A stretch of DNA of 64,000 nt from an uncultured Thermoplasmatales archaeon. GTDB taxonomy: Archaea; Thermoplasmatota; E2; DHVEG-1. Under the pieces are notes generated by a model, which saw nothing but the letters and a program-made list of their open reading frames with translations, had not been told where the DNA came from and did not search any database. Below are positions 1 through 64,000 of the stretch, one piece after another (the first letter of the stretch is position 1; each line of letters opens with the position of its first letter). The DNA lies in the NCBI GenBank assembly GCA_964517155.1, contig CAZFAZ010000049.1, positions 3,012 through 67,011 on the forward strand, written 5' to 3'. Position numbers and translations under genes: made by a program.

Positions 1-170
1 GTTTATCATATTTTTTGGTATAATATTAAGCGATTTGTTATAATTAATACAAAATATTTATGTAGGTGAATCTATAATATCTTTTATTTAAAATAATTGG
101 GGGGACACAAATAATAAAATTTTTTGTGTAATCTTGATTATAATATATATTATTGGAGGAATATTTATAG

Positions 171-2336
171 ATGAAAATAAAAATTTTAACAATAAATATT
201 ATTTTAATAATGATTCTATCAGGTTTTGGATCATTTGGAGTTAATAGCACTGTTGAATCAAAAGATAATTGTAGTTGCATTGGTTATTATTATGATTCAA
301 AAGAGTATGGTAGACTTATAAATGAGGATATAAACGTTTTGCAAAAACAAGGTGAAATAGAAAATTGGACTTTTGATGTTGATGAAAATTCAGCAACTCA
401 ATATCCTTTGAAAAACATTTGTGGACTTGTAGTCCCAGATGGTTGGGAAGATAATGCTCATTTTAAATATTTTAATGTTACTACTCTTTCTAATCTACCA
501 GATTTTTATGATGTAAGAAGAACTAATCCTACTGATAAAAATTCTAATTTTTTAAACAATTTTCCAACTGTTAAAAACCAGGGCAATTGTGGTAGCTGCT
601 GGGCTTTTGCAACTGTTGGTATTCTTGAGATAAATATTAGGCTTAAAGAAGGTAAGAATGTTGATCTTTCTGAGCAGTATCTTGTAAGTTGTAATACTGA
701 GGGGTGGGGTTGTAATGGTGGCTGGTGGGCTCATGATTATCATCACTGGAAAGAAGGTAAACTCAGAGAAGGCTCAGGTGCTGTAATGGAGGAGGATTTT
801 GCATATGTTAGTGGTCAATCAGGTTATGTTCCTCCATGTAAATCTTGCAATCACAAATATCTGATTTCTAATTGGGCTTTTATTGGAGGGCAATCCGGTA
901 TTCCCAGCGTTAATGATATAAAAAAGGCGATTATAGATTATGGGGCTGTGTCAGTTGCAGTTTATGCAAATACTGCTATGTCATCATATGAAGGTGGCAT
1001 TTTTAATGGATGTTCAAGCGGTCAAGTCAATCATGCAGTAATAATTGTTGGTTGGGATGATTCCCAAGGAGATGATGGTGTTTGGTTTATGCGTAACTCT
1101 TGGGGAACTGGCTGGGGTGAAGACCAAGGATATATGAGAATTCCATATGGTTGTTCAAGTATTGGTTATTCTGCATGCTATGTTGTTTATGAGCCACAGC
1201 ATACTATTAATAAAAGACTTTTAGAGGTAGAAGTTCATAAAGTTTCCAATCATCCTGATGATGGAGATTTTTTTGGATTGGTAGACTGGCCTAAGGGCAA
1301 TCAACCTGAATGGTACTACCGTGTTGGTGCTGAGGTTGATGATGAAAAAATTTACCAATACAACTACAATAGAGATCCTGAGGGATGGTGGATCTTTAAA
1401 TGGAACTCGCAATATAGATGGACGCCAAATGAGGTACATCAGTTTTATGTAGATGATTTAACAGAAACAATTACAATTAAACTTATGGAATATGATTTTT
1501 CAACTACTCCTGATGATCTTGCAGATGTTAGTGCATATTTTGGAGGTGGAGTAACAGATGGAGCAGATCTGGGAAAAAGAGGTGCTATTTATCATGGGGT
1601 TTATGATCTTAAAACAAATAGTTTAACAGGTGATACCACTATTAAAGAAGGCATTTATTATATTACAATAGGTGAAGGTAATTATAATGCTAAAGTTTGG
1701 TTTAATATATATGATCCTGTGATGGCTAACCCAGGTGGTCCATATTTTGGTATAGAAAACGTTGATGTAGAATTCATAGGATCAGCATTGCAATATAGTG
1801 GTACTTCTCCATATAGTTATCATTGGGATTTTGGTGATGGATATAACAGTAATCAACAGAATCCAACACATAAATATACAGAATATGGCAACTATCTAGC
1901 AACTTTAACTGTTACAGATACAAAAGGCGATTCTTGCAAGGCAACTATTGATGTAAAAATACATGAAAATACTGCACCAAATAAACCAAGTATCACCGGT
2001 CCATCAAATGGTAAAACTTGGCAGGAATATTCTTTTGAGTTTACTTCGACAGACAATCAAGCTAGTTATGGCGATAAAGTAAGTTATTGTGTTGACTGGG
2101 GTGATGGAAGCAGTGTTGAATGGACAGATTTTGTTTCAGCAGGTACCAGTGTTACTTTAACTCATATTTGGAGTAGTAAAAATTTCTTTGCTATAAAAGC
2201 AAAAGCAAAAGATCTTAACGGTGCAGAAAGTGCATGGACAACAAAATCATTTTCAACACCAAAGATAAATCTTTTTAATACGCTGATCATGAGACTTTTA
2301 GAAAACTTTGCTAATCTGTTTGAATTACTTAGATGA
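171..2336 (+). CDS. Secreted papain-family (C1) cysteine peptidase with C-terminal PKD-like domains
   Basis: N-terminal signal/TM segment; catalytic Cys motif QGNCGSCWAF and downstream His/Asn region typical of papain family; repeated WDFGDG...YxxxLTVTDxxG PKD-type motifs in C-terminal half. Confidence 0.8.
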   Translation: MKIKILTINIILIMILSGFGSFGVNSTVESKDNCSCIGYYYDSKEYGRLINEDINVLQKQGEIENWTFDVDENSATQYPLKNICGLVVPDGWEDNAHFKYFNVTTLSNLPDFYDVRRTNPTDKNSNFLNNFPTVKNQGNCGSCWAFATVGILEINIRLKEGKNVDLSEQYLVSCNTEGWGCNGGWWAHDYHHWKEGKLREGSGAVMEEDFAYVSGQSGYVPPCKSCNHKYLISNWAFIGGQSGIPSVNDIKKAIIDYGAVSVAVYANTAMSSYEGGIFNGCSSGQVNHAVIIVGWDDSQGDDGVWFMRNSWGTGWGEDQGYMRIPYGCSSIGYSACYVVYEPQHTINKRLLEVEVHKVSNHPDDGDFFGLVDWPKGNQPEWYYRVGAEVDDEKIYQYNYNRDPEGWWIFKWNSQYRWTPNEVHQFYVDDLTETITIKLMEYDFSTTPDDLADVSAYFGGGVTDGADLGKRGAIYHGVYDLKTNSLTGDTTIKEGIYYITIGEGNYNAKVWFNIYDPVMANPGGPYFGIENVDVEFIGSALQYSGTSPYSYHWDFGDGYNSNQQNPTHKYTEYGNYLATLTVTDTKGDSCKATIDVKIHENTAPNKPSITGPSNGKTWQEYSFEFTSTDNQASYGDKVSYCVDWGDGSSVEWTDFVSAGTSVTLTHIWSSKNFFAIKAKAKDLNGAESAWTTKSFSTPKINLFNTLIMRLLENFANLFELLR

Positions 2337-2369
2337 ATGCAGGTTTGAAGTGAGTTATAAAATAATTAT

Positions 2370-3080
2370 TTATCTTTTTGCTTTTGCAGGAATCCCTGCA
2401 TAAACTTTACCTTTTTTTAATACTTGGCCTTTTGTTACAACTGCACCTGCTGCAACTTTAACATTATCTTGTATTATTACACCAGGCATAATAAATGCGC
2501 CAGCACCAAGTACAACGTTGTTTCCAATTTTTATCCTGTCCATTAAAATTGTTTCTTTTTCATAATCATGAATGTGGCCATATATTACTGCGTAAAGCCC
2601 CATTGTACAGTTATCGCCAAACTCAGTAAGACATGGATCCATTATTGTTCCACCAATAAGAGTGTTTTCACCTATCTTCATACCAAGCATTCTATAATAG
2701 CGATATTTCATAGCACCTACTGGAAAAATCTCAAGTATCTTTCGCATCGGAGTGTATAAAGCACAAATCGTAATCCATCTATAAGCCATTTTATTGCTAT
2801 AAACATATGGGTATATGCCCGGTTCATACTTGTAATTAAAAATATGAATAAACAGTCCAGATATTAAAAGTTGATAAAAAAGTGTAATTCCAATTCCAAT
2901 GTAAATTAAAAAGGGTAGCAAAAAGAAATGCCAAATTTGACTAAAAGAAATGAACTTCAAAACAGCTATGCTATAAACAACAATTGGTACAAAGCCTAAT
3001 GAAAAAACAATAAAGCTAATAATTGATAATTTTAGAATGTCTAAACGTTTTCCATTATTCTCTTTTTCATTGTTTTTCAT
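2370..3080 (-). CDS. Membrane-anchored hexapeptide-repeat (LbH) acyl/acetyltransferase
   Basis: About 4 N-terminal TM helices followed by left-handed beta-helix hexapeptide repeats (IGxxxxIGxxxxI pattern, ...IGNNVVLGAGAFIMPGVIIQDNVKVAAGAVV). Confidence 0.6.
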   Translation of the reverse strand: MKNNEKENNGKRLDILKLSIISFIVFSLGFVPIVVYSIAVLKFISFSQIWHFFLLPFLIYIGIGITLFYQLLISGLFIHIFNYKYEPGIYPYVYSNKMAYRWITICALYTPMRKILEIFPVGAMKYRYYRMLGMKIGENTLIGGTIMDPCLTEFGDNCTMGLYAVIYGHIHDYEKETILMDRIKIGNNVVLGAGAFIMPGVIIQDNVKVAAGAVVTKGQVLKKGKVYAGIPAKAKR

Positions 3081-3098
3081 TTCGATTTTTCCTTTTAT

Positions 3099-4382
3099 CT
3101 AAATTATTATTTTGTTGTATTCTTCAAGACTTCTTTTTAGATAATAGTAATAATTCAGTATGTTTTTGCCGATGAAACTGTTTATTGCATTTTTTTGCAA
3201 TTCTTTTGCATTTTCAAAAAACGATATATTTTTTCCTGTTAGATTTACGCCTTGATACTTTTGATATTTATCAAATACTTTTTCTGTTGAATTAAAACAT
3301 GCAAGTAACACTTGCTTGCAGGTTTTAAGTTCACATTCTTTAAACATCTGACTTTTACTTGCTTGTTTGCAATCTATATATATTGGGCTCACATTTTCAT
3401 CAGAAATCCAAATCCAGCGCTCTTCACCTTCCATAAAACGAAATATATAATCAGTTTTTGTGTCATTTTCATCAGAAGGATAACATATACGGTTTATTAC
3501 CTGGCGGCTGGTGTTATAAGGCGTCTGGCCTTTAGTTGTGTCTAAAAGCATCCATCCATAATCTGGTACATAATATTCAACCATGTAATGCATCTGAGTC
3601 CAGAAACCTTGATCGTTGTTTACCAAAATTACGCGAGCAGGAACATTTTGATTTCTAAAAAGTGCACAAGCAAGATGTGAGCGACCAACATTTTCACCGT
3701 TTATTAAAAGTGTTGTTACTGCATCTTGTGAAAAAAATGCACCTAGCTTAAGTTGTAACAAAAATAATAGATATCTATGGTTTTTAATAAACGATGCAAC
3801 TTTTTTTGCATAAGAAATCATATCATCAGCTCCCAGGCGAAGTATTTTGCTTCTAAATTTTATGAAAATATTGTCTTTTTGTGTTATATCAGTTTTTTCA
3901 AGCCATATCTTTGTTTCGTTAGGCAAGTTTGCGGTATCTGGGAAATTCTTTGAAGAGGGCATATCGCTAAAATCATTATGCTCAACCAACATCCAAACTG
4001 TGAAATGTATAAGTTTTTGTTCATTTTTACTCATTTTATTTATTGTAAAATTTACAAACTTATTTGGGTTACAATTTGTATCCTTCTCAATTTTATAGTT
4101 TATAATATCTGCATTTGTATCATTGAAAATTTCAACAAAGATTGGTGCTTGATAACCGTATCTTGGCGGGCACACATAAAGCACGTTGAAGACATCTGTG
4201 TTTTCTTTGGCATATAATTCCAGGTAATGTTCTACTCTAAGTAAACTTAATTTAACTTCTTCGCTGCATTCTTCTAATAATAGTTCTTCAAAATTTGTTT
4301 TTTGGCTTATAGCTATAAAATTTGATGAAATAATCATTAATAATATTGTTATACTTGCTAGAAATTTACTATTTTTTTTCAT
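3099..4382 (-). CDS. Secreted transglutaminase-like (Cys-His-Asp core) domain protein
   Basis: Signal peptide; core resembling transglutaminase-like cysteine protease fold: GRSHLACALFRNQNVPARVILV ... HYMVEYYVPDYGWMLLDTT. Confidence 0.55.
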   Translation of the reverse strand: MKKNSKFLASITILLMIISSNFIAISQKTNFEELLLEECSEEVKLSLLRVEHYLELYAKENTDVFNVLYVCPPRYGYQAPIFVEIFNDTNADIINYKIEKDTNCNPNKFVNFTINKMSKNEQKLIHFTVWMLVEHNDFSDMPSSKNFPDTANLPNETKIWLEKTDITQKDNIFIKFRSKILRLGADDMISYAKKVASFIKNHRYLLFLLQLKLGAFFSQDAVTTLLINGENVGRSHLACALFRNQNVPARVILVNNDQGFWTQMHYMVEYYVPDYGWMLLDTTKGQTPYNTSRQVINRICYPSDENDTKTDYIFRFMEGEERWIWISDENVSPIYIDCKQASKSQMFKECELKTCKQVLLACFNSTEKVFDKYQKYQGVNLTGKNISFFENAKELQKNAINSFIGKNILNYYYYLKRSLEEYNKIII

Positions 4383-4455
4383 ATGTATCTTGTCCCTGAA
4401 AATATTTTAATATAAATTTATTATATAATAATACGTTTAAAAATCTTGTGTTATG

Positions 4456-6057
4456 CTATTTTTTACCTATAAAAATAAACTTCCAGTCCTTTTTTTCTCC
4501 CTCAGAATAAATAATTTCAAAGCCTGAATCCCTAAAAAGTTTTTTCACGCTATCTATTGAATAAGCAGTTTTATAGGCATCAATATGATATTTTGCAATA
4601 TCAAAACCACTTCCTTTAAAAACCATATTTATCCTTATAAGAAATAGTTTAAAACTGGAAAAATCCTTGTTAAGCGCTTCAATTACAAATATGCCATCAG
4701 GTTTTAAAATCCGATATATTTCAGAAAAACCGGTCTTAGGATTAGTCCAATAAGTAAGATTAAAGCGACTAACAACGCAGTCAACAGAACTATCTGTAAG
4801 AGGGATTTTTTCAGCAATACCCCTCTTTGTTTCAATAGATGCGTTCTTCTTTGAAATCTTAAGCATTTCTTCAGACGGATCAATTCCGATAATATGTGCA
4901 TTTGGTACTAATTCATTAATTTCCTTTGATAAAAGACCAGGGCCTACGCCGAGATCAACAATAACTGGTTTTTTGATATCTTCTGAAATATTTTTTTTAA
5001 CAATGCCTGCAAGATAAATATACAATTCCGGAAAACGTTTCATATATTGCTCAAAACGAGAATCTGTATTTTTATCCAGTTTAAAACTAAATAATTTTTT
5101 ACTTTCATAAAAAGTCACAAAACTACCAATTATACTTGGTACAATCCAGATAATTACTATACAAAACAAAGAAAAACTTATAACTTGTTCTGCACTAATA
5201 ACTGCTTCACCAGGTATAATTTTTCCATTTATAAACCTAAAATTAGTAAATAGATAAATTAGAGTAAGATCACGGGTGCCTATACCATAATACGAAATTG
5301 GAATAGCTGCAATTATATCTGCAACAGCCATAATTGCTATAAAAAATACAAACTCTATATTTATATCAAAAAGCTTAGCAATAAAAAACAACATAAAATA
5401 TTTCAAAAACCAACCGGCAATAGATAACCCCAGTGGTGCTAAAACATCTTTAAAACCTGGTAAATCCTCATGAAAAGTATCAATTGAAGATTCAAGTCTG
5501 TCTTTTAAACCAAAAAAAATACGAGATCGCACAATCTTTTTAAAAAGAAAGCGAGATTTATGAGATTTAAAAAAGAATAGATAAACAATAAAAGTAATAA
5601 TAAACACTAATAAGATAATTACAAAAAGATAAGGATAAATACTGCTCAAAATAAGTGCGCCTATGGCACCAGTTATAAGCATTGCAAAAAATTCAACTGT
5701 GTTAAAAATAATAATATTTGAAAAACATTTTGGAAGTGGTGTACTGCTTTCTTCTGCTAGATACAAAGCACGTGTGTAGGCACCAAAACCTCCTGGCGTA
5801 ATAAAACCATAGAAATAACCGATAAAAAAATTTTTAAGGCTATACCAAAAACTAACATTTATTTTTTGTTTTTTAAGAAGAAGCTGCCATTCAACGTTGA
5901 CAAGTAAAAGTAAAGGTACAATGATTAAAAAACTCAAGAAAGCATAAATTGGATTAATATTTACAAAAACTCTAAATATCTTTTCAAAATTTAAATTAAA
6001 TATAATTATAAAAAGTAATATCAGTCCGGCAAGTGGTAACAAGCGTTTTAATTTCAT
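4456..6057 (-). CDS. Fusion protein: N-terminal polytopic membrane domain (UPF0104/flippase-like) plus C-terminal class I SAM-dependent methyltransferase
   Basis: About 8 TM helices in first 330 aa; C-terminal VIVDLGVGPGLL (motif I) ... VDCVVSRF methyltransferase motifs. Confidence 0.6.
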   Translation of the reverse strand: MKLKRLLPLAGLILLFIIIFNLNFEKIFRVFVNINPIYAFLSFLIIVPLLLLVNVEWQLLLKKQKINVSFWYSLKNFFIGYFYGFITPGGFGAYTRALYLAEESSTPLPKCFSNIIIFNTVEFFAMLITGAIGALILSSIYPYLFVIILLVFIITFIVYLFFFKSHKSRFLFKKIVRSRIFFGLKDRLESSIDTFHEDLPGFKDVLAPLGLSIAGWFLKYFMLFFIAKLFDINIEFVFFIAIMAVADIIAAIPISYYGIGTRDLTLIYLFTNFRFINGKIIPGEAVISAEQVISFSLFCIVIIWIVPSIIGSFVTFYESKKLFSFKLDKNTDSRFEQYMKRFPELYIYLAGIVKKNISEDIKKPVIVDLGVGPGLLSKEINELVPNAHIIGIDPSEEMLKISKKNASIETKRGIAEKIPLTDSSVDCVVSRFNLTYWTNPKTGFSEIYRILKPDGIFVIEALNKDFSSFKLFLIRINMVFKGSGFDIAKYHIDAYKTAYSIDSVKKLFRDSGFEIIYSEGEKKDWKFIFIGKK

Positions 6058-6135
6058 ATTTTTCTATAAGACTAAATCAATAATGTGTTTATAATTTTTT
6101 TAAAAAACCTAAAAAATAATTTTTTTTTACTATTT

Positions 6136-6762
6136 TTACTTCTTTAATACGCAAATTGATTCCCATCTGCATGTGATAAAAGCATGATTATCCATTTTTC
6201 CAATTATCTCTATCCCCTCCGTTGCGTCTATTATCTTCTTTATTTTATCTTTATAATACTCTTCTCTTATGATTATTTTACTTTTTTTTTGGGAACTTTG
6301 TAGAACATGATTTAATACCTGTATTTTTGGTACAGAACAACCCGATATTATTATAGTGTCAAAAGTGTTAAGAGGATACTTTATTCCGTCGCCGGCATCA
6401 GCTGAAATCTTTTTTTCTAATTTTTTTTGTTTTATTATCTTTCTAGCAGTTTTTATTGATTTTTCATCATGGTCTATTGTTACAATCTTTATATCCTTTA
6501 ACTCTGAGAGGGATAATGCTGTAATTGGATATGTCCCGCAGCCTATATGTAATATTTTTTTTGATTTTTTAAGATCAAACTTATCTATTTCTTTTTTGTA
6601 TTCTCTCCCAACAGTTTTTTCATAAAAGTTTTCTATAACACTTGATGCGCCTGCAAGTCGGTCAATTATGCGCCAGAAACAATTTGTTTTTTTAAGGGTT
6701 ATATCCTCAAATTCAGATGGTTTTATTATTTTATCATCATATGTTTTCTTTGTTTTTTTCAT
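6136..6762 (-). CDS. SAM-dependent methyltransferase-fold protein (possibly nicotianamine-synthase-like)
   Basis: ILHIGCGTYPITALSL ... IVTIDHDEKS pattern resembling Rossmann MTase / NAS-like motifs; weak. Confidence 0.4.
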   Translation of the reverse strand: MKKTKKTYDDKIIKPSEFEDITLKKTNCFWRIIDRLAGASSVIENFYEKTVGREYKKEIDKFDLKKSKKILHIGCGTYPITALSLSELKDIKIVTIDHDEKSIKTARKIIKQKKLEKKISADAGDGIKYPLNTFDTIIISGCSVPKIQVLNHVLQSSQKKSKIIIREEYYKDKIKKIIDATEGIEIIGKMDNHAFITCRWESICVLKK

Positions 6763-6903
6763 ATCTTTCTTTCAGCCTTTTAAATAAAATTTTTATAAAG
6801 ATAGTTTTATGAAACTATATAAGTAGGTTTTATATTTAAATGTTTTAACGATAATCATAAAAAAGATAAACAAGTTATCCCATTTAGGATTAAAAAAAGT
6901 ATT

Positions 6904-7896
6904 TTGGAAAAAGAAAAACATGAAACAAGGAAACTTTATGTGATAGACATGTCAGGAGAGGGCATCGGTTTTGGAAAAGTTATATTGTTTAATGAACACT
7001 TTGTAGTATATGGTATACCTGCAATCGTTTCTGCAATTAGTAAGTATACGCGTGCTAAAGTTGAACCTATTGAAAAATCTGGTTGGACTATTGTTGATAA
7101 TCGTAAAGCAACACCTAGTTATAAAGAGGATAAACTTGAGCAGCAGAAAGACTCTATAAATCGTATGATAAAAAAGATGGGTTTAGATTTATCAAAAAAT
7201 GGTGTATCAATAACATTAGAAGGTAATCTTTATGCTGCAAGTGGGATAGGGGCTAGTGCTGCAAGTTGTGTTGCAATCGCAAGAGCTTTATCACAACATT
7301 TTGAGCTTAATTTTTCAAATGATGAGATAAATGAATTTGCTTATGAGGGCGAAAAAGGATATCATGGAACACCTTCAGGTATTGATAACACTGCATCTAC
7401 TTTTGGAGGTCTTATCTGGTTTGAAAAAGCAGAAGAAAAGATAATGGATAAAATTAACCTTCAAAACCCTGTAGAAATCGTTATCGGTAACACTGGTAAA
7501 GTTGCAAATACTACTACTGCTGTTGCAGGCGTAAGAGAGCGTAAGGAGAAATATCCTGAAAGATACAAAGAAATTTTTGATAGAGCTGAAAACATAGCAT
7601 ATCTTGCTCGTGATGCATTTCAGGATGAAGATTATAAAGAGCTTGGTAAACTTATGAATGAGAATCATAAACTTTTACAGCAGATTGAGGTATCTTCTCG
7701 TGAACTTGATTTTCTCGTCAAACTTGCACGGGATCAAGGAGCATATGGTGCAAAACTTACTGGCGGGGGTCTTGGGGGTAACGTAATAGCATTAACGCCT
7801 GGTAAAGATCTTCAGGAAAGAATTGCTAATGCTTTTGAAAAAGAAGGATTCCAATCTCTTAGAACAAGTATTGGAGTTACGCATAGTGGAGAATAA
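6904..7896 (+). CDS. mvk: Mevalonate kinase (GHMP kinase family)
   Basis: GHMP N-terminal region and ATP-binding glycine-rich motif (SGIGASAASCVA), C-terminal LTGGGLGGNVIAL; first gene of mevalonate cluster. Confidence 0.8.
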   Translation: MEKEKHETRKLYVIDMSGEGIGFGKVILFNEHFVVYGIPAIVSAISKYTRAKVEPIEKSGWTIVDNRKATPSYKEDKLEQQKDSINRMIKKMGLDLSKNGVSITLEGNLYAASGIGASAASCVAIARALSQHFELNFSNDEINEFAYEGEKGYHGTPSGIDNTASTFGGLIWFEKAEEKIMDKINLQNPVEIVIGNTGKVANTTTAVAGVRERKEKYPERYKEIFDRAENIAYLARDAFQDEDYKELGKLMNENHKLLQQIEVSSRELDFLVKLARDQGAYGAKLTGGGLGGNVIALTPGKDLQERIANAFEKEGFQSLRTSIGVTHSGE

Positions 7897-7920
7897 AAAA
7901 AAATTTAATGAGGAGTTTTT

Positions 7921-9231
7921 ATGAAACTTCGGCCTTTTCTTTCTAAACTTGAAGCAGATGGTAAACTAACACGCATTAAAAAAGAAGTAAATGTTAAAAA
8001 AGAAATTGCAAATATTATTTATTCTCTTGATGAGAAACCTGTGATTTTTGAAAATGTTAAAGGCTATGATTTTCCTGTTTTTGCAGGTATTACAAGTAAT
8101 CGTGATATAATTGCTCAAGGACTTGATACTACAAAGGATAAACTTTTGCTAAAACTTGTTGATGCACTTAGAAATCCAAAAGAGCCTAAGATTGTTAACA
8201 AAGCTTCTTGTCAGGAGGTAGTTATTAACACTCCTGATTTAGACAAGCTTCCTATCCTGTTTCATCTGGATGGAGACGGCGGTCGTTATGGCTCTGCTAC
8301 TGTTTGTACGATTAAAGACCCTGATTCTGGTAGAAATGTTTCTTATCATCGTCTTATGCAGATTGGGAAAAATAAGTTTACCGCGCGTCTTATTGCAAAA
8401 AGACAGACTAGAAATACTTATGATAAACTTTCTGGTGATCTGGAGATGGCTGTATGTATCGGCAACAGCGTTGCTGTTATGGTTGCAGCAAGCTTGGGTC
8501 CACCCAGTGGTATTGATGAGTTTGCAATAGCAAATGCACTTGATAGAACTGATTTAGTTAAATGTGTGACAAAGGATCTGCAGGTTCCTGCTGACTCAGA
8601 GATAGTCCTTGAGGGCAGGCTTACAAGAAATTTAGCTAAAGAAGGTCCTTTTGTAGATCTTACTGAGACTCGTGATTTTGAGCGTCAGGAGCCAGTTTTT
8701 GTTGTAGATTGCATAACACATAGAAAAGATGCTATGTATCAGGCTCTTATTCCTGGTAGATTTGAACATAAAACACTTATGGGTATGCCAAAGGAACCAA
8801 CTATTTATGATGAAGTAAGTAAGGTTTGCGAGTGTAAAAACGTACTTGTTACAATGGGTGGTGGTAGTTGGCTTCACGGAATAGTTCAGATTAAAAAGAA
8901 GCATGCTGATGATGGTAAAAAAGTAATAGATGCAGCATTTAATGGTCACAAGAGCATGAAGCATGTAATAATCATTGATGAGGATGTTGATATCTACAAT
9001 AGCAATGCTGTCGAATGGGCTATTGCCACGCGTTTTCAGGGTGATAAGGATTTGGTTGTTAAACCTGATCAATCAGGCAGCAGTCTTGATCCTTCATCAA
9101 AGCAGGAGCCTGGTAAAAAAGCATTAACCTGTAAAGTTGGTGTAGATGCAACAATTCCTTTTGATGTTGACGCTAAAAAATATGAAATTGTAAAATACAA
9201 AAAAGTGAATATTGATGATTTCATCAGGTAA
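7921..9231 (+). CDS. UbiD-family decarboxylase, candidate trans-anhydromevalonate-5-phosphate decarboxylase of the archaeal mevalonate pathway
   Basis: UbiD-family length and composition; located between mvk and AcnX-type dehydratase subunits, as in the Aeropyrum-type pathway. Confidence 0.65.
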   Translation: MKLRPFLSKLEADGKLTRIKKEVNVKKEIANIIYSLDEKPVIFENVKGYDFPVFAGITSNRDIIAQGLDTTKDKLLLKLVDALRNPKEPKIVNKASCQEVVINTPDLDKLPILFHLDGDGGRYGSATVCTIKDPDSGRNVSYHRLMQIGKNKFTARLIAKRQTRNTYDKLSGDLEMAVCIGNSVAVMVAASLGPPSGIDEFAIANALDRTDLVKCVTKDLQVPADSEIVLEGRLTRNLAKEGPFVDLTETRDFERQEPVFVVDCITHRKDAMYQALIPGRFEHKTLMGMPKEPTIYDEVSKVCECKNVLVTMGGGSWLHGIVQIKKKHADDGKKVIDAAFNGHKSMKHVIIIDEDVDIYNSNAVEWAIATRFQGDKDLVVKPDQSGSSLDPSSKQEPGKKALTCKVGVDATIPFDVDAKKYEIVKYKKVNIDDFIR

Positions 9232-9532
9232 AGGACGTTATAAGGTTTTTCTTGATAAAAGAAAACTAGGTGATGATTTAATCTATATTCTTGGTGGTGG
9301 TGAAAAATCTCATGTTGGCGGAGCTGTACTCTGTGTTCCTGGAGAAAAACCACATGTTTTAACTTATGAAAATCATCATGACTTTATTGTTTTAACGCCA
9401 ATTGCCGAGGCTGCTTGTAAAAAATATAATAAAACAGTTATTGCAATTGGTGGTATACACATAGATAATGCTGCAAAAGAAGAAATTAATCTTATTGTAA
9501 ATAATTGTAAGGAGTTAGTAAAATGTATTTAA
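9212..9532 (+). CDS. Conserved-looking small protein of unknown function embedded in mevalonate cluster
   Basis: 106-aa ORF overlapping the end of the UbiD-like gene and start of the AcnX large subunit (translational coupling); Gly-rich LIYILGGGEKSHVGGAVL motif; not a UbiX-like flavoprotein. Confidence 0.4.
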   Translation: MMISSGKGRYKVFLDKRKLGDDLIYILGGGEKSHVGGAVLCVPGEKPHVLTYENHHDFIVLTPIAEAACKKYNKTVIAIGGIHIDNAAKEEINLIVNNCKELVKCI

Positions 9533-10707
9533 CAAAAAATGAAGAAAAAATGTTAAATGGTGAAAAAGGTGAAGTACGGGAAAGAATGTTTAGACTCTTA
9601 GTGCGACTCGGCGATATCTATGGTGCTGATAAAATGATACCTGTGGGCTCAGTGCAAGTAGCGGGTGTATCATATAAGTCAATTGGTGATCCCGGCACAG
9701 AATTTCTTGAGGATATGGCTTCAAAAAATGCTAAAGTCAAAGTATTAACCTATCTTAACCCTGCAGGAATGGATTTGGAAAACTGGAAAGAACTGGGTTT
9801 TCCAAAGGATTTTGCAAAAAACCAGCTTAGAATTATGGATGCATTTAAAAAAATGGGAATAGTAATAACAAGTACTTGCACGCCGTATCTTGCAGGAAAT
9901 CTGCCGCGGTTTAGAGAACATATTGCCTGGTCTGAAAGCAGTGCTGTTTCTTTTTCCAACTCTGTAATTGGTGCAAGAACAAATCGTGAAGGAGGTCCTT
10001 CTGCACTTGCTGCAGCAATTTGTGGTGTTACTCCAAATTATGGACTGCATATTTGGGAAAACCGTCAACCAGAAATAAAAATAAAGGTTGATGCAGAGCT
10101 TTTTTTCAATTCTGATTTTGGTGCCCTTGGCTGGTATGTCGGAAAAAAAGTGAAAAACAAAATACCTTATTTTACAGGGTTAAAAGATGCAAATACTGAT
10201 CAGCTTAAAGCACTTGGTGCTGCAATGGCTGCAAGTGGTGCTGTTGCTCTTTATCATGTTGAGGGTCTTACTCCTGAGGCAGATTTAGTAAAATCCAAAG
10301 GACTTGAGACAATAAATGTTGGTAAAAAGGAGCTCAAAGAAACATATGAAAAGTTAAATACTGGTAAAAAACCAGATATCGTAATTTTTGGTTGCCCTCA
10401 TGCATCAATTCGTGAAATATCACAATTAGCAGATATGTTATCAGGAAAGAAATTGAAAAAACCTATCTGGATTTGTACTAGTCGTGTGGTAAAAGAAGCA
10501 GCGGAGCGTATGGGTTATAATAATATTATTTCAAAGGCTGGCGGAAGTGTTGTTGCAGATACTTGTATGGTGGTATCACCTATTGAGGAGATGGGATATA
10601 AAACTACAGGAGTAAATTCTGGAAAGGCTGCTAATTATTTACCTGGTTTTTGTAAGCAAAATGTGTGTTTTGCAAATATTGATGATCTGGTAAAGGAGGC
10701 GTTATAA
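9523..10707 (+). CDS. AcnX-type (DUF521) large subunit, candidate phosphomevalonate dehydratase large subunit
   Basis: About 394 aa, swivel/aconitase-X-like composition with conserved Cys/Ser patches (TSTCTPYLAGN, GGPSALAAAICGVTPNYGLH); followed immediately by small subunit. Confidence 0.7.
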   Translation: MYLTKNEEKMLNGEKGEVRERMFRLLVRLGDIYGADKMIPVGSVQVAGVSYKSIGDPGTEFLEDMASKNAKVKVLTYLNPAGMDLENWKELGFPKDFAKNQLRIMDAFKKMGIVITSTCTPYLAGNLPRFREHIAWSESSAVSFSNSVIGARTNREGGPSALAAAICGVTPNYGLHIWENRQPEIKIKVDAELFFNSDFGALGWYVGKKVKNKIPYFTGLKDANTDQLKALGAAMAASGAVALYHVEGLTPEADLVKSKGLETINVGKKELKETYEKLNTGKKPDIVIFGCPHASIREISQLADMLSGKKLKKPIWICTSRVVKEAAERMGYNNIISKAGGSVVADTCMVVSPIEEMGYKTTGVNSGKAANYLPGFCKQNVCFANIDDLVKEAL

Positions 10708-11094
10708 ATGAAAGGACGAACAATTTCACCTGGGAAAGTTCAAGGAACTGCTATTATTTCTCCTGATCCAATTGGTTTTTATGGGGGGATTGATGCTAAA
10801 ACTGGTATTGTAATTGAGAAAGGTCATCCTCTGGAGGGTAAAAAAATTACAGGTAAAATACTTGTTTTTCCTTGTGGTAAAGGTTCAACTGTGGGTTCTT
10901 ATGTTATTTATGGTCTTGCAAAAAATGGTGTGGCGCCTTTAGGAATTATTAATAAAGAAACTGAAACAATTGTTGCAACTGGTGTGATTCTTGCAGGTAT
11001 TCCTTGTGTTGATAAGATTGATATTTCAAAGATTAAAACAGGTGATACTCTAGTTCTTGATGCAACTAAGGGAATTGTTGATATTAAAAAATAG
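10708..11094 (+). CDS. AcnX-type (DUF126) small subunit, candidate phosphomevalonate dehydratase small subunit
   Basis: 128 aa; GGIDAKTG ... FPCGKGSTVGSYVIYGLAKNGVAPLGII motif typical of aconitase-X swivel subunit; start codon abuts stop of large subunit. Confidence 0.7.
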   Translation: MKGRTISPGKVQGTAIISPDPIGFYGGIDAKTGIVIEKGHPLEGKKITGKILVFPCGKGSTVGSYVIYGLAKNGVAPLGIINKETETIVATGVILAGIPCVDKIDISKIKTGDTLVLDATKGIVDIKK

Positions 11095-11101
11095 TTTTTT
11101 T

Positions 11102-12559
11102 TTAGTGTCTCATATTCCATATGGTTCCAATGCCGTTTATTGTTACTTTGTGATCTCCGTAGTCATCAGACCAGGTAATTGTGCCAGTTGCAGTATTTCT
11201 CCCTATTCTCATGCTAACTGGTGAGATTTTTTTCCAGGTGTTATCTAAAACGTTTTCTGCTTTGAGATTGAGGTCAAGTTTTATATTGTAGCTGTTTAGA
11301 AGTACTTGTGTTAAGCTAGTAGTTGCTTTAATTTCTGTTTCGATAGGCATTTTTAAAAGCAGTAATACATCATTTGATTGTAATATTTTAACATTTACAT
11401 CCTCTAAAATAGTTATTTTTCTGCCTTGGTCTGTTGTTATAATCAAATTTGTAAGGATGTTTGTATCTGATTCTTTAGTAGATCTTAGTTGAGATGATAA
11501 ATAATATTTGCTGTAGTATATATTCCAGCCATTATCTATTGTTATTTGGCACCAGTCCCATCCTCTGATTAGAACCTTTGATAGTATTGTACCTGATGAC
11601 CAGGTGTGTTCGTGATGTCCTGTTCCTTCTACATTATATGAGGTGTCATCTATTTTTACAGTTCCGCTGACTTCACATCCGAAAAATACATAGCTTGCTA
11701 TTTTTGCTTTTGAGTTATCTATAATGCGGTTGTTATGTGTCCAGTATCCCGAGGAAGGTGCAAAAAACTGTAAATCAACTAATAGTTTATGGTTGTTAGC
11801 ATCTATGTTGTCTCCTTCTATATGTAGATGCCAATTTGGAAATCTTCCTTGTACGTAGGAATCTTCAAATGAAACTCTGAATCCTGAATCTGAGCTGGTT
11901 GCTTGTAACACGGGATCTTTTAATATTGCATAGGGTCCAAGTATTGGTCTGTCTCTTTCAGAAACTCCTCCGTATCTTTCTCCCTGTGGGCTGGTTAAGA
12001 CAACAAATAAAATATCTGGTTTAGTCCAGCCTAAATCATTGCGTGCCATGTAGTTAAAGCTGACTGATAACGTCCAACCTGGTAGTTGTGAGTCACTTGA
12101 AAAAACAACTGAGTAGTACCACCATTCTCTATTTACTAGTAGGTCTTTGTAGTGTTCACCTTCATCTTTTGGATTAATAGTTCTACCTGATGGAAGTGTA
12201 ATGCTTGCAGGTAATGTTATGTTAGGTGTAAATGTCCAACTGCCAAGTGTTTCACCTGTTGGATTAAAAATAATTGTTATAGTTCCTTTGCATTCTTTTA
12301 TTTCATCACCGATAACAACTTTTGGCCCTAGTAGACTTCTGTCAGCATCTCCATCTATTATAATATCTCTCCAGAAAACTTCGGAATCAACATCATTGAC
12401 TTTTAAGATTTTTTGTGCGTCGTCTTGTATAAAGTCAATTTTTGGTGTTTTTGGTTCATATGGTGGTTTTACATATCCTACATTAAATAATACTATTCCT
12501 GCTATGATTATCAGGATTACGACGATTATTACATCAATTTTTTTAATTTTAGGATTCAT
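11102..12559 (-). CDS. Membrane-anchored (N-terminal TM) extracellular protein of unknown function
   Basis: Single N-terminal TM helix then 440 aa hydrophilic beta-rich domain; no recognisable catalytic motifs. Confidence 0.45.
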   Translation of the reverse strand: MNPKIKKIDVIIVVILIIIAGIVLFNVGYVKPPYEPKTPKIDFIQDDAQKILKVNDVDSEVFWRDIIIDGDADRSLLGPKVVIGDEIKECKGTITIIFNPTGETLGSWTFTPNITLPASITLPSGRTINPKDEGEHYKDLLVNREWWYYSVVFSSDSQLPGWTLSVSFNYMARNDLGWTKPDILFVVLTSPQGERYGGVSERDRPILGPYAILKDPVLQATSSDSGFRVSFEDSYVQGRFPNWHLHIEGDNIDANNHKLLVDLQFFAPSSGYWTHNNRIIDNSKAKIASYVFFGCEVSGTVKIDDTSYNVEGTGHHEHTWSSGTILSKVLIRGWDWCQITIDNGWNIYYSKYYLSSQLRSTKESDTNILTNLIITTDQGRKITILEDVNVKILQSNDVLLLLKMPIETEIKATTSLTQVLLNSYNIKLDLNLKAENVLDNTWKKISPVSMRIGRNTATGTITWSDDYGDHKVTINGIGTIWNMRH

Positions 12560-13066
12560 TACTCACCAGCATATTTTTATTCTTATTTAAATATTTATAA
12601 GTTTTTATTATTAAATGTTTCTTTACAAATGTTATCAAAAACTCAGTTTTGGTGTTTTTTCGCATATGTATACATTTTTTTTAAGATTGTTAAATATCGT
12701 TTTTTTTGAATTAAAAGTTGTTATTGCTGTAAATGTTTTATCAGTATTTTTTTTATTTGAATTGTGTTTCTTTAATGTATCTGGTGTACGATCTGCACAA
12801 ACATTTACATATTCATCTGCGAAAAATGCACTTAAAGCCCAAATTGATTATATCGTTTTAAAGAAGGAAATGGGAAGGGATGAAGTCCGATATTTTCGTT
12901 TTTTAATGAAAATACCCATCCAATTACCCCCTCTAAATCACCTCTTCTCCCTTTCCTATCTTATTTTTCTCTTTTAAAAAATATTTTCATTATGTAATAA
13001 TTTCACCAAATATTTAAATAGTATGAAATACAGAGTATAACATAGGAAAAGGTGGTGAATAAAAAA

Positions 13067-13177
13067 ATGAAAATCGTCAGTGAAGTAAGAACCCAACAAG
13101 AATTTGACGAAATGAAAGCTATAATGGAAGTTTTCGTTGTAAACAACAGGGTTCGTCAGCTTGCTGGTATGGCATAA
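13067..13177 (+). CDS. Possible small protein (36 aa) MKIVSEVRTQQEFDEMKAIMEVFVVNNRVRQLAGMA
   Basis: Below ORF-track cutoff; strong SD-like AGGTGGTGA 8 nt upstream of ATG; locally less AT-rich than surrounding 770-bp noncoding region. Confidence 0.25.
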   Translation: MKIVSEVRTQQEFDEMKAIMEVFVVNNRVRQLAGMA

Positions 13178-13335
13178 ACACAAAGATTTTACCTTTTTGT
13201 AAAAACTTTTATTATTTTGATAAATATTTTAATTTTATTAAGCGATAAAGCGATATTCTAAAATCAATTACATTATAATGGCAATCTTAATAATAGTCTT
13301 TTAGATTACAATCAACCATTTGGGGGGTTACTTAA

Positions 13336-13860
13336 ATGGTTGAAAAAAAAGATATCATAAACATTTTTTCAGAAGAACTAAGTTGGATAGATGACAAAAA
13401 ACTAAAAGAACAAGTAATAAATGTCTGGAAAACTGCATCAGATAAAGGCGGTTGGAAAACACTAGATAAAGTACCATTTACTCTTCTTTTTGGAAACTCA
13501 GGTAAACTTACCGATCATACAAAGCGTGTCACTAATCTTGCAAAAGCAGTGTTTGACAAACGTGAAGAAAAACTAAATAAAGATTTTCTTATAGCCGGTG
13601 CTCTTCTTCATGATGTAGGAAAACTACTTGAATACAAAGTAAAAGATAAAAAAGTAGTTGTTGGATCTTATGGTAAAAAGTTTCGCCATCCTGTATCAGG
13701 CGCACTTCTCGCACAACAACTAGGTCTTCCCGATGAAGTAGTCTTAATTATTTATGCTCACAGTCATGAAGGTGATAAATGTGAGCGTACTGCTGAAAGT
13801 TTTATTGTTCATCATTGTGATTTTATAGATTTTCATATCAAAAAAAGTATGGTGAAATAA
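13336..13860 (+). CDS. HD-domain phosphohydrolase
   Basis: H...HD motif (LLHDVGK) and downstream His/Asp residues; first gene of a 4-gene plus-strand operon. Confidence 0.6.
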   Translation: MVEKKDIINIFSEELSWIDDKKLKEQVINVWKTASDKGGWKTLDKVPFTLLFGNSGKLTDHTKRVTNLAKAVFDKREEKLNKDFLIAGALLHDVGKLLEYKVKDKKVVVGSYGKKFRHPVSGALLAQQLGLPDEVVLIIYAHSHEGDKCERTAESFIVHHCDFIDFHIKKSMVK

Positions 13861-13864
13861 GAAT

Positions 13865-15355
13865 ATGAAGAAAAAAAATGCTGCTAATCGATTTATAGAG
13901 ACAGAAATTTCAGGTAGAAAATTCAAGCCTTTTGCAGGTGGTAAAAAATACAATCGCAATTCAAAGGTTATTAAAAATTTATCAGAGGCGCTCAAAAAAT
14001 CTGGTCTTAAAAACGGTATGACTGTTTCTTTTCATCATCAACTTCGTAATGGTGATTTTGTAATTAATCAGGCTCTGGAATCAATAAAAGATTTAGGTGT
14101 CAAAGATATATGTATGGCACAAACTGCTTTGTTTGATGTTCACAAACCACTAATTGATTATATAAAAGACGGAACAGTAACTCGCATTGAAGGAAGTGTC
14201 AACGGGTCTGTTGGGGATTTTATATCAAAAAATAATCCTTTGAAAGCACCAGTGATACTTCGTTCGCATGGTGGCCGTTGGTCTGCTGTCAAAAAAGGAG
14301 AACTTCATCCTGATATAGCAGTAATTGCTGCATCATCAGCAGATATTCGTGGTAATTCTACAGGAATGCTTGGAAAAAGCTCTTTTGGAAATATTGCTTA
14401 TTCACAGGTTGATGCATGGCATGCAGATAAAGTAATAATTGTAACAGATAACCTTGTTACATACCCTTGCCCCTTCAGAGAAATCTATGAAGGTTTTGTA
14501 GACTATGTTGTAGAGGTAGACAGAATTGGTGATCCCGAAAAAATAGTAAGCGGCTCATTAAAAATTACTGATGACCCTGAGAAACTAGGAATTGGAAAAC
14601 GCTGTGTCGATTTAATGGATGCCGTGGGAATCATAAAAAACGATATGGTTTTTCAGGCAGGTGCTGGTGGTATTTCTCTGGCGGCATTAAAGTATCTGGG
14701 TGAAAGATTAAAAGAAAAAAACATAGTTGCAGGATGCTCCACAGGAGGCTTGACAGAATTTATTGTTGATATGTACAATAAAGGCATACTAAAACAGGTA
14801 AATACCTGCCAGTGTTTTGATACCGTTGCTGTGGATTTTGTAAAAAATCATCTGGAGACAACATCAACAATTGGAGAGTATTCTGATCCCACTATGAAAG
14901 GACGAAATACTGATCTTTTAGATACAGTAATACTTGGTGGTACAGAAGTAGATACAAGTTTTAATGTAAATGTAAATACACATAGTGATGGTCGTATGCT
15001 TCATGGTATCGGTGGTCATCAAGATGTATCTGCAGCTGCAAATCTTACAATTATTACAGTGCCGGTTTACAGGAAGACAAATCCTATTGTCCTTGAAAAA
15101 GTCACAACTGTTTCAACACCAGGAGATGTAATTGATGCGATTGTTACAGACAAAGGCATTGCAATTAATCCAAAAAGAAAAGATTTGCTAAAACTTGTTA
15201 AAGGAAAAATTGATATCGTAGATATATCTGATTTAAAGAAAATAGCATATGATGCAACAGGCGGTCCTCAGGAGCCTAATTTAGGAAAAGATATAATTGG
15301 TATGACTAAATATTTTGATGGAACAGTTCTTGATAATATTTATCAAGTTTTATAA
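13865..15355 (+). CDS. Citrate lyase alpha-subunit-like (CitF family) CoA-transferase
   Basis: Close match to CitF hallmarks: GMTVSFHHQLRNGDFV, HKPLIDYIKDGTVTRI, SHGGR, TGGLTEF; about 496 aa. Confidence 0.75.
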   Translation: MKKKNAANRFIETEISGRKFKPFAGGKKYNRNSKVIKNLSEALKKSGLKNGMTVSFHHQLRNGDFVINQALESIKDLGVKDICMAQTALFDVHKPLIDYIKDGTVTRIEGSVNGSVGDFISKNNPLKAPVILRSHGGRWSAVKKGELHPDIAVIAASSADIRGNSTGMLGKSSFGNIAYSQVDAWHADKVIIVTDNLVTYPCPFREIYEGFVDYVVEVDRIGDPEKIVSGSLKITDDPEKLGIGKRCVDLMDAVGIIKNDMVFQAGAGGISLAALKYLGERLKEKNIVAGCSTGGLTEFIVDMYNKGILKQVNTCQCFDTVAVDFVKNHLETTSTIGEYSDPTMKGRNTDLLDTVILGGTEVDTSFNVNVNTHSDGRMLHGIGGHQDVSAAANLTIITVPVYRKTNPIVLEKVTTVSTPGDVIDAIVTDKGIAINPKRKDLLKLVKGKIDIVDISDLKKIAYDATGGPQEPNLGKDIIGMTKYFDGTVLDNIYQVL

Positions 15356-16141
15356 GTGAGGTTTGAAAAAATGCAATGGAAAACAAAAATAACAAAAGTA
15401 GAACCAAATCATCTGGTAACAAAAGGTTATCGTCAGGAGGATTTGATTGGAAATATACCTTTTTCACATGTTGTATATTTACTTCTGAGAGATGAGATTC
15501 CGACAAAAGAGCATGGTAAGATGATGGATGCAATACTTACTGCTTGTGTCGATCACGGAGTAACACCACCCACTGCAATGGCATCCCGTATCGTTGCCTC
15601 AGGAGGAGTACCGCTTCCAACGGCGGTTGCAGCAGGAATACTTAGTATAGGTGATGCACATGGTGGAGCGATTGAAAAAGGTGCAAAGTTTTTACAAGAT
15701 GGAATTGCAAGAATGAAAAAAGAAGAAAAAACAATGCAGGAAATTACAATAACTTTGGTTAAAGAATCAATTGAGCAGAAAAAACGCATACTTGGTTTTG
15801 GTCACAGAGTTCATACTTCTGATCCACGTACAAAAAAACTATTTTCTCTTGCAGATGAATTAAAAATCTCTAAAGAACATATTATGCTTTCAAAAGCAAT
15901 TGAAAAGGAACTTGAAAAACAAACTGGTAAGAAACTGCCAATAAATGTAGATGGTGCAATTGCCGCAATCAGCTCAGATATGGGTTTTGACTGGCGGCTT
16001 GGTAAAGCATTTTTCTTAATCGGTCGTGTCGCAGGGCTTACTGCTCATGTTTATGAAGAGCAAACAGAGTTTAAACCTATGCGCAAAATGTTTATAGCAG
16101 ATGTAGAATATAATGGGCCTTCTGAGAAGGATTTATTTTAG
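15356..16141 (+). CDS. Short citrate-synthase-family protein (citryl-CoA lyase-like)
   Basis: 261 aa, truncated relative to citrate synthase, contains GFGHRVHTSDPR (citrate synthase catalytic His motif) and VAAGILSIGDAHGGA. Confidence 0.65.
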   Translation: MRFEKMQWKTKITKVEPNHLVTKGYRQEDLIGNIPFSHVVYLLLRDEIPTKEHGKMMDAILTACVDHGVTPPTAMASRIVASGGVPLPTAVAAGILSIGDAHGGAIEKGAKFLQDGIARMKKEEKTMQEITITLVKESIEQKKRILGFGHRVHTSDPRTKKLFSLADELKISKEHIMLSKAIEKELEKQTGKKLPINVDGAIAAISSDMGFDWRLGKAFFLIGRVAGLTAHVYEEQTEFKPMRKMFIADVEYNGPSEKDLF

Positions 16142-16154
16142 GTGATAACTTATT

Positions 16155-17912
16155 ATGGGAAAAACAATTATTCAGAAAATTTTTGAGAATCATTCAAATC
16201 AGGAAGCAAAAGTAGGCGAAATAATTGATATAGATATCGATGTTCGTATCGCTCGTGATTTTGGCGGTGCAAACGTTGTAAAAAATCTAGAAGAAAATAA
16301 TTTATCTGTTGATAACTCTGAGAAAACTTTTTTCACTTTTGATTGTAACCCTGGCGGTTGTGATCAAAAATATGCTGCGAATCAGCATATCTGCCGTCAG
16401 TTTGCTCGTCGTAACAAAATAAAAGTTTTTGATATAAACGTTGGAATTGGTACTCATCTGGTAATTGATGAAAGTATTGCAAAACCCGGCAGCACTATTG
16501 TTTCAACTGATTCTCATGCAAATATTTTGGGTGCAATTGGTGCCTTTGGTCAGGGTATGGGTGATAATGATATTGCTCATGCTTGGGCTTATGGTAAAGT
16601 CTGGTTTAAGGTGCCTGCATCATTAAAGATTATTCTTAAAGGAAAACCTTCAAAAGATGCAACGCCCAAGGATGTAGTTTTAAAGCTTCTTCAGGATTTT
16701 GGAGCAAATGGTCTTCTTGGTTATTCTGCAGAGATATATGGAGAATATGCAGAAGATCTTTCAGTTGATGGAAAGATTACTATTGCTTCTATGGCAACTG
16801 AAATGGGTGCAATAATCATTTTATTCCCGACAAAAGACTTTACTGCAGATCCTGATGCAGACTATGAAAAAACTGTTCAAGTCGATATCAAAGGTCTTAA
16901 ACCAATGATTTCAAGACCTGGTCATCCTGAGGATGTAGTAAGAGTTGATGATGTAAAGCAGACAAAAGTTGATTCTGGTTTTATTGGGAGTTGTACGAAT
17001 GGTCGTATGGATGACATGCGCGCTGTTGCAAATATTTTAAAAGGTAAAAAAGTCGCCCCTGATCGTGTTTTAAAAATAGTTCCTGCTACTGATAAAATTT
17101 GGAAAAATTGTCTGGATGAAGGTATTATTAAGATTTTCAAAGATGCCGGAGCACTAGTTGGTTCTGCGGGTTGTGCTGGTTGTGCGGCAGGGCAAATCGG
17201 ACAGACTGGCTCTGGAGAAATAGCAGTATCTTCTGGTAATCGTAATTTTGTTGGTAAACAAGGTAAAGGACAAATTTATCTGGCTAGTCCTGAAACTGTT
17301 GTAGCATCTCTTGTTGCAGGTTATATTACAACTGTGGACTTTATTCCTGATAAACCTGAAAAAGTGTTTGTTTTAAAGAGTAAATTATTTAAATCAAAAG
17401 ATGTTGGTAAAAATCCTAATGCTCCTTTGAAAGTTACAGGTCGTGCATGGGTCATTAAAAAAGATAACATCGACACAGATATGATTTTTCATAATAGGTA
17501 TCTTGCTATTACGGATATCTCTGAGATGGGTCAGTATACTTTTGATAATCTTGAGGGTTACAAAGATTTTGCAAAAAAGGCAAAACCTGACGATATAGTA
17601 GTTGTGGGTAAGAATTTTGGTGCTGGTAGTTCTCGTCAGCAAGCAGTTGATTGTTTTAAAGCACTTGGTATAAGTGTTATTATTGCTGAGAGTTTTGGCG
17701 CAATTTATGAGCGCAATGCAATAAATAATGCGATGCCCATTATGATTGCAGAAGGAATTGTTGATAAAATAAAAGATAAAGATGAGATTGCCGTTAATTT
17801 TGAAACCGGAGAAATATTTGATAAAACTCAGAATAAAAAAATAAAAGCTAAGCCTTTTTCAAAATCTCAGATGGATATATACAAAAGAGGTGGGTTGTTA
17901 AACAACCCATAA
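16155..17912 (+). CDS. Aconitase-family dehydratase, fused large (LeuC-like) and small (LeuD-like) subunits
   Basis: N-terminus MGKTIIQKIF like LeuC/HACN; Fe-S Cys ligands (GSCTNGRMDD, GCAGCAAGQ); C-terminal LeuD-like GKNFGAGSSRQQAVDCFKALGISVIIAESFGAIYERNAINNAMP. Confidence 0.75.
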   Translation: MGKTIIQKIFENHSNQEAKVGEIIDIDIDVRIARDFGGANVVKNLEENNLSVDNSEKTFFTFDCNPGGCDQKYAANQHICRQFARRNKIKVFDINVGIGTHLVIDESIAKPGSTIVSTDSHANILGAIGAFGQGMGDNDIAHAWAYGKVWFKVPASLKIILKGKPSKDATPKDVVLKLLQDFGANGLLGYSAEIYGEYAEDLSVDGKITIASMATEMGAIIILFPTKDFTADPDADYEKTVQVDIKGLKPMISRPGHPEDVVRVDDVKQTKVDSGFIGSCTNGRMDDMRAVANILKGKKVAPDRVLKIVPATDKIWKNCLDEGIIKIFKDAGALVGSAGCAGCAAGQIGQTGSGEIAVSSGNRNFVGKQGKGQIYLASPETVVASLVAGYITTVDFIPDKPEKVFVLKSKLFKSKDVGKNPNAPLKVTGRAWVIKKDNIDTDMIFHNRYLAITDISEMGQYTFDNLEGYKDFAKKAKPDDIVVVGKNFGAGSSRQQAVDCFKALGISVIIAESFGAIYERNAINNAMPIMIAEGIVDKIKDKDEIAVNFETGEIFDKTQNKKIKAKPFSKSQMDIYKRGGLLNNP

Positions 17913-19190
17913 TTATTTTTTGAACCTTTTCATCCATTTAAAACTTGTAGCACCTGTTATGATTTTATCTGTTTTAAACACCCATACTACTATTGCAATC
18001 ATGACAAGTGCAAAGATGCTTACATATATTATCCCAGCAAAAACCATTAGATAATCGCCAAAGAGTAAAGCTCTTGGTGCCATCATAGGATGACTAAAAG
18101 GTATTCCAAATAGTATTGCTCTAAGCGCAAGAGGTAGTGTATCAAAATCTTTAAACATGGTCATAAACATTGGAACAAGTACTAGTACTGCTACAGGAAA
18201 AGTAAGTGTCTGTGCACTTTTAAAATTCTTTGCCATTGTCCCAAGGAGCATGCATAGAGCAAGTGCTGCAACAAGGCTTACAAAAACAACAACTCCTATA
18301 AGTATCATATCTAGTCCACTAAGGCTTAAATCAAAAGATGCAGCACCACTTGTTGCACCTTGAAATTGAAAACTTGCAAGATAACTACCCATGCCAAGCA
18401 TATATATTACTGCAAGAATAAGTCCTACAATTGCTGCGGCAATGATTTTTCCTGCAACAATACTTGAGCGTTTTACAGGCAGCGTCAAAAGCGTCTCAAG
18501 TGTTTTATTTTCTTTTTCAAGAGCCATGGAAGATATTACGATTTGTCCTGCCATCATTATTATCATCATCATAATTATCGGGATAAATGTTGACTGCTGA
18601 GATAAAACACTTGCAATCTGACTTGGAGAAATCCCATTTAATTCTTTTTCTTTAAAGTATGTAGTCTCATTTCTTTTAGTTGGATTTAGTGCCAACGTAG
18701 AGTTAATCGAGCCGTTGCTTTGGCTGATAAGCTCTTTGGTAATATCTGTATTAACTATGCTTATAATTCTTTCAACCACTGAAGAAGAAATTGAATCAAG
18801 TATTCCTGCACCTTTCATAACCCAATAAATTTCAAATGTTGCTGTTTTACCATTTTCTATGTCTGAAGAAAAATTTTTATTTATAACTAAAAGTGCAGTG
18901 CCTTCTTTTTCTTTTAAAGTATTTACTGCATCTTCTTTATCGTTTAAATTTTGAGAGTAAAAAGTTACGCTTGCTGTCTGATTAAAAACATTTGTAGCGA
19001 TTTCTGAAAATCTGCCGCTATCTAAATCTATAACTGCTATTTCAGGGGGTTCCTGAAGCTCATCTTCTATTTCACCAATAGTTCCGCCCATTGAACCAAA
19101 AATTATTGCCATGATAATAATTGGTAAAAACGTTGCAGGTGTCATTAGTTCTTTTAATTCTTTTGTGATAATGTTTCCTAGTGCACTCAA
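17913..19190 (-). CDS. ABC-2 type transporter permease
   Basis: N-terminal TM, large extracytoplasmic loop, then 5-6 C-terminal TM helices; translationally coupled to upstream ABC ATPase. Confidence 0.65.
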   Translation of the reverse strand: MSALGNIITKELKELMTPATFLPIIIMAIIFGSMGGTIGEIEDELQEPPEIAVIDLDSGRFSEIATNVFNQTASVTFYSQNLNDKEDAVNTLKEKEGTALLVINKNFSSDIENGKTATFEIYWVMKGAGILDSISSSVVERIISIVNTDITKELISQSNGSINSTLALNPTKRNETTYFKEKELNGISPSQIASVLSQQSTFIPIIMMMIIMMAGQIVISSMALEKENKTLETLLTLPVKRSSIVAGKIIAAAIVGLILAVIYMLGMGSYLASFQFQGATSGAASFDLSLSGLDMILIGVVVFVSLVAALALCMLLGTMAKNFKSAQTLTFPVAVLVLVPMFMTMFKDFDTLPLALRAILFGIPFSHPMMAPRALLFGDYLMVFAGIIYVSIFALVMIAIVVWVFKTDKIITGATSFKWMKRFKK

Positions 19191-19903
19191 TTTTTCACCA
19201 CCTTTATGAATACCTCTTCAATGTTTTTTGCGTTATATTTTTTCATAAGTTCTTGTGGTTTTCCTTCTTCTACTATAATGCCATTGTCAATAAGTGCGAT
19301 TCTATCACATAAATATTCTACTTCCAGCATATTATGCGAACTTAGTAAAACAGTTGTACCATTTTTTGCGGTATTTTTAATGATATTTCTTATCTCTTGG
19401 GCATTATTTACATCAAGACCACTAGTTGGTTCATCAAGTATTGCAAATTTAGGCTCCGTCATAAGAGCTCTACCTACTAAAAGTCTTCTTTTCATACCTT
19501 TGCTGTAGGTATCTACTTTATCGTTTATGCGTTCCTTTAAATCTGATATCTCTATGCCTTTTTCTGCAATTTTTTTTGCTTTTTCAGATTCATAAAAATT
19601 AGCAATAAATTCAAGATATGCTTTGCCTGTTAGATTCTTATATGCCCCTGCATCTTCAGGCAGATAACTTATCATTTTTCTAATAATCTCAGGTTTTTCT
19701 TCTAGATTAATTCCCATGATCATTATTTTTCCAGATGTTATAGTAATCAAAGTTGAAATAATGCGCAAAGTTGTAGTTTTTCCTGCGCCATTAGGTCCTA
19801 TAAGTCCAAATATTTCTCCTTGATTTATATTAAAATTAATCCCTTTTACGGCTTTTAATTCTCCATAGTTTTTAACTAGATTTTTTACTTCAACTGCGGC
19901 CAT
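19187..19903 (-). CDS. ABC transporter ATP-binding protein
   Basis: Walker A GPNGAGKTT, ABC signature YSKGMKRRL, Walker B ILDEPTSGLD, H-loop. Confidence 0.85.
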   Translation of the reverse strand: MAAVEVKNLVKNYGELKAVKGINFNINQGEIFGLIGPNGAGKTTTLRIISTLITITSGKIMIMGINLEEKPEIIRKMISYLPEDAGAYKNLTGKAYLEFIANFYESEKAKKIAEKGIEISDLKERINDKVDTYSKGMKRRLLVGRALMTEPKFAILDEPTSGLDVNNAQEIRNIIKNTAKNGTTVLLSSHNMLEVEYLCDRIALIDNGIIVEEGKPQELMKKYNAKNIEEVFIKVVKN

Positions 19904-19925
19904 ATATCTCTCCTCATAAATATTT

Positions 19926-20240
19926 TTAATATGTTTTTACAGCGGTTCCAAAAGCAATTAGTTCTGCTGCTCCTTGCATTGTTTGTGCTGTTGCATAACG
20001 CATGCCAATTATTGCATCAGCACCTATTTTTTCTGCATCGGCAATCATTCGTTGCATTGCAGTTCTGCGTGATTCTTCCATAAGTTCTGTATATGATTTT
20101 GATTCCCCGCCGATAAGGTTTCTTCCAGCGGCTCTTAAATCTTTACCTATATGTTTCATTTGTACACAGCAGCCAAATACGACACCAAGGACTTCTTTTA
20201 CCTCACGACCAGGTATATTTTCTGTTGTTATAACCATCAT
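19926..20240 (-). CDS. YbjQ/DUF74 family protein (UPF0145)
   Basis: 104 aa; pattern ITTENIPGREVKEVLGVV ... IGADAIIGMRY ... AFGTAV typical of YbjQ family. Confidence 0.7.
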   Translation of the reverse strand: MMVITTENIPGREVKEVLGVVFGCCVQMKHIGKDLRAAGRNLIGGESKSYTELMEESRRTAMQRMIADAEKIGADAIIGMRYATAQTMQGAAELIAFGTAVKTY

Positions 20241-20262
20241 ATATTTATCCCTTCAACGTTTT

Positions 20263-20478
20263 TTATTTATAAATATATCCACATTTACTACAACTATATG
20301 TTTTTCCATCAAATCTAAGTTTTGGATTACCACACTCTGGACAAGTCCCAAGTACTCTTTCTTCCAGAGCACGTATTCTTTTAAGCTCTTTTTCTGCAAG
20401 CTGGGATAAGTTGATCCAAGGGTTTTTTTTCCACCATTCCCAGGTTTCTTCATCAAGTGTTATCGTTACTTTTTTCAT
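20263..20478 (-). CDS. Small ribbon-helix-helix-like protein with C-terminal C4 zinc ribbon
   Basis: N-terminus KKVTITLDEETWEWWKKNPWINLSQLAEKELKRI (beta-strand/helix/helix, paralogous to two other RHH ORFs in window); C-terminal CPECG...CSKCG. Confidence 0.5.
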   Translation of the reverse strand: MKKVTITLDEETWEWWKKNPWINLSQLAEKELKRIRALEERVLGTCPECGNPKLRFDGKTYSCSKCGYIYK

Positions 20479-20483
20479 ATTTT

Positions 20484-20678
20484 TTATCCTGTTGGTATTT
20501 CAACTATTAAACCAACTAATATCAATATGATTCCAATTATTAGTGCAATAATTGCTTTTAATCTTGGTCCCCCAGGTGCATTAATTATTCTTGCAAATCC
20601 GGGCATAAAAAATGCTAGTATTCCGATTACTGCGGTTATTGCTCCTGTAATTATAAAAACTGTATTTACAACTGTCAT
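20484..20678 (-). CDS. Small two-TM membrane protein
   Basis: 64 aa, two hydrophobic helices; sits between the two YbjQ genes on same strand. Confidence 0.4.
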   Translation of the reverse strand: MTVVNTVFIITGAITAVIGILAFFMPGFARIINAPGGPRLKAIIALIIGIILILVGLIVEIPTG

Positions 20679-20686
20679 AATAAGCC

Positions 20687-21001
20687 TTATTTTAGTTTAA
20701 CTGCTGTCCCGTATGCAAGTATCTCTGCAGCTCCACCCATTATTGCACTGGTCATGAAACGTACGTTTATTACCGCATCAGCACCTATTTCTTCTGCTTT
20801 TTTCTGCATGCGACTTAATGCAATTTCTCTGGACTCTGCAAGCATTTCTGTGTATTCTTTTATTTCTCCCCCTGCCATATGTCTGAAACCTGCTTTTATG
20901 TCTTTTCCAATGCTTTTTGCCTGTATTGTGTTTCCTCTCACTAGACCTAATATTTCTTTTATTTCCTTTCCTGTTACAAAATCTGTATTTACAATTATCA
21001 T
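20687..21001 (-). CDS. YbjQ/DUF74 family protein (second paralog)
   Basis: 104 aa; same architecture as 19926-20240 paralog (IVNTDFVTGKEIKEILGLV ... IGADAVINVRF ... AYGTAV). Confidence 0.7.
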   Translation of the reverse strand: MIIVNTDFVTGKEIKEILGLVRGNTIQAKSIGKDIKAGFRHMAGGEIKEYTEMLAESREIALSRMQKKAEEIGADAVINVRFMTSAIMGGAAEILAYGTAVKLK

Positions 21002-21237
21002 GGTTTCAAATCCTCCCTTTTTATATCTTTCATAGTTTCTTTTGTGTCTTTCTTTTGTTCAATTACAATTGATATTATCAGGATTATTAAACCTAGAAAT
21101 ATTAATCCAAGTATTGCTCCAGATATTATATCAAGTGCTTCTATTATTGCTGAAAAATCTTGCATTATGCCATATATCATCAACAGAATTATTCCTGTTA
21201 CAAACATGGTCAGACCTATTGTTTTTCCATTATCCAT
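20998..21237 (-). CDS. Small two-TM membrane protein
   Basis: 79 aa; stop overlaps start of YbjQ paralog (ATGA overlap); C-terminal charged tail. Confidence 0.4.
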   Translation of the reverse strand: MDNGKTIGLTMFVTGIILLMIYGIMQDFSAIIEALDIISGAILGLIFLGLIILIISIVIEQKKDTKETMKDIKREDLKP

Positions 21238-21404
21238 ATTAACACATCCTAATACGTATTAGCACGTATATATATATGTTTTGACCCGTATTTAAAAATA
21301 TCGTTTGTTTTGCCTATTTGCAAAACTATTAAAATCATTTATGCAAAGACTAATTATTGTTCTTTAAAAAAATAAAAAAGAAGGAGAAAGGATGAAATGC
21401 AAGA

Positions 21405-21824
21405 TCATTTTTTTCTTTTCAAGACAAGTAATGCAGTCAATAATACAAATACAGTGCCTGCGATTATCGCTGCTTGAATTCCAACATCTAAACCTGCAGT
21501 TTTTATTTCTTCTGAAGATTTTGCATCTGAAGCCGCAGTATCTACAAGCTCATCACTTTCCTGATTTTCAAGTATCTGTATAATCACTTCATCGTCGTCT
21601 AATGGGCTGGGTGCTATAACTAAGATTTCTTCAGACTCGAGATTTGGTTTGATCAATAGTTTTTCATCTTCTAAATCTAAAAATACTTCTTCATTTATTG
21701 TCTTTGGGATGGTTTCTTCTGCAGACGCTGAAAGGCCCACGCCAATTACAACAGCTCCTACTATCATTATAATTATTGTTTTTTTCATGTTCATATTTTT
21801 TTCTTCACCTTTGAATCCCCGCAT
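21405..21824 (-). CDS. Secreted acidic protein with C-terminal TM anchor and basic tail
   Basis: Signal peptide, Asp/Glu-rich body, C-terminal IIAGTVFVLLTALLVLKRKK. Confidence 0.5.
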   Translation of the reverse strand: MRGFKGEEKNMNMKKTIIIMIVGAVVIGVGLSASAEETIPKTINEEVFLDLEDEKLLIKPNLESEEILVIAPSPLDDDEVIIQILENQESDELVDTAASDAKSSEEIKTAGLDVGIQAAIIAGTVFVLLTALLVLKRKK

Positions 21825-21989
21825 AATAAAAGTTCTTTATGTATTGTCAGAAAATGTTCGGGAAAAACCAAACAATTTTTGCACTTATAAGGGTTAAAAA
21901 GATATAAAAACAGATTAAACATTACTTTAAAATATTTAATTAATGATAAAATTTAGAATAACTATTTGTGGCGTATGTTAGGGGGTTTT

Positions 21990-22733
21990 ATGGGTAAAAC
22001 AATATCTTTAAAGCTAAGTTCTTCTGAAGAAGAAATAATAAATAATATGTTAATTCAAGGTATTTCTCCTAGCAAACTTCTTAGATCTGCTTTGTCAAAC
22101 TATTTGGATTTGATTAATGAAAAGGTAAACCAAAAGGTAAACCTTTTTCAACAGGGGGAAAATTCATTTTTTGATGAAAAGGTAAACCAAAAGGTAAACC
22201 TTTTCAACAGGAGTGAGGTAAACCAGGTAAACCAAAAGGTAAACCGCTCTAAGGAGAAGGAGGTAAACCTTGAGGTAAAACAAAATGATTTTTTTTCTGA
22301 AAATAAGGAGGAAAAAAAGGTAAACCAAAAGGTAAACCTGGTAAACCAATTTGAGGAAAAATATCTAAATCTTTATATCGAGCAGCTTAAAGATAGAGTA
22401 AATCAACTTGAAAAAGAATCTCAAGAATTAAAAGATAAAAATAAGATTTCAGAGCAATTCCTAGTAAATAATTATCAGATAATACAAGATGAATACTATA
22501 ATTTGGTAAAAGACACTATCAAAAGACTTGATGATAAATTCGACCGTATCATGTTTTATCTGGAAGGATCAGTTAAAAAACCTGATTATCATGTTACTTT
22601 AAAATCAGATGTTAAAGAAAAGCATAATGAGGATAACTCATCTAAGTTTATAAATAAAAAAGTAACCGAAGAATCAGGTATATCTGTTAAAAAACCTAGG
22701 AAAGGATGGATTTTTCAGATGTATAGAATGTAG
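21990..22733 (+). CDS. RHH-type DNA-binding protein with internal VNQKVN repeat region and C-terminal coiled coil
   Basis: Start refined to ATG 21990 (MGKTISLKLSSSEEEIINNM, SD AGGGGG upstream); N-terminus matches ribbon-helix-helix pattern; central region encoded by GGTAAACC octamer array. Confidence 0.55.
   Translation: MGKTISLKLSSSEEEIINNMLIQGISPSKLLRSALSNYLDLINEKVNQKVNLFQQGENSFFDEKVNQKVNLFNRSEVNQVNQKVNRSKEKEVNLEVKQNDFFSENKEEKKVNQKVNLVNQFEEKYLNLYIEQLKDRVNQLEKESQELKDKNKISEQFLVNNYQIIQDEYYNLVKDTIKRLDDKFDRIMFYLEGSVKKPDYHVTLKSDVKEKHNEDNSSKFINKKVTEESGISVKKPRKGWIFQMYRM
22124..22347 (+). repeat. Array of 11 perfect GGTAAACC octamers (plus 1 variant) inside RHH gene
   Basis: Perfect copies at 22124, 22136, 22181, 22193, 22217, 22226, 22238, 22262, 22319, 22331, 22340; common unit GGTAAACCAAAAGGTAAACC (12-bp phasing); all same strand and same reading phase. 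Confidence 0.85.
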
Positions 22734-22808
22734 TTTTTTTAAAAAACTAAAATATTTATATTTGATAATAGCTATTAGTCTGTTGGTTAACCTTGAGGAG
22801 GGGTATGC

Positions 22809-23246
22809 TTGGGAAAAGTTATTGCATTAAAATTAACAGATAAAGAGGAACGAATTATTAACAAATTAAATGAGGAAGGGATATCCAATAGTGAACTTAT
22901 TAGAGATGCCCTTTGGTATTATTTTAGAACAGTAAATGATGATATGAACCCTCAGGTAAACCCGGTAAACCAAAAGGTAAACCCTGAGGTAAACCATTCT
23001 TCTCAGGAGAAAAATGATAAAATTTTCTATGAATATATCTTTCGTTTGAAAAATGAGATAAACCAGTTACGTGAAGAAAGCAATAAATTTCAAAAGAATT
23101 TTCAGGAGGAAATCCGAAATATTCATAGTCTTTTTGATGAAGGTTTATCTGCAGTTAATCTAACAAAAAAAGAACCAATTATCAGGAAAGAAAACGATTT
23201 TTACGATGTTCATAATGCAATAGATGAATTTTTAAGGAAAAAATAA
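22809..23246 (+). CDS. RHH-type DNA-binding protein, paralog of 21990-22733 (TTG start)
   Basis: MGKVIALKLTDKEERIINKLNEEGISNSELIRDAL parallels N-terminus of upstream paralog; apparent TTG start 8 nt after GGAGGAGGGG; contains 4 GGTAAACC octamers. Confidence 0.5.
   Translation: MGKVIALKLTDKEERIINKLNEEGISNSELIRDALWYYFRTVNDDMNPQVNPVNQKVNPEVNHSSQEKNDKIFYEYIFRLKNEINQLREESNKFQKNFQEEIRNIHSLFDEGLSAVNLTKKEPIIRKENDFYDVHNAIDEFLRKK
22955..22995 (+). repeat. Array of 4 GGTAAACC octamers inside second RHH gene
   Basis: Copies at 22955, 22964, 22976, 22988, same strand and phase as array in first paralog. Confidence 0.85.
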
Positions 23247-23312
23247 GCACATAATTTTAAAACATAGTCACAAGCTTTAAACACGTGTCAATCTTACCTG
23301 TGATTCGTTAAA

Positions 23313-24011
23313 ATGATTATTGTAAAAAACCTCACTAAGAGATATGGGAAAATAACAGCACTTAACAATGTTAGTTTTAATTTTGATGATTCAAAAGTAA
23401 TTGCTATAATGGGTGAAAATGGAGCAGGAAAAAGCACTCTTTTAAAAATTTTAACAGGAATACTAACATTTGATTCAGGAGAAGTTTTAATCGATGATTT
23501 TTCGATTATAAACGATTCGGTAAAAGCAAGAGAAAAACTTGGATATCTTCCTGAGATGCCAGAAATGTATGAGCGACTAACTGGTAGAGAATTCTTATTT
23601 TACATATCTTCACTTAGAAAAATAAAAAATGCAGAAGAAAAAATAAACCAGATTACAAAAAACATCGACATCTATGATTTTTTAGATTATGAAATAGGAA
23701 CCTATTCAAAGGGAATGAAACAAAAAATCTCAATTACTTCAACTATACTTCACAATCCAGCTAATCTGTTGCTTGACGAGCCGGTTTATGGTCTTGATCC
23801 TCTTACTGCTAAAAAAATCCAAGAGTTTATAAAACAACAAAAAGGCACAACAATTATTGCAACACATTCAACGCAGCTTGTCGAACAAGTTGCAAATCAG
23901 GTATACATTATTGAGCGCGGGAAAGTCATGATGTTTGATGAAGTAAAAAAACTTCTTAAAATATATGGCAGTATAGAAGAAGCATATTTTGCATCAAAGA
24001 AAGGTAAATAA
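23313..24011 (+). CDS. ABC transporter ATP-binding protein
   Basis: Walker A GENGAGKST, signature YSKGMKQKIS, Walker B LLLDEPVYGLD. Confidence 0.8.
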   Translation: MIIVKNLTKRYGKITALNNVSFNFDDSKVIAIMGENGAGKSTLLKILTGILTFDSGEVLIDDFSIINDSVKAREKLGYLPEMPEMYERLTGREFLFYISSLRKIKNAEEKINQITKNIDIYDFLDYEIGTYSKGMKQKISITSTILHNPANLLLDEPVYGLDPLTAKKIQEFIKQQKGTTIIATHSTQLVEQVANQVYIIERGKVMMFDEVKKLLKIYGSIEEAYFASKKGK

Positions 24012-25408
24012 TGTTTGAAACAACAAAAACCATACTTAAAAACAACACAAGAAATCTTTTATCAAAGATTAAAGAAGCACCTATACTTTACATTTTTTTT
24101 ACAATTATGATTATATCTTCAATTTTTTTATTTGCTTTTGTAACACTTTATTTTCAGATAGTTGAAACAGGTTTTAAGTTAAATATACAAGATGTTTTTT
24201 CTTTAGTTTTTTTTGCAATGATGATTAAATCATCAGTTGATTTTTATAACTTTTTTGTTAAATCAAATGAAGTTACTTATGCTCTTTGTACACCGGTTAA
24301 GCATAAAAAAACGATATCGGAGATATTTATTGCAGTTTTTCTGACAAATATTATAATTTGGTTTTCTTTTTCAACGCTTTATGTTTTAGGTCTTGTTTTT
24401 TTTAGAATTAATATAAATTATCCAGATCTGTATATTTTCTTTAATTTAGGTGTAATCGCCGCAATATGTCTTGGCAGCAGTATCTGTATAAATTTTTTCT
24501 CAGGTTTAAGATTAAGATTGCTTCCGATGGCTATCATATTAGTTTTTTATCTATATTTACAAGAGCCGTTGTTTATTGTTTTAACTTTACCGGTAGCAGT
24601 TTTGCATATTATCTGGAGTCTTAGTCATGCAAAAGAATCGCATCAGAATATACGTCGGAAAGAAAGAATAAATAATGTAGCGCAGAATAAAACACGAACT
24701 ATTATATGGGCAATTTTTCATAAAGAAACAACAATTCTCTGGAGAGATAGGCTTCTTTCAAGTTTTATCTCGATGTCTGCTTTTACAGGTTTTGCTACAG
24801 GTTATTTATATCTTTATGGTGATGAAATTTTTATACCTGAATCGCTAAGGGTCATGTATGGTGAGTTTTTACCTTCATTGTTTATATTTTTAGGTGTTTT
24901 TGTAGTAGTAATTTATACTGCTGTTTTTCCATCGCTTGTTCTTTTTTTAAATGAAGAAAAAACTATGTGGATACTCAGGCATATTCCAATTAAAAATCAA
25001 ACATTGATTATAGGTAAACTATCGGCTCTGATTTTATGTTTTATCGCAGGAATACCTTTCATTCCTTTTATACTGATTTTTGTAGGATTTGAAAATTTAT
25101 TGTATATTATTTGGTTTTTAGTTTTTGCGTATTTTGCAAGTGTAATAATCGCACTCCCGATCGGGGTAAAGTATGTTGGTAAAAAATCTGATATAATGCT
25201 ACTTTATAGTGTAACAATGCTTCTTTTGTTTGTTTTGGGAATAGCATCCTTTGCAAGTGTTTTTATGTGGAAAAATTTAGTTTATCCGATTATCCCTTCT
25301 GTATTAATTATTCTTTTTGAATTTGTGTTTTTGTATGTTTCGATTAAAATATCAGATAGAGTTTTAGCTTTTAGAAAGCCGCGTAGTTTAGATCTGAATA
25401 AATTATAG
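24011..25408 (+). CDS. Polytopic membrane permease partner of ABC ATPase (ABC-2-like exporter)
   Basis: 465 aa, 10 or more TM helices; start overlaps ATPase stop (ATAATG). Confidence 0.55.
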   Translation: MFETTKTILKNNTRNLLSKIKEAPILYIFFTIMIISSIFLFAFVTLYFQIVETGFKLNIQDVFSLVFFAMMIKSSVDFYNFFVKSNEVTYALCTPVKHKKTISEIFIAVFLTNIIIWFSFSTLYVLGLVFFRININYPDLYIFFNLGVIAAICLGSSICINFFSGLRLRLLPMAIILVFYLYLQEPLFIVLTLPVAVLHIIWSLSHAKESHQNIRRKERINNVAQNKTRTIIWAIFHKETTILWRDRLLSSFISMSAFTGFATGYLYLYGDEIFIPESLRVMYGEFLPSLFIFLGVFVVVIYTAVFPSLVLFLNEEKTMWILRHIPIKNQTLIIGKLSALILCFIAGIPFIPFILIFVGFENLLYIIWFLVFAYFASVIIALPIGVKYVGKKSDIMLLYSVTMLLLFVLGIASFASVFMWKNLVYPIIPSVLIILFEFVFLYVSIKISDRVLAFRKPRSLDLNKL

Positions 25409-25457
25409 TTATTTCTTGTGCATTGCCTGAAAATTAATATGTAATATTTTATTTTTA

Positions 25458-25479
25458 TATTTTTATTAATACTTTTAAT
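25458..25479 (+). repeat. 22-nt direct repeat copy 1 (TATTTTTATTAATACTTTTAAT)
   Basis: Perfect match to 26402-26423; the two copies bracket a 3-gene RHH/RHH/RelE-like cassette. Confidence 0.8.
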
Positions 25480-25662
25480 GACCTTTTGTTATTCTTTATT
25501 AACTTAAAGCAAAATATGTTTGTTTAGAAATAGGGAAGTAAAATAATAATCAGCTGTGAAAAGAAATAATGCTAAAATATTGTAAAATCAGGATTTCAGT
25601 CAAAAATTATAAATAATATCATGTAAATACATATAATCATGAAATTACATGAGGTTATGTAA

Positions 25663-25809
25663 ATGGTTAGAATGACATTTTCTATCTCTGATGATTTAAA
25701 AAAGAAACTAGATGCGCGGCCAGATATAAATTGGTCAGAGATCTTTAAACAAGGTATAAAAATTAAACTCAATAAATTAGAAAATTTACATGCAAAAGGA
25801 GAAATTTAA
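25663..25809 (+). CDS. Small RHH-like protein (48 aa) MVRMTFSISDDLKKKLDARPDINWSEIFKQGIKIKLNKLENLHAKGEI
   Basis: Below ORF cutoff; beta-strand/helix/helix pattern with NWSEI loop shared with ORFs 25810 and 20263; stop abuts next ATG. Confidence 0.4.
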   Translation: MVRMTFSISDDLKKKLDARPDINWSEIFKQGIKIKLNKLENLHAKGEI

Positions 25810-26112
25810 ATGGCTTGTATAACTATAACTGTTGAAGAATCATTTAAAGAAAGGCTATCAAAATTTCCTTGGGTCAATTGGTCAGAGATAGGTAGAGAAG
25901 AAGTTTTAAAAAGATATATTTTTGAAAAATATATCAAAACTAAAAAACTTACAAAAGAAGAAACTGATTTTTGTGAAAAAAGTGACTGGCATCCTGTTGA
26001 TGAGCTGCCATTACGCGAAGAGTTCATTGAAGAAATCAAAAAAGTTGCAAAGGGCAAATATCATAGATACAAATCTATTGAAGATTTAAAAAGAGATACC
26101 AGTGATGGATAG
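25810..26112 (+). CDS. RHH-like putative antitoxin/regulator (100 aa)
   Basis: ITITVEESFKERLSKFPWVNWSEIGREEVLKRYI paralogous to neighbouring RHH ORFs. Confidence 0.5.
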   Translation: MACITITVEESFKERLSKFPWVNWSEIGREEVLKRYIFEKYIKTKKLTKEETDFCEKSDWHPVDELPLREEFIEEIKKVAKGKYHRYKSIEDLKRDTSDG

Positions 26113-26127
26113 TTAATGTATAATTAG

Positions 26128-26388
26128 GTGGTAAGTACAGATTTGCGAAAATTTTTAAGTAAAATATCTAAAAAAAATAAGATTTTTTATGATAAAATAT
26201 TGAAAAAAATTAGCGAAATAATAAGTTCTGAAAATATTGAACATTATAAGAATTTGAAATATGGTTTAAAAAATTTTAAAAGAGCACATATTGGACATTT
26301 TGTTTTAATCTTTAGATATGATAAAAGATCAAACACAATTTTTTTCGATAATATCAAACATCATGATTTTGCATACAGAAAAAAGTAA
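26128..26388 (+). CDS. RelE/ParE-superfamily toxin-like protein
   Basis: 86 aa, C-terminal KRAHIGHFVLIFRYDKRSNTIFFDNIKHHDFAYRK matches RelE/YoeB-type beta-sheet motif. Confidence 0.5.
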   Translation: MVSTDLRKFLSKISKKNKIFYDKILKKISEIISSENIEHYKNLKYGLKNFKRAHIGHFVLIFRYDKRSNTIFFDNIKHHDFAYRKK

Positions 26389-26401
26389 AATTAATTTTTA
26401 G

Positions 26402-26423
26402 TATTTTTATTAATACTTTTAAT
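26402..26423 (+). repeat. 22-nt direct repeat copy 2 (TATTTTTATTAATACTTTTAAT)
   Basis: Perfect match to 25458-25479; also preceded by related AAAATTAAT segment in both copies. Confidence 0.8.
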
Positions 26424-26545
26424 AAACCTATTAATAAATATATAAGCTAATATTTTTATAACTAATCCATAGTCTCTTTGATAGAATAAAAAAGCAAAAT
26501 GATAAACTTAATATACTATGATATACTTAAGTATAAGATGGTATA

Positions 26546-26788
26546 ATGAATGCGACAACAATAAAAATCCATAAAGATACAAAAGCACAAATCGACCAAT
26601 TTAGAGAATACAAAAACGAGAGTTACGATGAAGTATTAAGAAAAATAATATATATAGTAAAATCAATCAAAAAGAAGCCAGATTTATCTAAAGAAGCAAT
26701 AAAATCAATTGAAGCGGCTAGGAAAAGAATGGATAAAGGGCATTTTTATAATGAAGAAGAGGCTAAAAAAATATTAGGCCTTGAATAG
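26546..26788 (+). CDS. RHH-type antitoxin
   Basis: 80 aa; TTIKIHKDTKAQIDQF N-terminal strand/helix; immediately upstream of RelE gene (TAGATG junction). Confidence 0.55.
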   Translation: MNATTIKIHKDTKAQIDQFREYKNESYDEVLRKIIYIVKSIKKKPDLSKEAIKSIEAARKRMDKGHFYNEEEAKKILGLE

Positions 26789-27058
26789 ATGTATGAAATA
26801 ATATTTGACAAAAATGCAATAGAATTTCTTAACAAACTTGATTATAAACTTAAAGAAAGAATTTTTATAAAAATTATTTCAACTAAAGAAAAACCATTTA
26901 GATATTTTCAAAAACTTGTTTACAGGGATGGATATAAACTAAGAGTAGGTAATTATCGGGTAATAGCAGATATTGACAAAAACTCATTAAAGATTAAAAT
27001 CCGTCTAATAATGCATAGAAAAAATATTTACGAAAAATTACAAAGAAAAGTTTACTAG
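26789..27058 (+). CDS. relE: RelE/StbE-family toxin (mRNA interferase)
   Basis: 89 aa; GNYRVIADIDKNSLKIKIRLIMHRKNIY is the classic RelE C-terminal motif. Confidence 0.7.
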   Translation: MYEIIFDKNAIEFLNKLDYKLKERIFIKIISTKEKPFRYFQKLVYRDGYKLRVGNYRVIADIDKNSLKIKIRLIMHRKNIYEKLQRKVY

Positions 27059-27081
27059 TTATGATTAAAACATGTTTCTTT

Positions 27082-28134
27082 TTAACCTTTTATTATCCCC
27101 AAATCTTCCATTTTCCTAAAATTATCAGGGTTCTTCTCAAAGTATCTATGAATTGGCTCAAGGCTTTTATTGATATATTTTGCAGTAGAGTTTTTCAAAT
27201 CAAGTGGATGTAAATCTTTGACAAATTCTTGTTCTAGTTCCTCGTATGTTTTAAATTCTAGATTTCCTCCAAATTTCTCAGGTCTTTCTATTAAGAATTT
27301 TTCATCTTTAAGCTCTGGAAAAACTACGTATTTACACATCTCAAGAACTGGATTGCCTTGAACTATTTTTTCAGGACAATATGCTTTTTTCATTTTGCGA
27401 TTTACTTCCTCTGGACTGTCGTGTATACTAATCATTGAATCAGGTTTGCTTTTACTCATTTTAACTTCAGTAGGATCCATGCGTCCACCGGCTTGCAGAC
27501 CTGTAAGCAGTGGTGTATGAATTGCAACTGGTGCTTTGCGGCCTATCTTTTTTGATATATCCCTTGCAAGCATATGTGCATGACGCTGATCCATTCCACC
27601 GTATGCAACATCTAGATTTAGATAAAATATATCTGAGACTTGCATAGCAGGATAAAATAATTTTGATAAATCGCGTTCTGCCTCGTCTTCAGATCTTCCC
27701 ATTATATCCATTGCACGTTTTACACGTGCGACACTTGTTGCTTTTGAGACTCTTAAGACCAATTCCCAATATTTTGGGTCACCTATATAATCACTTGCAT
27801 AAACAAATGTTAACTTGTCACGGGGAACACCCATTGCTTCAAAACAATCCTGCATATATCTACCACAGAGTTTGATTTTTTCAATGTCTCCTCCGAGTTT
27901 ATCATTAATATATGCATGCCAGTCTGCCATAAGCACAGTGAAATCAAAACCAGCATTTAGAAAATCTTTAATTTTATTTGTGCAAATCTTCCAGCCAAGA
28001 TGAACTGTACCTGAGGGTTCAAACCCGATATATGCACGTGGTTTGGATTTTTCAAGAACTTTTTTCAGCTCAGGTATTGTAACAGTTTCTTCAGCATTTT
28101 GTAAGATTAATTCTAATTTGTCCATTGTCTTCAT
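27082..28134 (-). CDS. tyrS: Tyrosyl-tRNA synthetase (archaeal type)
   Basis: AYIGFEPSGTVHLGW (HIGH-region equivalent), VKMSKSKPDS (KMSKS), strong collinearity with M. jannaschii TyrRS. Confidence 0.9.
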   Translation of the reverse strand: MKTMDKLELILQNAEETVTIPELKKVLEKSKPRAYIGFEPSGTVHLGWKICTNKIKDFLNAGFDFTVLMADWHAYINDKLGGDIEKIKLCGRYMQDCFEAMGVPRDKLTFVYASDYIGDPKYWELVLRVSKATSVARVKRAMDIMGRSEDEAERDLSKLFYPAMQVSDIFYLNLDVAYGGMDQRHAHMLARDISKKIGRKAPVAIHTPLLTGLQAGGRMDPTEVKMSKSKPDSMISIHDSPEEVNRKMKKAYCPEKIVQGNPVLEMCKYVVFPELKDEKFLIERPEKFGGNLEFKTYEELEQEFVKDLHPLDLKNSTAKYINKSLEPIHRYFEKNPDNFRKMEDLGIIKG

Positions 28135-29480
28135 CTCTTAAGTTTTTTTACTACTCTATCAATTACTTTTTCTGTTACACCAAGATAGTTCTTTGGATTT
28201 AATGCATCATCTATTTCTTTTTCAGATAGCAATTTAAGTTTTTTATTTTCAAAAATAAAGGTTTCTTTTAGCGTTTTTCCTTCTTTTACAGCCTTAAGTG
28301 CTGTTTTTCTCATCAGTTCATGGGCATCTCCTCTACCCATTCCTTTACTAATCAGTGTTGTCATAAGTGATTCTGCCATAGGCAAACCCTTTGAAATTTC
28401 AAGGTTCTTTTTCATTTTCTCAGGAAAAACTTTGATATTTTTAAAAACATCATCTGTTTTATATACAATCCAATCTGTAAGAATTATTGAGTGGGGTATT
28501 ATGAAACGCTCATTACTGGAATTGCATAAATCTCTTTCATGCCATTGAACTGCGTTTTCATAAGTAGGAATACAAAATCCTCGAACAAGTCTTGAAAGAC
28601 CGCATATTTGCTCAGAAGTAATTGGATTTCTTTTATGTGGCATGGTGGAGCTGCCAACTTGTTTTTTTGCTTCAAAAGCTTCTGCAACTTCTCCTATTTC
28701 ATCGCGTTGCAGATTGCGAACTTCTGTTGCGAACTTCTCCATGCTGGTTGTAATATTACATAAAACGCCTAAAAGCTCATTGTAACGGTCTCGGCAAACA
28801 ATCTGAGTGCTGACATCCTCTGTGCCAAGCTTCAACTCTTTAAGCATCTCTTCCTGCAATTCTAAAGCTTTTGAGCCTAATGCTGCACCAGTTCCCACTG
28901 CTCCCGAGAGTTTGCCTACTAAAAGCCTGCTTTTACATTCAAATAAACGCTCCAGATGGCGGTCTACTTCCATTGCATATCCTGCCATTTTAAGGCCAAA
29001 TGTTATAGGAATTGTATGCTGGCCGTGTGTTCTGCCGACCATCACGGTTTTTTTATGTTTTATTGCAAGTGCGACAAAAGTTTTTCTTAAATCTTTTAAA
29101 CATTTGGTAAGTAATTCTAAGGAATCTGCAAACTGCAAGGCATTTGCAGTATCAACGATATCATAGCTTGTTGCACCCAGATGTATGTATTTGCCAGCGT
29201 CACCCTTGCATTTCTCTGCAAGAGCACGAGTCACAGCCATTATGTCATGTTTTGTTTCTGCTTCGATTTGTCTTACGCGTTCAACTTTTACAATTTTGGT
29301 ATTTGCTTTCTTGGTTATTTCGTCAGCAGAAATTTTTGGGATATTGCCAACTTTTGCATGAGCACGAGCAAGTGCTGCTTCTACATCTAAAAGATATTGT
29401 AGACGGCGCTCTTCTCCAAAAAGGTTTTTTATTTCTTTTCTACCATATCTATAGTCTAAAGGACAAACCGGGTCAAGCAT
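28131..29480 (-). CDS. purB: Adenylosuccinate lyase
   Basis: N-terminal CPLDYRYG, fumarate lyase family signature GSSTMPHKRNP. Confidence 0.9.
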   Translation of the reverse strand: MLDPVCPLDYRYGRKEIKNLFGEERRLQYLLDVEAALARAHAKVGNIPKISADEITKKANTKIVKVERVRQIEAETKHDIMAVTRALAEKCKGDAGKYIHLGATSYDIVDTANALQFADSLELLTKCLKDLRKTFVALAIKHKKTVMVGRTHGQHTIPITFGLKMAGYAMEVDRHLERLFECKSRLLVGKLSGAVGTGAALGSKALELQEEMLKELKLGTEDVSTQIVCRDRYNELLGVLCNITTSMEKFATEVRNLQRDEIGEVAEAFEAKKQVGSSTMPHKRNPITSEQICGLSRLVRGFCIPTYENAVQWHERDLCNSSNERFIIPHSIILTDWIVYKTDDVFKNIKVFPEKMKKNLEISKGLPMAESLMTTLISKGMGRGDAHELMRKTALKAVKEGKTLKETFIFENKKLKLLSEKEIDDALNPKNYLGVTEKVIDRVVKKLKR

Positions 29481-29630
29481 GTTTATTCACAACCCATGAA
29501 TTCACTGCTGGTTAATGTTTTTTTCTACATAGATTTATTCTAAAATAAGGCCACATGAAACGAAATGTTTTTATAGAAGTTATTATTTATAATTATAGTA
29601 AGAAATGGTGAAAAGGAGGTAAAACAAATT

Positions 29631-30143
29631 ATGTCAATAATAAAAAATAAAAAAGATAAGCTAGCGATAAGAAACAAAGATGACGAAAACAAAATAATGG
29701 CAAGAAGACCATATGATTTATGGACAGATTTTGACCAGCTATTCGATCAATTCAGAACAAATTTCGACGATATGTTCTGGAACCCAAAAACAAGCCTTGC
29801 AAATATGGGACAAAGAACTCCTCCAATGGATATAGCAGATCTGGGTGATAAATACGAAATGCACGTAGAGATGCCAGGAATACCAAAAGATGACATAAAC
29901 ATAGAAGTAACACCAAATGGTATAGAAATTTCTGCAGAACACGAACAAACAGAAGAAGATAAAGACAAAAACTGGCTTAGACGAGAAAGAAGTTCAGTTA
30001 GATACTATAGATCACTAGAACTTCCAGAAGAACTAAAAACAGATAAAATAGATGCAGAACTAAAAGACGGAATACTCAGAATATCAATGCCAAAAGTAGA
30101 GCCAAAACCTGAACATAAACCAAGAAAAATAAACATAAAATAA
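29631..30143 (+). CDS. hsp20: Small heat shock protein (Hsp20/alpha-crystallin family)
   Basis: alpha-crystallin domain YEMHVEMPGIPKDDINIEV...ISAEHE...RYYRSLELPEE...DAELKDGILRISMPK. Confidence 0.85.
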   Translation: MSIIKNKKDKLAIRNKDDENKIMARRPYDLWTDFDQLFDQFRTNFDDMFWNPKTSLANMGQRTPPMDIADLGDKYEMHVEMPGIPKDDINIEVTPNGIEISAEHEQTEEDKDKNWLRRERSSVRYYRSLELPEELKTDKIDAELKDGILRISMPKVEPKPEHKPRKINIK

Positions 30144-30158
30144 ACAAAAAACCTTTTT

Positions 30159-31025
30159 TTATTTTTTTTTGCCAGTGATACAATCAGCTAACTCAACGCA
30201 TCTTTTTGTTTCTTTTACATCATGAACACGAATTATATCTGCACCATTTAACACGGCAACTACTGCCGCTGCAAGACTTCCTTCAAGCCTTTCCTCAGGA
30301 GGCAACTGTTCTTTTACTCCACACACATTCCCGATAAAAGTCTTACGAGATGCACCAACAAGTAAGGGATAATCAAGAGATTTTAGCTCAGAAAGACGTT
30401 TTAAAATCTCACAGTTATCTTCCACACCTCTTCCTGTTCTTTTACCAAAGCCAAGGCCCGGGTCAACTATTATATTTTCTTTTTTAACATCATTAAACAT
30501 TGCGTATTCTGCTCTTTCTGTTAAAAAATTTTTGATTTCAAAAATTATATCATCATAAAAAGGATTTTTTTGCATATCCCTTGGATTTCCTTTCATATGC
30601 ATAAGGCAAACTGGAACATTATAACTTGCAACAATATTTACAAGCTTTTTATCACATCTTAATGCAGTTATATCATTTATCATTCCAACACCTAGATCAA
30701 GTGCTTTTTCTGCAACTTTTGATTTATAGGTATCAATTGAGATTGGAACATTTGTTTTTCTGACTAACTCAGTTATTACAGGAATAATCCTGTTAAGTTC
30801 TTCAGAAGCAGAAACAGATGAAGCATTAGGTCTAGTAGACTCCCCTCCGATATCAATTATGTCTGCACCTTCTTTCTGCATTTGAATAGCATAACCTACT
30901 GCATCATCGACATCTGAAAAACTACCGCCATCAGAAAAACTATCTGGAGTAAGATTTAAAACACCCATAATAAGAGTTTTTTTATCTAAATCAAACGTCT
31001 TATCAGAAATTTTAAGTATTCTCAT
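30159..31025 (-). CDS. folP: Dihydropteroate synthase
   Basis: Pterin-binding domain signature IMGVLNLTPDSFSDGG; DIGGESTRP; 288 aa. Confidence 0.85.
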   Translation of the reverse strand: MRILKISDKTFDLDKKTLIMGVLNLTPDSFSDGGSFSDVDDAVGYAIQMQKEGADIIDIGGESTRPNASSVSASEELNRIIPVITELVRKTNVPISIDTYKSKVAEKALDLGVGMINDITALRCDKKLVNIVASYNVPVCLMHMKGNPRDMQKNPFYDDIIFEIKNFLTERAEYAMFNDVKKENIIVDPGLGFGKRTGRGVEDNCEILKRLSELKSLDYPLLVGASRKTFIGNVCGVKEQLPPEERLEGSLAAAVVAVLNGADIIRVHDVKETKRCVELADCITGKKK

Positions 31026-31387
31026 TTAACATCCTTCAAAACAAATTTTATCTCTTCAGCGATTTTTTTAAGACGAGGATAATGCCTGTTTATTTTATTT
31101 ACAAGTTCATTTAGCTGTTTAATTGTTCCAATAACAAGAATATTTCCTTTTTCTTTATGCAAAGCAAAAGTGTCTCTAGGAACAGCTACTTCTCCACCGA
31201 TACTTAGCATATCCTGCTTGATTATTATTGCATCCTGTAAAATTACATTTTCAAGTTTTATAACCTTTGTAATCATCTTTGGTGCCATAATATTAATGCT
31301 ATCAGGGTCGCTACCGATATCAATAATCTGTTTTTCTGCGTCAGCAAGATTTTTTATATTAATTATTTTTGGATTATAGTCTGTCAC
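31022..31387 (-). CDS. Hypothetical protein translationally coupled to folP
   Basis: 121 aa, 4-nt overlap with folP start; no recognisable motif. Confidence 0.35.
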   Translation of the reverse strand: MTDYNPKIINIKNLADAEKQIIDIGSDPDSINIMAPKMITKVIKLENVILQDAIIIKQDMLSIGGEVAVPRDTFALHKEKGNILVIGTIKQLNELVNKINRHYPRLKKIAEEIKFVLKDVK

Positions 31388-31575
31388 AAAAATCTGAAAT
31401 AATTTTATTATATATCAAATATTTGTAAGAAAAAAGTTTTATTCCTATCTGGATTTAATACACCGGAGTTCTACTCAGGTCTATTTTTCTCTGAACGAGA
31501 ATCGCCGTTTAGAAAATCTGCATAATGCCCTGATGCTCTGCATCGATTGGGATAGCAGGTTTTAGGCGATTCTAT

Positions 31576-31797
31576 CTATTTCTTTTTTGTTTCTTCTCGT
31601 TTTTCTCCTGCTCTTTTTATTTTAAGAGGTAAGTATAAAAAATAAAACATACAGAAAAAAATGACATTTGTAGCAAAAATATTGTAATATATGTCTACTC
31701 TTGTAATATAGTTAAAATAAAATGCTCCAAGTGCAAATGCTATTGCAATAAAAGCATAAATTATGATTAGTTGTTTTTCACTGCGTTTTTCAAACAT
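31576..31797 (-). CDS. Small two-TM membrane protein
   Basis: 73 aa, hydrophobic, Lys/Glu-rich C-terminal tail. Confidence 0.3.
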   Translation of the reverse strand: MFEKRSEKQLIIIYAFIAIAFALGAFYFNYITRVDIYYNIFATNVIFFCMFYFLYLPLKIKRAGEKREETKKK

Positions 31798-31916
31798 AAA
31801 CTCGGGTTATGTTCATATTGCTATTAACGTTTTTGGGGATTTTTAAAAATTAGTGCAGGGTGAGGAATTTGAACCCTGAAACCCTCGAATTAAGATCAGT
31901 ATAAAAATTAACGTTT

Positions 31917-33194
31917 TCAGATATTTTTTACAAGATACTCTCTTGCTTCGCCAACTGTAAAAAGAGAACCTGTTATAACAATAATATCTTGTTTTTTAGC
32001 AATTTTTTTAGCATATTCTATTGCCTCAGATACACTGTTTGTAACAGTAGCAATTTTAGGCTTAAAAAATTCTTTAAGATTATCAGGAGCACTTGCACGA
32101 ATGTTACTAGATTTTGTAACAATTACAGTATCTGCAACTGTACTTATTATTTCAATTATTTCTTTTACATTTTTATCAGATAAAATGCCAATTACAAGTA
32201 TAAGTTTATCATAAACAAAATCTTTTTTAATAGTGTCCTTTAACATTTGCATGCCTGCGCTGTTATGTGCGCCATCAATTAGTATAATTGGTTCAAAACC
32301 AAGTATTTCCATTCTACCAGGATTAATTGCTTTTTCAACACCTTCTTTTATGTTTTCATCTGTAATATAAACACCTTTCATCTGAAGTGCTTCAACACAC
32401 ATAATACTTAAAGCAAGATTTTCACCCTGAAAAACACCTGGCAATTGTGTTTTAACAAAGTACTCTTTAAGGTTTCCATGAACCGTAAAATTCTGAAAAT
32501 CTAGATTACCACCAGTTTTTTCCCAAAAACTTTTATCAACAATTGTTAAAGATGAGTTTTTTTCAAAAGCTTTTTTTTTGATAACATCTAAAGCATTTTT
32601 TTCTGCTGCTGTAATTACAGGTGTATTTTCTTTTATAATTCCTGCTTTTTCTAAAGAAATTTCTTGAATTGTTTTACCCAGTCTATCCTGATGCTCGAGA
32701 GTAACATTGGTAATCACGCTAACTAAAGGATTAATAATATTTGTTGCATCAAAACGGCCGCCAAGACCAACTTCTATTACTGCGTAGTCAACTTTTTTAT
32801 CATAAAAATATTCAAAGGCCATAGCAGTTGTTATTTCAAAAAAAGTAGGAATATTTCCAGAGTTGCTCATTTCTTCAACAATAGGTTTTATTTTTTCTAC
32901 AAGAAGAACAATTTCAATTTCAGATATTTCATCATTATCAACTATGAAACGCTCAGAAAAACGCTGAATATGCGGTGATGTATAAACGCCAACAGTGTAA
33001 CCTGCAGAATTTAAAATTGAGCCTATAAACTTACAGACACTGCCTTTTCCATTTGTTCCACCGACATGAACCGTTTTATAGTTATTTTGAGGATTTCCAA
33101 GGTTTTTGCAGATAAATTCAATTCTTTCAAGACCAAGCTTTATACCATGTTTTTCAAAACTATAAAGCCAATCTATCGCTTCATCATATCTCAT
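31917..33194 (-). CDS. folC: Folylpolyglutamate synthase / dihydrofolate synthase (Mur ligase family)
   Basis: FolC N-terminal region IKLGLERIEFICKNLGNPQ ... VHVGGTNGKGS P-loop; Mur-ligase middle and C-terminal domains. Confidence 0.8.
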   Translation of the reverse strand: MRYDEAIDWLYSFEKHGIKLGLERIEFICKNLGNPQNNYKTVHVGGTNGKGSVCKFIGSILNSAGYTVGVYTSPHIQRFSERFIVDNDEISEIEIVLLVEKIKPIVEEMSNSGNIPTFFEITTAMAFEYFYDKKVDYAVIEVGLGGRFDATNIINPLVSVITNVTLEHQDRLGKTIQEISLEKAGIIKENTPVITAAEKNALDVIKKKAFEKNSSLTIVDKSFWEKTGGNLDFQNFTVHGNLKEYFVKTQLPGVFQGENLALSIMCVEALQMKGVYITDENIKEGVEKAINPGRMEILGFEPIILIDGAHNSAGMQMLKDTIKKDFVYDKLILVIGILSDKNVKEIIEIISTVADTVIVTKSSNIRASAPDNLKEFFKPKIATVTNSVSEAIEYAKKIAKKQDIIVITGSLFTVGEAREYLVKNI

Positions 33195-33212
33195 AATTCT
33201 TTTAACTACTAT

Positions 33213-33884
33213 CTAGTAGCCCTCAGAATAAAGTACATCCGGAAAAACAGGATATTTATCTTTCCAACTATCGCCTTTTAAAATCTCTACTTTTCTTCCT
33301 TTAATTTTAAGTCTGCATTGTTGGAAAAGATCAATTGTTCTTGGTAAAATTTGATGTTCGACATCAAGAATACGCGCGGCAAGTTTATCTTTATTATCAC
33401 TTGGCGTAACCTTTACAGCTGCCTGAAGAATAATAGGGCCGCTATCCATTTCTTCATTCATAAAATGTGTAGTGCAACCAGAGATTTTCACACCATAATC
33501 TATTGCATCACCCTGGCTATTTGCACCCTTAAAACTAGGCAACAAAGCAGGGTGAATATTAATGAGTTTGCCATACCATTTTTTAACAAAACATTTGCTT
33601 AGAATTCTCATGTATCCTGCGCCTACTGCCAGATCAACTTTATGATCGACTAAAATGTTATCAATTTCTTTATCAAAATCTTCTCTATTTTTGCCATCTG
33701 GTGTTAAAATAATACCTGGAATATTATGATTATATGCTCTTTTCAGAGCATACGCCTCTTTATTGTCTGTAATAACAACAACTACTTCTGCATTAATCAT
33801 ATCTTTTTGTGATGCATCTATAATACTTTGAAGATCAGTTCCACTACCCGATGCAAGAACACCTATGCGAAGTTTTTTGCTCAT
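33213..33884 (-). CDS. purN: Phosphoribosylglycinamide formyltransferase (PurN-like formyltransferase)
   Basis: IGVLASGSGTDLQSIIDA N-terminus, formyl transferase catalytic region INIHPALLPSFKG ... H...D. Confidence 0.75.
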   Translation of the reverse strand: MSKKLRIGVLASGSGTDLQSIIDASQKDMINAEVVVVITDNKEAYALKRAYNHNIPGIILTPDGKNREDFDKEIDNILVDHKVDLAVGAGYMRILSKCFVKKWYGKLINIHPALLPSFKGANSQGDAIDYGVKISGCTTHFMNEEMDSGPIILQAAVKVTPSDNKDKLAARILDVEHQILPRTIDLFQQCRLKIKGRKVEILKGDSWKDKYPVFPDVLYSEGY

Positions 33885-33911
33885 GCAAATTCACAACACT
33901 GTAATTTACTA

Positions 33912-35018
33912 CTATTTAAACACTTTTTCTATTACCGCTACAGGTGCATCGGTTTTAAAACCAGTCGAACTAAAATGTGTTCTATAAACGTTATATTCTT
34001 GTTTTTTAAGTTTTTCAAAAAGCAAATCCAGTTTAGGTGAAGATTTTTTAAGATTTGATGCAATGCTTTCTGTTGTATAAAAAAAGATAGGTCCATTTAC
34101 TTCTTCTTGCAGCACATCTAACAATCTGTATATCTGGCTTTTACATCCAAGTTTTTTACCAGATGCGATGTTTAGAATCTCATTAATTGTTTTTTTATCG
34201 CCAATTTCTCCCGTCCACATAGGCCCAATATCATTTTTTGCTTTCTGTAGGCCAATGTTTTCACCAGAATAAATTGTTTTAAAATTATTCATAGATTGAT
34301 TTGCTTTGGGTACACTACTATATACTTTAACATATAATCTGAAATAATGATCTGTTGAGTAACAAAGAAGAGGGTGTATACCTTTATCATAAACACCTGC
34401 AACTCTACAGATAAAACCAAGTAATATGCGCAGTCCCACCTCTTTCATTACAACAGAATGAAAAGGAACAGCACCATAACGCCTGATACATACCTTTGGA
34501 TAAACACCGCATAAAGCTGCTGTATCAGTTGCACTACATGCAAGTATTCCGCCATTTTTTATGCTTCGTATTGCTGAATCGATAAAACATACTGGGCTCC
34601 CAAAAGGATCAACATCAATATAATCAAATTTATCAGATGATAATAAAACATTAAGATTCATGTTGCATGCTTTTGCATTTTCAAAACCATGTTTTTCTAT
34701 ATTTTTTTTAATAAGACTATATGATTTTTCATCCCAATCATTAATCAATACTTCAAAATCACCAGTAAGTTCATTTGCAAATCTAACACCTCTTATACCT
34801 GAGGCCGCAAGACCGTCGAGAAGTATCGTTTTTCTTTTTGAAGAATCTAAAAGATGCTGGCAAACAAGAATAGATATATCACGGTTAAGCTGCATGGTAG
34901 GATTATAAAAAGGAACACCTTCTTTAAAACCAGGTCCTTTTGAAACACTTTTATTTTTATAAACTAAAACACTTGTATTTCCTTCAGTAATTTCCTCAAA
35001 AAAATAAGTTTTATTCAT
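33912..35018 (-). CDS. trm1: tRNA (guanine26-N2)-dimethyltransferase Trm1
   Basis: Archaeal Trm1 length (368 aa) and motifs ILLDGLAASGIRGVRFANE, DVDPFGSP. Confidence 0.85.
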   Translation of the reverse strand: MNKTYFFEEITEGNTSVLVYKNKSVSKGPGFKEGVPFYNPTMQLNRDISILVCQHLLDSSKRKTILLDGLAASGIRGVRFANELTGDFEVLINDWDEKSYSLIKKNIEKHGFENAKACNMNLNVLLSSDKFDYIDVDPFGSPVCFIDSAIRSIKNGGILACSATDTAALCGVYPKVCIRRYGAVPFHSVVMKEVGLRILLGFICRVAGVYDKGIHPLLCYSTDHYFRLYVKVYSSVPKANQSMNNFKTIYSGENIGLQKAKNDIGPMWTGEIGDKKTINEILNIASGKKLGCKSQIYRLLDVLQEEVNGPIFFYTTESIASNLKKSSPKLDLLFEKLKKQEYNVYRTHFSSTGFKTDAPVAVIEKVFK

Positions 35019-35020
35019 AA

Positions 35021-35581
35021 TTAAAACAAAGGCGGTAGTTTTTCTTCCATAATCTTTTCAATTTTATATGGTAAAAGATTACGATTAACAGGAGTTACTT
35101 CAAGGATTCTTATATCATCACGTCTTCTTACATCTTGCAAAAGCGGTGTTCTTGATTTTTTATGAAGCGTAACCATAATTGGTTTATCTGAATCAAGTGC
35201 TTCAGTAACCATATGGCAGAATTTCTCAGACAGCATCTGCATTTTACCAATTTCATCAATTACAATAACATTTATGTTTTCATCTGTTATTGCTTTTTCA
35301 ATTGCTGGAACACCAATATTGTCAAGTGCTGTAGTATCAACACCGTATTTACCGATTTTTTCTTTTGCTTCAAAATTAATATGAGCAAAAACTTCGTGTT
35401 CTTTGGTTTGCCAATTAGTTACATAAAAACCTACACGCGTTCCTTTTTCAACTATAGGCTCGGTTATCATCCCGCCTACTATATAGCCGTGTGCCTCAAG
35501 TGAACTAATTATTTTAAGCAAAGTATCAGTCTTTCCAACACTAGGCATACCAGTGATACCTATTTTGGGTATATCGTCCAT
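35021..35581 (-). CDS. Nucleoside-triphosphatase THEP1 family (P-loop NTPase)
   Basis: 186 aa; Walker A GITGMPSVGKTD, Walker B VIVIDEIG; archaeal THEP1-like size. Confidence 0.7.
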   Translation of the reverse strand: MDDIPKIGITGMPSVGKTDTLLKIISSLEAHGYIVGGMITEPIVEKGTRVGFYVTNWQTKEHEVFAHINFEAKEKIGKYGVDTTALDNIGVPAIEKAITDENINVIVIDEIGKMQMLSEKFCHMVTEALDSDKPIMVTLHKKSRTPLLQDVRRRDDIRILEVTPVNRNLLPYKIEKIMEEKLPPLF

Positions 35582-35620
35582 AACAGCGACCTGTAATGCG
35601 TTATTTGTTTAGAAACCTTT

Positions 35621-36358
35621 TTATGCAGGTATTTTGTAAATTTTCATATAGATTGCCCCGCCAAAAGTGTATAAAAATACAGCAATTAAAAGAGACATTG
35701 GAGCAAAACCATAATGCTCTCTGGCAAATAAAATAGTTAAAATTATTAATAAAAACGCAGCAGCATTCATTTTTTTATTTGTCTTTGGAAAAACAAAATC
35801 AGATGCCATAAGTGCACCCATAATTACAACAGCGGGTAAAATAAAGATAAAATCAACTTTTAAATAAGAAAGAATAAGCAGGATAATCGCACTTGCACTT
35901 GCAGGAAGACCAACATATATCTTTTTTTCTTTCATAACATTAAAACTTGCTAGACGAACTATTCCAAAAAACAAAAAAAGTCCTACTGCTATAAAAAGAT
36001 ACAACGTACTATAAATATTATCAGTTAAATGATTAGAATAAACTACAAATATAAAAACAGCAGGTGCAACAACCATGCTGGTCATATCAGCCATAGATTC
36101 AAGATAAGAGCCTATCTCGCTTTTACCTACTAATCTAGCAAGAATGCCATCAAGGCCATCTGCTAAAAGACCTAGCATAATCAATGAAAGAGAAATATGA
36201 ATGCGAAATTCAAGATCACCGGCATAGTCTAAAAATAAAACAATAACTGCAAAGATACCAAAAACTGCATTTGTAATAGAAATAAAATCAGCAATTGATA
36301 ACAGTTTAAGCATTGATTTCTGCAATTTTATCCTCACCTGCTTTAACTCTACAACCAA
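35621..36358 (-). CDS. CDP-alcohol phosphatidyltransferase (archaetidylserine synthase-like, PssA homolog)
   Basis: Polytopic membrane protein with D-G-x2-A-R...G...G...D motif (ADGLDGILARLVGKSEIGSYLESMAD). Confidence 0.7.
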   Translation of the reverse strand: MVVELKQVRIKLQKSMLKLLSIADFISITNAVFGIFAVIVLFLDYAGDLEFRIHISLSLIMLGLLADGLDGILARLVGKSEIGSYLESMADMTSMVVAPAVFIFVVYSNHLTDNIYSTLYLFIAVGLFLFFGIVRLASFNVMKEKKIYVGLPASASAIILLILSYLKVDFIFILPAVVIMGALMASDFVFPKTNKKMNAAAFLLIILTILFAREHYGFAPMSLLIAVFLYTFGGAIYMKIYKIPA

Positions 36359-36977
36359 TTCTAACAGTTATATTCTTAATTTTTGCAGAGGGTAGATATA
36401 CATCAACACGCGAACCCAATCTGATAATGCCAATACGCTTTCCTTTTTTTACAAAATCATCTTTTTTAATATATGGTACAATTCGGCGGGCAAGAGTACC
36501 TGCTATCTGAACTATTTTGATAAAACCAATACTAGTTTCTGCAATTATTACAATTCGCTCATTTTTTTCAGATTCTTTTTTAAAAGCAGGTAGATGAAAA
36601 CCAGAGAAATGAGAAATACTTTTTATTTTTCCGTCAAAAATCATGCGGTTAACATGAACATTTTGAATATTCATAAAAGTAGAAATCATAAAACATTTGC
36701 CGATATCTTTGTCAATAAATTCTTTTATCTCTCTTATTTTTCCATCTGCACAAGCAACAATGCCTTCTGCTGTCTTTCTTTGTGGATCGCGGAAAAAAAC
36801 AAGAAAAAAACCTGTTAATAAAAACAGTAAAACAGAAACAAACAATAAAACAAAACCAACAGAGCTCTGCAGATACATAACTGATATAATTAGCATTATC
36901 AGGGCAGGTATAAAAGCAGATAAAATCCATGATTTGCAGTCTTTTGCAATTTTCATTTTTCTAATTTTTTCTCCCAA
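36306..36977 (-). CDS. psd: Phosphatidylserine (archaetidylserine) decarboxylase proenzyme
   Basis: N-terminal TM, catalytic region with LGSRVD (LGST-type pyruvoyl cleavage motif); about 223 aa short-type Psd. Confidence 0.7.
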   Translation of the reverse strand: MGEKIRKMKIAKDCKSWILSAFIPALIMLIISVMYLQSSVGFVLLFVSVLLFLLTGFFLVFFRDPQRKTAEGIVACADGKIREIKEFIDKDIGKCFMISTFMNIQNVHVNRMIFDGKIKSISHFSGFHLPAFKKESEKNERIVIIAETSIGFIKIVQIAGTLARRIVPYIKKDDFVKKGKRIGIIRLGSRVDVYLPSAKIKNITVRIGCRVKAGEDKIAEINA

Positions 36978-37971
36978 TTATTTTCTTAAACATTTTTTCA
37001 AGTGGGCCGTTTCTTTTATAGATATCTGTTAACGAAATTATTTCATCAAAAACTTCTGGAATAATTTTTATAACAATTAAAAGAAGAATTATTAAAGCAA
37101 TTAGGCTGCCTGCTTTTGCAATAATATTATGTGCCATATTAAAATCGGTAATGTTTCGCCCAACAAGAAAAGCAACCATTGCGTTTCTGAAAAGATTGAG
37201 AATATAAACTGGGACAACTGTTACAAGCAAACCGATAAATCTTCTTTTCATTTGTATCTTGGGAATAACACCTATCATCCCAACAAAAATAACTAGTGAT
37301 TGTATACCTGTGCATGCAAAAATTATTGTTACAACATAATGTCCATTGAGACTTATGCTGGAACCTTGAACTGTTGCATTGCCTGCTATCGTATTTAAAA
37401 TCCATGTACTTTGCTCGGCTACACGGTGTATCAGCCATTCTGCCAAATTGATTCTAGGTATATTTATGGAGGTAAATATAAAATTTAAATTCCAAGGGCC
37501 AAAAACTATCCTTTCAATTCCGAAATAAATGATTCCTGCAATAGCAGACGCACCAGTTATCCAATTCAAACAGCTAATTGTTTCCTTTCTTAGATATGAT
37601 AACCATTCATGATAAGCAAGATAAAATAAAACATAAACACCAACTACACAAACAACTCCATTAAAGATATCTCCACCTTCATTTGCATATAAACTCAGAG
37701 GTTGAGTGGACCAATAAAATGCAAAAATAATCCAACCAACGATTTTTAGAATTTTTCCGTAATCTTTTTTATCAAATAAAAACCCAATTAGTAACAAAAC
37801 AAGACCTAAAAAGATAGGTATCTGAATTAAAGATTTAACAGAATCTGGTGGACTTTTAGGATAATACAGATATCCTAAAACAAGTAATATAGTAGGAACT
37901 ATAATAAAAAATAAAGAAAGAATTTGATTGCTGGTTTTATACTCTTTTGATGTCATGCCTCTTATTCTCAC
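36961..37971 (-). CDS. Archaeosortase/exosortase-family membrane protein (ArtA-like)
   Basis: 8 TM helices; active-site-like ACTGIQSLVIF (compare exosortase ACSGIRSL) and downstream LNLFRNAMVAF Arg motif; adjacent to pssA/psd homologs. Confidence 0.6.
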   Translation of the reverse strand: MRIRGMTSKEYKTSNQILSLFFIIVPTILLVLGYLYYPKSPPDSVKSLIQIPIFLGLVLLLIGFLFDKKDYGKILKIVGWIIFAFYWSTQPLSLYANEGGDIFNGVVCVVGVYVLFYLAYHEWLSYLRKETISCLNWITGASAIAGIIYFGIERIVFGPWNLNFIFTSINIPRINLAEWLIHRVAEQSTWILNTIAGNATVQGSSISLNGHYVVTIIFACTGIQSLVIFVGMIGVIPKIQMKRRFIGLLVTVVPVYILNLFRNAMVAFLVGRNITDFNMAHNIIAKAGSLIALIILLLIVIKIIPEVFDEIISLTDIYKRNGPLEKMFKKIIGRKN

Positions 37972-38022
37972 ATATAAATCCTATTTAATAGAATTTTTAT
38001 AAAAAGAAAATAAATAGGGTTA

Positions 38023-39093
38023 TTAAAAACCCAACATACTAAGAACTGGTTTATACCATTCGCTGTATATATTCATTAGCTGATAGTCCCATATTATACA
38101 TATTAGCCCGACTAACCCAAGTAATGTAATCCAAAGCCAGTATATTCCAACGATTTGATCTATTTTTAAACGAGCGATAGCAACACGAATAAGAGTCACT
38201 GAAAATAACACTACAAGCAATACTTTTATAAGATAAAACACAAAGTCGACTGAAATTGCAGGTATGTTTTCAAGGCCTAAAAACCCTGATAGATTATATG
38301 GGAAAAACAATGCAACAATAATACTTGCCATAACAACAGTTTTAACACCATCGGTAAGATAAAACATGCCAAGGTTCCTACCAGAGTATTCGGCAAGAAG
38401 ACCACCAGCAAGTTCTGTTTCTGCTTCTGGTGAATCAAATGGTATTTTAGATAGTTCTGCGGGTGTTACAATAACAATTACTAAAAGTAGTATTATAAAA
38501 CCTATGAATCCAATTATTCCTAAACTACCCCATAATGGATACTGTGAAATAACTGCTAGTGAAAAAACATTTTCACCAACTGTTTGAACATTGTTTTTTA
38601 AAGCCCATGCAATAGTAACAATAATTATTGCTAGTGGAAACTCATAAGCAATCATAGTTGCCATTTCACGTTGTGCACCAATTGTTGCATAGGTACTACC
38701 GCTTGCAAAACCACCGATTACCATTGCAAGACTTGGAATCATCAATAAATAAAGAACTAATATTAAATCACCGCTGCCATCTGCAATAGGTGCGATGCTG
38801 CCAATTGGTAAATAAAGCAAAATGGCAATTGTTCCAACAAGTCCTATCAATGGTGCCCAATTAAAAACCCAGGGTATAGCATTATCTGGCACTATGTTTT
38901 CTTTTGTAAAAAGTTTTACAATGTCTCTGAAAGGCTGCCTAATTGGTGGGCCGATACGGCCCTGCATATGCGCAGAAAGTTTTCTATCGATACCCTTATA
39001 GATTAAACCAAAAAAGATGCCAAATATTGTAAGACCAATAGTTCCTATCACCAGTGTTAAAAACTCCAGTGAAAAGCCTTGCATGTCAACCAT
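38023..39093 (-). CDS. NuoH/MbhM-like membrane subunit
   Basis: RIGPPIRQPFRDIVKLFTKENIVP matches NuoH/ND1 signature (R.GP...G..Q...D..KL..KE); 8 TM. Confidence 0.7.
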   Translation of the reverse strand: MVDMQGFSLEFLTLVIGTIGLTIFGIFFGLIYKGIDRKLSAHMQGRIGPPIRQPFRDIVKLFTKENIVPDNAIPWVFNWAPLIGLVGTIAILLYLPIGSIAPIADGSGDLILVLYLLMIPSLAMVIGGFASGSTYATIGAQREMATMIAYEFPLAIIIVTIAWALKNNVQTVGENVFSLAVISQYPLWGSLGIIGFIGFIILLLVIVIVTPAELSKIPFDSPEAETELAGGLLAEYSGRNLGMFYLTDGVKTVVMASIIVALFFPYNLSGFLGLENIPAISVDFVFYLIKVLLVVLFSVTLIRVAIARLKIDQIVGIYWLWITLLGLVGLICIIWDYQLMNIYSEWYKPVLSMLGF

Positions 39094-39094
39094 T

Positions 39095-39445
39095 TTAGAT
39101 CACTCCTATAACAATGAATAATATTCCTAATATTATCACAAACCACAGTACATAATCACTAGTGTTACCTGTATGCATTTTTTCTAAAGCATTATACATA
39201 CTTTTTAAAGCCTGAGTAAAACCCCAATAAAGGTTACTTCCTTTTACATGCATTTCATCTTTACTATATTCAGGGTTACCAGATAAAAATGCTTTAGTCT
39301 GCTCTGTACCTTTTTTGTAGTTTGTTTTACCAAAACCTCTTATTATGTATACTAAAAGTAATGCTATAACTATCGCAAGTCCTAATGCAAGTGGACTCCA
39401 GAAACCGCTACCTGTTTCTAAACTTTTTAAGAAAGCATCTATCAT
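39095..39445 (-). CDS. Small membrane subunit of Mrp/Mbh module (MbhI-like)
   Basis: 116 aa, 2-3 TM; positional equivalent of MbhI. Confidence 0.4.
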   Translation of the reverse strand: MIDAFLKSLETGSGFWSPLALGLAIVIALLLVYIIRGFGKTNYKKGTEQTKAFLSGNPEYSKDEMHVKGSNLYWGFTQALKSMYNALEKMHTGNTSDYVLWFVIILGILFIVIGVI

Positions 39446-39448
39446 AAT

Positions 39449-41041
39449 TTATGCACCTCCTATTATTGAACTAATATAGCTGGTTGTATTTTGTAGTGCT
39501 TCTGCTGCAGGTGTTACAAGATTATCAACTATTATATTTGGGAATAAACCAATAAATATTATAATGCAAGCAATTAAAGCCATTGCAATAAGCATACTTT
39601 TTGGTACTTCTTTGACATTTTTTAAAGCTGGAATTTCTGGTCCTAAAAAGACAGATTGGAAAATTTTTACAAAAACTGCAAGAATTATAATGCTGCATAG
39701 TATTGCAATAATTGCTAGAATCGGGCTTATAACATATGTTGACTGATATATCATTAATTTTGAAGCAAAACCATTCATAGGTGGCATACCTGATACTGCC
39801 AAAAGTCCGATTAAGAAAAATATAGTTGTATATTTCATATTTCTTGCAAGGCCGCATAGTTTGTTTAGTGATGTTTGTTTTGTTGCATAATATATGGCTC
39901 CTGCTACGAAAAATAATAATCCTATATCAAGAGCATCATTTAATATATGAAATATTCCTCCTTTTAAAGATAGTGCGCCTGCTTTTATCATTTCAGGATC
40001 AGAACTTGAAATTGTAATCATAAATGAGCCAATTGCAAGAAACATGTAACCTATTTCTGCAACTGCAACATACGCAATCATCCTTTTAAAATCAGAGCGT
40101 TTAAGAGCCATAAAGACTCCGATAAAGATGCTGGCTACAGCAAGTGCAACTATCATAACTCCTATTAGTATATTTGGAATTATTATTGCTTTGGCATCTA
40201 GCAAGTTGCTCCCATAAATTGTAAAAATAATTCTTAAACCACCATATACGCTTGCAAGAGTTGTACCAACTAATACAACCGCTACAGATGAAGGAGATCT
40301 GCCATATGCATCAGGTATCCACATATGCATTGGTGCAAGACCTGATTTTAATGCAAGTGCGCCAATAAGCAGAACTAATGCTATTTTATCAAGTAAACTA
40401 TAACTTATATTATTTGCAATAACTGCCATATTCAAAGCATTATATTGACCGTAGAACATTCCTATTGCAAAAAGTATAAACAAGGCACCAATTGAGCTGA
40501 TGACAATATATTTAAAACCTGCTTGCACAGAAAATTTATTATCTGTTCTATAAGCAATTAATGCACAAGAAGAAATAGATGTAATTTCAAGAAATACAAA
40601 GAAGTTAAACAGATCGCCTGTTAGTATCATACCAAGCATACCTGTGGTCATCAGAAGAATTAATGCGTAGTATTTATCCTGGCCAGTTTCTTCTTTCATA
40701 AATCCCCATGAGTAAATCACTGCGGCAAGTGGTAAAATTGCAGCGATTAACGCCATAAAAGCATTCATGGCATCAATTTCAAATAAAATTCTAATTGCAT
40801 ATGCTGAGCTACCAGTTCCTATAACAGTTTGACTTCCGCCAAAAACATAAGTTACTATACCATTTGAAAGAACACTGTTGACCAGTAATAATATCAGTAG
40901 AGAAGTTAAGGCGGTAATTAGAATTACAAAAATATTTCTAAGTTTATCATTGATTTTACCAACAAGCGGTGTAAGAAAAGCACCAAGCAATGGTATTGCA
41001 ACGATAAGCGCTGGAGAATGCTCTGTTAAAAAATCTATCAT
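39449..41041 (-). CDS. mrpD: Mrp antiporter subunit D / NuoL-M-N-like proton-pumping subunit
   Basis: 530 aa, 14 TM; GLAPMHMWIPDAYGRSPSSVAVVLVG motif typical of NuoN/MrpD. Confidence 0.8.
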   Translation of the reverse strand: MIDFLTEHSPALIVAIPLLGAFLTPLVGKINDKLRNIFVILITALTSLLILLLVNSVLSNGIVTYVFGGSQTVIGTGSSAYAIRILFEIDAMNAFMALIAAILPLAAVIYSWGFMKEETGQDKYYALILLMTTGMLGMILTGDLFNFFVFLEITSISSCALIAYRTDNKFSVQAGFKYIVISSIGALFILFAIGMFYGQYNALNMAVIANNISYSLLDKIALVLLIGALALKSGLAPMHMWIPDAYGRSPSSVAVVLVGTTLASVYGGLRIIFTIYGSNLLDAKAIIIPNILIGVMIVALAVASIFIGVFMALKRSDFKRMIAYVAVAEIGYMFLAIGSFMITISSSDPEMIKAGALSLKGGIFHILNDALDIGLLFFVAGAIYYATKQTSLNKLCGLARNMKYTTIFFLIGLLAVSGMPPMNGFASKLMIYQSTYVISPILAIIAILCSIIILAVFVKIFQSVFLGPEIPALKNVKEVPKSMLIAMALIACIIIFIGLFPNIIVDNLVTPAAEALQNTTSYISSIIGGA

Positions 41042-41388
41042 TATTCTTCATCCTCCTTTATTTTACGAACATCAAGTGTGTGATAGTGTCTGTAAATATG
41101 AATAACTAGTGTAAGCATCAACGCAAGTACTGCAACACCTATGACAATACTTGTAAGAGTCAAAGCCTGTGGAACAGGAAGACTCATAAGCCCACCAGGT
41201 GAACTAGTATAAATCGGTGCAGTACTATCTGCGCGAAAACCAAGTGTTATAAGAAATAGGTTTACGCCACTTTCAATAAGAGTGATGCCAATTACGATTT
41301 TGATCAGATTACGTTTAAAAAGCACAGTATACAGACCAATAAGAATTAGCCCAGCAACTGCAAGATAAGGGACATAAAAGACGTTCAT
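41041..41388 (-). CDS. mrpC: Mrp antiporter subunit C (NuoK-like)
   Basis: 115 aa, 3 TM, NuoK-like GITLIESGVNLFLITLG. Confidence 0.7.
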   Translation of the reverse strand: MNVFYVPYLAVAGLILIGLYTVLFKRNLIKIVIGITLIESGVNLFLITLGFRADSTAPIYTSSPGGLMSLPVPQALTLTSIVIGVAVLALMLTLVIHIYRHYHTLDVRKIKEDEE

Positions 41389-41876
41389 TTGCTATCTTCC
41401 CCCTTGCTTTTATTTGTTGCATATGCCATAACAAGAATTATTGCAAATAAACCTGCAATCACCTTGAGCCCAACAGCAAAATTCATTAGAGGAAGAACAC
41501 CGGCTGTGTTAATATCTGCAGCAGTGCTTTGATATGCTACTTGTGTTCCAAATATCCCAAAGAAATTTGTTGTATTTGCTAGGAAGTTAAGGAAAAAAAC
41601 AGAGCCAAACACAAGTCCAAAGAAACCTAGGCTGATAAATGCAAGTGCTCCTAAACTTTCAATTATGGACAACTGTTTTTCTTTGACTTTTTTCATAGTC
41701 CAAACTGAACCATGTGCAATAAGAAGCATAGCACAAGCTGAAGCAACAACTGCGCCACCTTGAAAACCACCACCAGGTGTAAGATGACCATGAGCAATAA
41801 CATAAAGCCCAAAAATAGCAACTAATGGAAAAGTAATATTGGACATTGTTTTTGCAATTTTACTCATCCCGCTCAT
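41385..41876 (-). CDS. mrpB: Mrp antiporter subunit B
   Basis: MnhB signature HLTPGGGFQGG. Confidence 0.75.
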   Translation of the reverse strand: MSGMSKIAKTMSNITFPLVAIFGLYVIAHGHLTPGGGFQGGAVVASACAMLLIAHGSVWTMKKVKEKQLSIIESLGALAFISLGFFGLVFGSVFFLNFLANTTNFFGIFGTQVAYQSTAADINTAGVLPLMNFAVGLKVIAGLFAIILVMAYATNKSKGEDSK

Positions 41877-42145
41877 TTTTTTAGCCTCCTAAAAAGAATA
41901 ATTACGCCTGCAACAGCTGCAAATAAAACAGTCGCCTCTCCAAGTGTATCAAAACCTCTATAGTCAAATACTACAGATGTTACAGCATTGTTTGCACCAA
42001 CTTCTGTTTGTGTATTATCAATAATATAATCATCCATATTTGAAACAGTAGGATTACCAAATTGATGTATGCTGAAAGCAGTAACAATAAAGCAAACTGC
42101 AACTATCGCAAAAAACACTAATGCAACTATATTTCTGTTATTCAT
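41873..42145 (-). CDS. Small Mrp/Mbh membrane subunit (MbhE-like)
   Basis: 90 aa, 2 TM, overlapping-stop coupling within Mrp operon. Confidence 0.45.
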   Translation of the reverse strand: MNNRNIVALVFFAIVAVCFIVTAFSIHQFGNPTVSNMDDYIIDNTQTEVGANNAVTSVVFDYRGFDTLGEATVLFAAVAGVIILFRRLKK

Positions 42146-42399
42146 TATATTTCATCCTCCATGCGTTTTGTTGCTTTAATTGCAATAATTAAAATTGCAG
42201 TAGTAAGACAAGCACCTACTCCTGCCTCAGCGATTGCAACATCTGGTGCCTGAAGTATAAAAAACTCTAAAGAAAGCAGTAGACTCATTGCAGCTATAGC
42301 AATCGCAGCGGCGATAAGATCTTTAAGATAAACTGCAAAAATTGCAGAAGCTATAATTAAAATAGGTAACACAATATGAATTATATCAATTAAATCCAT
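42145..42399 (-). CDS. Small Mrp/Mbh membrane subunit (MbhD-like)
   Basis: 84 aa, 3 TM; operon position. Confidence 0.45.
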   Translation of the reverse strand: MDLIDIIHIVLPILIIASAIFAVYLKDLIAAAIAIAAMSLLLSLEFFILQAPDVAIAEAGVGACLTTAILIIAIKATKRMEDEI

Positions 42400-42806
42400 T
42401 ATTTTTTCGCCTCCTTTTTTATGTTTTTCTTTTCCTTAAGATCTTTACTTACATTTTTTTCTAAATGATCAACGACTGCACCAACAGGTTTAACACCACT
42501 GCGATGAGCAGCACGAGCAATAGCATGAGCACCAGTTGGATTAGTAAGAAGTATTGCTACAAGTGCAAAAGCTGTATGAATAGCCATAACAGAACCATTC
42601 ATATCGCCATAAAACCACATTTTAAAACCTATGAGTATCACTGATCCGCAGATAAAAATTGAACCAAACGTAGTACATTTAGTCCCAGCATGAAGACGAG
42701 TGTAAACATCTGGAAAACGAAGAAGGCCCAGACCTGCAAGTAAGTTAAAAAATATACCTATTATCAAAAAGAAAAATATCAAGAAAAAGAGAATCGTTTC
42801 TATCAT
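42399..42806 (-). CDS. mrpG: Mrp antiporter subunit G
   Basis: MnhG motif GLLRFPDVYTRLHAGTKCTTFG. Confidence 0.75.
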   Translation of the reverse strand: MIETILFFLIFFFLIIGIFFNLLAGLGLLRFPDVYTRLHAGTKCTTFGSIFICGSVILIGFKMWFYGDMNGSVMAIHTAFALVAILLTNPTGAHAIARAAHRSGVKPVGAVVDHLEKNVSKDLKEKKNIKKEAKK

Positions 42807-43076
42807 TTATATATCCCCTCCTTCCAGATACTTTGCAATAAATAAGGTTGATATAAAAGATAAAAACGCATAAACAATTGCAACATCAATATATATTACT
42901 GATTCAACGTAAACTCCAAAAAGCACCATGCTGACAATTACTATTGTATTTATAGTATCAAGACCGACTACTCGATCTGGTGCGGTTGGGCCTTTTATTA
43001 TCCTTATTATTGCCATTATAGCCGCTAAGAAAAGAGTGCCAATTACTGCTAAAAATACAGATGGATCTATATTCAT
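42807..43076 (-). CDS. mrpF: Mrp antiporter subunit F
   Basis: MnhF motif IIKGPTAPDRVVGLDTINT. Confidence 0.75.
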   Translation of the reverse strand: MNIDPSVFLAVIGTLFLAAIMAIIRIIKGPTAPDRVVGLDTINTIVIVSMVLFGVYVESVIYIDVAIVYAFLSFISTLFIAKYLEGGDI

Positions 43077-43612
43077 TCTGCAATCCTCCTAACCCATTTA
43101 TCAAAACTCCCACAAATATATTTACAATCAACAGGAGTTTTCTTTAACGCTTCATTTTTAACATTTATCCAGTGAATATACAAATCATTATTCTCTTCAT
43201 CGATATCAACACTTAGAGTACCTGGTGTAAGAGTAATAGAGTTTGCAAGCATTGCAACACCAAGATCAGTTTTTAGATTAGGTGAAATCCTTACGATACC
43301 TGGGTTTATTTTACCAGTGATTACTCTGTAAGCAACATCTATATTTGCTTTTGCAAGAGAAATAAAAAATGGTCCAATAATATAAGCTAAGAACATAAAC
43401 CATCTTACAGGATTTGCCATTCTAAAGCTTTTTTTAACAAAAAGTTTCCTTGCAATAAATCCAACAATCATAGATAAAATAATTCCAAATATTATTTCTT
43501 CATAACTCCATAAGTTGAGTCCTAAAAAATTTGATCCTTCTGTTGCACTACCTATTGTAAACATCAGGTATGCAATGAAACTAACAAGGGTTGTAACAAC
43601 AAATGCTAACAT
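43073..43612 (-). CDS. mrpE: Mrp antiporter subunit E
   Basis: 179 aa, 2 N-terminal TM then soluble domain; first gene of operon, as MbhA/MnhE. Confidence 0.6.
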   Translation of the reverse strand: MLAFVVTTLVSFIAYLMFTIGSATEGSNFLGLNLWSYEEIIFGIILSMIVGFIARKLFVKKSFRMANPVRWFMFLAYIIGPFFISLAKANIDVAYRVITGKINPGIVRISPNLKTDLGVAMLANSITLTPGTLSVDIDEENNDLYIHWINVKNEALKKTPVDCKYICGSFDKWVRRIAE

Positions 43613-43757
43613 ATTTTTCCTCCCGGTAATATTACATTTAGTTAGTTCAGTGTAATTATAAGGGTTTTTAAAATGTTATGGTTTTAAAAAGACAAAACAT
43701 CAAAAGTAATATACAGCAAACATATATATGTGATAAAACCAAGGGAAGTTAATTTAA

Positions 43758-44426
43758 ATGAATGTTAAACTGATAGGTTTTACTCCTAATCCAGAAAAAA
43801 TTCCTGCTATGGCTGCTAAACTTACACATAGTAAAATAAAGCCTGAAGAACTAGACAAAACTTCTGATAAAGAATTAAAAATAATACTTGAGCAAGTCAT
43901 GAAGCTTGGTCATACAAGTGTTATAGAGCATACTAGTTTTACTTTTGCAATTAGTGATGTAAGCCGTAGTCTAACACATCAACTAGTGAGGCATCGTATA
44001 GCTAGTTACGCTCAACAGAGCCAGAGATATGTAGATTTTAAAGAACCAAATTATGTAACGCCACCTAAAATCGAAAAAAATAAGGAAATGAAAAAAGCAT
44101 ATGATGAAACGATGACCAGCATCTGGGAACAATATAATAAACTTCTAAAGATGGGTATACCTGCAGAAGATAGCCGTTTTATTTTACCCAATGCGGCTTG
44201 TACAAATATTATTGTTACTATGAATGCTAGAAGTCTTCTAAATTTCTTTGAATTAAGATGCTGTCAGCATGCTCAATGGGAGATAAGACAACTTGCAAAT
44301 AAAATGCTTAAAGAAGTAAAAAAAGTAGCACCAGTGATTTTTAAAAATGCAGGACCTGCTTGTAAAACAAAAAATATTTGTCCTGAAAATAAGAAAGATT
44401 GTCCTTTATATCCAAAAAAGAGATGA
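43758..44426 (+). CDS. thyX: Flavin-dependent thymidylate synthase
   Basis: ThyX signature RHR...S (QLVRHRIASYAQQSQRY) and Y-containing substrate motif. Confidence 0.9.
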   Translation: MNVKLIGFTPNPEKIPAMAAKLTHSKIKPEELDKTSDKELKIILEQVMKLGHTSVIEHTSFTFAISDVSRSLTHQLVRHRIASYAQQSQRYVDFKEPNYVTPPKIEKNKEMKKAYDETMTSIWEQYNKLLKMGIPAEDSRFILPNAACTNIIVTMNARSLLNFFELRCCQHAQWEIRQLANKMLKEVKKVAPVIFKNAGPACKTKNICPENKKDCPLYPKKR

Positions 44427-44433
44427 AGAGATT

Positions 44434-45084
44434 ATGAACAGACCCCATGTTATTATAAATTGTGCGATGAGTGCAGATGGAAAAATTGCTACACCTGCAG
44501 GTAAACAACTTCGCATATCAAACGAAGAAGATATAAAAAGGATGTATAGTCTGCGAAACAGTTCAGATGCAGTACTAGTGGGAGTAAATACTGTTCTTTC
44601 TGATAATCCAAAACTAACAGTTAAAGAAACATATATATCAAATCCAAAAAACCCTATTCGTGTTATTCTTGACACTCATTGTAGAACAAAACCAGATTCA
44701 TTAGCCGTTGATACCCAAGCAAAAACAATAATTATTACAAATGGAAAATGTGATAGGATTTATTCAGAAAATGTTGAAGTAATACAATGTGATGTAGATT
44801 ATGAAGGTTTAATTGATATTGAAAAAATGCTGGATGTCCTGTATAATAAAGGTATAAAAAAACTCCTAGTTGAAGGAGGTAGTACAGTTATTTGGAATTT
44901 TCTAAAGCATGGTCTTGTTGATGATTTTTTTATATATATCGGCCCAATAATCATAGGTGGAAAATATACGCCATCTGTTGCTGATGGTGAAGGAATAGAT
45001 GAAAATAACCCAATTAGCATGAAAATTGTTGATATGAAAAGATTTGGGGAAGGAATATTAGTCCATTATCAACTGATAAAATGA
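44434..45084 (+). CDS. RibD-C-terminal-domain-like reductase (DHFR fold; diaminohydroxyphosphoribosylaminopyrimidine reductase or DHFR surrogate)
   Basis: Start refined to internal Met MNRPHVIINCAMSADGKIA (typical RibG/DHFR-like N-terminus; the ORF-track start at 44347 overlaps thyX by 80 nt); GGSTV...FIYIGP C-terminal region. Confidence 0.7.
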   Translation: MNRPHVIINCAMSADGKIATPAGKQLRISNEEDIKRMYSLRNSSDAVLVGVNTVLSDNPKLTVKETYISNPKNPIRVILDTHCRTKPDSLAVDTQAKTIIITNGKCDRIYSENVEVIQCDVDYEGLIDIEKMLDVLYNKGIKKLLVEGGSTVIWNFLKHGLVDDFFIYIGPIIIGGKYTPSVADGEGIDENNPISMKIVDMKRFGEGILVHYQLIK

Positions 45085-45533
45085 AATTTTTATGCGATCA
45101 AATGCTAGGTACACTTGCTAAATGGCTGCGCATATATGGTTTTGATACACTTTATGCCAATTCTACAATGTCAGATGATAAACTAATTATTATTTCTAAA
45201 AAAGAAAATAGATGTTTGATTACAAGGGATGAAGAACTTGCTTTTAGATCTAAAAAAGAAAACATAAATGTGATACATTTTAAGATTAAGGAATTAGATG
45301 AACAACTAACTCTTGTATTGCGCGGTTTAGAAATAGATAAAGATAAAATTCTTTCACGATGTATAGTTTGCAACTCTGATTTATCTGAAATTAAAAAAGA
45401 CAAGGTTGTAGATAAAGTTCCAGAAAAAGTTTTTCAAAATCATGAAAAATTTTGGTTTTGTAAAAAATGCGACAAAATCTATTGGCAGGGTAGCCATTAC
45501 GATAAAATGATTCAAAAGGCTTTAAAATTATAG
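45081..45533 (+). CDS. Mut7-C domain (PIN-like plus zinc-ribbon) protein
   Basis: MKFLCDQMLGTLAKWLRIYGFDT N-terminus and C-terminal CIVCN...CKKCDKIYWQGSH zinc ribbon typical of DUF82/Mut7-C. Confidence 0.55.
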   Translation: MKFLCDQMLGTLAKWLRIYGFDTLYANSTMSDDKLIIISKKENRCLITRDEELAFRSKKENINVIHFKIKELDEQLTLVLRGLEIDKDKILSRCIVCNSDLSEIKKDKVVDKVPEKVFQNHEKFWFCKKCDKIYWQGSHYDKMIQKALKL

Positions 45534-45824
45534 CATTTGTACCATTTGAGCATGTGGTATACCTTTTATTTTTATTATACTCTCGGAGTCAATCAACCCC
45601 ATTTCTATTGCACAATTTACGGTTTCTTCCCCCACCAGATTTGCGATTGTTGCATCTTTTAAAAATTCTTTTAGAATTTCAGGTGTAACTCTGTCTCCAT
45701 CGTAGAACTCTGGTCTAACTTCAATTTGGTATTTACCTTCTTCAAATGTTTTACCGATTAGGTTTTCATCGCATGCGCCAATTAAGACATCTTTTCCTCG
45801 TTTGTAGATTTTAACGCATATCAT
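45528..45824 (-). CDS. Conserved small archaeal protein of unknown function
   Basis: 98 aa, no TM, hydrophilic; compact fold-like composition. Confidence 0.35.
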   Translation of the reverse strand: MICVKIYKRGKDVLIGACDENLIGKTFEEGKYQIEVRPEFYDGDRVTPEILKEFLKDATIANLVGEETVNCAIEMGLIDSESIIKIKGIPHAQMVQML

Positions 45825-46117
45825 GTATTTTTTTCTCCTTGTGCTGTTGTTCTCAATAATAATGTTAGAAATTGATTATTTATATCTCTTTCTTAAAATA
45901 TACTTTATTTTTAAGAGATATTGTATCAATCAAACAATCATGCTGTCAACTCATTATCTAGCTATCAAAAAACGACATTTTTATAGAAAAATATTTATAA
46001 TAGTTATATCAAGCAAATGATATTTTTTTCAAAACCGTAATTCTAAATATTAAAAATCATATACATATTTTTACACACAGGGAGAATAAAAAAAAGTTTT
46101 TTAGTTGGAAGGACAGA

Positions 46118-47782
46118 ATGAAAAACATTATCAAGACATTTTCAGAACATGGTACCTTAATTCAACAGGATACATTAGATTACATCATGTCAAAAAAAGA
46201 TCCATATGAATTCACATCGTATCTAACACAAAACCTTATAGAATATCCACTTGTGCTAACATTAGATCACATAAAAAAAATTGAAAACAAAAATCAAAAA
46301 CAAGAAGAAATAGAAACAAAACCAGTTCAACCACTTGCTCAAAACAAAGAATTTCAGACAAAAATGTTATCTGCCATCTATAGTGGAGAAATAGGAAAAA
46401 AAAAGTTTTTTGAAGGTGAATTAGACTACGAAGATTCAGATGAAGAAGATGAAACACTTGAAGAACAAATAAGTGAGCTGAAACCAAACATAATCACACT
46501 TAAAAAAGTAAAAGGATGGAAACCACTTGCAAAAGAATACTCTCCAGAGATACAAATATTTAAAGACGTAACTGGAAACAGTACATGTGAAGGTACAACA
46601 GATGATTTTAATAAGTTATTCATGAATCGTTTCAACTCAATAAAAAAAATACTTAGAAATCAAAGACGAGAACTAGCAAACGCAATACCAATAAGCAGAA
46701 TAAAAAACAGCGGGCTAAAAGATATGCAGATAGTCGGAATCGTAAAAGAAGTAAGAAACACGACAAACGGCCATCGATTAATAGAACTAGAAGATGAAAC
46801 AGGAATCGCTATCTGTATCGCACTAAAAAACAACAGAGAACTAATTCAAAATGCAAATGAAGTAGTTCTTGACGAAATAATAGGACTGCGCGGTCAATTA
46901 AGCAAAAATGGTGATTTATTTGTCATAAATAATATAGTATCTCCAGATATAAGTATACAAAATCAAAGACACAAAGCTGAAATTCCAGTATGTGCTGCTT
47001 TTTTATCAGATATACATATCGGAAGTAAACAATTCATGGAAAAAGAATGGCAAGGATTTCTCAGATGGCTAAATGGAGAGATGGGAAACAGCCGACAAAA
47101 AGATGTTGCAGGAAAAATAAAATACCTTGTAATACCAGGTGACGTAGTAGATGGAATAGGAATATATCCGAATCAAGAAAAAGAACTATCCATAGTAGAT
47201 GTCTACAGACAATACGAAGCACTAGCAGAACAATTAAGTTTAATCCCCGAACATATCTCAATAATTATGCAGCCTGGAAACCATGATGCAGTAAGACCTG
47301 CAGAGCCACAACCAACATTTGAAAAAGAAATACAAGACTTATTTACAGGAAGAGACATAAAATTTGTTGGAAACCCTTGTTATTTTTCGCTTCATGGTGT
47401 AGAAATACTTTCATATCACGGGCAAAGCCTGCTTGATTTTGCAACAAATATACAGCATCTAAAATATAATGATCCTGTTGAAACTATGAAAGTAATGCTT
47501 AAAAAACATCATCTAGCACCAACATACGGTGGATATACACCTCTTGCACCAGAACACTTAGATTATATGGTAATAGACAAAATACCAGATATTTTTGTCA
47601 CGGGGCACGTACATCTTGCACAAATTAGCGAATACCGTGGTGTAACATTAATCAATGCAAGCAGCTGGCAGTCACAAACAAGCTATCAAAAGATGCTTAA
47701 TTTTATTCCCGATTCTGCAAAACTGCCGATTGCTGATTTAAAAACTGGTAATGTAACAATGATGGATTTCAACAACAAATAA
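46118..47782 (+). CDS. dp1: DNA polymerase D small subunit (DP1; Mre11-like 3'-5' exonuclease)
   Basis: DP1 N-terminal domain, OB fold, calcineurin-like phosphoesterase motifs (DIHIGS, GDVVD, GNHD, GHVH). Confidence 0.9.
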   Translation: MKNIIKTFSEHGTLIQQDTLDYIMSKKDPYEFTSYLTQNLIEYPLVLTLDHIKKIENKNQKQEEIETKPVQPLAQNKEFQTKMLSAIYSGEIGKKKFFEGELDYEDSDEEDETLEEQISELKPNIITLKKVKGWKPLAKEYSPEIQIFKDVTGNSTCEGTTDDFNKLFMNRFNSIKKILRNQRRELANAIPISRIKNSGLKDMQIVGIVKEVRNTTNGHRLIELEDETGIAICIALKNNRELIQNANEVVLDEIIGLRGQLSKNGDLFVINNIVSPDISIQNQRHKAEIPVCAAFLSDIHIGSKQFMEKEWQGFLRWLNGEMGNSRQKDVAGKIKYLVIPGDVVDGIGIYPNQEKELSIVDVYRQYEALAEQLSLIPEHISIIMQPGNHDAVRPAEPQPTFEKEIQDLFTGRDIKFVGNPCYFSLHGVEILSYHGQSLLDFATNIQHLKYNDPVETMKVMLKKHHLAPTYGGYTPLAPEHLDYMVIDKIPDIFVTGHVHLAQISEYRGVTLINASSWQSQTSYQKMLNFIPDSAKLPIADLKTGNVTMMDFNNK

Positions 47783-47865
47783 AAATCATACTTTTTTTAT
47801 AAAAGAAAATCACACAAAACTTTAAACACTTATTTTGCATTAGAAACTTTTACCAAGTTTTTAGG

Positions 47866-50800
47866 TTGAACAACATGGGTGGGGATTTTTCAAATAACAT
47901 AGCAATAAGTAAAAACATGCAACAATACTTTGCAACTCTACAAGAGCAAATAGATGAATGTTACAAAATAGCAGTACAAGCAAGAAAAAAAGGATTAGAT
48001 CCAGAATACAACGTGGAAATACCACAAGCATTAGACCTTGCTGCTCGTGTAGAAGAACTAGTCGGACCAAAAAACATAGCGCCAAAAATACGTGAAACAA
48101 CAAAAAAAATACAAAACCGTGAACTCGTAAGCCTGGAACTTGCAAAATATATTGCAAGCGGCAAAAAATATAAATTCAAAACGACAGAACAAGCATTAGA
48201 TCAAGCAATAAGAACCGGTCTTGCAATACTTACAGAAGGCGTTCTAGTAGCACCACTTGAAGGAATAGCAGATGTAAAACTAGGGGCAAACAAAGACGGG
48301 ACAAACTATGTAGACCTTTATTTTTCAGGACCAATCCGCTCAGCAGGCGGAACTGGTCAGGCGATGAGTGTACTAATCGCAGATGTAGTAAGACGCGAGC
48401 TAAAAATAGGTAGATATCAACCAACAGATGGAGAAATAGAACGATACAAAGAAGAAATACCACTATACAAAAGAGCACAACACCTGCAGTATACTCCAAA
48501 TGTAGATGAAATAGATAAAATTGTAAGAAATTGTCCTATATGTATAAATGGAGAAGGTACAGAAGATGAAGAAGTAACAGGATACCGAGACCTGCCAAGG
48601 ATATCAACAAACCGACTTAGAGGCGGAGCATGTCTAGTAATAGCAGAAGGATTATGCTTAAAAGCACCAAAAATAATAAAACATGTAAAAAAACTCAGAC
48701 TCAAAGGATGGGATTTTTTAGATATATTTACACATAAAGAACAAACAGAAAATGAGAAAACAAATGGTATATCAGAAATACTTCCCTCAACAAAATACAT
48801 AGGTGAAGTAATAGCAGGGAGACCAGTATTTAGTCACCCTTCAAGAAAAGGAGGGTTCAGGTTAAGATACGGGCGAGCAAGAACCGCAGGGCTTGCATCA
48901 ACCGCAGTAAACCCTGCATCAATGTATGTACTAGATGAATTCATAGCTGTAGGAACACAACTAAAAACAGAAAGACCGGGTAAAGGAACAATAGGTACAC
49001 CCTGCACAACAATAGAAGGACCAATAGTACTTTTGCAAAACGGAGACTTAGTTCAATTCAATCATCCGAAAGAAATAAAAAAAATAGATATAAAAAAAAT
49101 TATAGACTTAGGTGAAATACTAATACCATTTGGTGAATTCATAGAAAACAACTCAATATTACCTGATTCAAGTTATGTCTACGAATGGTGGATACAAGAT
49201 CTACAAAAAAAACTAAAAACATTACCAGAAAAATACGACTTAAAAAATGTAGCTGAATCAGATAAAAAAACTTTTGAAAAAATAAAACAGCAAACAGATG
49301 AAGATATAAATCTAGAAAAACCAACATGGGGACAAGCATTAAACTTGTCAAAAAAATATGATATACCGCTTCATCCAAATTTCAATTTATTTTGGCATGA
49401 TCTAAAAACAGAAGATATCATAAAACTTGCAAAATATATAATTGAAAATGCAAGTTTTTCAGAAGAAAAACTAATTCTTCCAATAAATGATGAAATAAAA
49501 GAAATACTAATTGAACTAGGAGTATTACACAAACTAAGAGAAGAAAACTTTATTGTAGAACACTATGCAAAACCATTGATTTATTGTTTAGGGTTAGAAA
49601 TAAAAGAAAGTAAAATAATCAAAACAGAACGATTTACAAAAACTAACAAAAATGAAACAAACCCTGTAAAACTTGTATCAAATTTATCAAATATAAAAAT
49701 AAACCCGCGTGCACCTTTTAGAATAGGAACACGCATGGGTAGACCCGAAAAAGCAGCAGCAAGAAAAATGCGGCCGCCACCACATGTACTTTTTCCAATT
49801 GGAAACTATGGCGGAAATCAAAGATTAATAAGAAATGCAGCAGCCGCAGGAATAATAGAAGTTGAAGCAGGAACAAGAATTTGCCCGAAATGTAACAAAA
49901 AAACATACCGGCTTTTCTGCAGTTGTGGGGCGCATACAGAAATAGGAAATGGGCGAATAGAGCCACAGCAAATAAACCTTGCAGATGAACTAATAAAAGC
50001 TCAAAAATTCATAAAAGAAAGAATACTGCCTGAAACAATAAAAGGAGTAATAGGAACAATATCAAAACATAAAACACCGGAGCCCTTGGAAAAAGGGATA
50101 CTGCGAGCAAAACATAATGTGTATGTGTTTAAAGATGGAACAATTCGCTTTGATATGACCGATGCACCACTTACACATTTCAAACCAAGAGAAATACATG
50201 TTTCCATAGATAGATTACAGGAACTTGGGTATAAAACAGATTATCTGGGGGAAGAACTTGTTAGTGATGAACAAATATGTGAACTAAAGGTACAAGATGT
50301 AATAATTTCAAAAGCCTGTGCTGAATATTTTACTCAAGTTGCAAGATTCTTAGATGATTTACTTGTAAAATTTTATGATATGAGTCGTTTTTATAATATA
50401 CGTAAACTTGAGAATTTAACAGGACACTTGACTGTTGGTCTTGCGCCTCATACTTCCGCAGGGTCGCTCTCTAGAATAATTGGTTTTACAGATGCTCAAG
50501 TATGTTACTCTCATCCATTTTATCATGCAGCGAAAAGAAGGAATTGTCTTTCCGGAGATACTGAAATTTTAGTATCAAATTCAGATGATATGTTTAATAG
50601 ATGTTCTTTAAGTGATTTGTATAAGGAAATTAATTCTTCTGAAACTGTTGTAGACGATTTTGATACAAAAATGAAAAAGATATTTGATGTTAAAACGTTA
50701 TCTTTAAATCCTTTAGATGGAAGAAATGAAGTCAAAAAAATAAAATCAATTATTAAATCAAAATCTCCTAAACATCTTATTAAAGTTAAGTTATCCTCGG

Positions 50801-52755
50801 GTAGGACATTTGTTGCTTCACCGTATCATAATTTGCTTGTTTTATCTGATGGAAGGATTATTCGTAAGAAAGCAGTTCAATTACAAAAAAATGACATGTT
50901 TTTTGTATCAAAAGATGTAAATCTTGCTGAAAAGGATATTAAAGAAATCGACCTATTTGAAGAGGTTATCAATCTTGGTTATAAAGAAATTGTAGTACGA
51001 AATATAAGAGATTTTGTACAAAATTGTGTAGATTATTTAGGTGGATTAAAATCGGCTTCAGAAAAACTGAAATTAAATAAGAAAACTTTTTCGAATTATA
51101 TCTATAGAGATAGCATACCTTTTGAAGTACTCGATAAATTGACAAAAATTAGTAAGAAAGCTTTAAAAGATGTGCCCGAAAACTGTTATTTAGGTGTTAA
51201 AAGAGATCATGCAAAAATACCTAGAATAATAAAAGTCGATAATCATCTAATGCGTTTACTTGGTTATTATATTTCAGAGGGTCATGCAAGAAAGAAGGAT
51301 AAAGAATGTTATCAACTTGGATTTGCATGTACTGAAAAAGAAATTAGAGATGATATTGTTGAATGTATAAAGTATACATTTGGTATAAGGCCGTATATTA
51401 CAAAAAAAAGTGTATCAATATGTAATCATCTGGTTTATGATTTTTTTGTAAATGTATTAAAAGTTGGTAAGAAAGCAAAGAGTAAACAAATTCCAACCAA
51501 ATTTACATTGCTTCCAAAAAATAAGATAAAGCATCTTTTAAGAGCCTATTTTTCAGGGGATGGTTCTGTTGAAAAAAACAGACTGCATATAACATGTTCT
51601 TCTGCAAATAAACTTCTTTTGAGAGATATCGGCTTTCAGCTACTAAGATTTGGCATCTTTTATCGAATGAAAAAGGAAGAAAGAAAACCTTCAGGTATTG
51701 CAAAAAAATATTATGATAAAAAAGGAATCACCACTACTTTTAAACTTTATTATTTATCGATTCGCTCATCATATGCAAAAAAATTCTGTGAAGAGATTGG
51801 TTTTGCGCTTACAAGAAAACAAGTACGAATTAAGTCTTTATTGTCAAAAGAAAGAAAGCCAAGAGTTGAGTCTTTTGGTGATTTTGTAATTGATAAAATT
51901 AAAGATATTTCTTCTATAAAATCAGATTCAGATTATGTTTATGATATAGAAGTAGAAGAGCTACATAACTTTATGATAAACGATTTCTTAATAACAAATA
52001 ACTGCGATGGCGATGAAGACGGGCTCATGCTTTTATTAGATGCGCTTCTTAACTTTTCACATTCTTACATCCCTGATAAACGCGGTGGTAAAATGGATTT
52101 GCCTTTGATTCTTACCACTCGTATCGATCCTTCTGAAGTAGATAAAGAAGCACATAATATTGATACACTTTCTCGTTATCCACTTGATTTTTATAATGCA
52201 ACTCTTGTTCATGAGCATTCTAAAGAACTTGAGAAAAGTATGGGGCTTGTAGCATCTCGTCTTGGCACAGAGCTGCAGTATGAGCATTTTGGTTTTACAC
52301 ATGATACAGAGGATATTTCACAGGGCCCTGTTATGTCTAATTATAAGACTTTAAAGACTATGATGGATAAGATGAATGCACAGCTTAATTTGGCTGCTAA
52401 AATTCGTGCTGTTGATGAAGCTGATGTTGCATATAAGGTAATTGAGAGGCATTTTTTACCAGATATGCTTGGTAATCTTCGTGCTTTTAGTAAGCAGTCT
52501 GTTCGTTGTCCTAGTTGCAATATCGTTTATCGTCGTCCTCCTCTTCAGGGTGTTTGTACTATTTGTAAAGGTAAACTTACTCTTACGGTTCATGAGAAAT
52601 CTGTGAAGAAGTATCTTGAAATTTCAAAGGAGGTTGCTCAGCGTTATAATATTTCTCCTTATTCTCGTCAGCGTATCAAGCTTGTTGAAAAAGCTATTGA
52701 TTCACTTTTTATAAGTGATAAGGTTAAAACTACTAAACTTGATGATTTTTTTTAA
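47866..52755 (+). CDS. dp2: DNA polymerase D large subunit (DP2) containing one intein
   Basis: DP2 N-terminal region, Zn-binding Cys clusters, catalytic NCDGDEDG motif interrupted by intein; C-terminal CPSCN...CTICKG zinc finger. Confidence 0.9.
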   Translation: MNNMGGDFSNNIAISKNMQQYFATLQEQIDECYKIAVQARKKGLDPEYNVEIPQALDLAARVEELVGPKNIAPKIRETTKKIQNRELVSLELAKYIASGKKYKFKTTEQALDQAIRTGLAILTEGVLVAPLEGIADVKLGANKDGTNYVDLYFSGPIRSAGGTGQAMSVLIADVVRRELKIGRYQPTDGEIERYKEEIPLYKRAQHLQYTPNVDEIDKIVRNCPICINGEGTEDEEVTGYRDLPRISTNRLRGGACLVIAEGLCLKAPKIIKHVKKLRLKGWDFLDIFTHKEQTENEKTNGISEILPSTKYIGEVIAGRPVFSHPSRKGGFRLRYGRARTAGLASTAVNPASMYVLDEFIAVGTQLKTERPGKGTIGTPCTTIEGPIVLLQNGDLVQFNHPKEIKKIDIKKIIDLGEILIPFGEFIENNSILPDSSYVYEWWIQDLQKKLKTLPEKYDLKNVAESDKKTFEKIKQQTDEDINLEKPTWGQALNLSKKYDIPLHPNFNLFWHDLKTEDIIKLAKYIIENASFSEEKLILPINDEIKEILIELGVLHKLREENFIVEHYAKPLIYCLGLEIKESKIIKTERFTKTNKNETNPVKLVSNLSNIKINPRAPFRIGTRMGRPEKAAARKMRPPPHVLFPIGNYGGNQRLIRNAAAAGIIEVEAGTRICPKCNKKTYRLFCSCGAHTEIGNGRIEPQQINLADELIKAQKFIKERILPETIKGVIGTISKHKTPEPLEKGILRAKHNVYVFKDGTIRFDMTDAPLTHFKPREIHVSIDRLQELGYKTDYLGEELVSDEQICELKVQDVIISKACAEYFTQVARFLDDLLVKFYDMSRFYNIRKLENLTGHLTVGLAPHTSAGSLSRIIGFTDAQVCYSHPFYHAAKRRNCLSGDTEILVSNSDDMFNRCSLSDLYKEINSSETVVDDFDTKMKKIFDVKTLSLNPLDGRNEVKKIKSIIKSKSPKHLIKVKLSSGRTFVASPYHNLLVLSDGRIIRKKAVQLQKNDMFFVSKDVNLAEKDIKEIDLFEEVINLGYKEIVVRNIRDFVQNCVDYLGGLKSASEKLKLNKKTFSNYIYRDSIPFEVLDKLTKISKKALKDVPENCYLGVKRDHAKIPRIIKVDNHLMRLLGYYISEGHARKKDKECYQLGFACTEKEIRDDIVECIKYTFGIRPYITKKSVSICNHLVYDFFVNVLKVGKKAKSKQIPTKFTLLPKNKIKHLLRAYFSGDGSVEKNRLHITCSSANKLLLRDIGFQLLRFGIFYRMKKEERKPSGIAKKYYDKKGITTTFKLYYLSIRSSYAKKFCEEIGFALTRKQVRIKSLLSKERKPRVESFGDFVIDKIKDISSIKSDSDYVYDIEVEELHNFMINDFLITNNCDGDEDGLMLLLDALLNFSHSYIPDKRGGKMDLPLILTTRIDPSEVDKEAHNIDTLSRYPLDFYNATLVHEHSKELEKSMGLVASRLGTELQYEHFGFTHDTEDISQGPVMSNYKTLKTMMDKMNAQLNLAAKIRAVDEADVAYKVIERHFLPDMLGNLRAFSKQSVRCPSCNIVYRRPPLQGVCTICKGKLTLTVHEKSVKKYLEISKEVAQRYNISPYSRQRIKLVEKAIDSLFISDKVKTTKLDDFF
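50545..52002 (+). mobile_element. Intein (486 aa) with LAGLIDADG homing endonuclease inserted in DP2 catalytic motif
   Basis: Begins CLSGDTEILV after extein ...AAKRRN; ends ...VYDIEVEELHNFMINDFLITNN followed by extein CDGDEDG; LAGLIDADG blocks LLGYYISEGH and LRAYFSGDGS. Confidence 0.85.
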
Positions 52756-52836
52756 AAAGCTAATTTTTAAAGATTTTAAAGCATAACCTTCAAATATCAT
52801 TGTATTATATGCTATGAATGTAAGGAGTTTGTTGTA

Positions 52837-53097
52837 ATGGTTGAAAATATGATTCGTCAAACAAGCAAGAAAAAATGGTACACGATGTCTATATACATTA
52901 ATATTGTACTGTTCTTCATTGTTGCATTGTTTACTTATTTCCTGGTTAGGGACTCTATTGACTTTGGCCGGGGAATCTTAGGTCGTGACGGCTGGATGTA
53001 TATTGCTCGTGATATAGCATTTATGACAATTGCAGTAGCATTGATATTCTTCCAGTTCTTCAGAAACCTATTTGTGATCATTAAAAGGTCGCTATAA
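52837..53097 (+). CDS. Small two-TM membrane protein
   Basis: 86 aa; SD AAGGAG 9 nt upstream of ATG; two hydrophobic helices. Confidence 0.4.
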   Translation: MVENMIRQTSKKKWYTMSIYINIVLFFIVALFTYFLVRDSIDFGRGILGRDGWMYIARDIAFMTIAVALIFFQFFRNLFVIIKRSL

Positions 53098-53109
53098 AAG
53101 ATAGATACC

Positions 53110-53455
53110 TTGTTTGGCGATAGGTGTGGGATAGACTGGGGAGGTAGGCGTTCCCTGTTATCAGAAATCGCCTTTATGCTGAGGTCGAACCCAAGAGGCG
53201 ATGCGTCGAGCATTTATTGATCCATTTGTTAACTATGAGACCTTGTCCTTTGGGATTAGAGGTGATGGCTTCATATAACTGGAGAGTTATATGTCCATCT
53301 TAGCTGCGGGAACCGGGTGAGGCACGGAAGTGAGCAGCCTTACCGCAGACTGCTGATGCTCGAAGGGTTAACGGGGTCGAGAAGGCATTTGGGTAGTCAA
53401 TATTTGCCACGTGCACCCACTCGCGGAGTTCTCACACCCGCTAAAAATACATTTA
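53110..53455 (+). ncRNA. Signal recognition particle RNA (archaeal 7S RNA)
   Basis: GC-rich structured island in AT-rich genome; domain IV/helix 8 motif GGCACGGAAGUGAGCAGCCUUACCGCAGA at 53319-53347 closely matching conserved SRP RNA GGUCCGGAAGGAAGCAGCC...GCAGA; 5' GGTGTGGG and 3' CACACCC ends complementary; several internal hairpins. Confidence 0.7.
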
Positions 53456-53528
53456 GTAAGGTTCTAAAAATCTTTATAAAACAAAGGCTGTTATCATTTT
53501 TTTACCTTTAGTTTTGGGGGAATAGTAT

Positions 53529-55637
53529 TTGGTAAAATTACTTAAGGATGAAAGTTTAGTCGCAGAGTGGCAGAAATTCTTTGAAGATAATTGTAAATCA
53601 CAACTTGAAAATGTTGCTCTTTCTTATCCTGAGAAACGTAGTCTTTTTGTTGATTATTGGGATATTGATAAAGCAGATTCTAAACTGGCTGAACTTGTTC
53701 TTGAGCAGCCGTATAAAGCTTTTTTTAATGCTGAAGAGGCTCTTAAAAATATTGATGTTGCAGCTGAAAATAAGCTTCATCTTAATTTTCGTGTAAAGAA
53801 TCTTCCTGATACTAGTCGTATTATTATTCGTCGTATACGTTCTAATCATCTGGGTAAAATGATGGCAATCGATGGTCTTGTCAAGAAGCGTACTGAGGTT
53901 CGTCCTAAGCTTTTGGTTGCAGCTTTTCAGTGTGTGAAGTGTGGTGCTGTTATTCGTATTGAGCAGGATGAAGATATTTTTAAGGAGCCTTCTGAGTGTT
54001 ATGAGGATCAAGGTGGTTGCAGTCGTGTTTCTAGTTTTAAACTTTTATCTAATCTTTCTGAGTTTATTGATAGTCAAAAAATTGAGATTCAGGAGAACCC
54101 TGAGGGTTTGCGGGGCGGTGCGCAGCCTGAGCGTATAACTGTTTTTTTAGAAGATGATCTTGTAGGTGAGATTCAGCCGGGTGACCGAGTTGTAGTCAAT
54201 GGTATTTTGCATTCTATGCAGCGTCGTCGTGGTACATATAAGCTTACTTCTTTTGATAAGACAATGAATGCTATTAGTATTGAGAGTCAGGAGCTTGCTT
54301 TTGAGGAGGTAGAAGTTACTCCTGAGGACGAAAAAGAGATAATTGGGGTTAGTAAGGATCCCCAGATTTATGATAAGATGATTTCTAGTATTGCACCTAC
54401 TATTTATGGTATGGGTGTTGAAAAGGAGGCGTTTCTTTTGCAGCTTTTTGGAGGTATTGCAAAAGATATGCCGGATGGTACTCGTATCCGTGGTGATATT
54501 CATTCACTTCTTGTTGGTGATCCTGGTACTGCAAAGTCTCAGATGCTTACTTATATGAGTAAGCTTAGTCCGCGTAGTGTTTATGCTTCAGGTAAAGCTT
54601 CTTCTGCAGCAGGTCTGACAGCTGCTGCTGTTCGTGATGAGTTTGGTGAAGGTCAGTGGACGCTTGAAGCAGGTGCTCTTGTTCTTGCTGATATGGGTAT
54701 TGCATGTATTGATGAGATAGATAAAATGGATGATCAAGACCGTAGTTCTTTGCATCAGGCTATGGAGCAGCAGGAGATTAGCGTTGCAAAAGCAGGCATT
54801 AATGCAACTCTTAAATCTCGTTGTGCAATTTTTGCAGCTGCTAATCCAAAACTTGGTCGTTTTGATGAGTTTTTACCTATGCATGAGCAGATAAATATGC
54901 CGCCCGCTCTTATTTCTCGTTTTGATCTTATTTTTTCGATAATTGATAAACCTAACAGGAAACAGGATGGTGCTCTTGCGGATCATATTTTGTCGACTCA
55001 TAAAGCAGGCGAGGTTTCACAAAACATTAAAGGGTTTAAAAAATCAAAATATACTAAAAAAGAACAAGAATCTCTCTTAAAAATAGTTAAACCTGTTTTT
55101 GAGCCAGAGTTTTTACGTAAATATGTTGCTTATGCTAAGCGTAATATTTTCCCTGTTCTTTCTGATGATGCACTTGAAATGATTAAGAATTATTATGTTG
55201 ATTTCAGAAATTCTTCTGAGGATACTGTTGCATTTACCCCGAGGCAGCTTGAAGCATTTGTGCGTCTTGCTGAGGCTAGTGCAAAGATTAGACTTAGTCA
55301 GGAGGCAACAATTGAGGATGCAAAACGCTCTATTCATATAATTGAGCAGTATCTGCGTCGTGTTGGTATGGATAGAGAAACTGGTAAGTTTGATATTGAT
55401 ATAATAGCCACGGGTATTTCTCATAGTCAGCATGATAGAATGCGAATTATAATGGATTTAATTCAGAGGCTTTGCACTGAAGCAAAAGATGGTAATGCGG
55501 CTCGTAGTGATATTATTCAGGAAGCAGAAATAGAAGGTCTTGAGTCAAGTAAAGTTGAAGAAGCACTTGACCGGCTTAAGCGCCAGGGTCAGATTTATGA
55601 GCCTGTTCATGGTAAATATAAGATTACTGAGTATTAA
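53529..55637 (+). CDS. mcm: MCM replicative helicase
   Basis: C4 zinc finger (CVKCG...C), Walker A GDPGTAKSQ, Walker B CIDEIDKMD, arginine finger SRFDL, C-terminal winged helix. Confidence 0.9.
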   Translation: MVKLLKDESLVAEWQKFFEDNCKSQLENVALSYPEKRSLFVDYWDIDKADSKLAELVLEQPYKAFFNAEEALKNIDVAAENKLHLNFRVKNLPDTSRIIIRRIRSNHLGKMMAIDGLVKKRTEVRPKLLVAAFQCVKCGAVIRIEQDEDIFKEPSECYEDQGGCSRVSSFKLLSNLSEFIDSQKIEIQENPEGLRGGAQPERITVFLEDDLVGEIQPGDRVVVNGILHSMQRRRGTYKLTSFDKTMNAISIESQELAFEEVEVTPEDEKEIIGVSKDPQIYDKMISSIAPTIYGMGVEKEAFLLQLFGGIAKDMPDGTRIRGDIHSLLVGDPGTAKSQMLTYMSKLSPRSVYASGKASSAAGLTAAAVRDEFGEGQWTLEAGALVLADMGIACIDEIDKMDDQDRSSLHQAMEQQEISVAKAGINATLKSRCAIFAAANPKLGRFDEFLPMHEQINMPPALISRFDLIFSIIDKPNRKQDGALADHILSTHKAGEVSQNIKGFKKSKYTKKEQESLLKIVKPVFEPEFLRKYVAYAKRNIFPVLSDDALEMIKNYYVDFRNSSEDTVAFTPRQLEAFVRLAEASAKIRLSQEATIEDAKRSIHIIEQYLRRVGMDRETGKFDIDIIATGISHSQHDRMRIIMDLIQRLCTEAKDGNAARSDIIQEAEIEGLESSKVEEALDRLKRQGQIYEPVHGKYKITEY

Positions 55638-55737
55638 TCAGAAAGTTGTGGCGTTATTACTTTTCTTATCCTTACTATTTTTAAAATTATCATTGCGTAA
55701 GTAATCAATTTTGATTACCTGCGCATAAAAATTTTTA

Positions 55738-56088
55738 TCAGATTTTAGGTGAAGATAGTTTACTTATTGCTTTTCTAATATTTTCTCTTTCTCTTTCACC
55801 TAGCTCCGATACTATATAATCTGTAAACTTTGTTTTTATATCGTTCCAGTTTAGAGTTGTTATTCCAAAATCATGTTTTCTGTTGCCGCTTGATGCTTTG
55901 CATATTCTAGGCATCATCTGCTGGGAATTTGCATTATCCATATGCATTACATAGTTTTTCTTAAGAGTTTTTTTCTCAAGAACGTATATCTCAAATTTTC
56001 TGTTGAAATATTTAAAATTAGGATCTTTTTCGTAGTATCTATATTCCAGTTCAAAATTTTTATTTATAGGTATTGTTCCTCTATTCAT
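55738..56088 (-). CDS. Hypothetical protein
   Basis: 116 aa hydrophilic ORF, no recognisable motif. Confidence 0.35.
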   Translation of the reverse strand: MNRGTIPINKNFELEYRYYEKDPNFKYFNRKFEIYVLEKKTLKKNYVMHMDNANSQQMMPRICKASSGNRKHDFGITTLNWNDIKTKFTDYIVSELGERERENIRKAISKLSSPKI

Positions 56089-56259
56089 AGTGCATCCTCA
56101 TAAAATGTAAATATGATTTAGAATTTAATATTTTTTAATTTTTTAATAGAAATAAAAAAACAAAACTGCAAATCAAATTACGGTAATTCTGATTACCAAC
56201 TTTATTAATCGAGAAAATGAGTTGAAATAATTAAAAGATAAAAATTGTTGGACTATTTT

Positions 56260-58458
56260 TTAGTCCAAATAATAACTTGCTGGATATGGCTCTGGTTTGA
56301 GTCCTTTTCTTTCTCTTATCTTTTTAATCACTTGTTCTTGTAAATGTTTTGGCATAGGCTCAAAGCCCATGTTTTCAGTATTCCATAGGACACGACCGCC
56401 AGTTGCACTTCTAATTGCTGATGCAAACCCAAACATCTCAGATACCGGTGCTTTTGAATCGATATTTACCATATCGCCTTCTGTGGTCATATCTCTTACT
56501 TCTGCACGTCTCTGATTAAGCTCACGACTTGCATCGCCCATTATTTCTTGTGGTGTACTGATAAAAACTTTTTGCATGGGTTCAAGCAGTATTGGATCAG
56601 ATATTGTAATTGAGCCATAGATAGCATTTCTTGCAGCAGGTATTACCTGTGCAGGACCGCGATGTATTGCGTCTTCGTGAAGTTTTGCATCCACTAGTTT
56701 TACAAAAACACCCTGGCAAGGTTCACTAGCAGTAGGTCCACTTTTCATTACTTCATCAAATGCTTCTTTTATTAGTTCTCTTGTTTCGAACAAATATTGT
56801 ATACCTTTTGTTACATCTGCAATCATGTTTGTACCATAAATTCCAAATACACCTTTTGCTTCTTCTTTAGTCATTCCCAGTTCTTGTAGTTTTTTGACTA
56901 CGTCATTTTTAAATTTTCTAACATTTTCTGGGATTTCATTGTTTTTAAGCGCATTTATTATGTTTTCTGGAAGTGGTTCTACTTCTATATAAAATCTGTT
57001 ATGTTTATTTGGTGATTTACCTTCAAACTTCTGCGGACTTTTTTTACCAACTGATTCACGATAAACAACAATAGGCTCTGAACAGATTATATCAAGTTTA
57101 TGATCATTTCTAATTCTATATTCAGTGATTTCAAGATGAAGCTCACCCATTCCGCTCATTAAATTCTCACCTGTTTCCTGGTTTATAGATATCTGAATAC
57201 TTGGATCTGCTTTAGAAATAGAGCGTAAAACCTCAATGAGTTTAGGTAAATCTTTCATGCTTTTTGCTTCAACGGCAACAGTTACAACTGGTTCACTTAC
57301 ATGAACAATTCTTTCAAAAGGCTCAGCATCTGGTTCATCTGTAACAGTACTGCCCGCAATTGCATCTTTTATACCTGTTACTGCTGCGATATTTCCAGCT
57401 GATACATATTCTACAGGGATTCTATCGATTGCAACCATTACATTTACTTGTTGGACGCGGTTTTTATTAGGCATTCCAGCAACGTATAATTCTTGTCCGC
57501 GCTGTATTTTACCAGAGTACATGCGGCCTATTGCAATTTCTCCCGCGTGAGAATCTAATATAATTTTTGTAACCATAAGCGCAAGAGGGCCGTCTTCTTT
57601 ACAGTCAATCATACTTTTTCCAAGCTTACTTTGTGCATCTCCACGCCATATATGCGGAATCCTGTATTTTTGTGCAACAGCCGGGCTTGGTAAATTATCA
57701 ATAACCATATCTAAGACGACTTGATGAATTGGTGCTTTTTTAGCAAGTGTTTTTTGATCATTTTTATTACAATATTCATAGATATCTCTAAAAGTTAAAC
57801 CTGTTTCTTTCATATAAGGAACAGATATTGCCCAGTTATTAAAAGCAGAGCCAAAAGCAACAGTCCCCTCTTCAGCTTTTGCATTCCATTTACCTTTAAA
57901 CTCTTCAGGTAAAACCTTGTTTAAAAGTTGATTATATTTTGTAATTATTTTTGCAAAACGCTGCTGCATCTCTTCAGGAGAAAGTTTAAGCTCATTTATG
58001 AGACGATCAACCTTATTTATGAATAATACTGGGCGTACTTTTTCACGCATTGCCTGACGGATAACTGTTTCTGTTTGTGGCATAGCCCCTTCTACAGCGC
58101 ATACTAAAACTATCGCACCGTCAACTGCACGCATCGCACGAGTAACATCTCCGCCAAAATCTACGTGACCTGGTGTGTCAAGCAGGTTAATTAGATAATC
58201 TTTACCTTCAAAGGTGTGAACCATTGATGCAGATGCAGTATTTATTGTAATACCACGATCTTGTTCTTGACCTTCGTAATCAAGAACTAGTTGTTTACCG
58301 GCAAGTTCTTCACTCATCATACCGCAGCCTGCAAGTAAGTTATCTGAAAAAGTTGTTTTGCCATGATCAATATGAGCTGCAATACCAATATTTCTAATTT
58401 GATCAAGTTTATTCATTAAATTTTTTGCTTTTGCAATATTATCTTCTTTTCGCCCCAT
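56260..58458 (-). CDS. fusA: Translation elongation factor 2 (aEF-2)
   Basis: GTPase motifs AHIDHGKTT, DTPGHVDF, NKVD; full-length EF-2 domain order; downstream of S12-S7. Confidence 0.95.
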   Translation of the reverse strand: MGRKEDNIAKAKNLMNKLDQIRNIGIAAHIDHGKTTFSDNLLAGCGMMSEELAGKQLVLDYEGQEQDRGITINTASASMVHTFEGKDYLINLLDTPGHVDFGGDVTRAMRAVDGAIVLVCAVEGAMPQTETVIRQAMREKVRPVLFINKVDRLINELKLSPEEMQQRFAKIITKYNQLLNKVLPEEFKGKWNAKAEEGTVAFGSAFNNWAISVPYMKETGLTFRDIYEYCNKNDQKTLAKKAPIHQVVLDMVIDNLPSPAVAQKYRIPHIWRGDAQSKLGKSMIDCKEDGPLALMVTKIILDSHAGEIAIGRMYSGKIQRGQELYVAGMPNKNRVQQVNVMVAIDRIPVEYVSAGNIAAVTGIKDAIAGSTVTDEPDAEPFERIVHVSEPVVTVAVEAKSMKDLPKLIEVLRSISKADPSIQISINQETGENLMSGMGELHLEITEYRIRNDHKLDIICSEPIVVYRESVGKKSPQKFEGKSPNKHNRFYIEVEPLPENIINALKNNEIPENVRKFKNDVVKKLQELGMTKEEAKGVFGIYGTNMIADVTKGIQYLFETRELIKEAFDEVMKSGPTASEPCQGVFVKLVDAKLHEDAIHRGPAQVIPAARNAIYGSITISDPILLEPMQKVFISTPQEIMGDASRELNQRRAEVRDMTTEGDMVNIDSKAPVSEMFGFASAIRSATGGRVLWNTENMGFEPMPKHLQEQVIKKIRERKGLKPEPYPASYYLD

Positions 58459-58516
58459 TTTAACACTCCTGTCAATTGTTTATTTTAAATAAATTTTAAG
58501 ATTTTTAACTTTAATT

Positions 58517-59110
58517 TTATCTAGCAGATTTAGCAACACGCTCAACATCATTTTTCTTTGCAACAGCAAAAGAAGATACATCATTTTTGCTTGCTTTTAT
58601 TAGTTCATCTGCAAGACAGCTTTCTATGCTTTTTTTGTTTTTATATGTTGCATTTACTGCTCCTTGTGAAATATTTCTAATAGCTACATCTAGTCTTCTT
58701 TGTGGTGATACATCTACTGCTTTGGGGACATTTATTCCACCAAAACGCAGACGTGTGGTTTCTTCTTTTGGAGCAGAATTTTGAAGTGCATCTATTAAAA
58801 CTTGCATAGGGTTTTTCTTTGTTTTTTTATCAATTATTTCAAAAGCATCGCGTACTACTTTGTAAGCTTTAGTTTTTTTGCCGTTATAGTTTTCTGTTCT
58901 CATTATATTATTTATTAATCTTTCAACTATTGGTATTTTCGATTTTCCAAAAAGTTTGTTGCTGTAGATTCCACCGGTATAGATTTTTTCTGTTTCTGTA
59001 TTTATATATCTTGCAAGTCCTTGATCTTCTATTTTTACTTCATCCATGTTGTATTTAGATAGCATTGGAAAGAAATCATTTGTTTTTTGTTTATCTGTTT
59101 TTTTTGTCAT
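58517..59110 (-). CDS. rps7: 30S ribosomal protein S7
   Basis: Archaeal uS7 length and conserved RLRFGGINVPKAVDVSPQRR region; classical position before EF-2. Confidence 0.9.
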   Translation of the reverse strand: MTKKTDKQKTNDFFPMLSKYNMDEVKIEDQGLARYINTETEKIYTGGIYSNKLFGKSKIPIVERLINNIMRTENYNGKKTKAYKVVRDAFEIIDKKTKKNPMQVLIDALQNSAPKEETTRLRFGGINVPKAVDVSPQRRLDVAIRNISQGAVNATYKNKKSIESCLADELIKASKNDVSSFAVAKKNDVERVAKSAR

Positions 59111-59112
59111 AT

Positions 59113-59553
59113 TTATCGTCTCATTGCCTTTTCAACTTTACCTTTAATCATTTCATTTAAGGATACATCATTTACTTTTATTACTTTGAAACGAACACCG
59201 GGGATATCTCCATATGAACGTCCCATACGTCCACCTATTCCTTCTACCATTACTTCATCATGCTCATCTATAAAACTAATAGCATTGTTACCTGGTGCAA
59301 AAGCAGTTATTTGTCTACCGTTTTTTATTAGTTGTACTTTTACACATTTGCGGATAGCTGAATTTGGTTGTTTTGCTTCTATCCCTACTTTTTCAACAAC
59401 GATTCCTCTAGCTTGCGCTGTACCTTCAAGTGGATCTGCTTTTTCTTTGAGGTGCAGTACACGTTTTTTGTAGTATCTATCATTCCAGAGTTGTTGTTTT
59501 CTGGATTTTTTTAGCTTTCTTGCTGCATTTATTCCTTTGCCCAAGTTGTTCAC
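59113..59553 (-). CDS. rps12: 30S ribosomal protein S12
   Basis: uS12 motif [26 protein letters not shown]. Confidence 0.9.
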
Positions 59554-59992
59554 CTGTTATACGTAAGGTATCGCTGTATGCACTTTTAATATTTAAATCC
59601 TTATGCTTAATATTTTGTTAACTAAGATAATAATTAATATATAACAAATTTTAAAACTAAGGAGTGTGATTTTATTATTGTAATTTATGAATGGTTCACT
59701 CTTTAAAATTAGTTTATTTGCGATAGTTTTTATCTTATTATTTACTAGTTTTTTTGCTTTTTATTCTTTTAATGATGCTGGGAAGATTTATTATTGCTAT
59801 TGAACAAATTGATATAAATGACACTATTATAACCATAAAAGTAATTTTTAATGAAATACTGAAATTTATCTTAAGCTTCATCTTTATCCTCCATTTTATG
59901 TAGACGGAGATTCAAGCATTATTGCGTTATACTCTCAACTATTTAAACTGTTTTATCATATAAAACTATGATTATTAACAAAAACGATTTTA

Positions 59993-61108
59993 TTATTTAT
60001 AAGTTCTGTAGCCATCTTTATCTATATATAATTCGTTTTGTTCAAGAATCACATGATTTTCAATTGCCAAGAACGCTTTTCCTTCTAGTAGTATATCATT
60101 ACCGTATCTAATGAAAACTGGGCCAGACATTGATATATTAAGTGATTCATTGCTTCCATCATCTGTAAAAAGCCTTAGATGACCGACACTTTCAACTCCA
60201 AAATTTTGATATATCTCAGTTTGAATTTTATTAGAGCCTTTTGCAGTGCCTGCACATTCAACGGGTATCCAACCATTTATACCAAGATTTCCACCTACAA
60301 ACACTTCAACCCAAGCATGAGGTACCGCAGATATTTTTTCATCATCATAATCTGTTAATATGCCACGTATGAAACGTGCAGGTATATCTAAAGCCCTGCA
60401 AAGTGACATATAAAGAATTGATAAGTCATCACAATCCCCTGCTTTATCATAAAATGTTTTAGATGCGGTTTGAACAGTATAATCTCCAGGATGAGTTTTA
60501 TAATTTGTATTATTTTTAAGCCATACAAAAAGGTTTTTTGCAACAATAAAAGAATTAGTAGTGCCAGATTCTAATAAAACAGTTTCAGCTACATTTTTAA
60601 TAGCGGGATTATCTGAGTTCACATACACAGTGTCATTATGTACCTGCGGTTGGCAATATTGTTTCACTAGCTCAGGATAATCTGTTTTAATTTCATTTAT
60701 AGTTAATGCATCTTTACCGTTTAAGTCATAAAAAATAAAACTTTGTGCTATAACATCTGCCTCGACACCAAGAACATAATTATTGCTATCTTTACTTTTT
60801 ATATTCCATCTAATCATATCATTGCTTGCAATTTTTTCTATCTGATGAGCGTAAGAGTCATTTATAACTTCATAAGAAATTGTTCCAGGTGTTAAAACTT
60901 GAGGTATATCGCAATCATATTTTATTTCGTAATTACCAGAACCTGTAGAATTTATAAAATAACCATATCTTATTTTATAACTAATTTTTGTTGGATGTGG
61001 TTGATATGTAATGCTGCCATCATCAAATTTTAGTATATCAACACAACCGGTTAATGCTAAAAAAGAAAGAACAACTAAACATATTACTACATTTATCTTT
61101 TTATACAT
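59993..61108 (-). CDS. Lipoprotein with transglutaminase-like domain
   Basis: Signal peptide with lipobox-like LALTGC; core GDCDDLSILYMSLCRALDIPARFIRG ... HAWVEVFV ... Cys-His-Asp arrangement. Confidence 0.6.
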   Translation of the reverse strand: MYKKINVVICLVVLSFLALTGCVDILKFDDGSITYQPHPTKISYKIRYGYFINSTGSGNYEIKYDCDIPQVLTPGTISYEVINDSYAHQIEKIASNDMIRWNIKSKDSNNYVLGVEADVIAQSFIFYDLNGKDALTINEIKTDYPELVKQYCQPQVHNDTVYVNSDNPAIKNVAETVLLESGTTNSFIVAKNLFVWLKNNTNYKTHPGDYTVQTASKTFYDKAGDCDDLSILYMSLCRALDIPARFIRGILTDYDDEKISAVPHAWVEVFVGGNLGINGWIPVECAGTAKGSNKIQTEIYQNFGVESVGHLRLFTDDGSNESLNISMSGPVFIRYGNDILLEGKAFLAIENHVILEQNELYIDKDGYRTYK

Positions 61109-61110
61109 TT

Positions 61111-62973
61111 TTACCTGCTAAAAAAGCCTTTTTTATTTGTTTGTAGAGACATTTTATATTTACATCCTTGGCTCATCGGGCATTTAATGCATTTTGGATT
61201 ATCAACTGTGCAGAAATTTTCAGCAAGTTTTGCAAGTGAATCAAGGTATTTGTAAACATTTTCATTCATTTTTTCTGCTTCTTTGGTAAGTGCTTTAATT
61301 GCTTCATCCGGATCATCAGTGTCAACCCATCCTAATCTTTTTGCAACGCGTCCAACGTTTTTTGCTTTATCTGTTACATTTGCCTTTTTTTCAATAGTAG
61401 GTTTTGGTGTTGCATATGTCATAGGCTCTGCTTTTGGTATTTCTACTTTTGGAACACTAGGTGCTGGTGCTTCAAAGGCGTCTTCGCCGCCTTTACGTGA
61501 GATTCCTACTGATTTGCCACCGTGATTGGTTTCGCGTGTACGGATCTCAGCCATAACTGGCATTTGAAGACCTGCGCCAGAAATTAGAGCGACACCGATA
61601 GGTAATCGTTGTATCTCACTATATGTTTGACTTGTAAGACCTTCAACTGATTGAATAATTGCTTTTAAATCATTAGGATTTGTAACTTTTAAAATGATAT
61701 TTGTGTTACATTGAGAAATAATATTTTTATCTACTTTTGCAGGACGCTGAGAAACAATACAAAGTCCCATCCCAAATTTACGGCCTTCTGATGCAACAGT
61801 TCTTAAGATATTTGAAGAAACTGCACTTCCAAATCCTCTCTCTGGGCAATAGTTGTGTGCTTCTTCAACAACAAGTAAAAAAGGAGGGATTTTACCTGCT
61901 TTTCTATCATCAAAAAGCTCTTTTGTAAGCCTTGTAACAACTACATCCTGAACATCAGGTGCAACACCCTTCATATTAATAAGTGCACATTTGCCTTTTT
62001 TAACAAGTTCACTTGTAGGTGTACCATTTTCAGAGAACACACCTATGCTGTCAAGTGATTCAAGAGACGCTATTACATTCCATCGAGCATTGCTTTTACT
62101 GCGGTTTACAGCATCAATTATATCTCTTAAGTTATAAATTGATTTGTATTCTTTAACTTCTTTAATTGCTTGATACAAAACACCTATTTGAGGTCCTGAT
62201 AGTTTTGCAGATAAAAGATCGATAATCTCCCGGGCTTTAAGATTCAAACCATTTAATGTAATGTGGTTTATACTGCCCCTGCTACCTATTGGAGAATATT
62301 CATTTATCTGGCTTTTATAATCCTGTTTTTTTATGTTGAAACGTTCCATGTTTTTTTGATCTTTAAGACTTTTATTAGATTCAGTTAAAGAATGGTATTC
62401 GCCATGTGTATCAATAATTACAAGTGGTACATCATGTTTTAAAAGCTCTTCAATAATAACACCACAGGCATAACTTTTACCACCGCCAGTTTTTGCAAGT
62501 ATACAAATATGTTTTTGAACTAAAGCATCAATATTTAGATAAACAGCAAGGCTGTGGCCTTTTAAAAGACCAATATATGCACCGTTTTCTTTACTAGCAC
62601 TTAGGCCTAAAACATGGCGAATTAAATCTTCATTTGCACGAATAAGTGCAGTACCTGCACGAAAGGGAGTTCGTGGGCTTTGAAGAAGACCTTTGTTATC
62701 GCGATAGCCTATAACATCTGCAATAGCAGAAACACTAGTCTTGATAGTGTGCGGTGTTTCACCAGAGTGCATCAGCATAGCGACATCTTCAAATTTTAAA
62801 TCACTTATTTCTTTAAGATCCATTATCTGCGCAAGCATATTGCCCTCTTTATGAGGTGCAAAAATATAATCAAACTTACGTAAATTTTGTCCGTTTACTG
62901 CAAAATTAAATTCATTACTTCCTACATCGCCGTAGATATAGCCGACAATATCTTTTTTTTCTTGTTCTTGCAT
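61111..62973 (-). CDS. HerA/FtsK-like (DUF87) P-loop ATPase with C-terminal Cys4 cluster motif
   Basis: N-terminal HAS-barrel-like region, Walker A LAKTGGGKSY, Walker B LLVVEEAH, C-terminal FCTVDNPKCIKCPMSQGC (C-x6-C-x2-C-x5-C). Confidence 0.65.
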   Translation of the reverse strand: MQEQEKKDIVGYIYGDVGSNEFNFAVNGQNLRKFDYIFAPHKEGNMLAQIMDLKEISDLKFEDVAMLMHSGETPHTIKTSVSAIADVIGYRDNKGLLQSPRTPFRAGTALIRANEDLIRHVLGLSASKENGAYIGLLKGHSLAVYLNIDALVQKHICILAKTGGGKSYACGVIIEELLKHDVPLVIIDTHGEYHSLTESNKSLKDQKNMERFNIKKQDYKSQINEYSPIGSRGSINHITLNGLNLKAREIIDLLSAKLSGPQIGVLYQAIKEVKEYKSIYNLRDIIDAVNRSKSNARWNVIASLESLDSIGVFSENGTPTSELVKKGKCALINMKGVAPDVQDVVVTRLTKELFDDRKAGKIPPFLLVVEEAHNYCPERGFGSAVSSNILRTVASEGRKFGMGLCIVSQRPAKVDKNIISQCNTNIILKVTNPNDLKAIIQSVEGLTSQTYSEIQRLPIGVALISGAGLQMPVMAEIRTRETNHGGKSVGISRKGGEDAFEAPAPSVPKVEIPKAEPMTYATPKPTIEKKANVTDKAKNVGRVAKRLGWVDTDDPDEAIKALTKEAEKMNENVYKYLDSLAKLAENFCTVDNPKCIKCPMSQGCKYKMSLQTNKKGFFSR

Positions 62974-63018
62974 CGAATAATCCCCAAACTAGTTTTTTAT
63001 ATATACGGGCCGGGTTTA

Positions 63019-63828
63019 TTATATTTTTTGTAATTTTTCTTCGAGATATGCAGGTAGTTGTGCAAGTACCATTAGTGCTTCGATTTCCATGAAATGAAGA
63101 CTGCCTGGAACAACAATACTATGGAGTGGTTCACCAAAATCTTCTTCTATTAACTCTTTAATAATTCCTGCTTTAACAACAGGTTTTTCCGATCCTGCTC
63201 GAGCAACGACGCAAACTACAGTTTTTTCATCAAATAATTTTTCTTTAACTTTTTTTTCCATTTCAAAAAGAAGATTTAATCCTTCATTTGCAGTCATATA
63301 ACGTTTCTTATCTTCCTGTATATCAAGTAAAACCAATGTATGTAAACCCATTTTTTTGTTATTTTTTATCACCTCATATGGACTTGTTGGAAAGTAATTT
63401 CTTTGAGGATATGCTAGTGTTGTAGTGCGGCCAAACTTGTAGTTTTGCAAACCTAATAAACCTGAGACGGCTGTTACAATACTGCTACCGTGTATTACTT
63501 TTGTTTTAATTCCTTGTTTTTTTGCTCTGATACTCAAATCAACATGTGTTGTAGCAGTCATAGAATCTCCCGCTGTTAAAAAAACAGTTTTTTGTTTTTC
63601 TGCAGAGTTAATTATTAACTCTCCTTTTTCTGTTTCTTCTCGATTTAATATAACTATTTTTTTACCAAACAGTTTTTCTAGTTTTTCAATATTTGTTCCA
63701 ACTAGTTTTGCTGTGTAGAATTCTGCAAAAATTTTGTCTGCTTTTTTTATTTCATCAAGTCCTTTTATTGAGATATCTTTTTCATCGTATAGTCCAAGTC
63801 CAATAAATGATAAAGTTCCTTTTATCAT
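63019..63828 (-). CDS. dph5: Diphthine synthase
   Basis: N-terminus LSFIGLGLYDEKDISIKGLDEIKKADKIF typical of Dph5 (tetrapyrrole methylase fold), 269 aa. Confidence 0.85.
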   Translation of the reverse strand: MIKGTLSFIGLGLYDEKDISIKGLDEIKKADKIFAEFYTAKLVGTNIEKLEKLFGKKIVILNREETEKGELIINSAEKQKTVFLTAGDSMTATTHVDLSIRAKKQGIKTKVIHGSSIVTAVSGLLGLQNYKFGRTTTLAYPQRNYFPTSPYEVIKNNKKMGLHTLVLLDIQEDKKRYMTANEGLNLLFEMEKKVKEKLFDEKTVVCVVARAGSEKPVVKAGIIKELIEEDFGEPLHSIVVPGSLHFMEIEALMVLAQLPAYLEEKLQKI

Positions 63829-64000
63829 AAAGAATCAATATCTATAAGCGACACTGATTCAATAAATCTTTGTTTGAGCAACATTAAATATAAAAACTTT
63901 TATTACGAATTTGTAATGTTTAATAGCGGATATGAATTTTTTGCAGTTCCTGCTTTTATAGTAGGCGTATTGTTTCTTTATAAAGGCTCAGATATACTTG

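What the first reader, a model, noticed from the sequence alone, without database searches (positions are those of the whole stretch)
38023..43612. Mbh-type Mrp module (MbhA-I plus NuoH-like MbhM) lacking any NuoB/C/D/I-type catalytic subunits
Ten co-directional membrane genes reproduce the order of the Pyrococcus Mbh membrane arm. The order is MrpE, F, G, two small subunits, MrpB (HLTPGGGFQGG), MrpC, MrpD, a small subunit, then a NuoH-like subunit with the R-GP...KLFTKE signature. The [NiFe] large and small subunits and the ferredoxin-like NuoI/NuoB homologs that always accompany MbhM in Mbh, Mbs, Mbc or Fpo-like complexes are absent. The next gene is an archaeosortase-like protein. A NuoH-like subunit normally forms the interface to the peripheral arm, so an orphan Mrp+NuoH module suggests either a peripheral module encoded elsewhere or an unknown partner.
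Basis: partly seen in the sequence, partly recalled or inferred. Interest (0 to 1): 0.55.

Follow-up and report, generated by a model that had tools for sequence, protein, structure and literature searches.

The report
Split membrane-bound hydrogenase, membrane half
This ten-gene cluster is the membrane half of a hydrogen-producing, ion-pumping enzyme (MBH) of a sediment archaeon; relatives keep the catalytic half at a second locus, and this split layout was published in 2022, so the finding is real but not new.

Summary
Window 43612..38023 (minus strand) carries ten tightly packed genes: MbhA-I (MrpE, F, G, MbhD, MbhE, MrpB, MrpC, MrpD, MbhI) and then a NuoH-like MbhM. No NuoB/C/D/I homolog lies in the cluster, in the 64-kb window, or within 10 kb beyond either end.

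The arrangement is not an orphan and not new. The window comes from a Thermoprofundales (MBG-D, Thermoplasmatota) genome. Zhang et al. 2022 (Mol Biol Evol, PMC9585477) described this split: MbhABCDEFGHIM in one unit and the [NiFe] module MbhJKLN in another, in Thermoprofundales "Subgroup E".

I reproduced the main points:
- 73 related genome loci have MbhM directly after MbhI, or as far as the contig reaches.
- Methanomicrobiales relatives keep the canonical I-J-K-L-M-N order.
- Four MAGs carry both units on different contigs.
- The MbhL homologs keep their [NiFe] cysteine motifs. They sit among hyp maturation genes or beside the ATP synthase operon.

The MbhM loops homologous to the loops at the peripheral-arm junction of MBH and complex I are its best-conserved parts. 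One sublineage has JKLN directly upstream of A-M. I therefore favour one 14-subunit hydrogenase encoded at two loci.

The window's own JKLN cluster was not located. Novelty: already known.

The parts
43613..43757 (-). Divergent intergenic region between thyX (plus strand) and mbhA. It probably holds the mbhA-M promoter and ribosome-binding site.
   Evidence: Read directly from the sequence. An A/T-rich TATA-like CTTATAATTA lies about 40 nt upstream of the ATG, and GGAGG lies 6 nt upstream. This is inference only; no archaeal promoter tool was available.
43073..43612 (-). mbhA (MrpE-like), 179 aa
   Evidence: PF01899 MNHE, E 3e-34. NCBIfam NF006245, 210 bits, above its cutoff of 192.
42807..43076 (-). 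mbhB (MrpF-like), 89 aa
   Evidence: PF04066, E 1e-19. NF009242, 108 bits, above its cutoff of 89.
42399..42806 (-). mbhC (MrpG-like), 135 aa
   Evidence: PF03334, E 1e-24. NF009312, 153 bits, above its cutoff of 122.
42145..42399 (-). mbhD, 84 aa
   Evidence: PF13244 MbhD, E 6e-17.
41873..42145 (-). mbhE, 90 aa
   Evidence: PF20501 MbhE, E 4e-11.
41385..41876 (-). mbhF (MrpB-like), 163 aa
   Evidence: PF04039 MnhB, E 4e-27. NF006248, 146 bits, above its cutoff of 92.
41041..41388 (-). mbhG (MrpC/NuoK-like), 115 aa
   Evidence: PF00420, E 2e-25.
39449..41041 (-). mbhH (MrpD/NuoN-like antiporter subunit), 530 aa
   Evidence: PF00361, E 3e-41. Best solved-structure match is 6CFW_H, E 3e-101. E143, K225 and K409 (P. 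furiosus numbering) are kept. TM11 reads H-x3-D-x2-D-[IV] in place of H-x3-H-x3-K.
39095..39445 (-). mbhI (NuoA-like linker subunit), 116 aa
   Evidence: NCBIfam NF053600 MbhI equivalog, 119.7 bits, above its cutoff of 95. Matches 6CFW_I, E 7e-9.
38023..39093 (-). mbhM (NuoH-like subunit that docks the peripheral arm), 356 aa
   Evidence: PF00146, 233 bits. Matches 6CFW_M, E 2e-52. E151 corresponds to P. furiosus Glu141M and is invariant. The TM1-2 and TM5-6 loops are the most conserved regions.
37957..38022 (-). Intergenic region after mbhM. It holds an oligo-T run (TTTATTTTCTTTTT) and then a TATA-like stretch ahead of artA. It is the likely end of the mbh transcription unit.
   Evidence: Read directly from the sequence. 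Inference only.

Best explanation
The cluster encodes the complete membrane arm (MbhA-I plus MbhM) of a group-4 [NiFe] membrane-bound hydrogenase (MBH) of a Thermoprofundales (MBG-D) archaeon. In this lineage the four cytoplasmic subunits form their own cluster at a second locus: MbhJ (NuoB-like), MbhK (NuoC-like), MbhL ([NiFe] large subunit, NuoD-like) and MbhN (2x[4Fe-4S], NuoI-like).

The most likely mechanism is that the two sets of products assemble into one 14-subunit complex, as in Pyrococcus furiosus MBH:
1. Reduced ferredoxin delivers electrons through MbhN and MbhJ to the NiFe site in MbhL.
2. H2 is released.
3. The MbhM/MbhI loops pass the reaction to MbhH and the Mrp-like MbhA-G module.
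4. That module translocates H+ and Na+, and the gradient feeds the A-type ATP synthase.

What is shown: gene identities, the split layout, co-occurrence of both units in four MAGs, intact NiFe motifs, and the conservation pattern. What is inferred: assembly in trans, and the presence of JKLN in the window's own genome.
For:: every gene matches the corresponding MBH subunit. 6CFW chains M, H and I are the best solved-structure matches.

- 73 Thermoplasmatota loci have MbhM directly after MbhI. None has an MbhJ, K or L gene between them or an MbhN gene after MbhM.
- The nearest outgroup is Methanomicrobiales (53-56% identical MbhM). Six of its nine loci show MbhJ-K-L upstream of MbhM and MbhN after it. 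Three of those six (L076, L078, L084) also show a recognisable MbhI ahead of J. The other three Methanomicrobiales contigs are short or garbled.

four MAGs carry both units on separate contigs.
- SM1-50: LSSI01000020.1 for the membrane arm; for JKLN, contig SMTZ1_10003021 (JGI+NCBI), which carries the MbhL that NCBI names for SM1-50.
- CAZGIV01: contigs ...132 and ...046.
- CAZTMK01: contigs ...017 and ...004.
- JAHWGJ01: contigs ...003 and ...021.

SM1-50 MbhL best matches 6CFW_L (E 2e-104). The RxCGxC motif is present in 120 of 120 Thermoplasmatota-type MbhL hits and DPCxSCxxR in 119 of 120.

JKLN is flanked by HypE, with HypF, HypC, HypD and HycI nearby; in other lineages JKLN sits next to the A-type ATP synthase operon, an H+-PPase and a Na+/H+ exchanger.

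- MbhM is as conserved as the other membrane subunits (median 68% identity to the window, against 48-55% for the neighbouring ArtA and Trm1).
- Its TM1-2 and TM5-6 loops are its most conserved parts (0.89 and 0.95 against 0.79 overall). These are the loops homologous to those at the peripheral-arm junction in MBH and complex I.
- 53 invariant residues are shared with canonical MbhM.

in L032 and L071 (and apparently L041, a contig that begins inside MbhL) JKLN lies directly upstream of A-M. That clade is nested within the split clade, which is consistent with selection for co-expression.

Literature: Zhang et al. 2022 (PMC9585477) report the same split and its conservation.
Against: - The JKLN cluster of the window's own genome was not found. 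It is absent from the window and from 10 kb beyond each end. It was not recognisable among the top 120 MbhL hits.
- Zhang et al. report that only 71.2% of Thermoprofundales genomes encode the group 4d large subunit.
- The same paper argues for independent function. MbhABCDEFGHIM alone improved growth of the antiporter-deficient E. coli KNabc at 0.1-0.2 M NaCl. The two units also had different transcript abundances in four MAGs.
- No physical evidence of assembly exists.
- The tree is neighbour-joining on two proteins, without support values.
Confidence: 0.72

Rival explanations
1. Independent modules, the reading of Zhang et al. 2022. The MbhA-I,M complex works alone as a Mrp-like Na+/H+ antiporter driven by the membrane potential. 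MbhJKLN works alone as a soluble ferredoxin-dependent hydrogenase that conserves no energy.
For: PMC9585477:
- MbhABCDEFGHIM from FT_bin5.232 partly rescued E. coli KNabc at 0.1-0.2 M NaCl.
- The peripheral-arm genes were transcribed much more strongly than the membrane-arm genes in four MAGs.
- Recombinant MbhL gave H2 in a methyl-viologen assay.

The two units are unlinked in most genomes. All 64 MbhH sequences of the split type replace the TM11 His and Lys with two Asp, which could reflect an altered ion pathway.
Against: - A pure antiporter has no obvious need for MbhM and MbhI, which have no counterpart in Mrp antiporters. Yet both are retained in all loci.
- The loops of MbhM homologous to those at the peripheral-arm junction are its most conserved regions.
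- Salt rescue in E. coli shows that the arm can move Na+. It does not show that the arm works alone in vivo.
- Transcript ratios do not test assembly.
- H2 evolution from an MbhL expressed alone in E. coli, without the small subunit, is weak evidence.
- L032 and L071 (and apparently L041) have both units adjacent again.
Confidence: 0.2
2. Different partner. The MbhM-containing membrane arm docks a peripheral module other than MbhJKLN. Examples would be a formate dehydrogenase, CO dehydrogenase or sulfur-reductase type module, as in the Thermococcales Mrp-Mbh relatives. It would then form a new respiratory complex.
For: No partner is encoded at the locus. MbhM-type subunits serve several different modules in Thermococcales (general knowledge). 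JGI annotates the protein as 'formate hydrogenlyase subunit 4', but that is only a generic orthology label.
Against: - MbhM, MbhH and MbhI are closest to P. furiosus MBH, not MBS or FHL. For MbhM the scores are 6CFW_M 182 bits, 6U8Y_M 108 bits and 7Z0S_D 96 bits.
- The only co-occurring NuoBCDI-type cluster found in the four checked MAGs is a bona fide MbhJKLN with NiFe motifs and hyp genes.
- No alternative module appears in any of about 100 flanking regions.
Confidence: 0.05
3. Decaying remnant. The membrane arm is a relic left after loss of the hydrogenase and is on its way to pseudogenisation.
For: According to PMC9585477, 28.8% of Thermoprofundales genomes lack a detected group 4d large subunit.
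Against: All ten ORFs are intact and tightly packed. The same ten genes are conserved at 61-77% median identity across 73 loci, higher than the neighbouring housekeeping genes. MAG incompleteness can explain the missing MbhL calls.
Confidence: 0.03

Closest known systems
Split MBH of Thermoprofundales (MBG-D) Subgroup E: MbhABCDEFGHIM unit plus MbhJKLN unit (Zhang et al. 2022, Mol Biol Evol 39:msac213, PMC9585477)
   Same: Same ten genes in the same order, with MbhM directly after MbhI. Same phylum-level lineage: relatives include the Thermoprofundales MAGs SM1-50, SG8-52-3 and M11B2D. The JKLN unit is found elsewhere in the same MAGs.
   Different: Nothing substantive. The window's assignment to Subgroup E is inferred from its relatives, not from a phylogenomic placement. 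Its own JKLN cluster was not located. The paper's main text does not mention the variant with JKLN directly upstream of A-M (L032, L071), the two JKLN neighbourhoods, or the MbhH Asp-Asp substitution.
Pyrococcus furiosus membrane-bound hydrogenase MBH (mbhA-N; PDB 6CFW)
   Same: All ten membrane subunits have their best solved-structure match here, where tested: M 2e-52, H 3e-101, I 7e-9. The order A-I is identical. Key residues are kept: Glu141M (E151 here), and E143, K225 and K409 in MbhH.
   Different: In P. furiosus mbhJKL lie between mbhI and mbhM, and mbhN follows mbhM, in a single operon. Here they are absent from the locus. In MbhH TM11, H350 and K354 are replaced by Asp and Val/Ile, with an extra Asp at position 353.
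Canonical Mbh of Methanomicrobiales (Methanocalculus, Methanocorpusculum)
   Same: These are the nearest non-Thermoplasmatota relatives of this MbhM (53-56% identity). They have the same Mrp-like genes upstream.
   Different: They keep the contiguous I-J-K-L-M-N order. They also keep K354 of MbhH TM11 (5 of 5) and H350 (4 of 5).
Mrp (CPA3) Na+/H+ antiporters (MrpABCDEFG)
   Same: MbhA, B, C, F, G and H are homologs of MrpE, F, G, B, C and D. MbhD and MbhE correspond to the C-terminal part of MrpA (NCBIfam hits). The membrane arm of a relative conferred salt tolerance in E. coli (PMC9585477).
   Different: Mrp has no NuoH-like or MbhI-like subunit. It also has a full-length MrpA antiporter-like subunit, which is missing here.

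Membership tests
MBH-type (group 4d) membrane-bound [NiFe] hydrogenase, membrane arm | All ten membrane subunits MbhA-I and MbhM are present, in the order A-I | tested here: met
   Pfam and NCBIfam give one matching family per gene, including the MbhD, MbhE and MbhI models. Order read.
MBH-type (group 4d) membrane-bound [NiFe] hydrogenase, membrane arm | MbhM, MbhH and MbhI are closer to MBH than to MBS, FHL or complex I | tested here: met
   6CFW chains are the top hits. MbhM scores 182 bits against 108 bits for MBS 6U8Y_M and 96 bits for FHL 7Z0S_D. MbhH scores 343 bits against 159 bits for 6U8Y_H.
MBH-type (group 4d) membrane-bound [NiFe] hydrogenase, whole enzyme | Catalytic subunits MbhJ, K, L and N with [NiFe] cysteine ligands are encoded in the same genome | tested here: inconclusive
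   Met in four related MAGs, with NiFe motifs in 119-120 of 120 homologs. Not found in the window or within 10 kb of either end. The rest of this genome could not be searched.
MBH-type (group 4d) membrane-bound [NiFe] hydrogenase, whole enzyme | A single contiguous mbhA-N operon (J, K and L between I and M; N after M) | tested here: not met
   MbhM starts 1 nt after the MbhI stop, and an archaeosortase follows MbhM. The same holds in 73 related loci.
Split MBH of Thermoprofundales Subgroup E (Zhang et al. 2022) | The MbhABCDEFGHIM unit is separated from the MbhJKLN unit | tested here: met
   Shown for the locus, and for related MAGs.
Split MBH of Thermoprofundales Subgroup E (Zhang et al. 2022) | The genome belongs to Thermoprofundales Subgroup E by phylogenomics or AAI | not testable with these tools
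   Only indirect evidence. All 75 non-methanogen loci from the genome scan are labelled as Thermoplasmatota-type MAGs (three of the records are titled Methanobacteriota and one Euryarchaeota). They include SM1-50, SG8-52-3 and M11B2D, which Zhou et al. 2018 list as Thermoprofundales. The paper's supplementary tables are not held.
Mrp (CPA3) antiporter | Seven-subunit MrpA-G set with full-length MrpA and no NuoH-like subunit | tested here: not met
   Only fragments equivalent to the MrpA C-terminus are present (MbhD and MbhE). There is one antiporter-like subunit, plus NuoH-like and MbhI subunits.
Respiratory complex I / Fpo-type 11-subunit complex | NuoA, J, K, L, M and N membrane set with NuoH | tested here: not met
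   No NuoJ, L or M equivalents. Mrp-type MbhA-G are present instead. The FpoH and NuoH NCBIfam models score far below their cutoffs (144 against 475; 150 against 305).

The most novel reading that the evidence does not exclude
The split is functional rather than merely genomic. In this lineage the MbhM/MbhI-containing arm would have become an autonomous ion translocator. Its MbhH carries two Asp where the canonical enzyme has a His and a Lys, which could mean a changed ion specificity. It would bind the hydrogenase module only conditionally, or not at all. That would be a natural, living example of the modular steps proposed for the origin of complex I.
Probability: 0.15. Interest if true: 0.6.

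Novelty: already known. Interest (0 to 1): 0.2.

Why it matters
MBH is regarded as a close relative of the ancestor of respiratory complex I. A lineage that encodes the membrane arm and the catalytic arm separately is a natural experiment on how the two modules are coupled. Thermoprofundales are among the most abundant sediment archaea, so their ferredoxin-to-H2 energy conservation matters for sediment hydrogen budgets.

This case was published in 2022 with first experiments, so the finding adds no new kind of system. One question remains open: do the two units assemble into one coupled pump, or work apart?
- the interface loops of MbhM are its most conserved parts;
- the two units lie adjacent again in one nested sublineage;
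- MbhH carries a lineage-wide Asp-Asp substitution in TM11.

Tried and rejected
1. Catalytic genes near the window. I extended both window ends by 10 kb through exact-protein look-ups and ran tblastn with MbhJ, K, L and N against the window and all loci. Nothing was found.

2. The window's own MbhL. I searched with a Thermoplasmatota MbhL and screened hits by source and sample. The listing of cluster members returned no accessions. Look-ups of P0163, P0179 and P0176 landed in other samples. The window's population is seen in JGI samples 3300077317, 3300077993, 3300077746, 3300077562, 3300077522, 3300077563 and 3300001533, and in SRR2989655. It was not among the top 120 hits.

3. Same-contig linkage. 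I compared the longest-contig lengths of the MbhM hits and the MbhL hits. There were no matches, so no distance between the two units could be measured, not even for the two complete chromosomes (CP070724.1, CP070798.1).

4. The paper's supplementary tables (subgroup assignment, per-MAG gene presence) are not held.

5. Functional link to the downstream genes, considered and rejected. Archaeosortase, PS decarboxylase and CDP-alcohol phosphatidyltransferase form a separate, conserved module. An oligo-T run and a TATA-like element separate it from mbhM.

6. 'JKLN directly upstream of A-M' as the ancestral intermediate, considered and rejected. The NJ tree nests that clade inside the split clade, so it looks secondary. 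The tree has no support values.

7. The chance of hitting the window's own MbhL among thousands of near-equidistant homologs was low.
Full report
**1. What is in the window**

Ten ORFs lie head to tail on the minus strand between 43612 and 38023. Neighbours overlap by 1-4 nt or are at most 3 nt apart. Each ORF matches one family in Pfam and NCBIfam:
- MNHE/MrpE, 179 aa
- MrpF, 89 aa
- MrpG, 135 aa
- MbhD, 84 aa
- MbhE, 90 aa
- MnhB/MrpB, 163 aa, with HLTPGGGFQGG
- Oxidored_q2/MrpC, 115 aa
- Proton_antipo_M/MrpD, 530 aa
- MbhI, 116 aa (NF053600 equivalog, 119.7 bits against a cutoff of 95)
- NADHdh/NuoH, 356 aa (PF00146, 233 bits)

The best solved-structure matches of the last three proteins are the H, I and M chains of the Pyrococcus furiosus membrane-bound hydrogenase, 6CFW. 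The E-values are 3e-101, 7e-9 and 2e-52. MBS (6U8Y), formate hydrogenlyase (7Z0S) and complex I all score well below.

The gene after MbhM is an archaeosortase (PF09721). A phosphatidylserine decarboxylase and a CDP-alcohol phosphatidyltransferase follow it. tblastn with MbhJ, K, L and N from relatives finds nothing in the window or in the loci that extend 10 kb beyond each end.

**2. How widespread the arrangement is**

A scan of one genome per species returned 80 loci. Of these, 71 are labelled as Thermoplasmatota, Thermoplasmata or Thermoplasmatales MAGs. Four more are titled Methanobacteriota (three) or Euryarchaeota (one) but share the same gene synteny. Their MbhM is 64-85% identical to the window's. 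They include SM1-50, SG8-52-3 and M11B2D, which Zhou et al. 2018 (PMC6461988) list as Thermoprofundales (Marine Benthic Group D).

In 73 of these loci an MbhM gene could be labelled, and it directly follows MbhI or follows as far as the contig reaches. No J, K or L gene lies between them and no N gene lies after MbhM. The wider synteny is usually the same as in the window: PolD-small, DUF424, Mut7-C, RibD_C, ThyX | MbhA-M | ArtA, PSD, CDP-OH transferase, NTPase, Trm1.

The remaining nine loci are Methanomicrobiales, with 53-56% identical MbhM. Six of them show MbhJ-K-L upstream of MbhM and MbhN after it, and three of those six also show a recognisable MbhI ahead of J. Their MbhL carries RICGICG and DPCLSCTDR. 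The window's layout is thus a lineage-wide derived state, not an assembly artefact.

**3. It has been described**

Zhang et al. 2022 (Mol Biol Evol 39:msac213, PMC9585477) analysed 146 Thermoprofundales genomes. They report that in "Subgroup E" the MBH cluster is separated into a peripheral unit, MbhJKLN, and a membrane unit, MbhABCDEFGHIM. They state that this arrangement was unique among GenBank genomes.

Their experiments were as follows:
- The membrane unit of MAG FT_bin5.232 improved growth of the antiporter-deficient E. coli KNabc at 0.1-0.2 M NaCl.
- Recombinant MbhL evolved H2 in vitro.
- Transcript levels of the two units differed.

They concluded that the two units function independently.

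**4. Independent check of the second locus**

In L071 and L032 a complete MbhJ-K-L-N block lies directly upstream of MbhA. L041 shows the same layout but its contig begins inside MbhL. I used the L071 MbhL as a query. It returned 120 homologs at 74-95% identity. Several are named by NCBI as from Thermoplasmatota MAGs, including SM1-50 (P0193) and M9B2D.

Exact-sequence look-ups show a four-gene unit in every case, with no Mrp-type gene in the available flanks:
- Oxidored_q6, about 145 aa
- Complex1_30kDa, about 179 aa
- NiFeSe_Hases/Complex1_49kDa, about 408 aa
- 2x[4Fe-4S] ferredoxin, 133 aa

Four MAGs hold both units on different contigs:

| MAG | Membrane-arm contig (locus) | JKLN contig (locus) |
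|---|---|---|
| SM1-50 | LSSI01000020.1 (L016) | SMTZ1_10003021 (L092) |
| CAZGIV01 | ...132 (L024) | ...046 (L096) |
| CAZTMK01 | ...017 (L039) | ...004 (L099) |
| JAHWGJ01 | ...003 (L021) | ...021 (L103) |

Two of these (CAZTMK01 and JAHWGJ01) share the window's full flanking synteny.

SM1-50 MbhL best matches 6CFW_L (E 2e-104). The N-terminal NiFe cysteine motif is present in 120 of 120 homologs and the C-terminal motif in 119 of 120.

The JKLN unit sits in one of two neighbourhoods:
- Among maturation genes: HypE upstream, HypF downstream, and HypC, HypD and the HycI protease nearby (L099, L103, L105).
- Divergent from the A-type ATP synthase operon, followed by a PF06695 protein, an H+-pyrophosphatase, a CBS protein, a Na+/H+ exchanger and aIF5B (L091, L092, L094-L098, L101, L111, L112).

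**5. One enzyme or two?**

Several observations favour continued assembly into a single MBH.

First, MbhM and MbhI have no counterpart in Mrp antiporters. In 6CFW they form the junction to the peripheral arm, with conserved loops in MbhM, MbhI and MbhL (PMC8679088). Both are retained everywhere.

Second, MbhM is under strong constraint. Its median identity to the window is 68% across 73 loci. The other Mbh membrane subunits range from 61% to 77%, while the neighbouring ArtA, Trm1 and CDP-OH transferase range from 44% to 55%.

Third, the two loops homologous to those at the peripheral-arm junction in MBH and complex I are the best-conserved parts of MbhM. The mean top-residue fraction is 0.89 for the TM1-2 loop (residues 33-70) and 0.95 for the TM5-6 loop (residues 212-246), against 0.79 overall. 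Of the 100 residues invariant in the split clade, 53 are identical in the canonical Methanomicrobiales and P. furiosus MbhM. They include E151, which corresponds to Glu141M.

Fourth, the clade in which JKLN abuts MbhA (L032, L071, L041, together with L049) is nested inside the split clade in a neighbour-joining tree of MbhM+MbhH. The membrane unit there lies at the aIF5B locus, where JKLN sits in its sister group. This looks like a secondary re-joining and would suggest selection for co-expression. The tree has no support values, so this point is tentative.

The published salt-tolerance result shows that the arm can move Na+. It does not exclude assembly with JKLN in vivo. I put about 0.7 on a single, trans-encoded 14-subunit hydrogenase and about 0.2 on truly independent modules.

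**6. Limits**

I could not locate the JKLN unit of the window's own genome. Zhang et al. found the large subunit in 71.2% of their (incomplete) genomes, so absence here cannot be excluded. Assignment to Subgroup E is by association with relatives, not by phylogenomics.

**7. Verdict**

The "peripheral module encoded elsewhere" alternative is supported. The system is already known.

Three details are not mentioned in the paper's main text: the two conserved JKLN neighbourhoods, the adjacent JKLN-ABCDEFGHIM variant, and a lineage-wide change in MbhH TM11. In that change H-x3-H-x3-K becomes H-x3-D-x2-D-[V/I]. The His-to-Asp and Lys-to-Val/Ile changes are in 64 of 64 sequences and the extra Asp is in 62 of 64, whereas Methanomicrobiales keep the Lys in 5 of 5 and the His in 4 of 5.

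Noticed in passing
window 39449-41041 (mbhH), motif GGIFHILNDALDIGLLF; the same column in 64 related loci: In TM11 of the antiporter-like subunit, the canonical H346-x3-H350-x3-K354 of P. furiosus MbhH reads H-x3-D-x2-D-[V/I]. The H350-to-D and K354-to-V/I changes are in 64 of 64 split-type sequences and the extra Asp is in 62 of 64. Methanomicrobiales Mbh keeps K354 in 5 of 5 and H350 in 4 of 5. This could reflect a change of ion pathway or specificity. I do not know whether Thermoprofundales with a contiguous MBH share it.
   Followed up: partly
L071 675-3257 with 3458-8917; L032 2785-5364 with 5566-11026; L041: In one Thermoplasmatota sublineage MbhJ-K-L-N lies directly upstream of MbhA-I,M, about 200 nt away. 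This gives a permuted but contiguous JKLN-ABCDEFGHIM cluster next to aIF5B. L041 begins inside MbhL, so only L, N and the membrane arm are seen there. A neighbour-joining tree nests this clade inside the split clade, which suggests a secondary re-joining.
   Followed up: partly
L091, L092, L094-L098, L101, L111, L112 (ATP synthase context); L099, L100, L103-L105 (hyp context): The stand-alone MbhJKLN unit occupies two conserved neighbourhoods. In one it is divergent from the A-type ATP synthase operon and followed by a PF06695 protein, an H+-PPase, a CBS protein, a Na+/H+ exchanger and aIF5B. In the other it sits between HypE and HypF, with HypC, HypD and HycI nearby.
   Followed up: partly
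L091 5963-6307, L092 8518-8862, L101 8528-8773: An IS200-like Y1 transposase gene (PF01797) sits between the ATP synthase operon and MbhJ in SM1-50-type loci. A mobile element right at the edge of the relocated hydrogenase unit.
   Followed up: no
window 35621-37956 (minus strand) and about 60 related loci: Archaeosortase (PF09721), phosphatidylserine decarboxylase (PF02666) and CDP-alcohol phosphatidyltransferase (PF01066) form a conserved trio directly downstream of mbhM. This probably reflects the lipid-anchoring pathway linked to archaeosortase A and is unrelated to the hydrogenase.
   Followed up: no
window 47875-52755 (plus strand): The PolD large subunit (DP2) ORF is 1626 aa. It appears to contain an intein with a LAGLIDADG-type homing endonuclease (CLSGDTEILV ... 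LLGYYISEGHA ... VHNFMINDFLITNNC). Judged by eye from the translation only.
   Followed up: no
L086 5547-6563, compared with L085 (10 kb upstream of the window start): The Mono-Lake-like 'MLSed' contig carries a DDE_Tnp_1 transposase and four small ORFs just upstream of the window's first gene. The otherwise identical JGI contig L085 lacks them. This is population-level insertion polymorphism.
   Followed up: no
window 53859-55637, compared with L088 18192-20300: The longest ATG-initiated ORF for the MCM helicase in the window is 592 aa. Gene calls on contigs of the same population give 702 aa. The true start probably lies upstream of the first ATG, or uses an alternative start codon.
   Followed up: no
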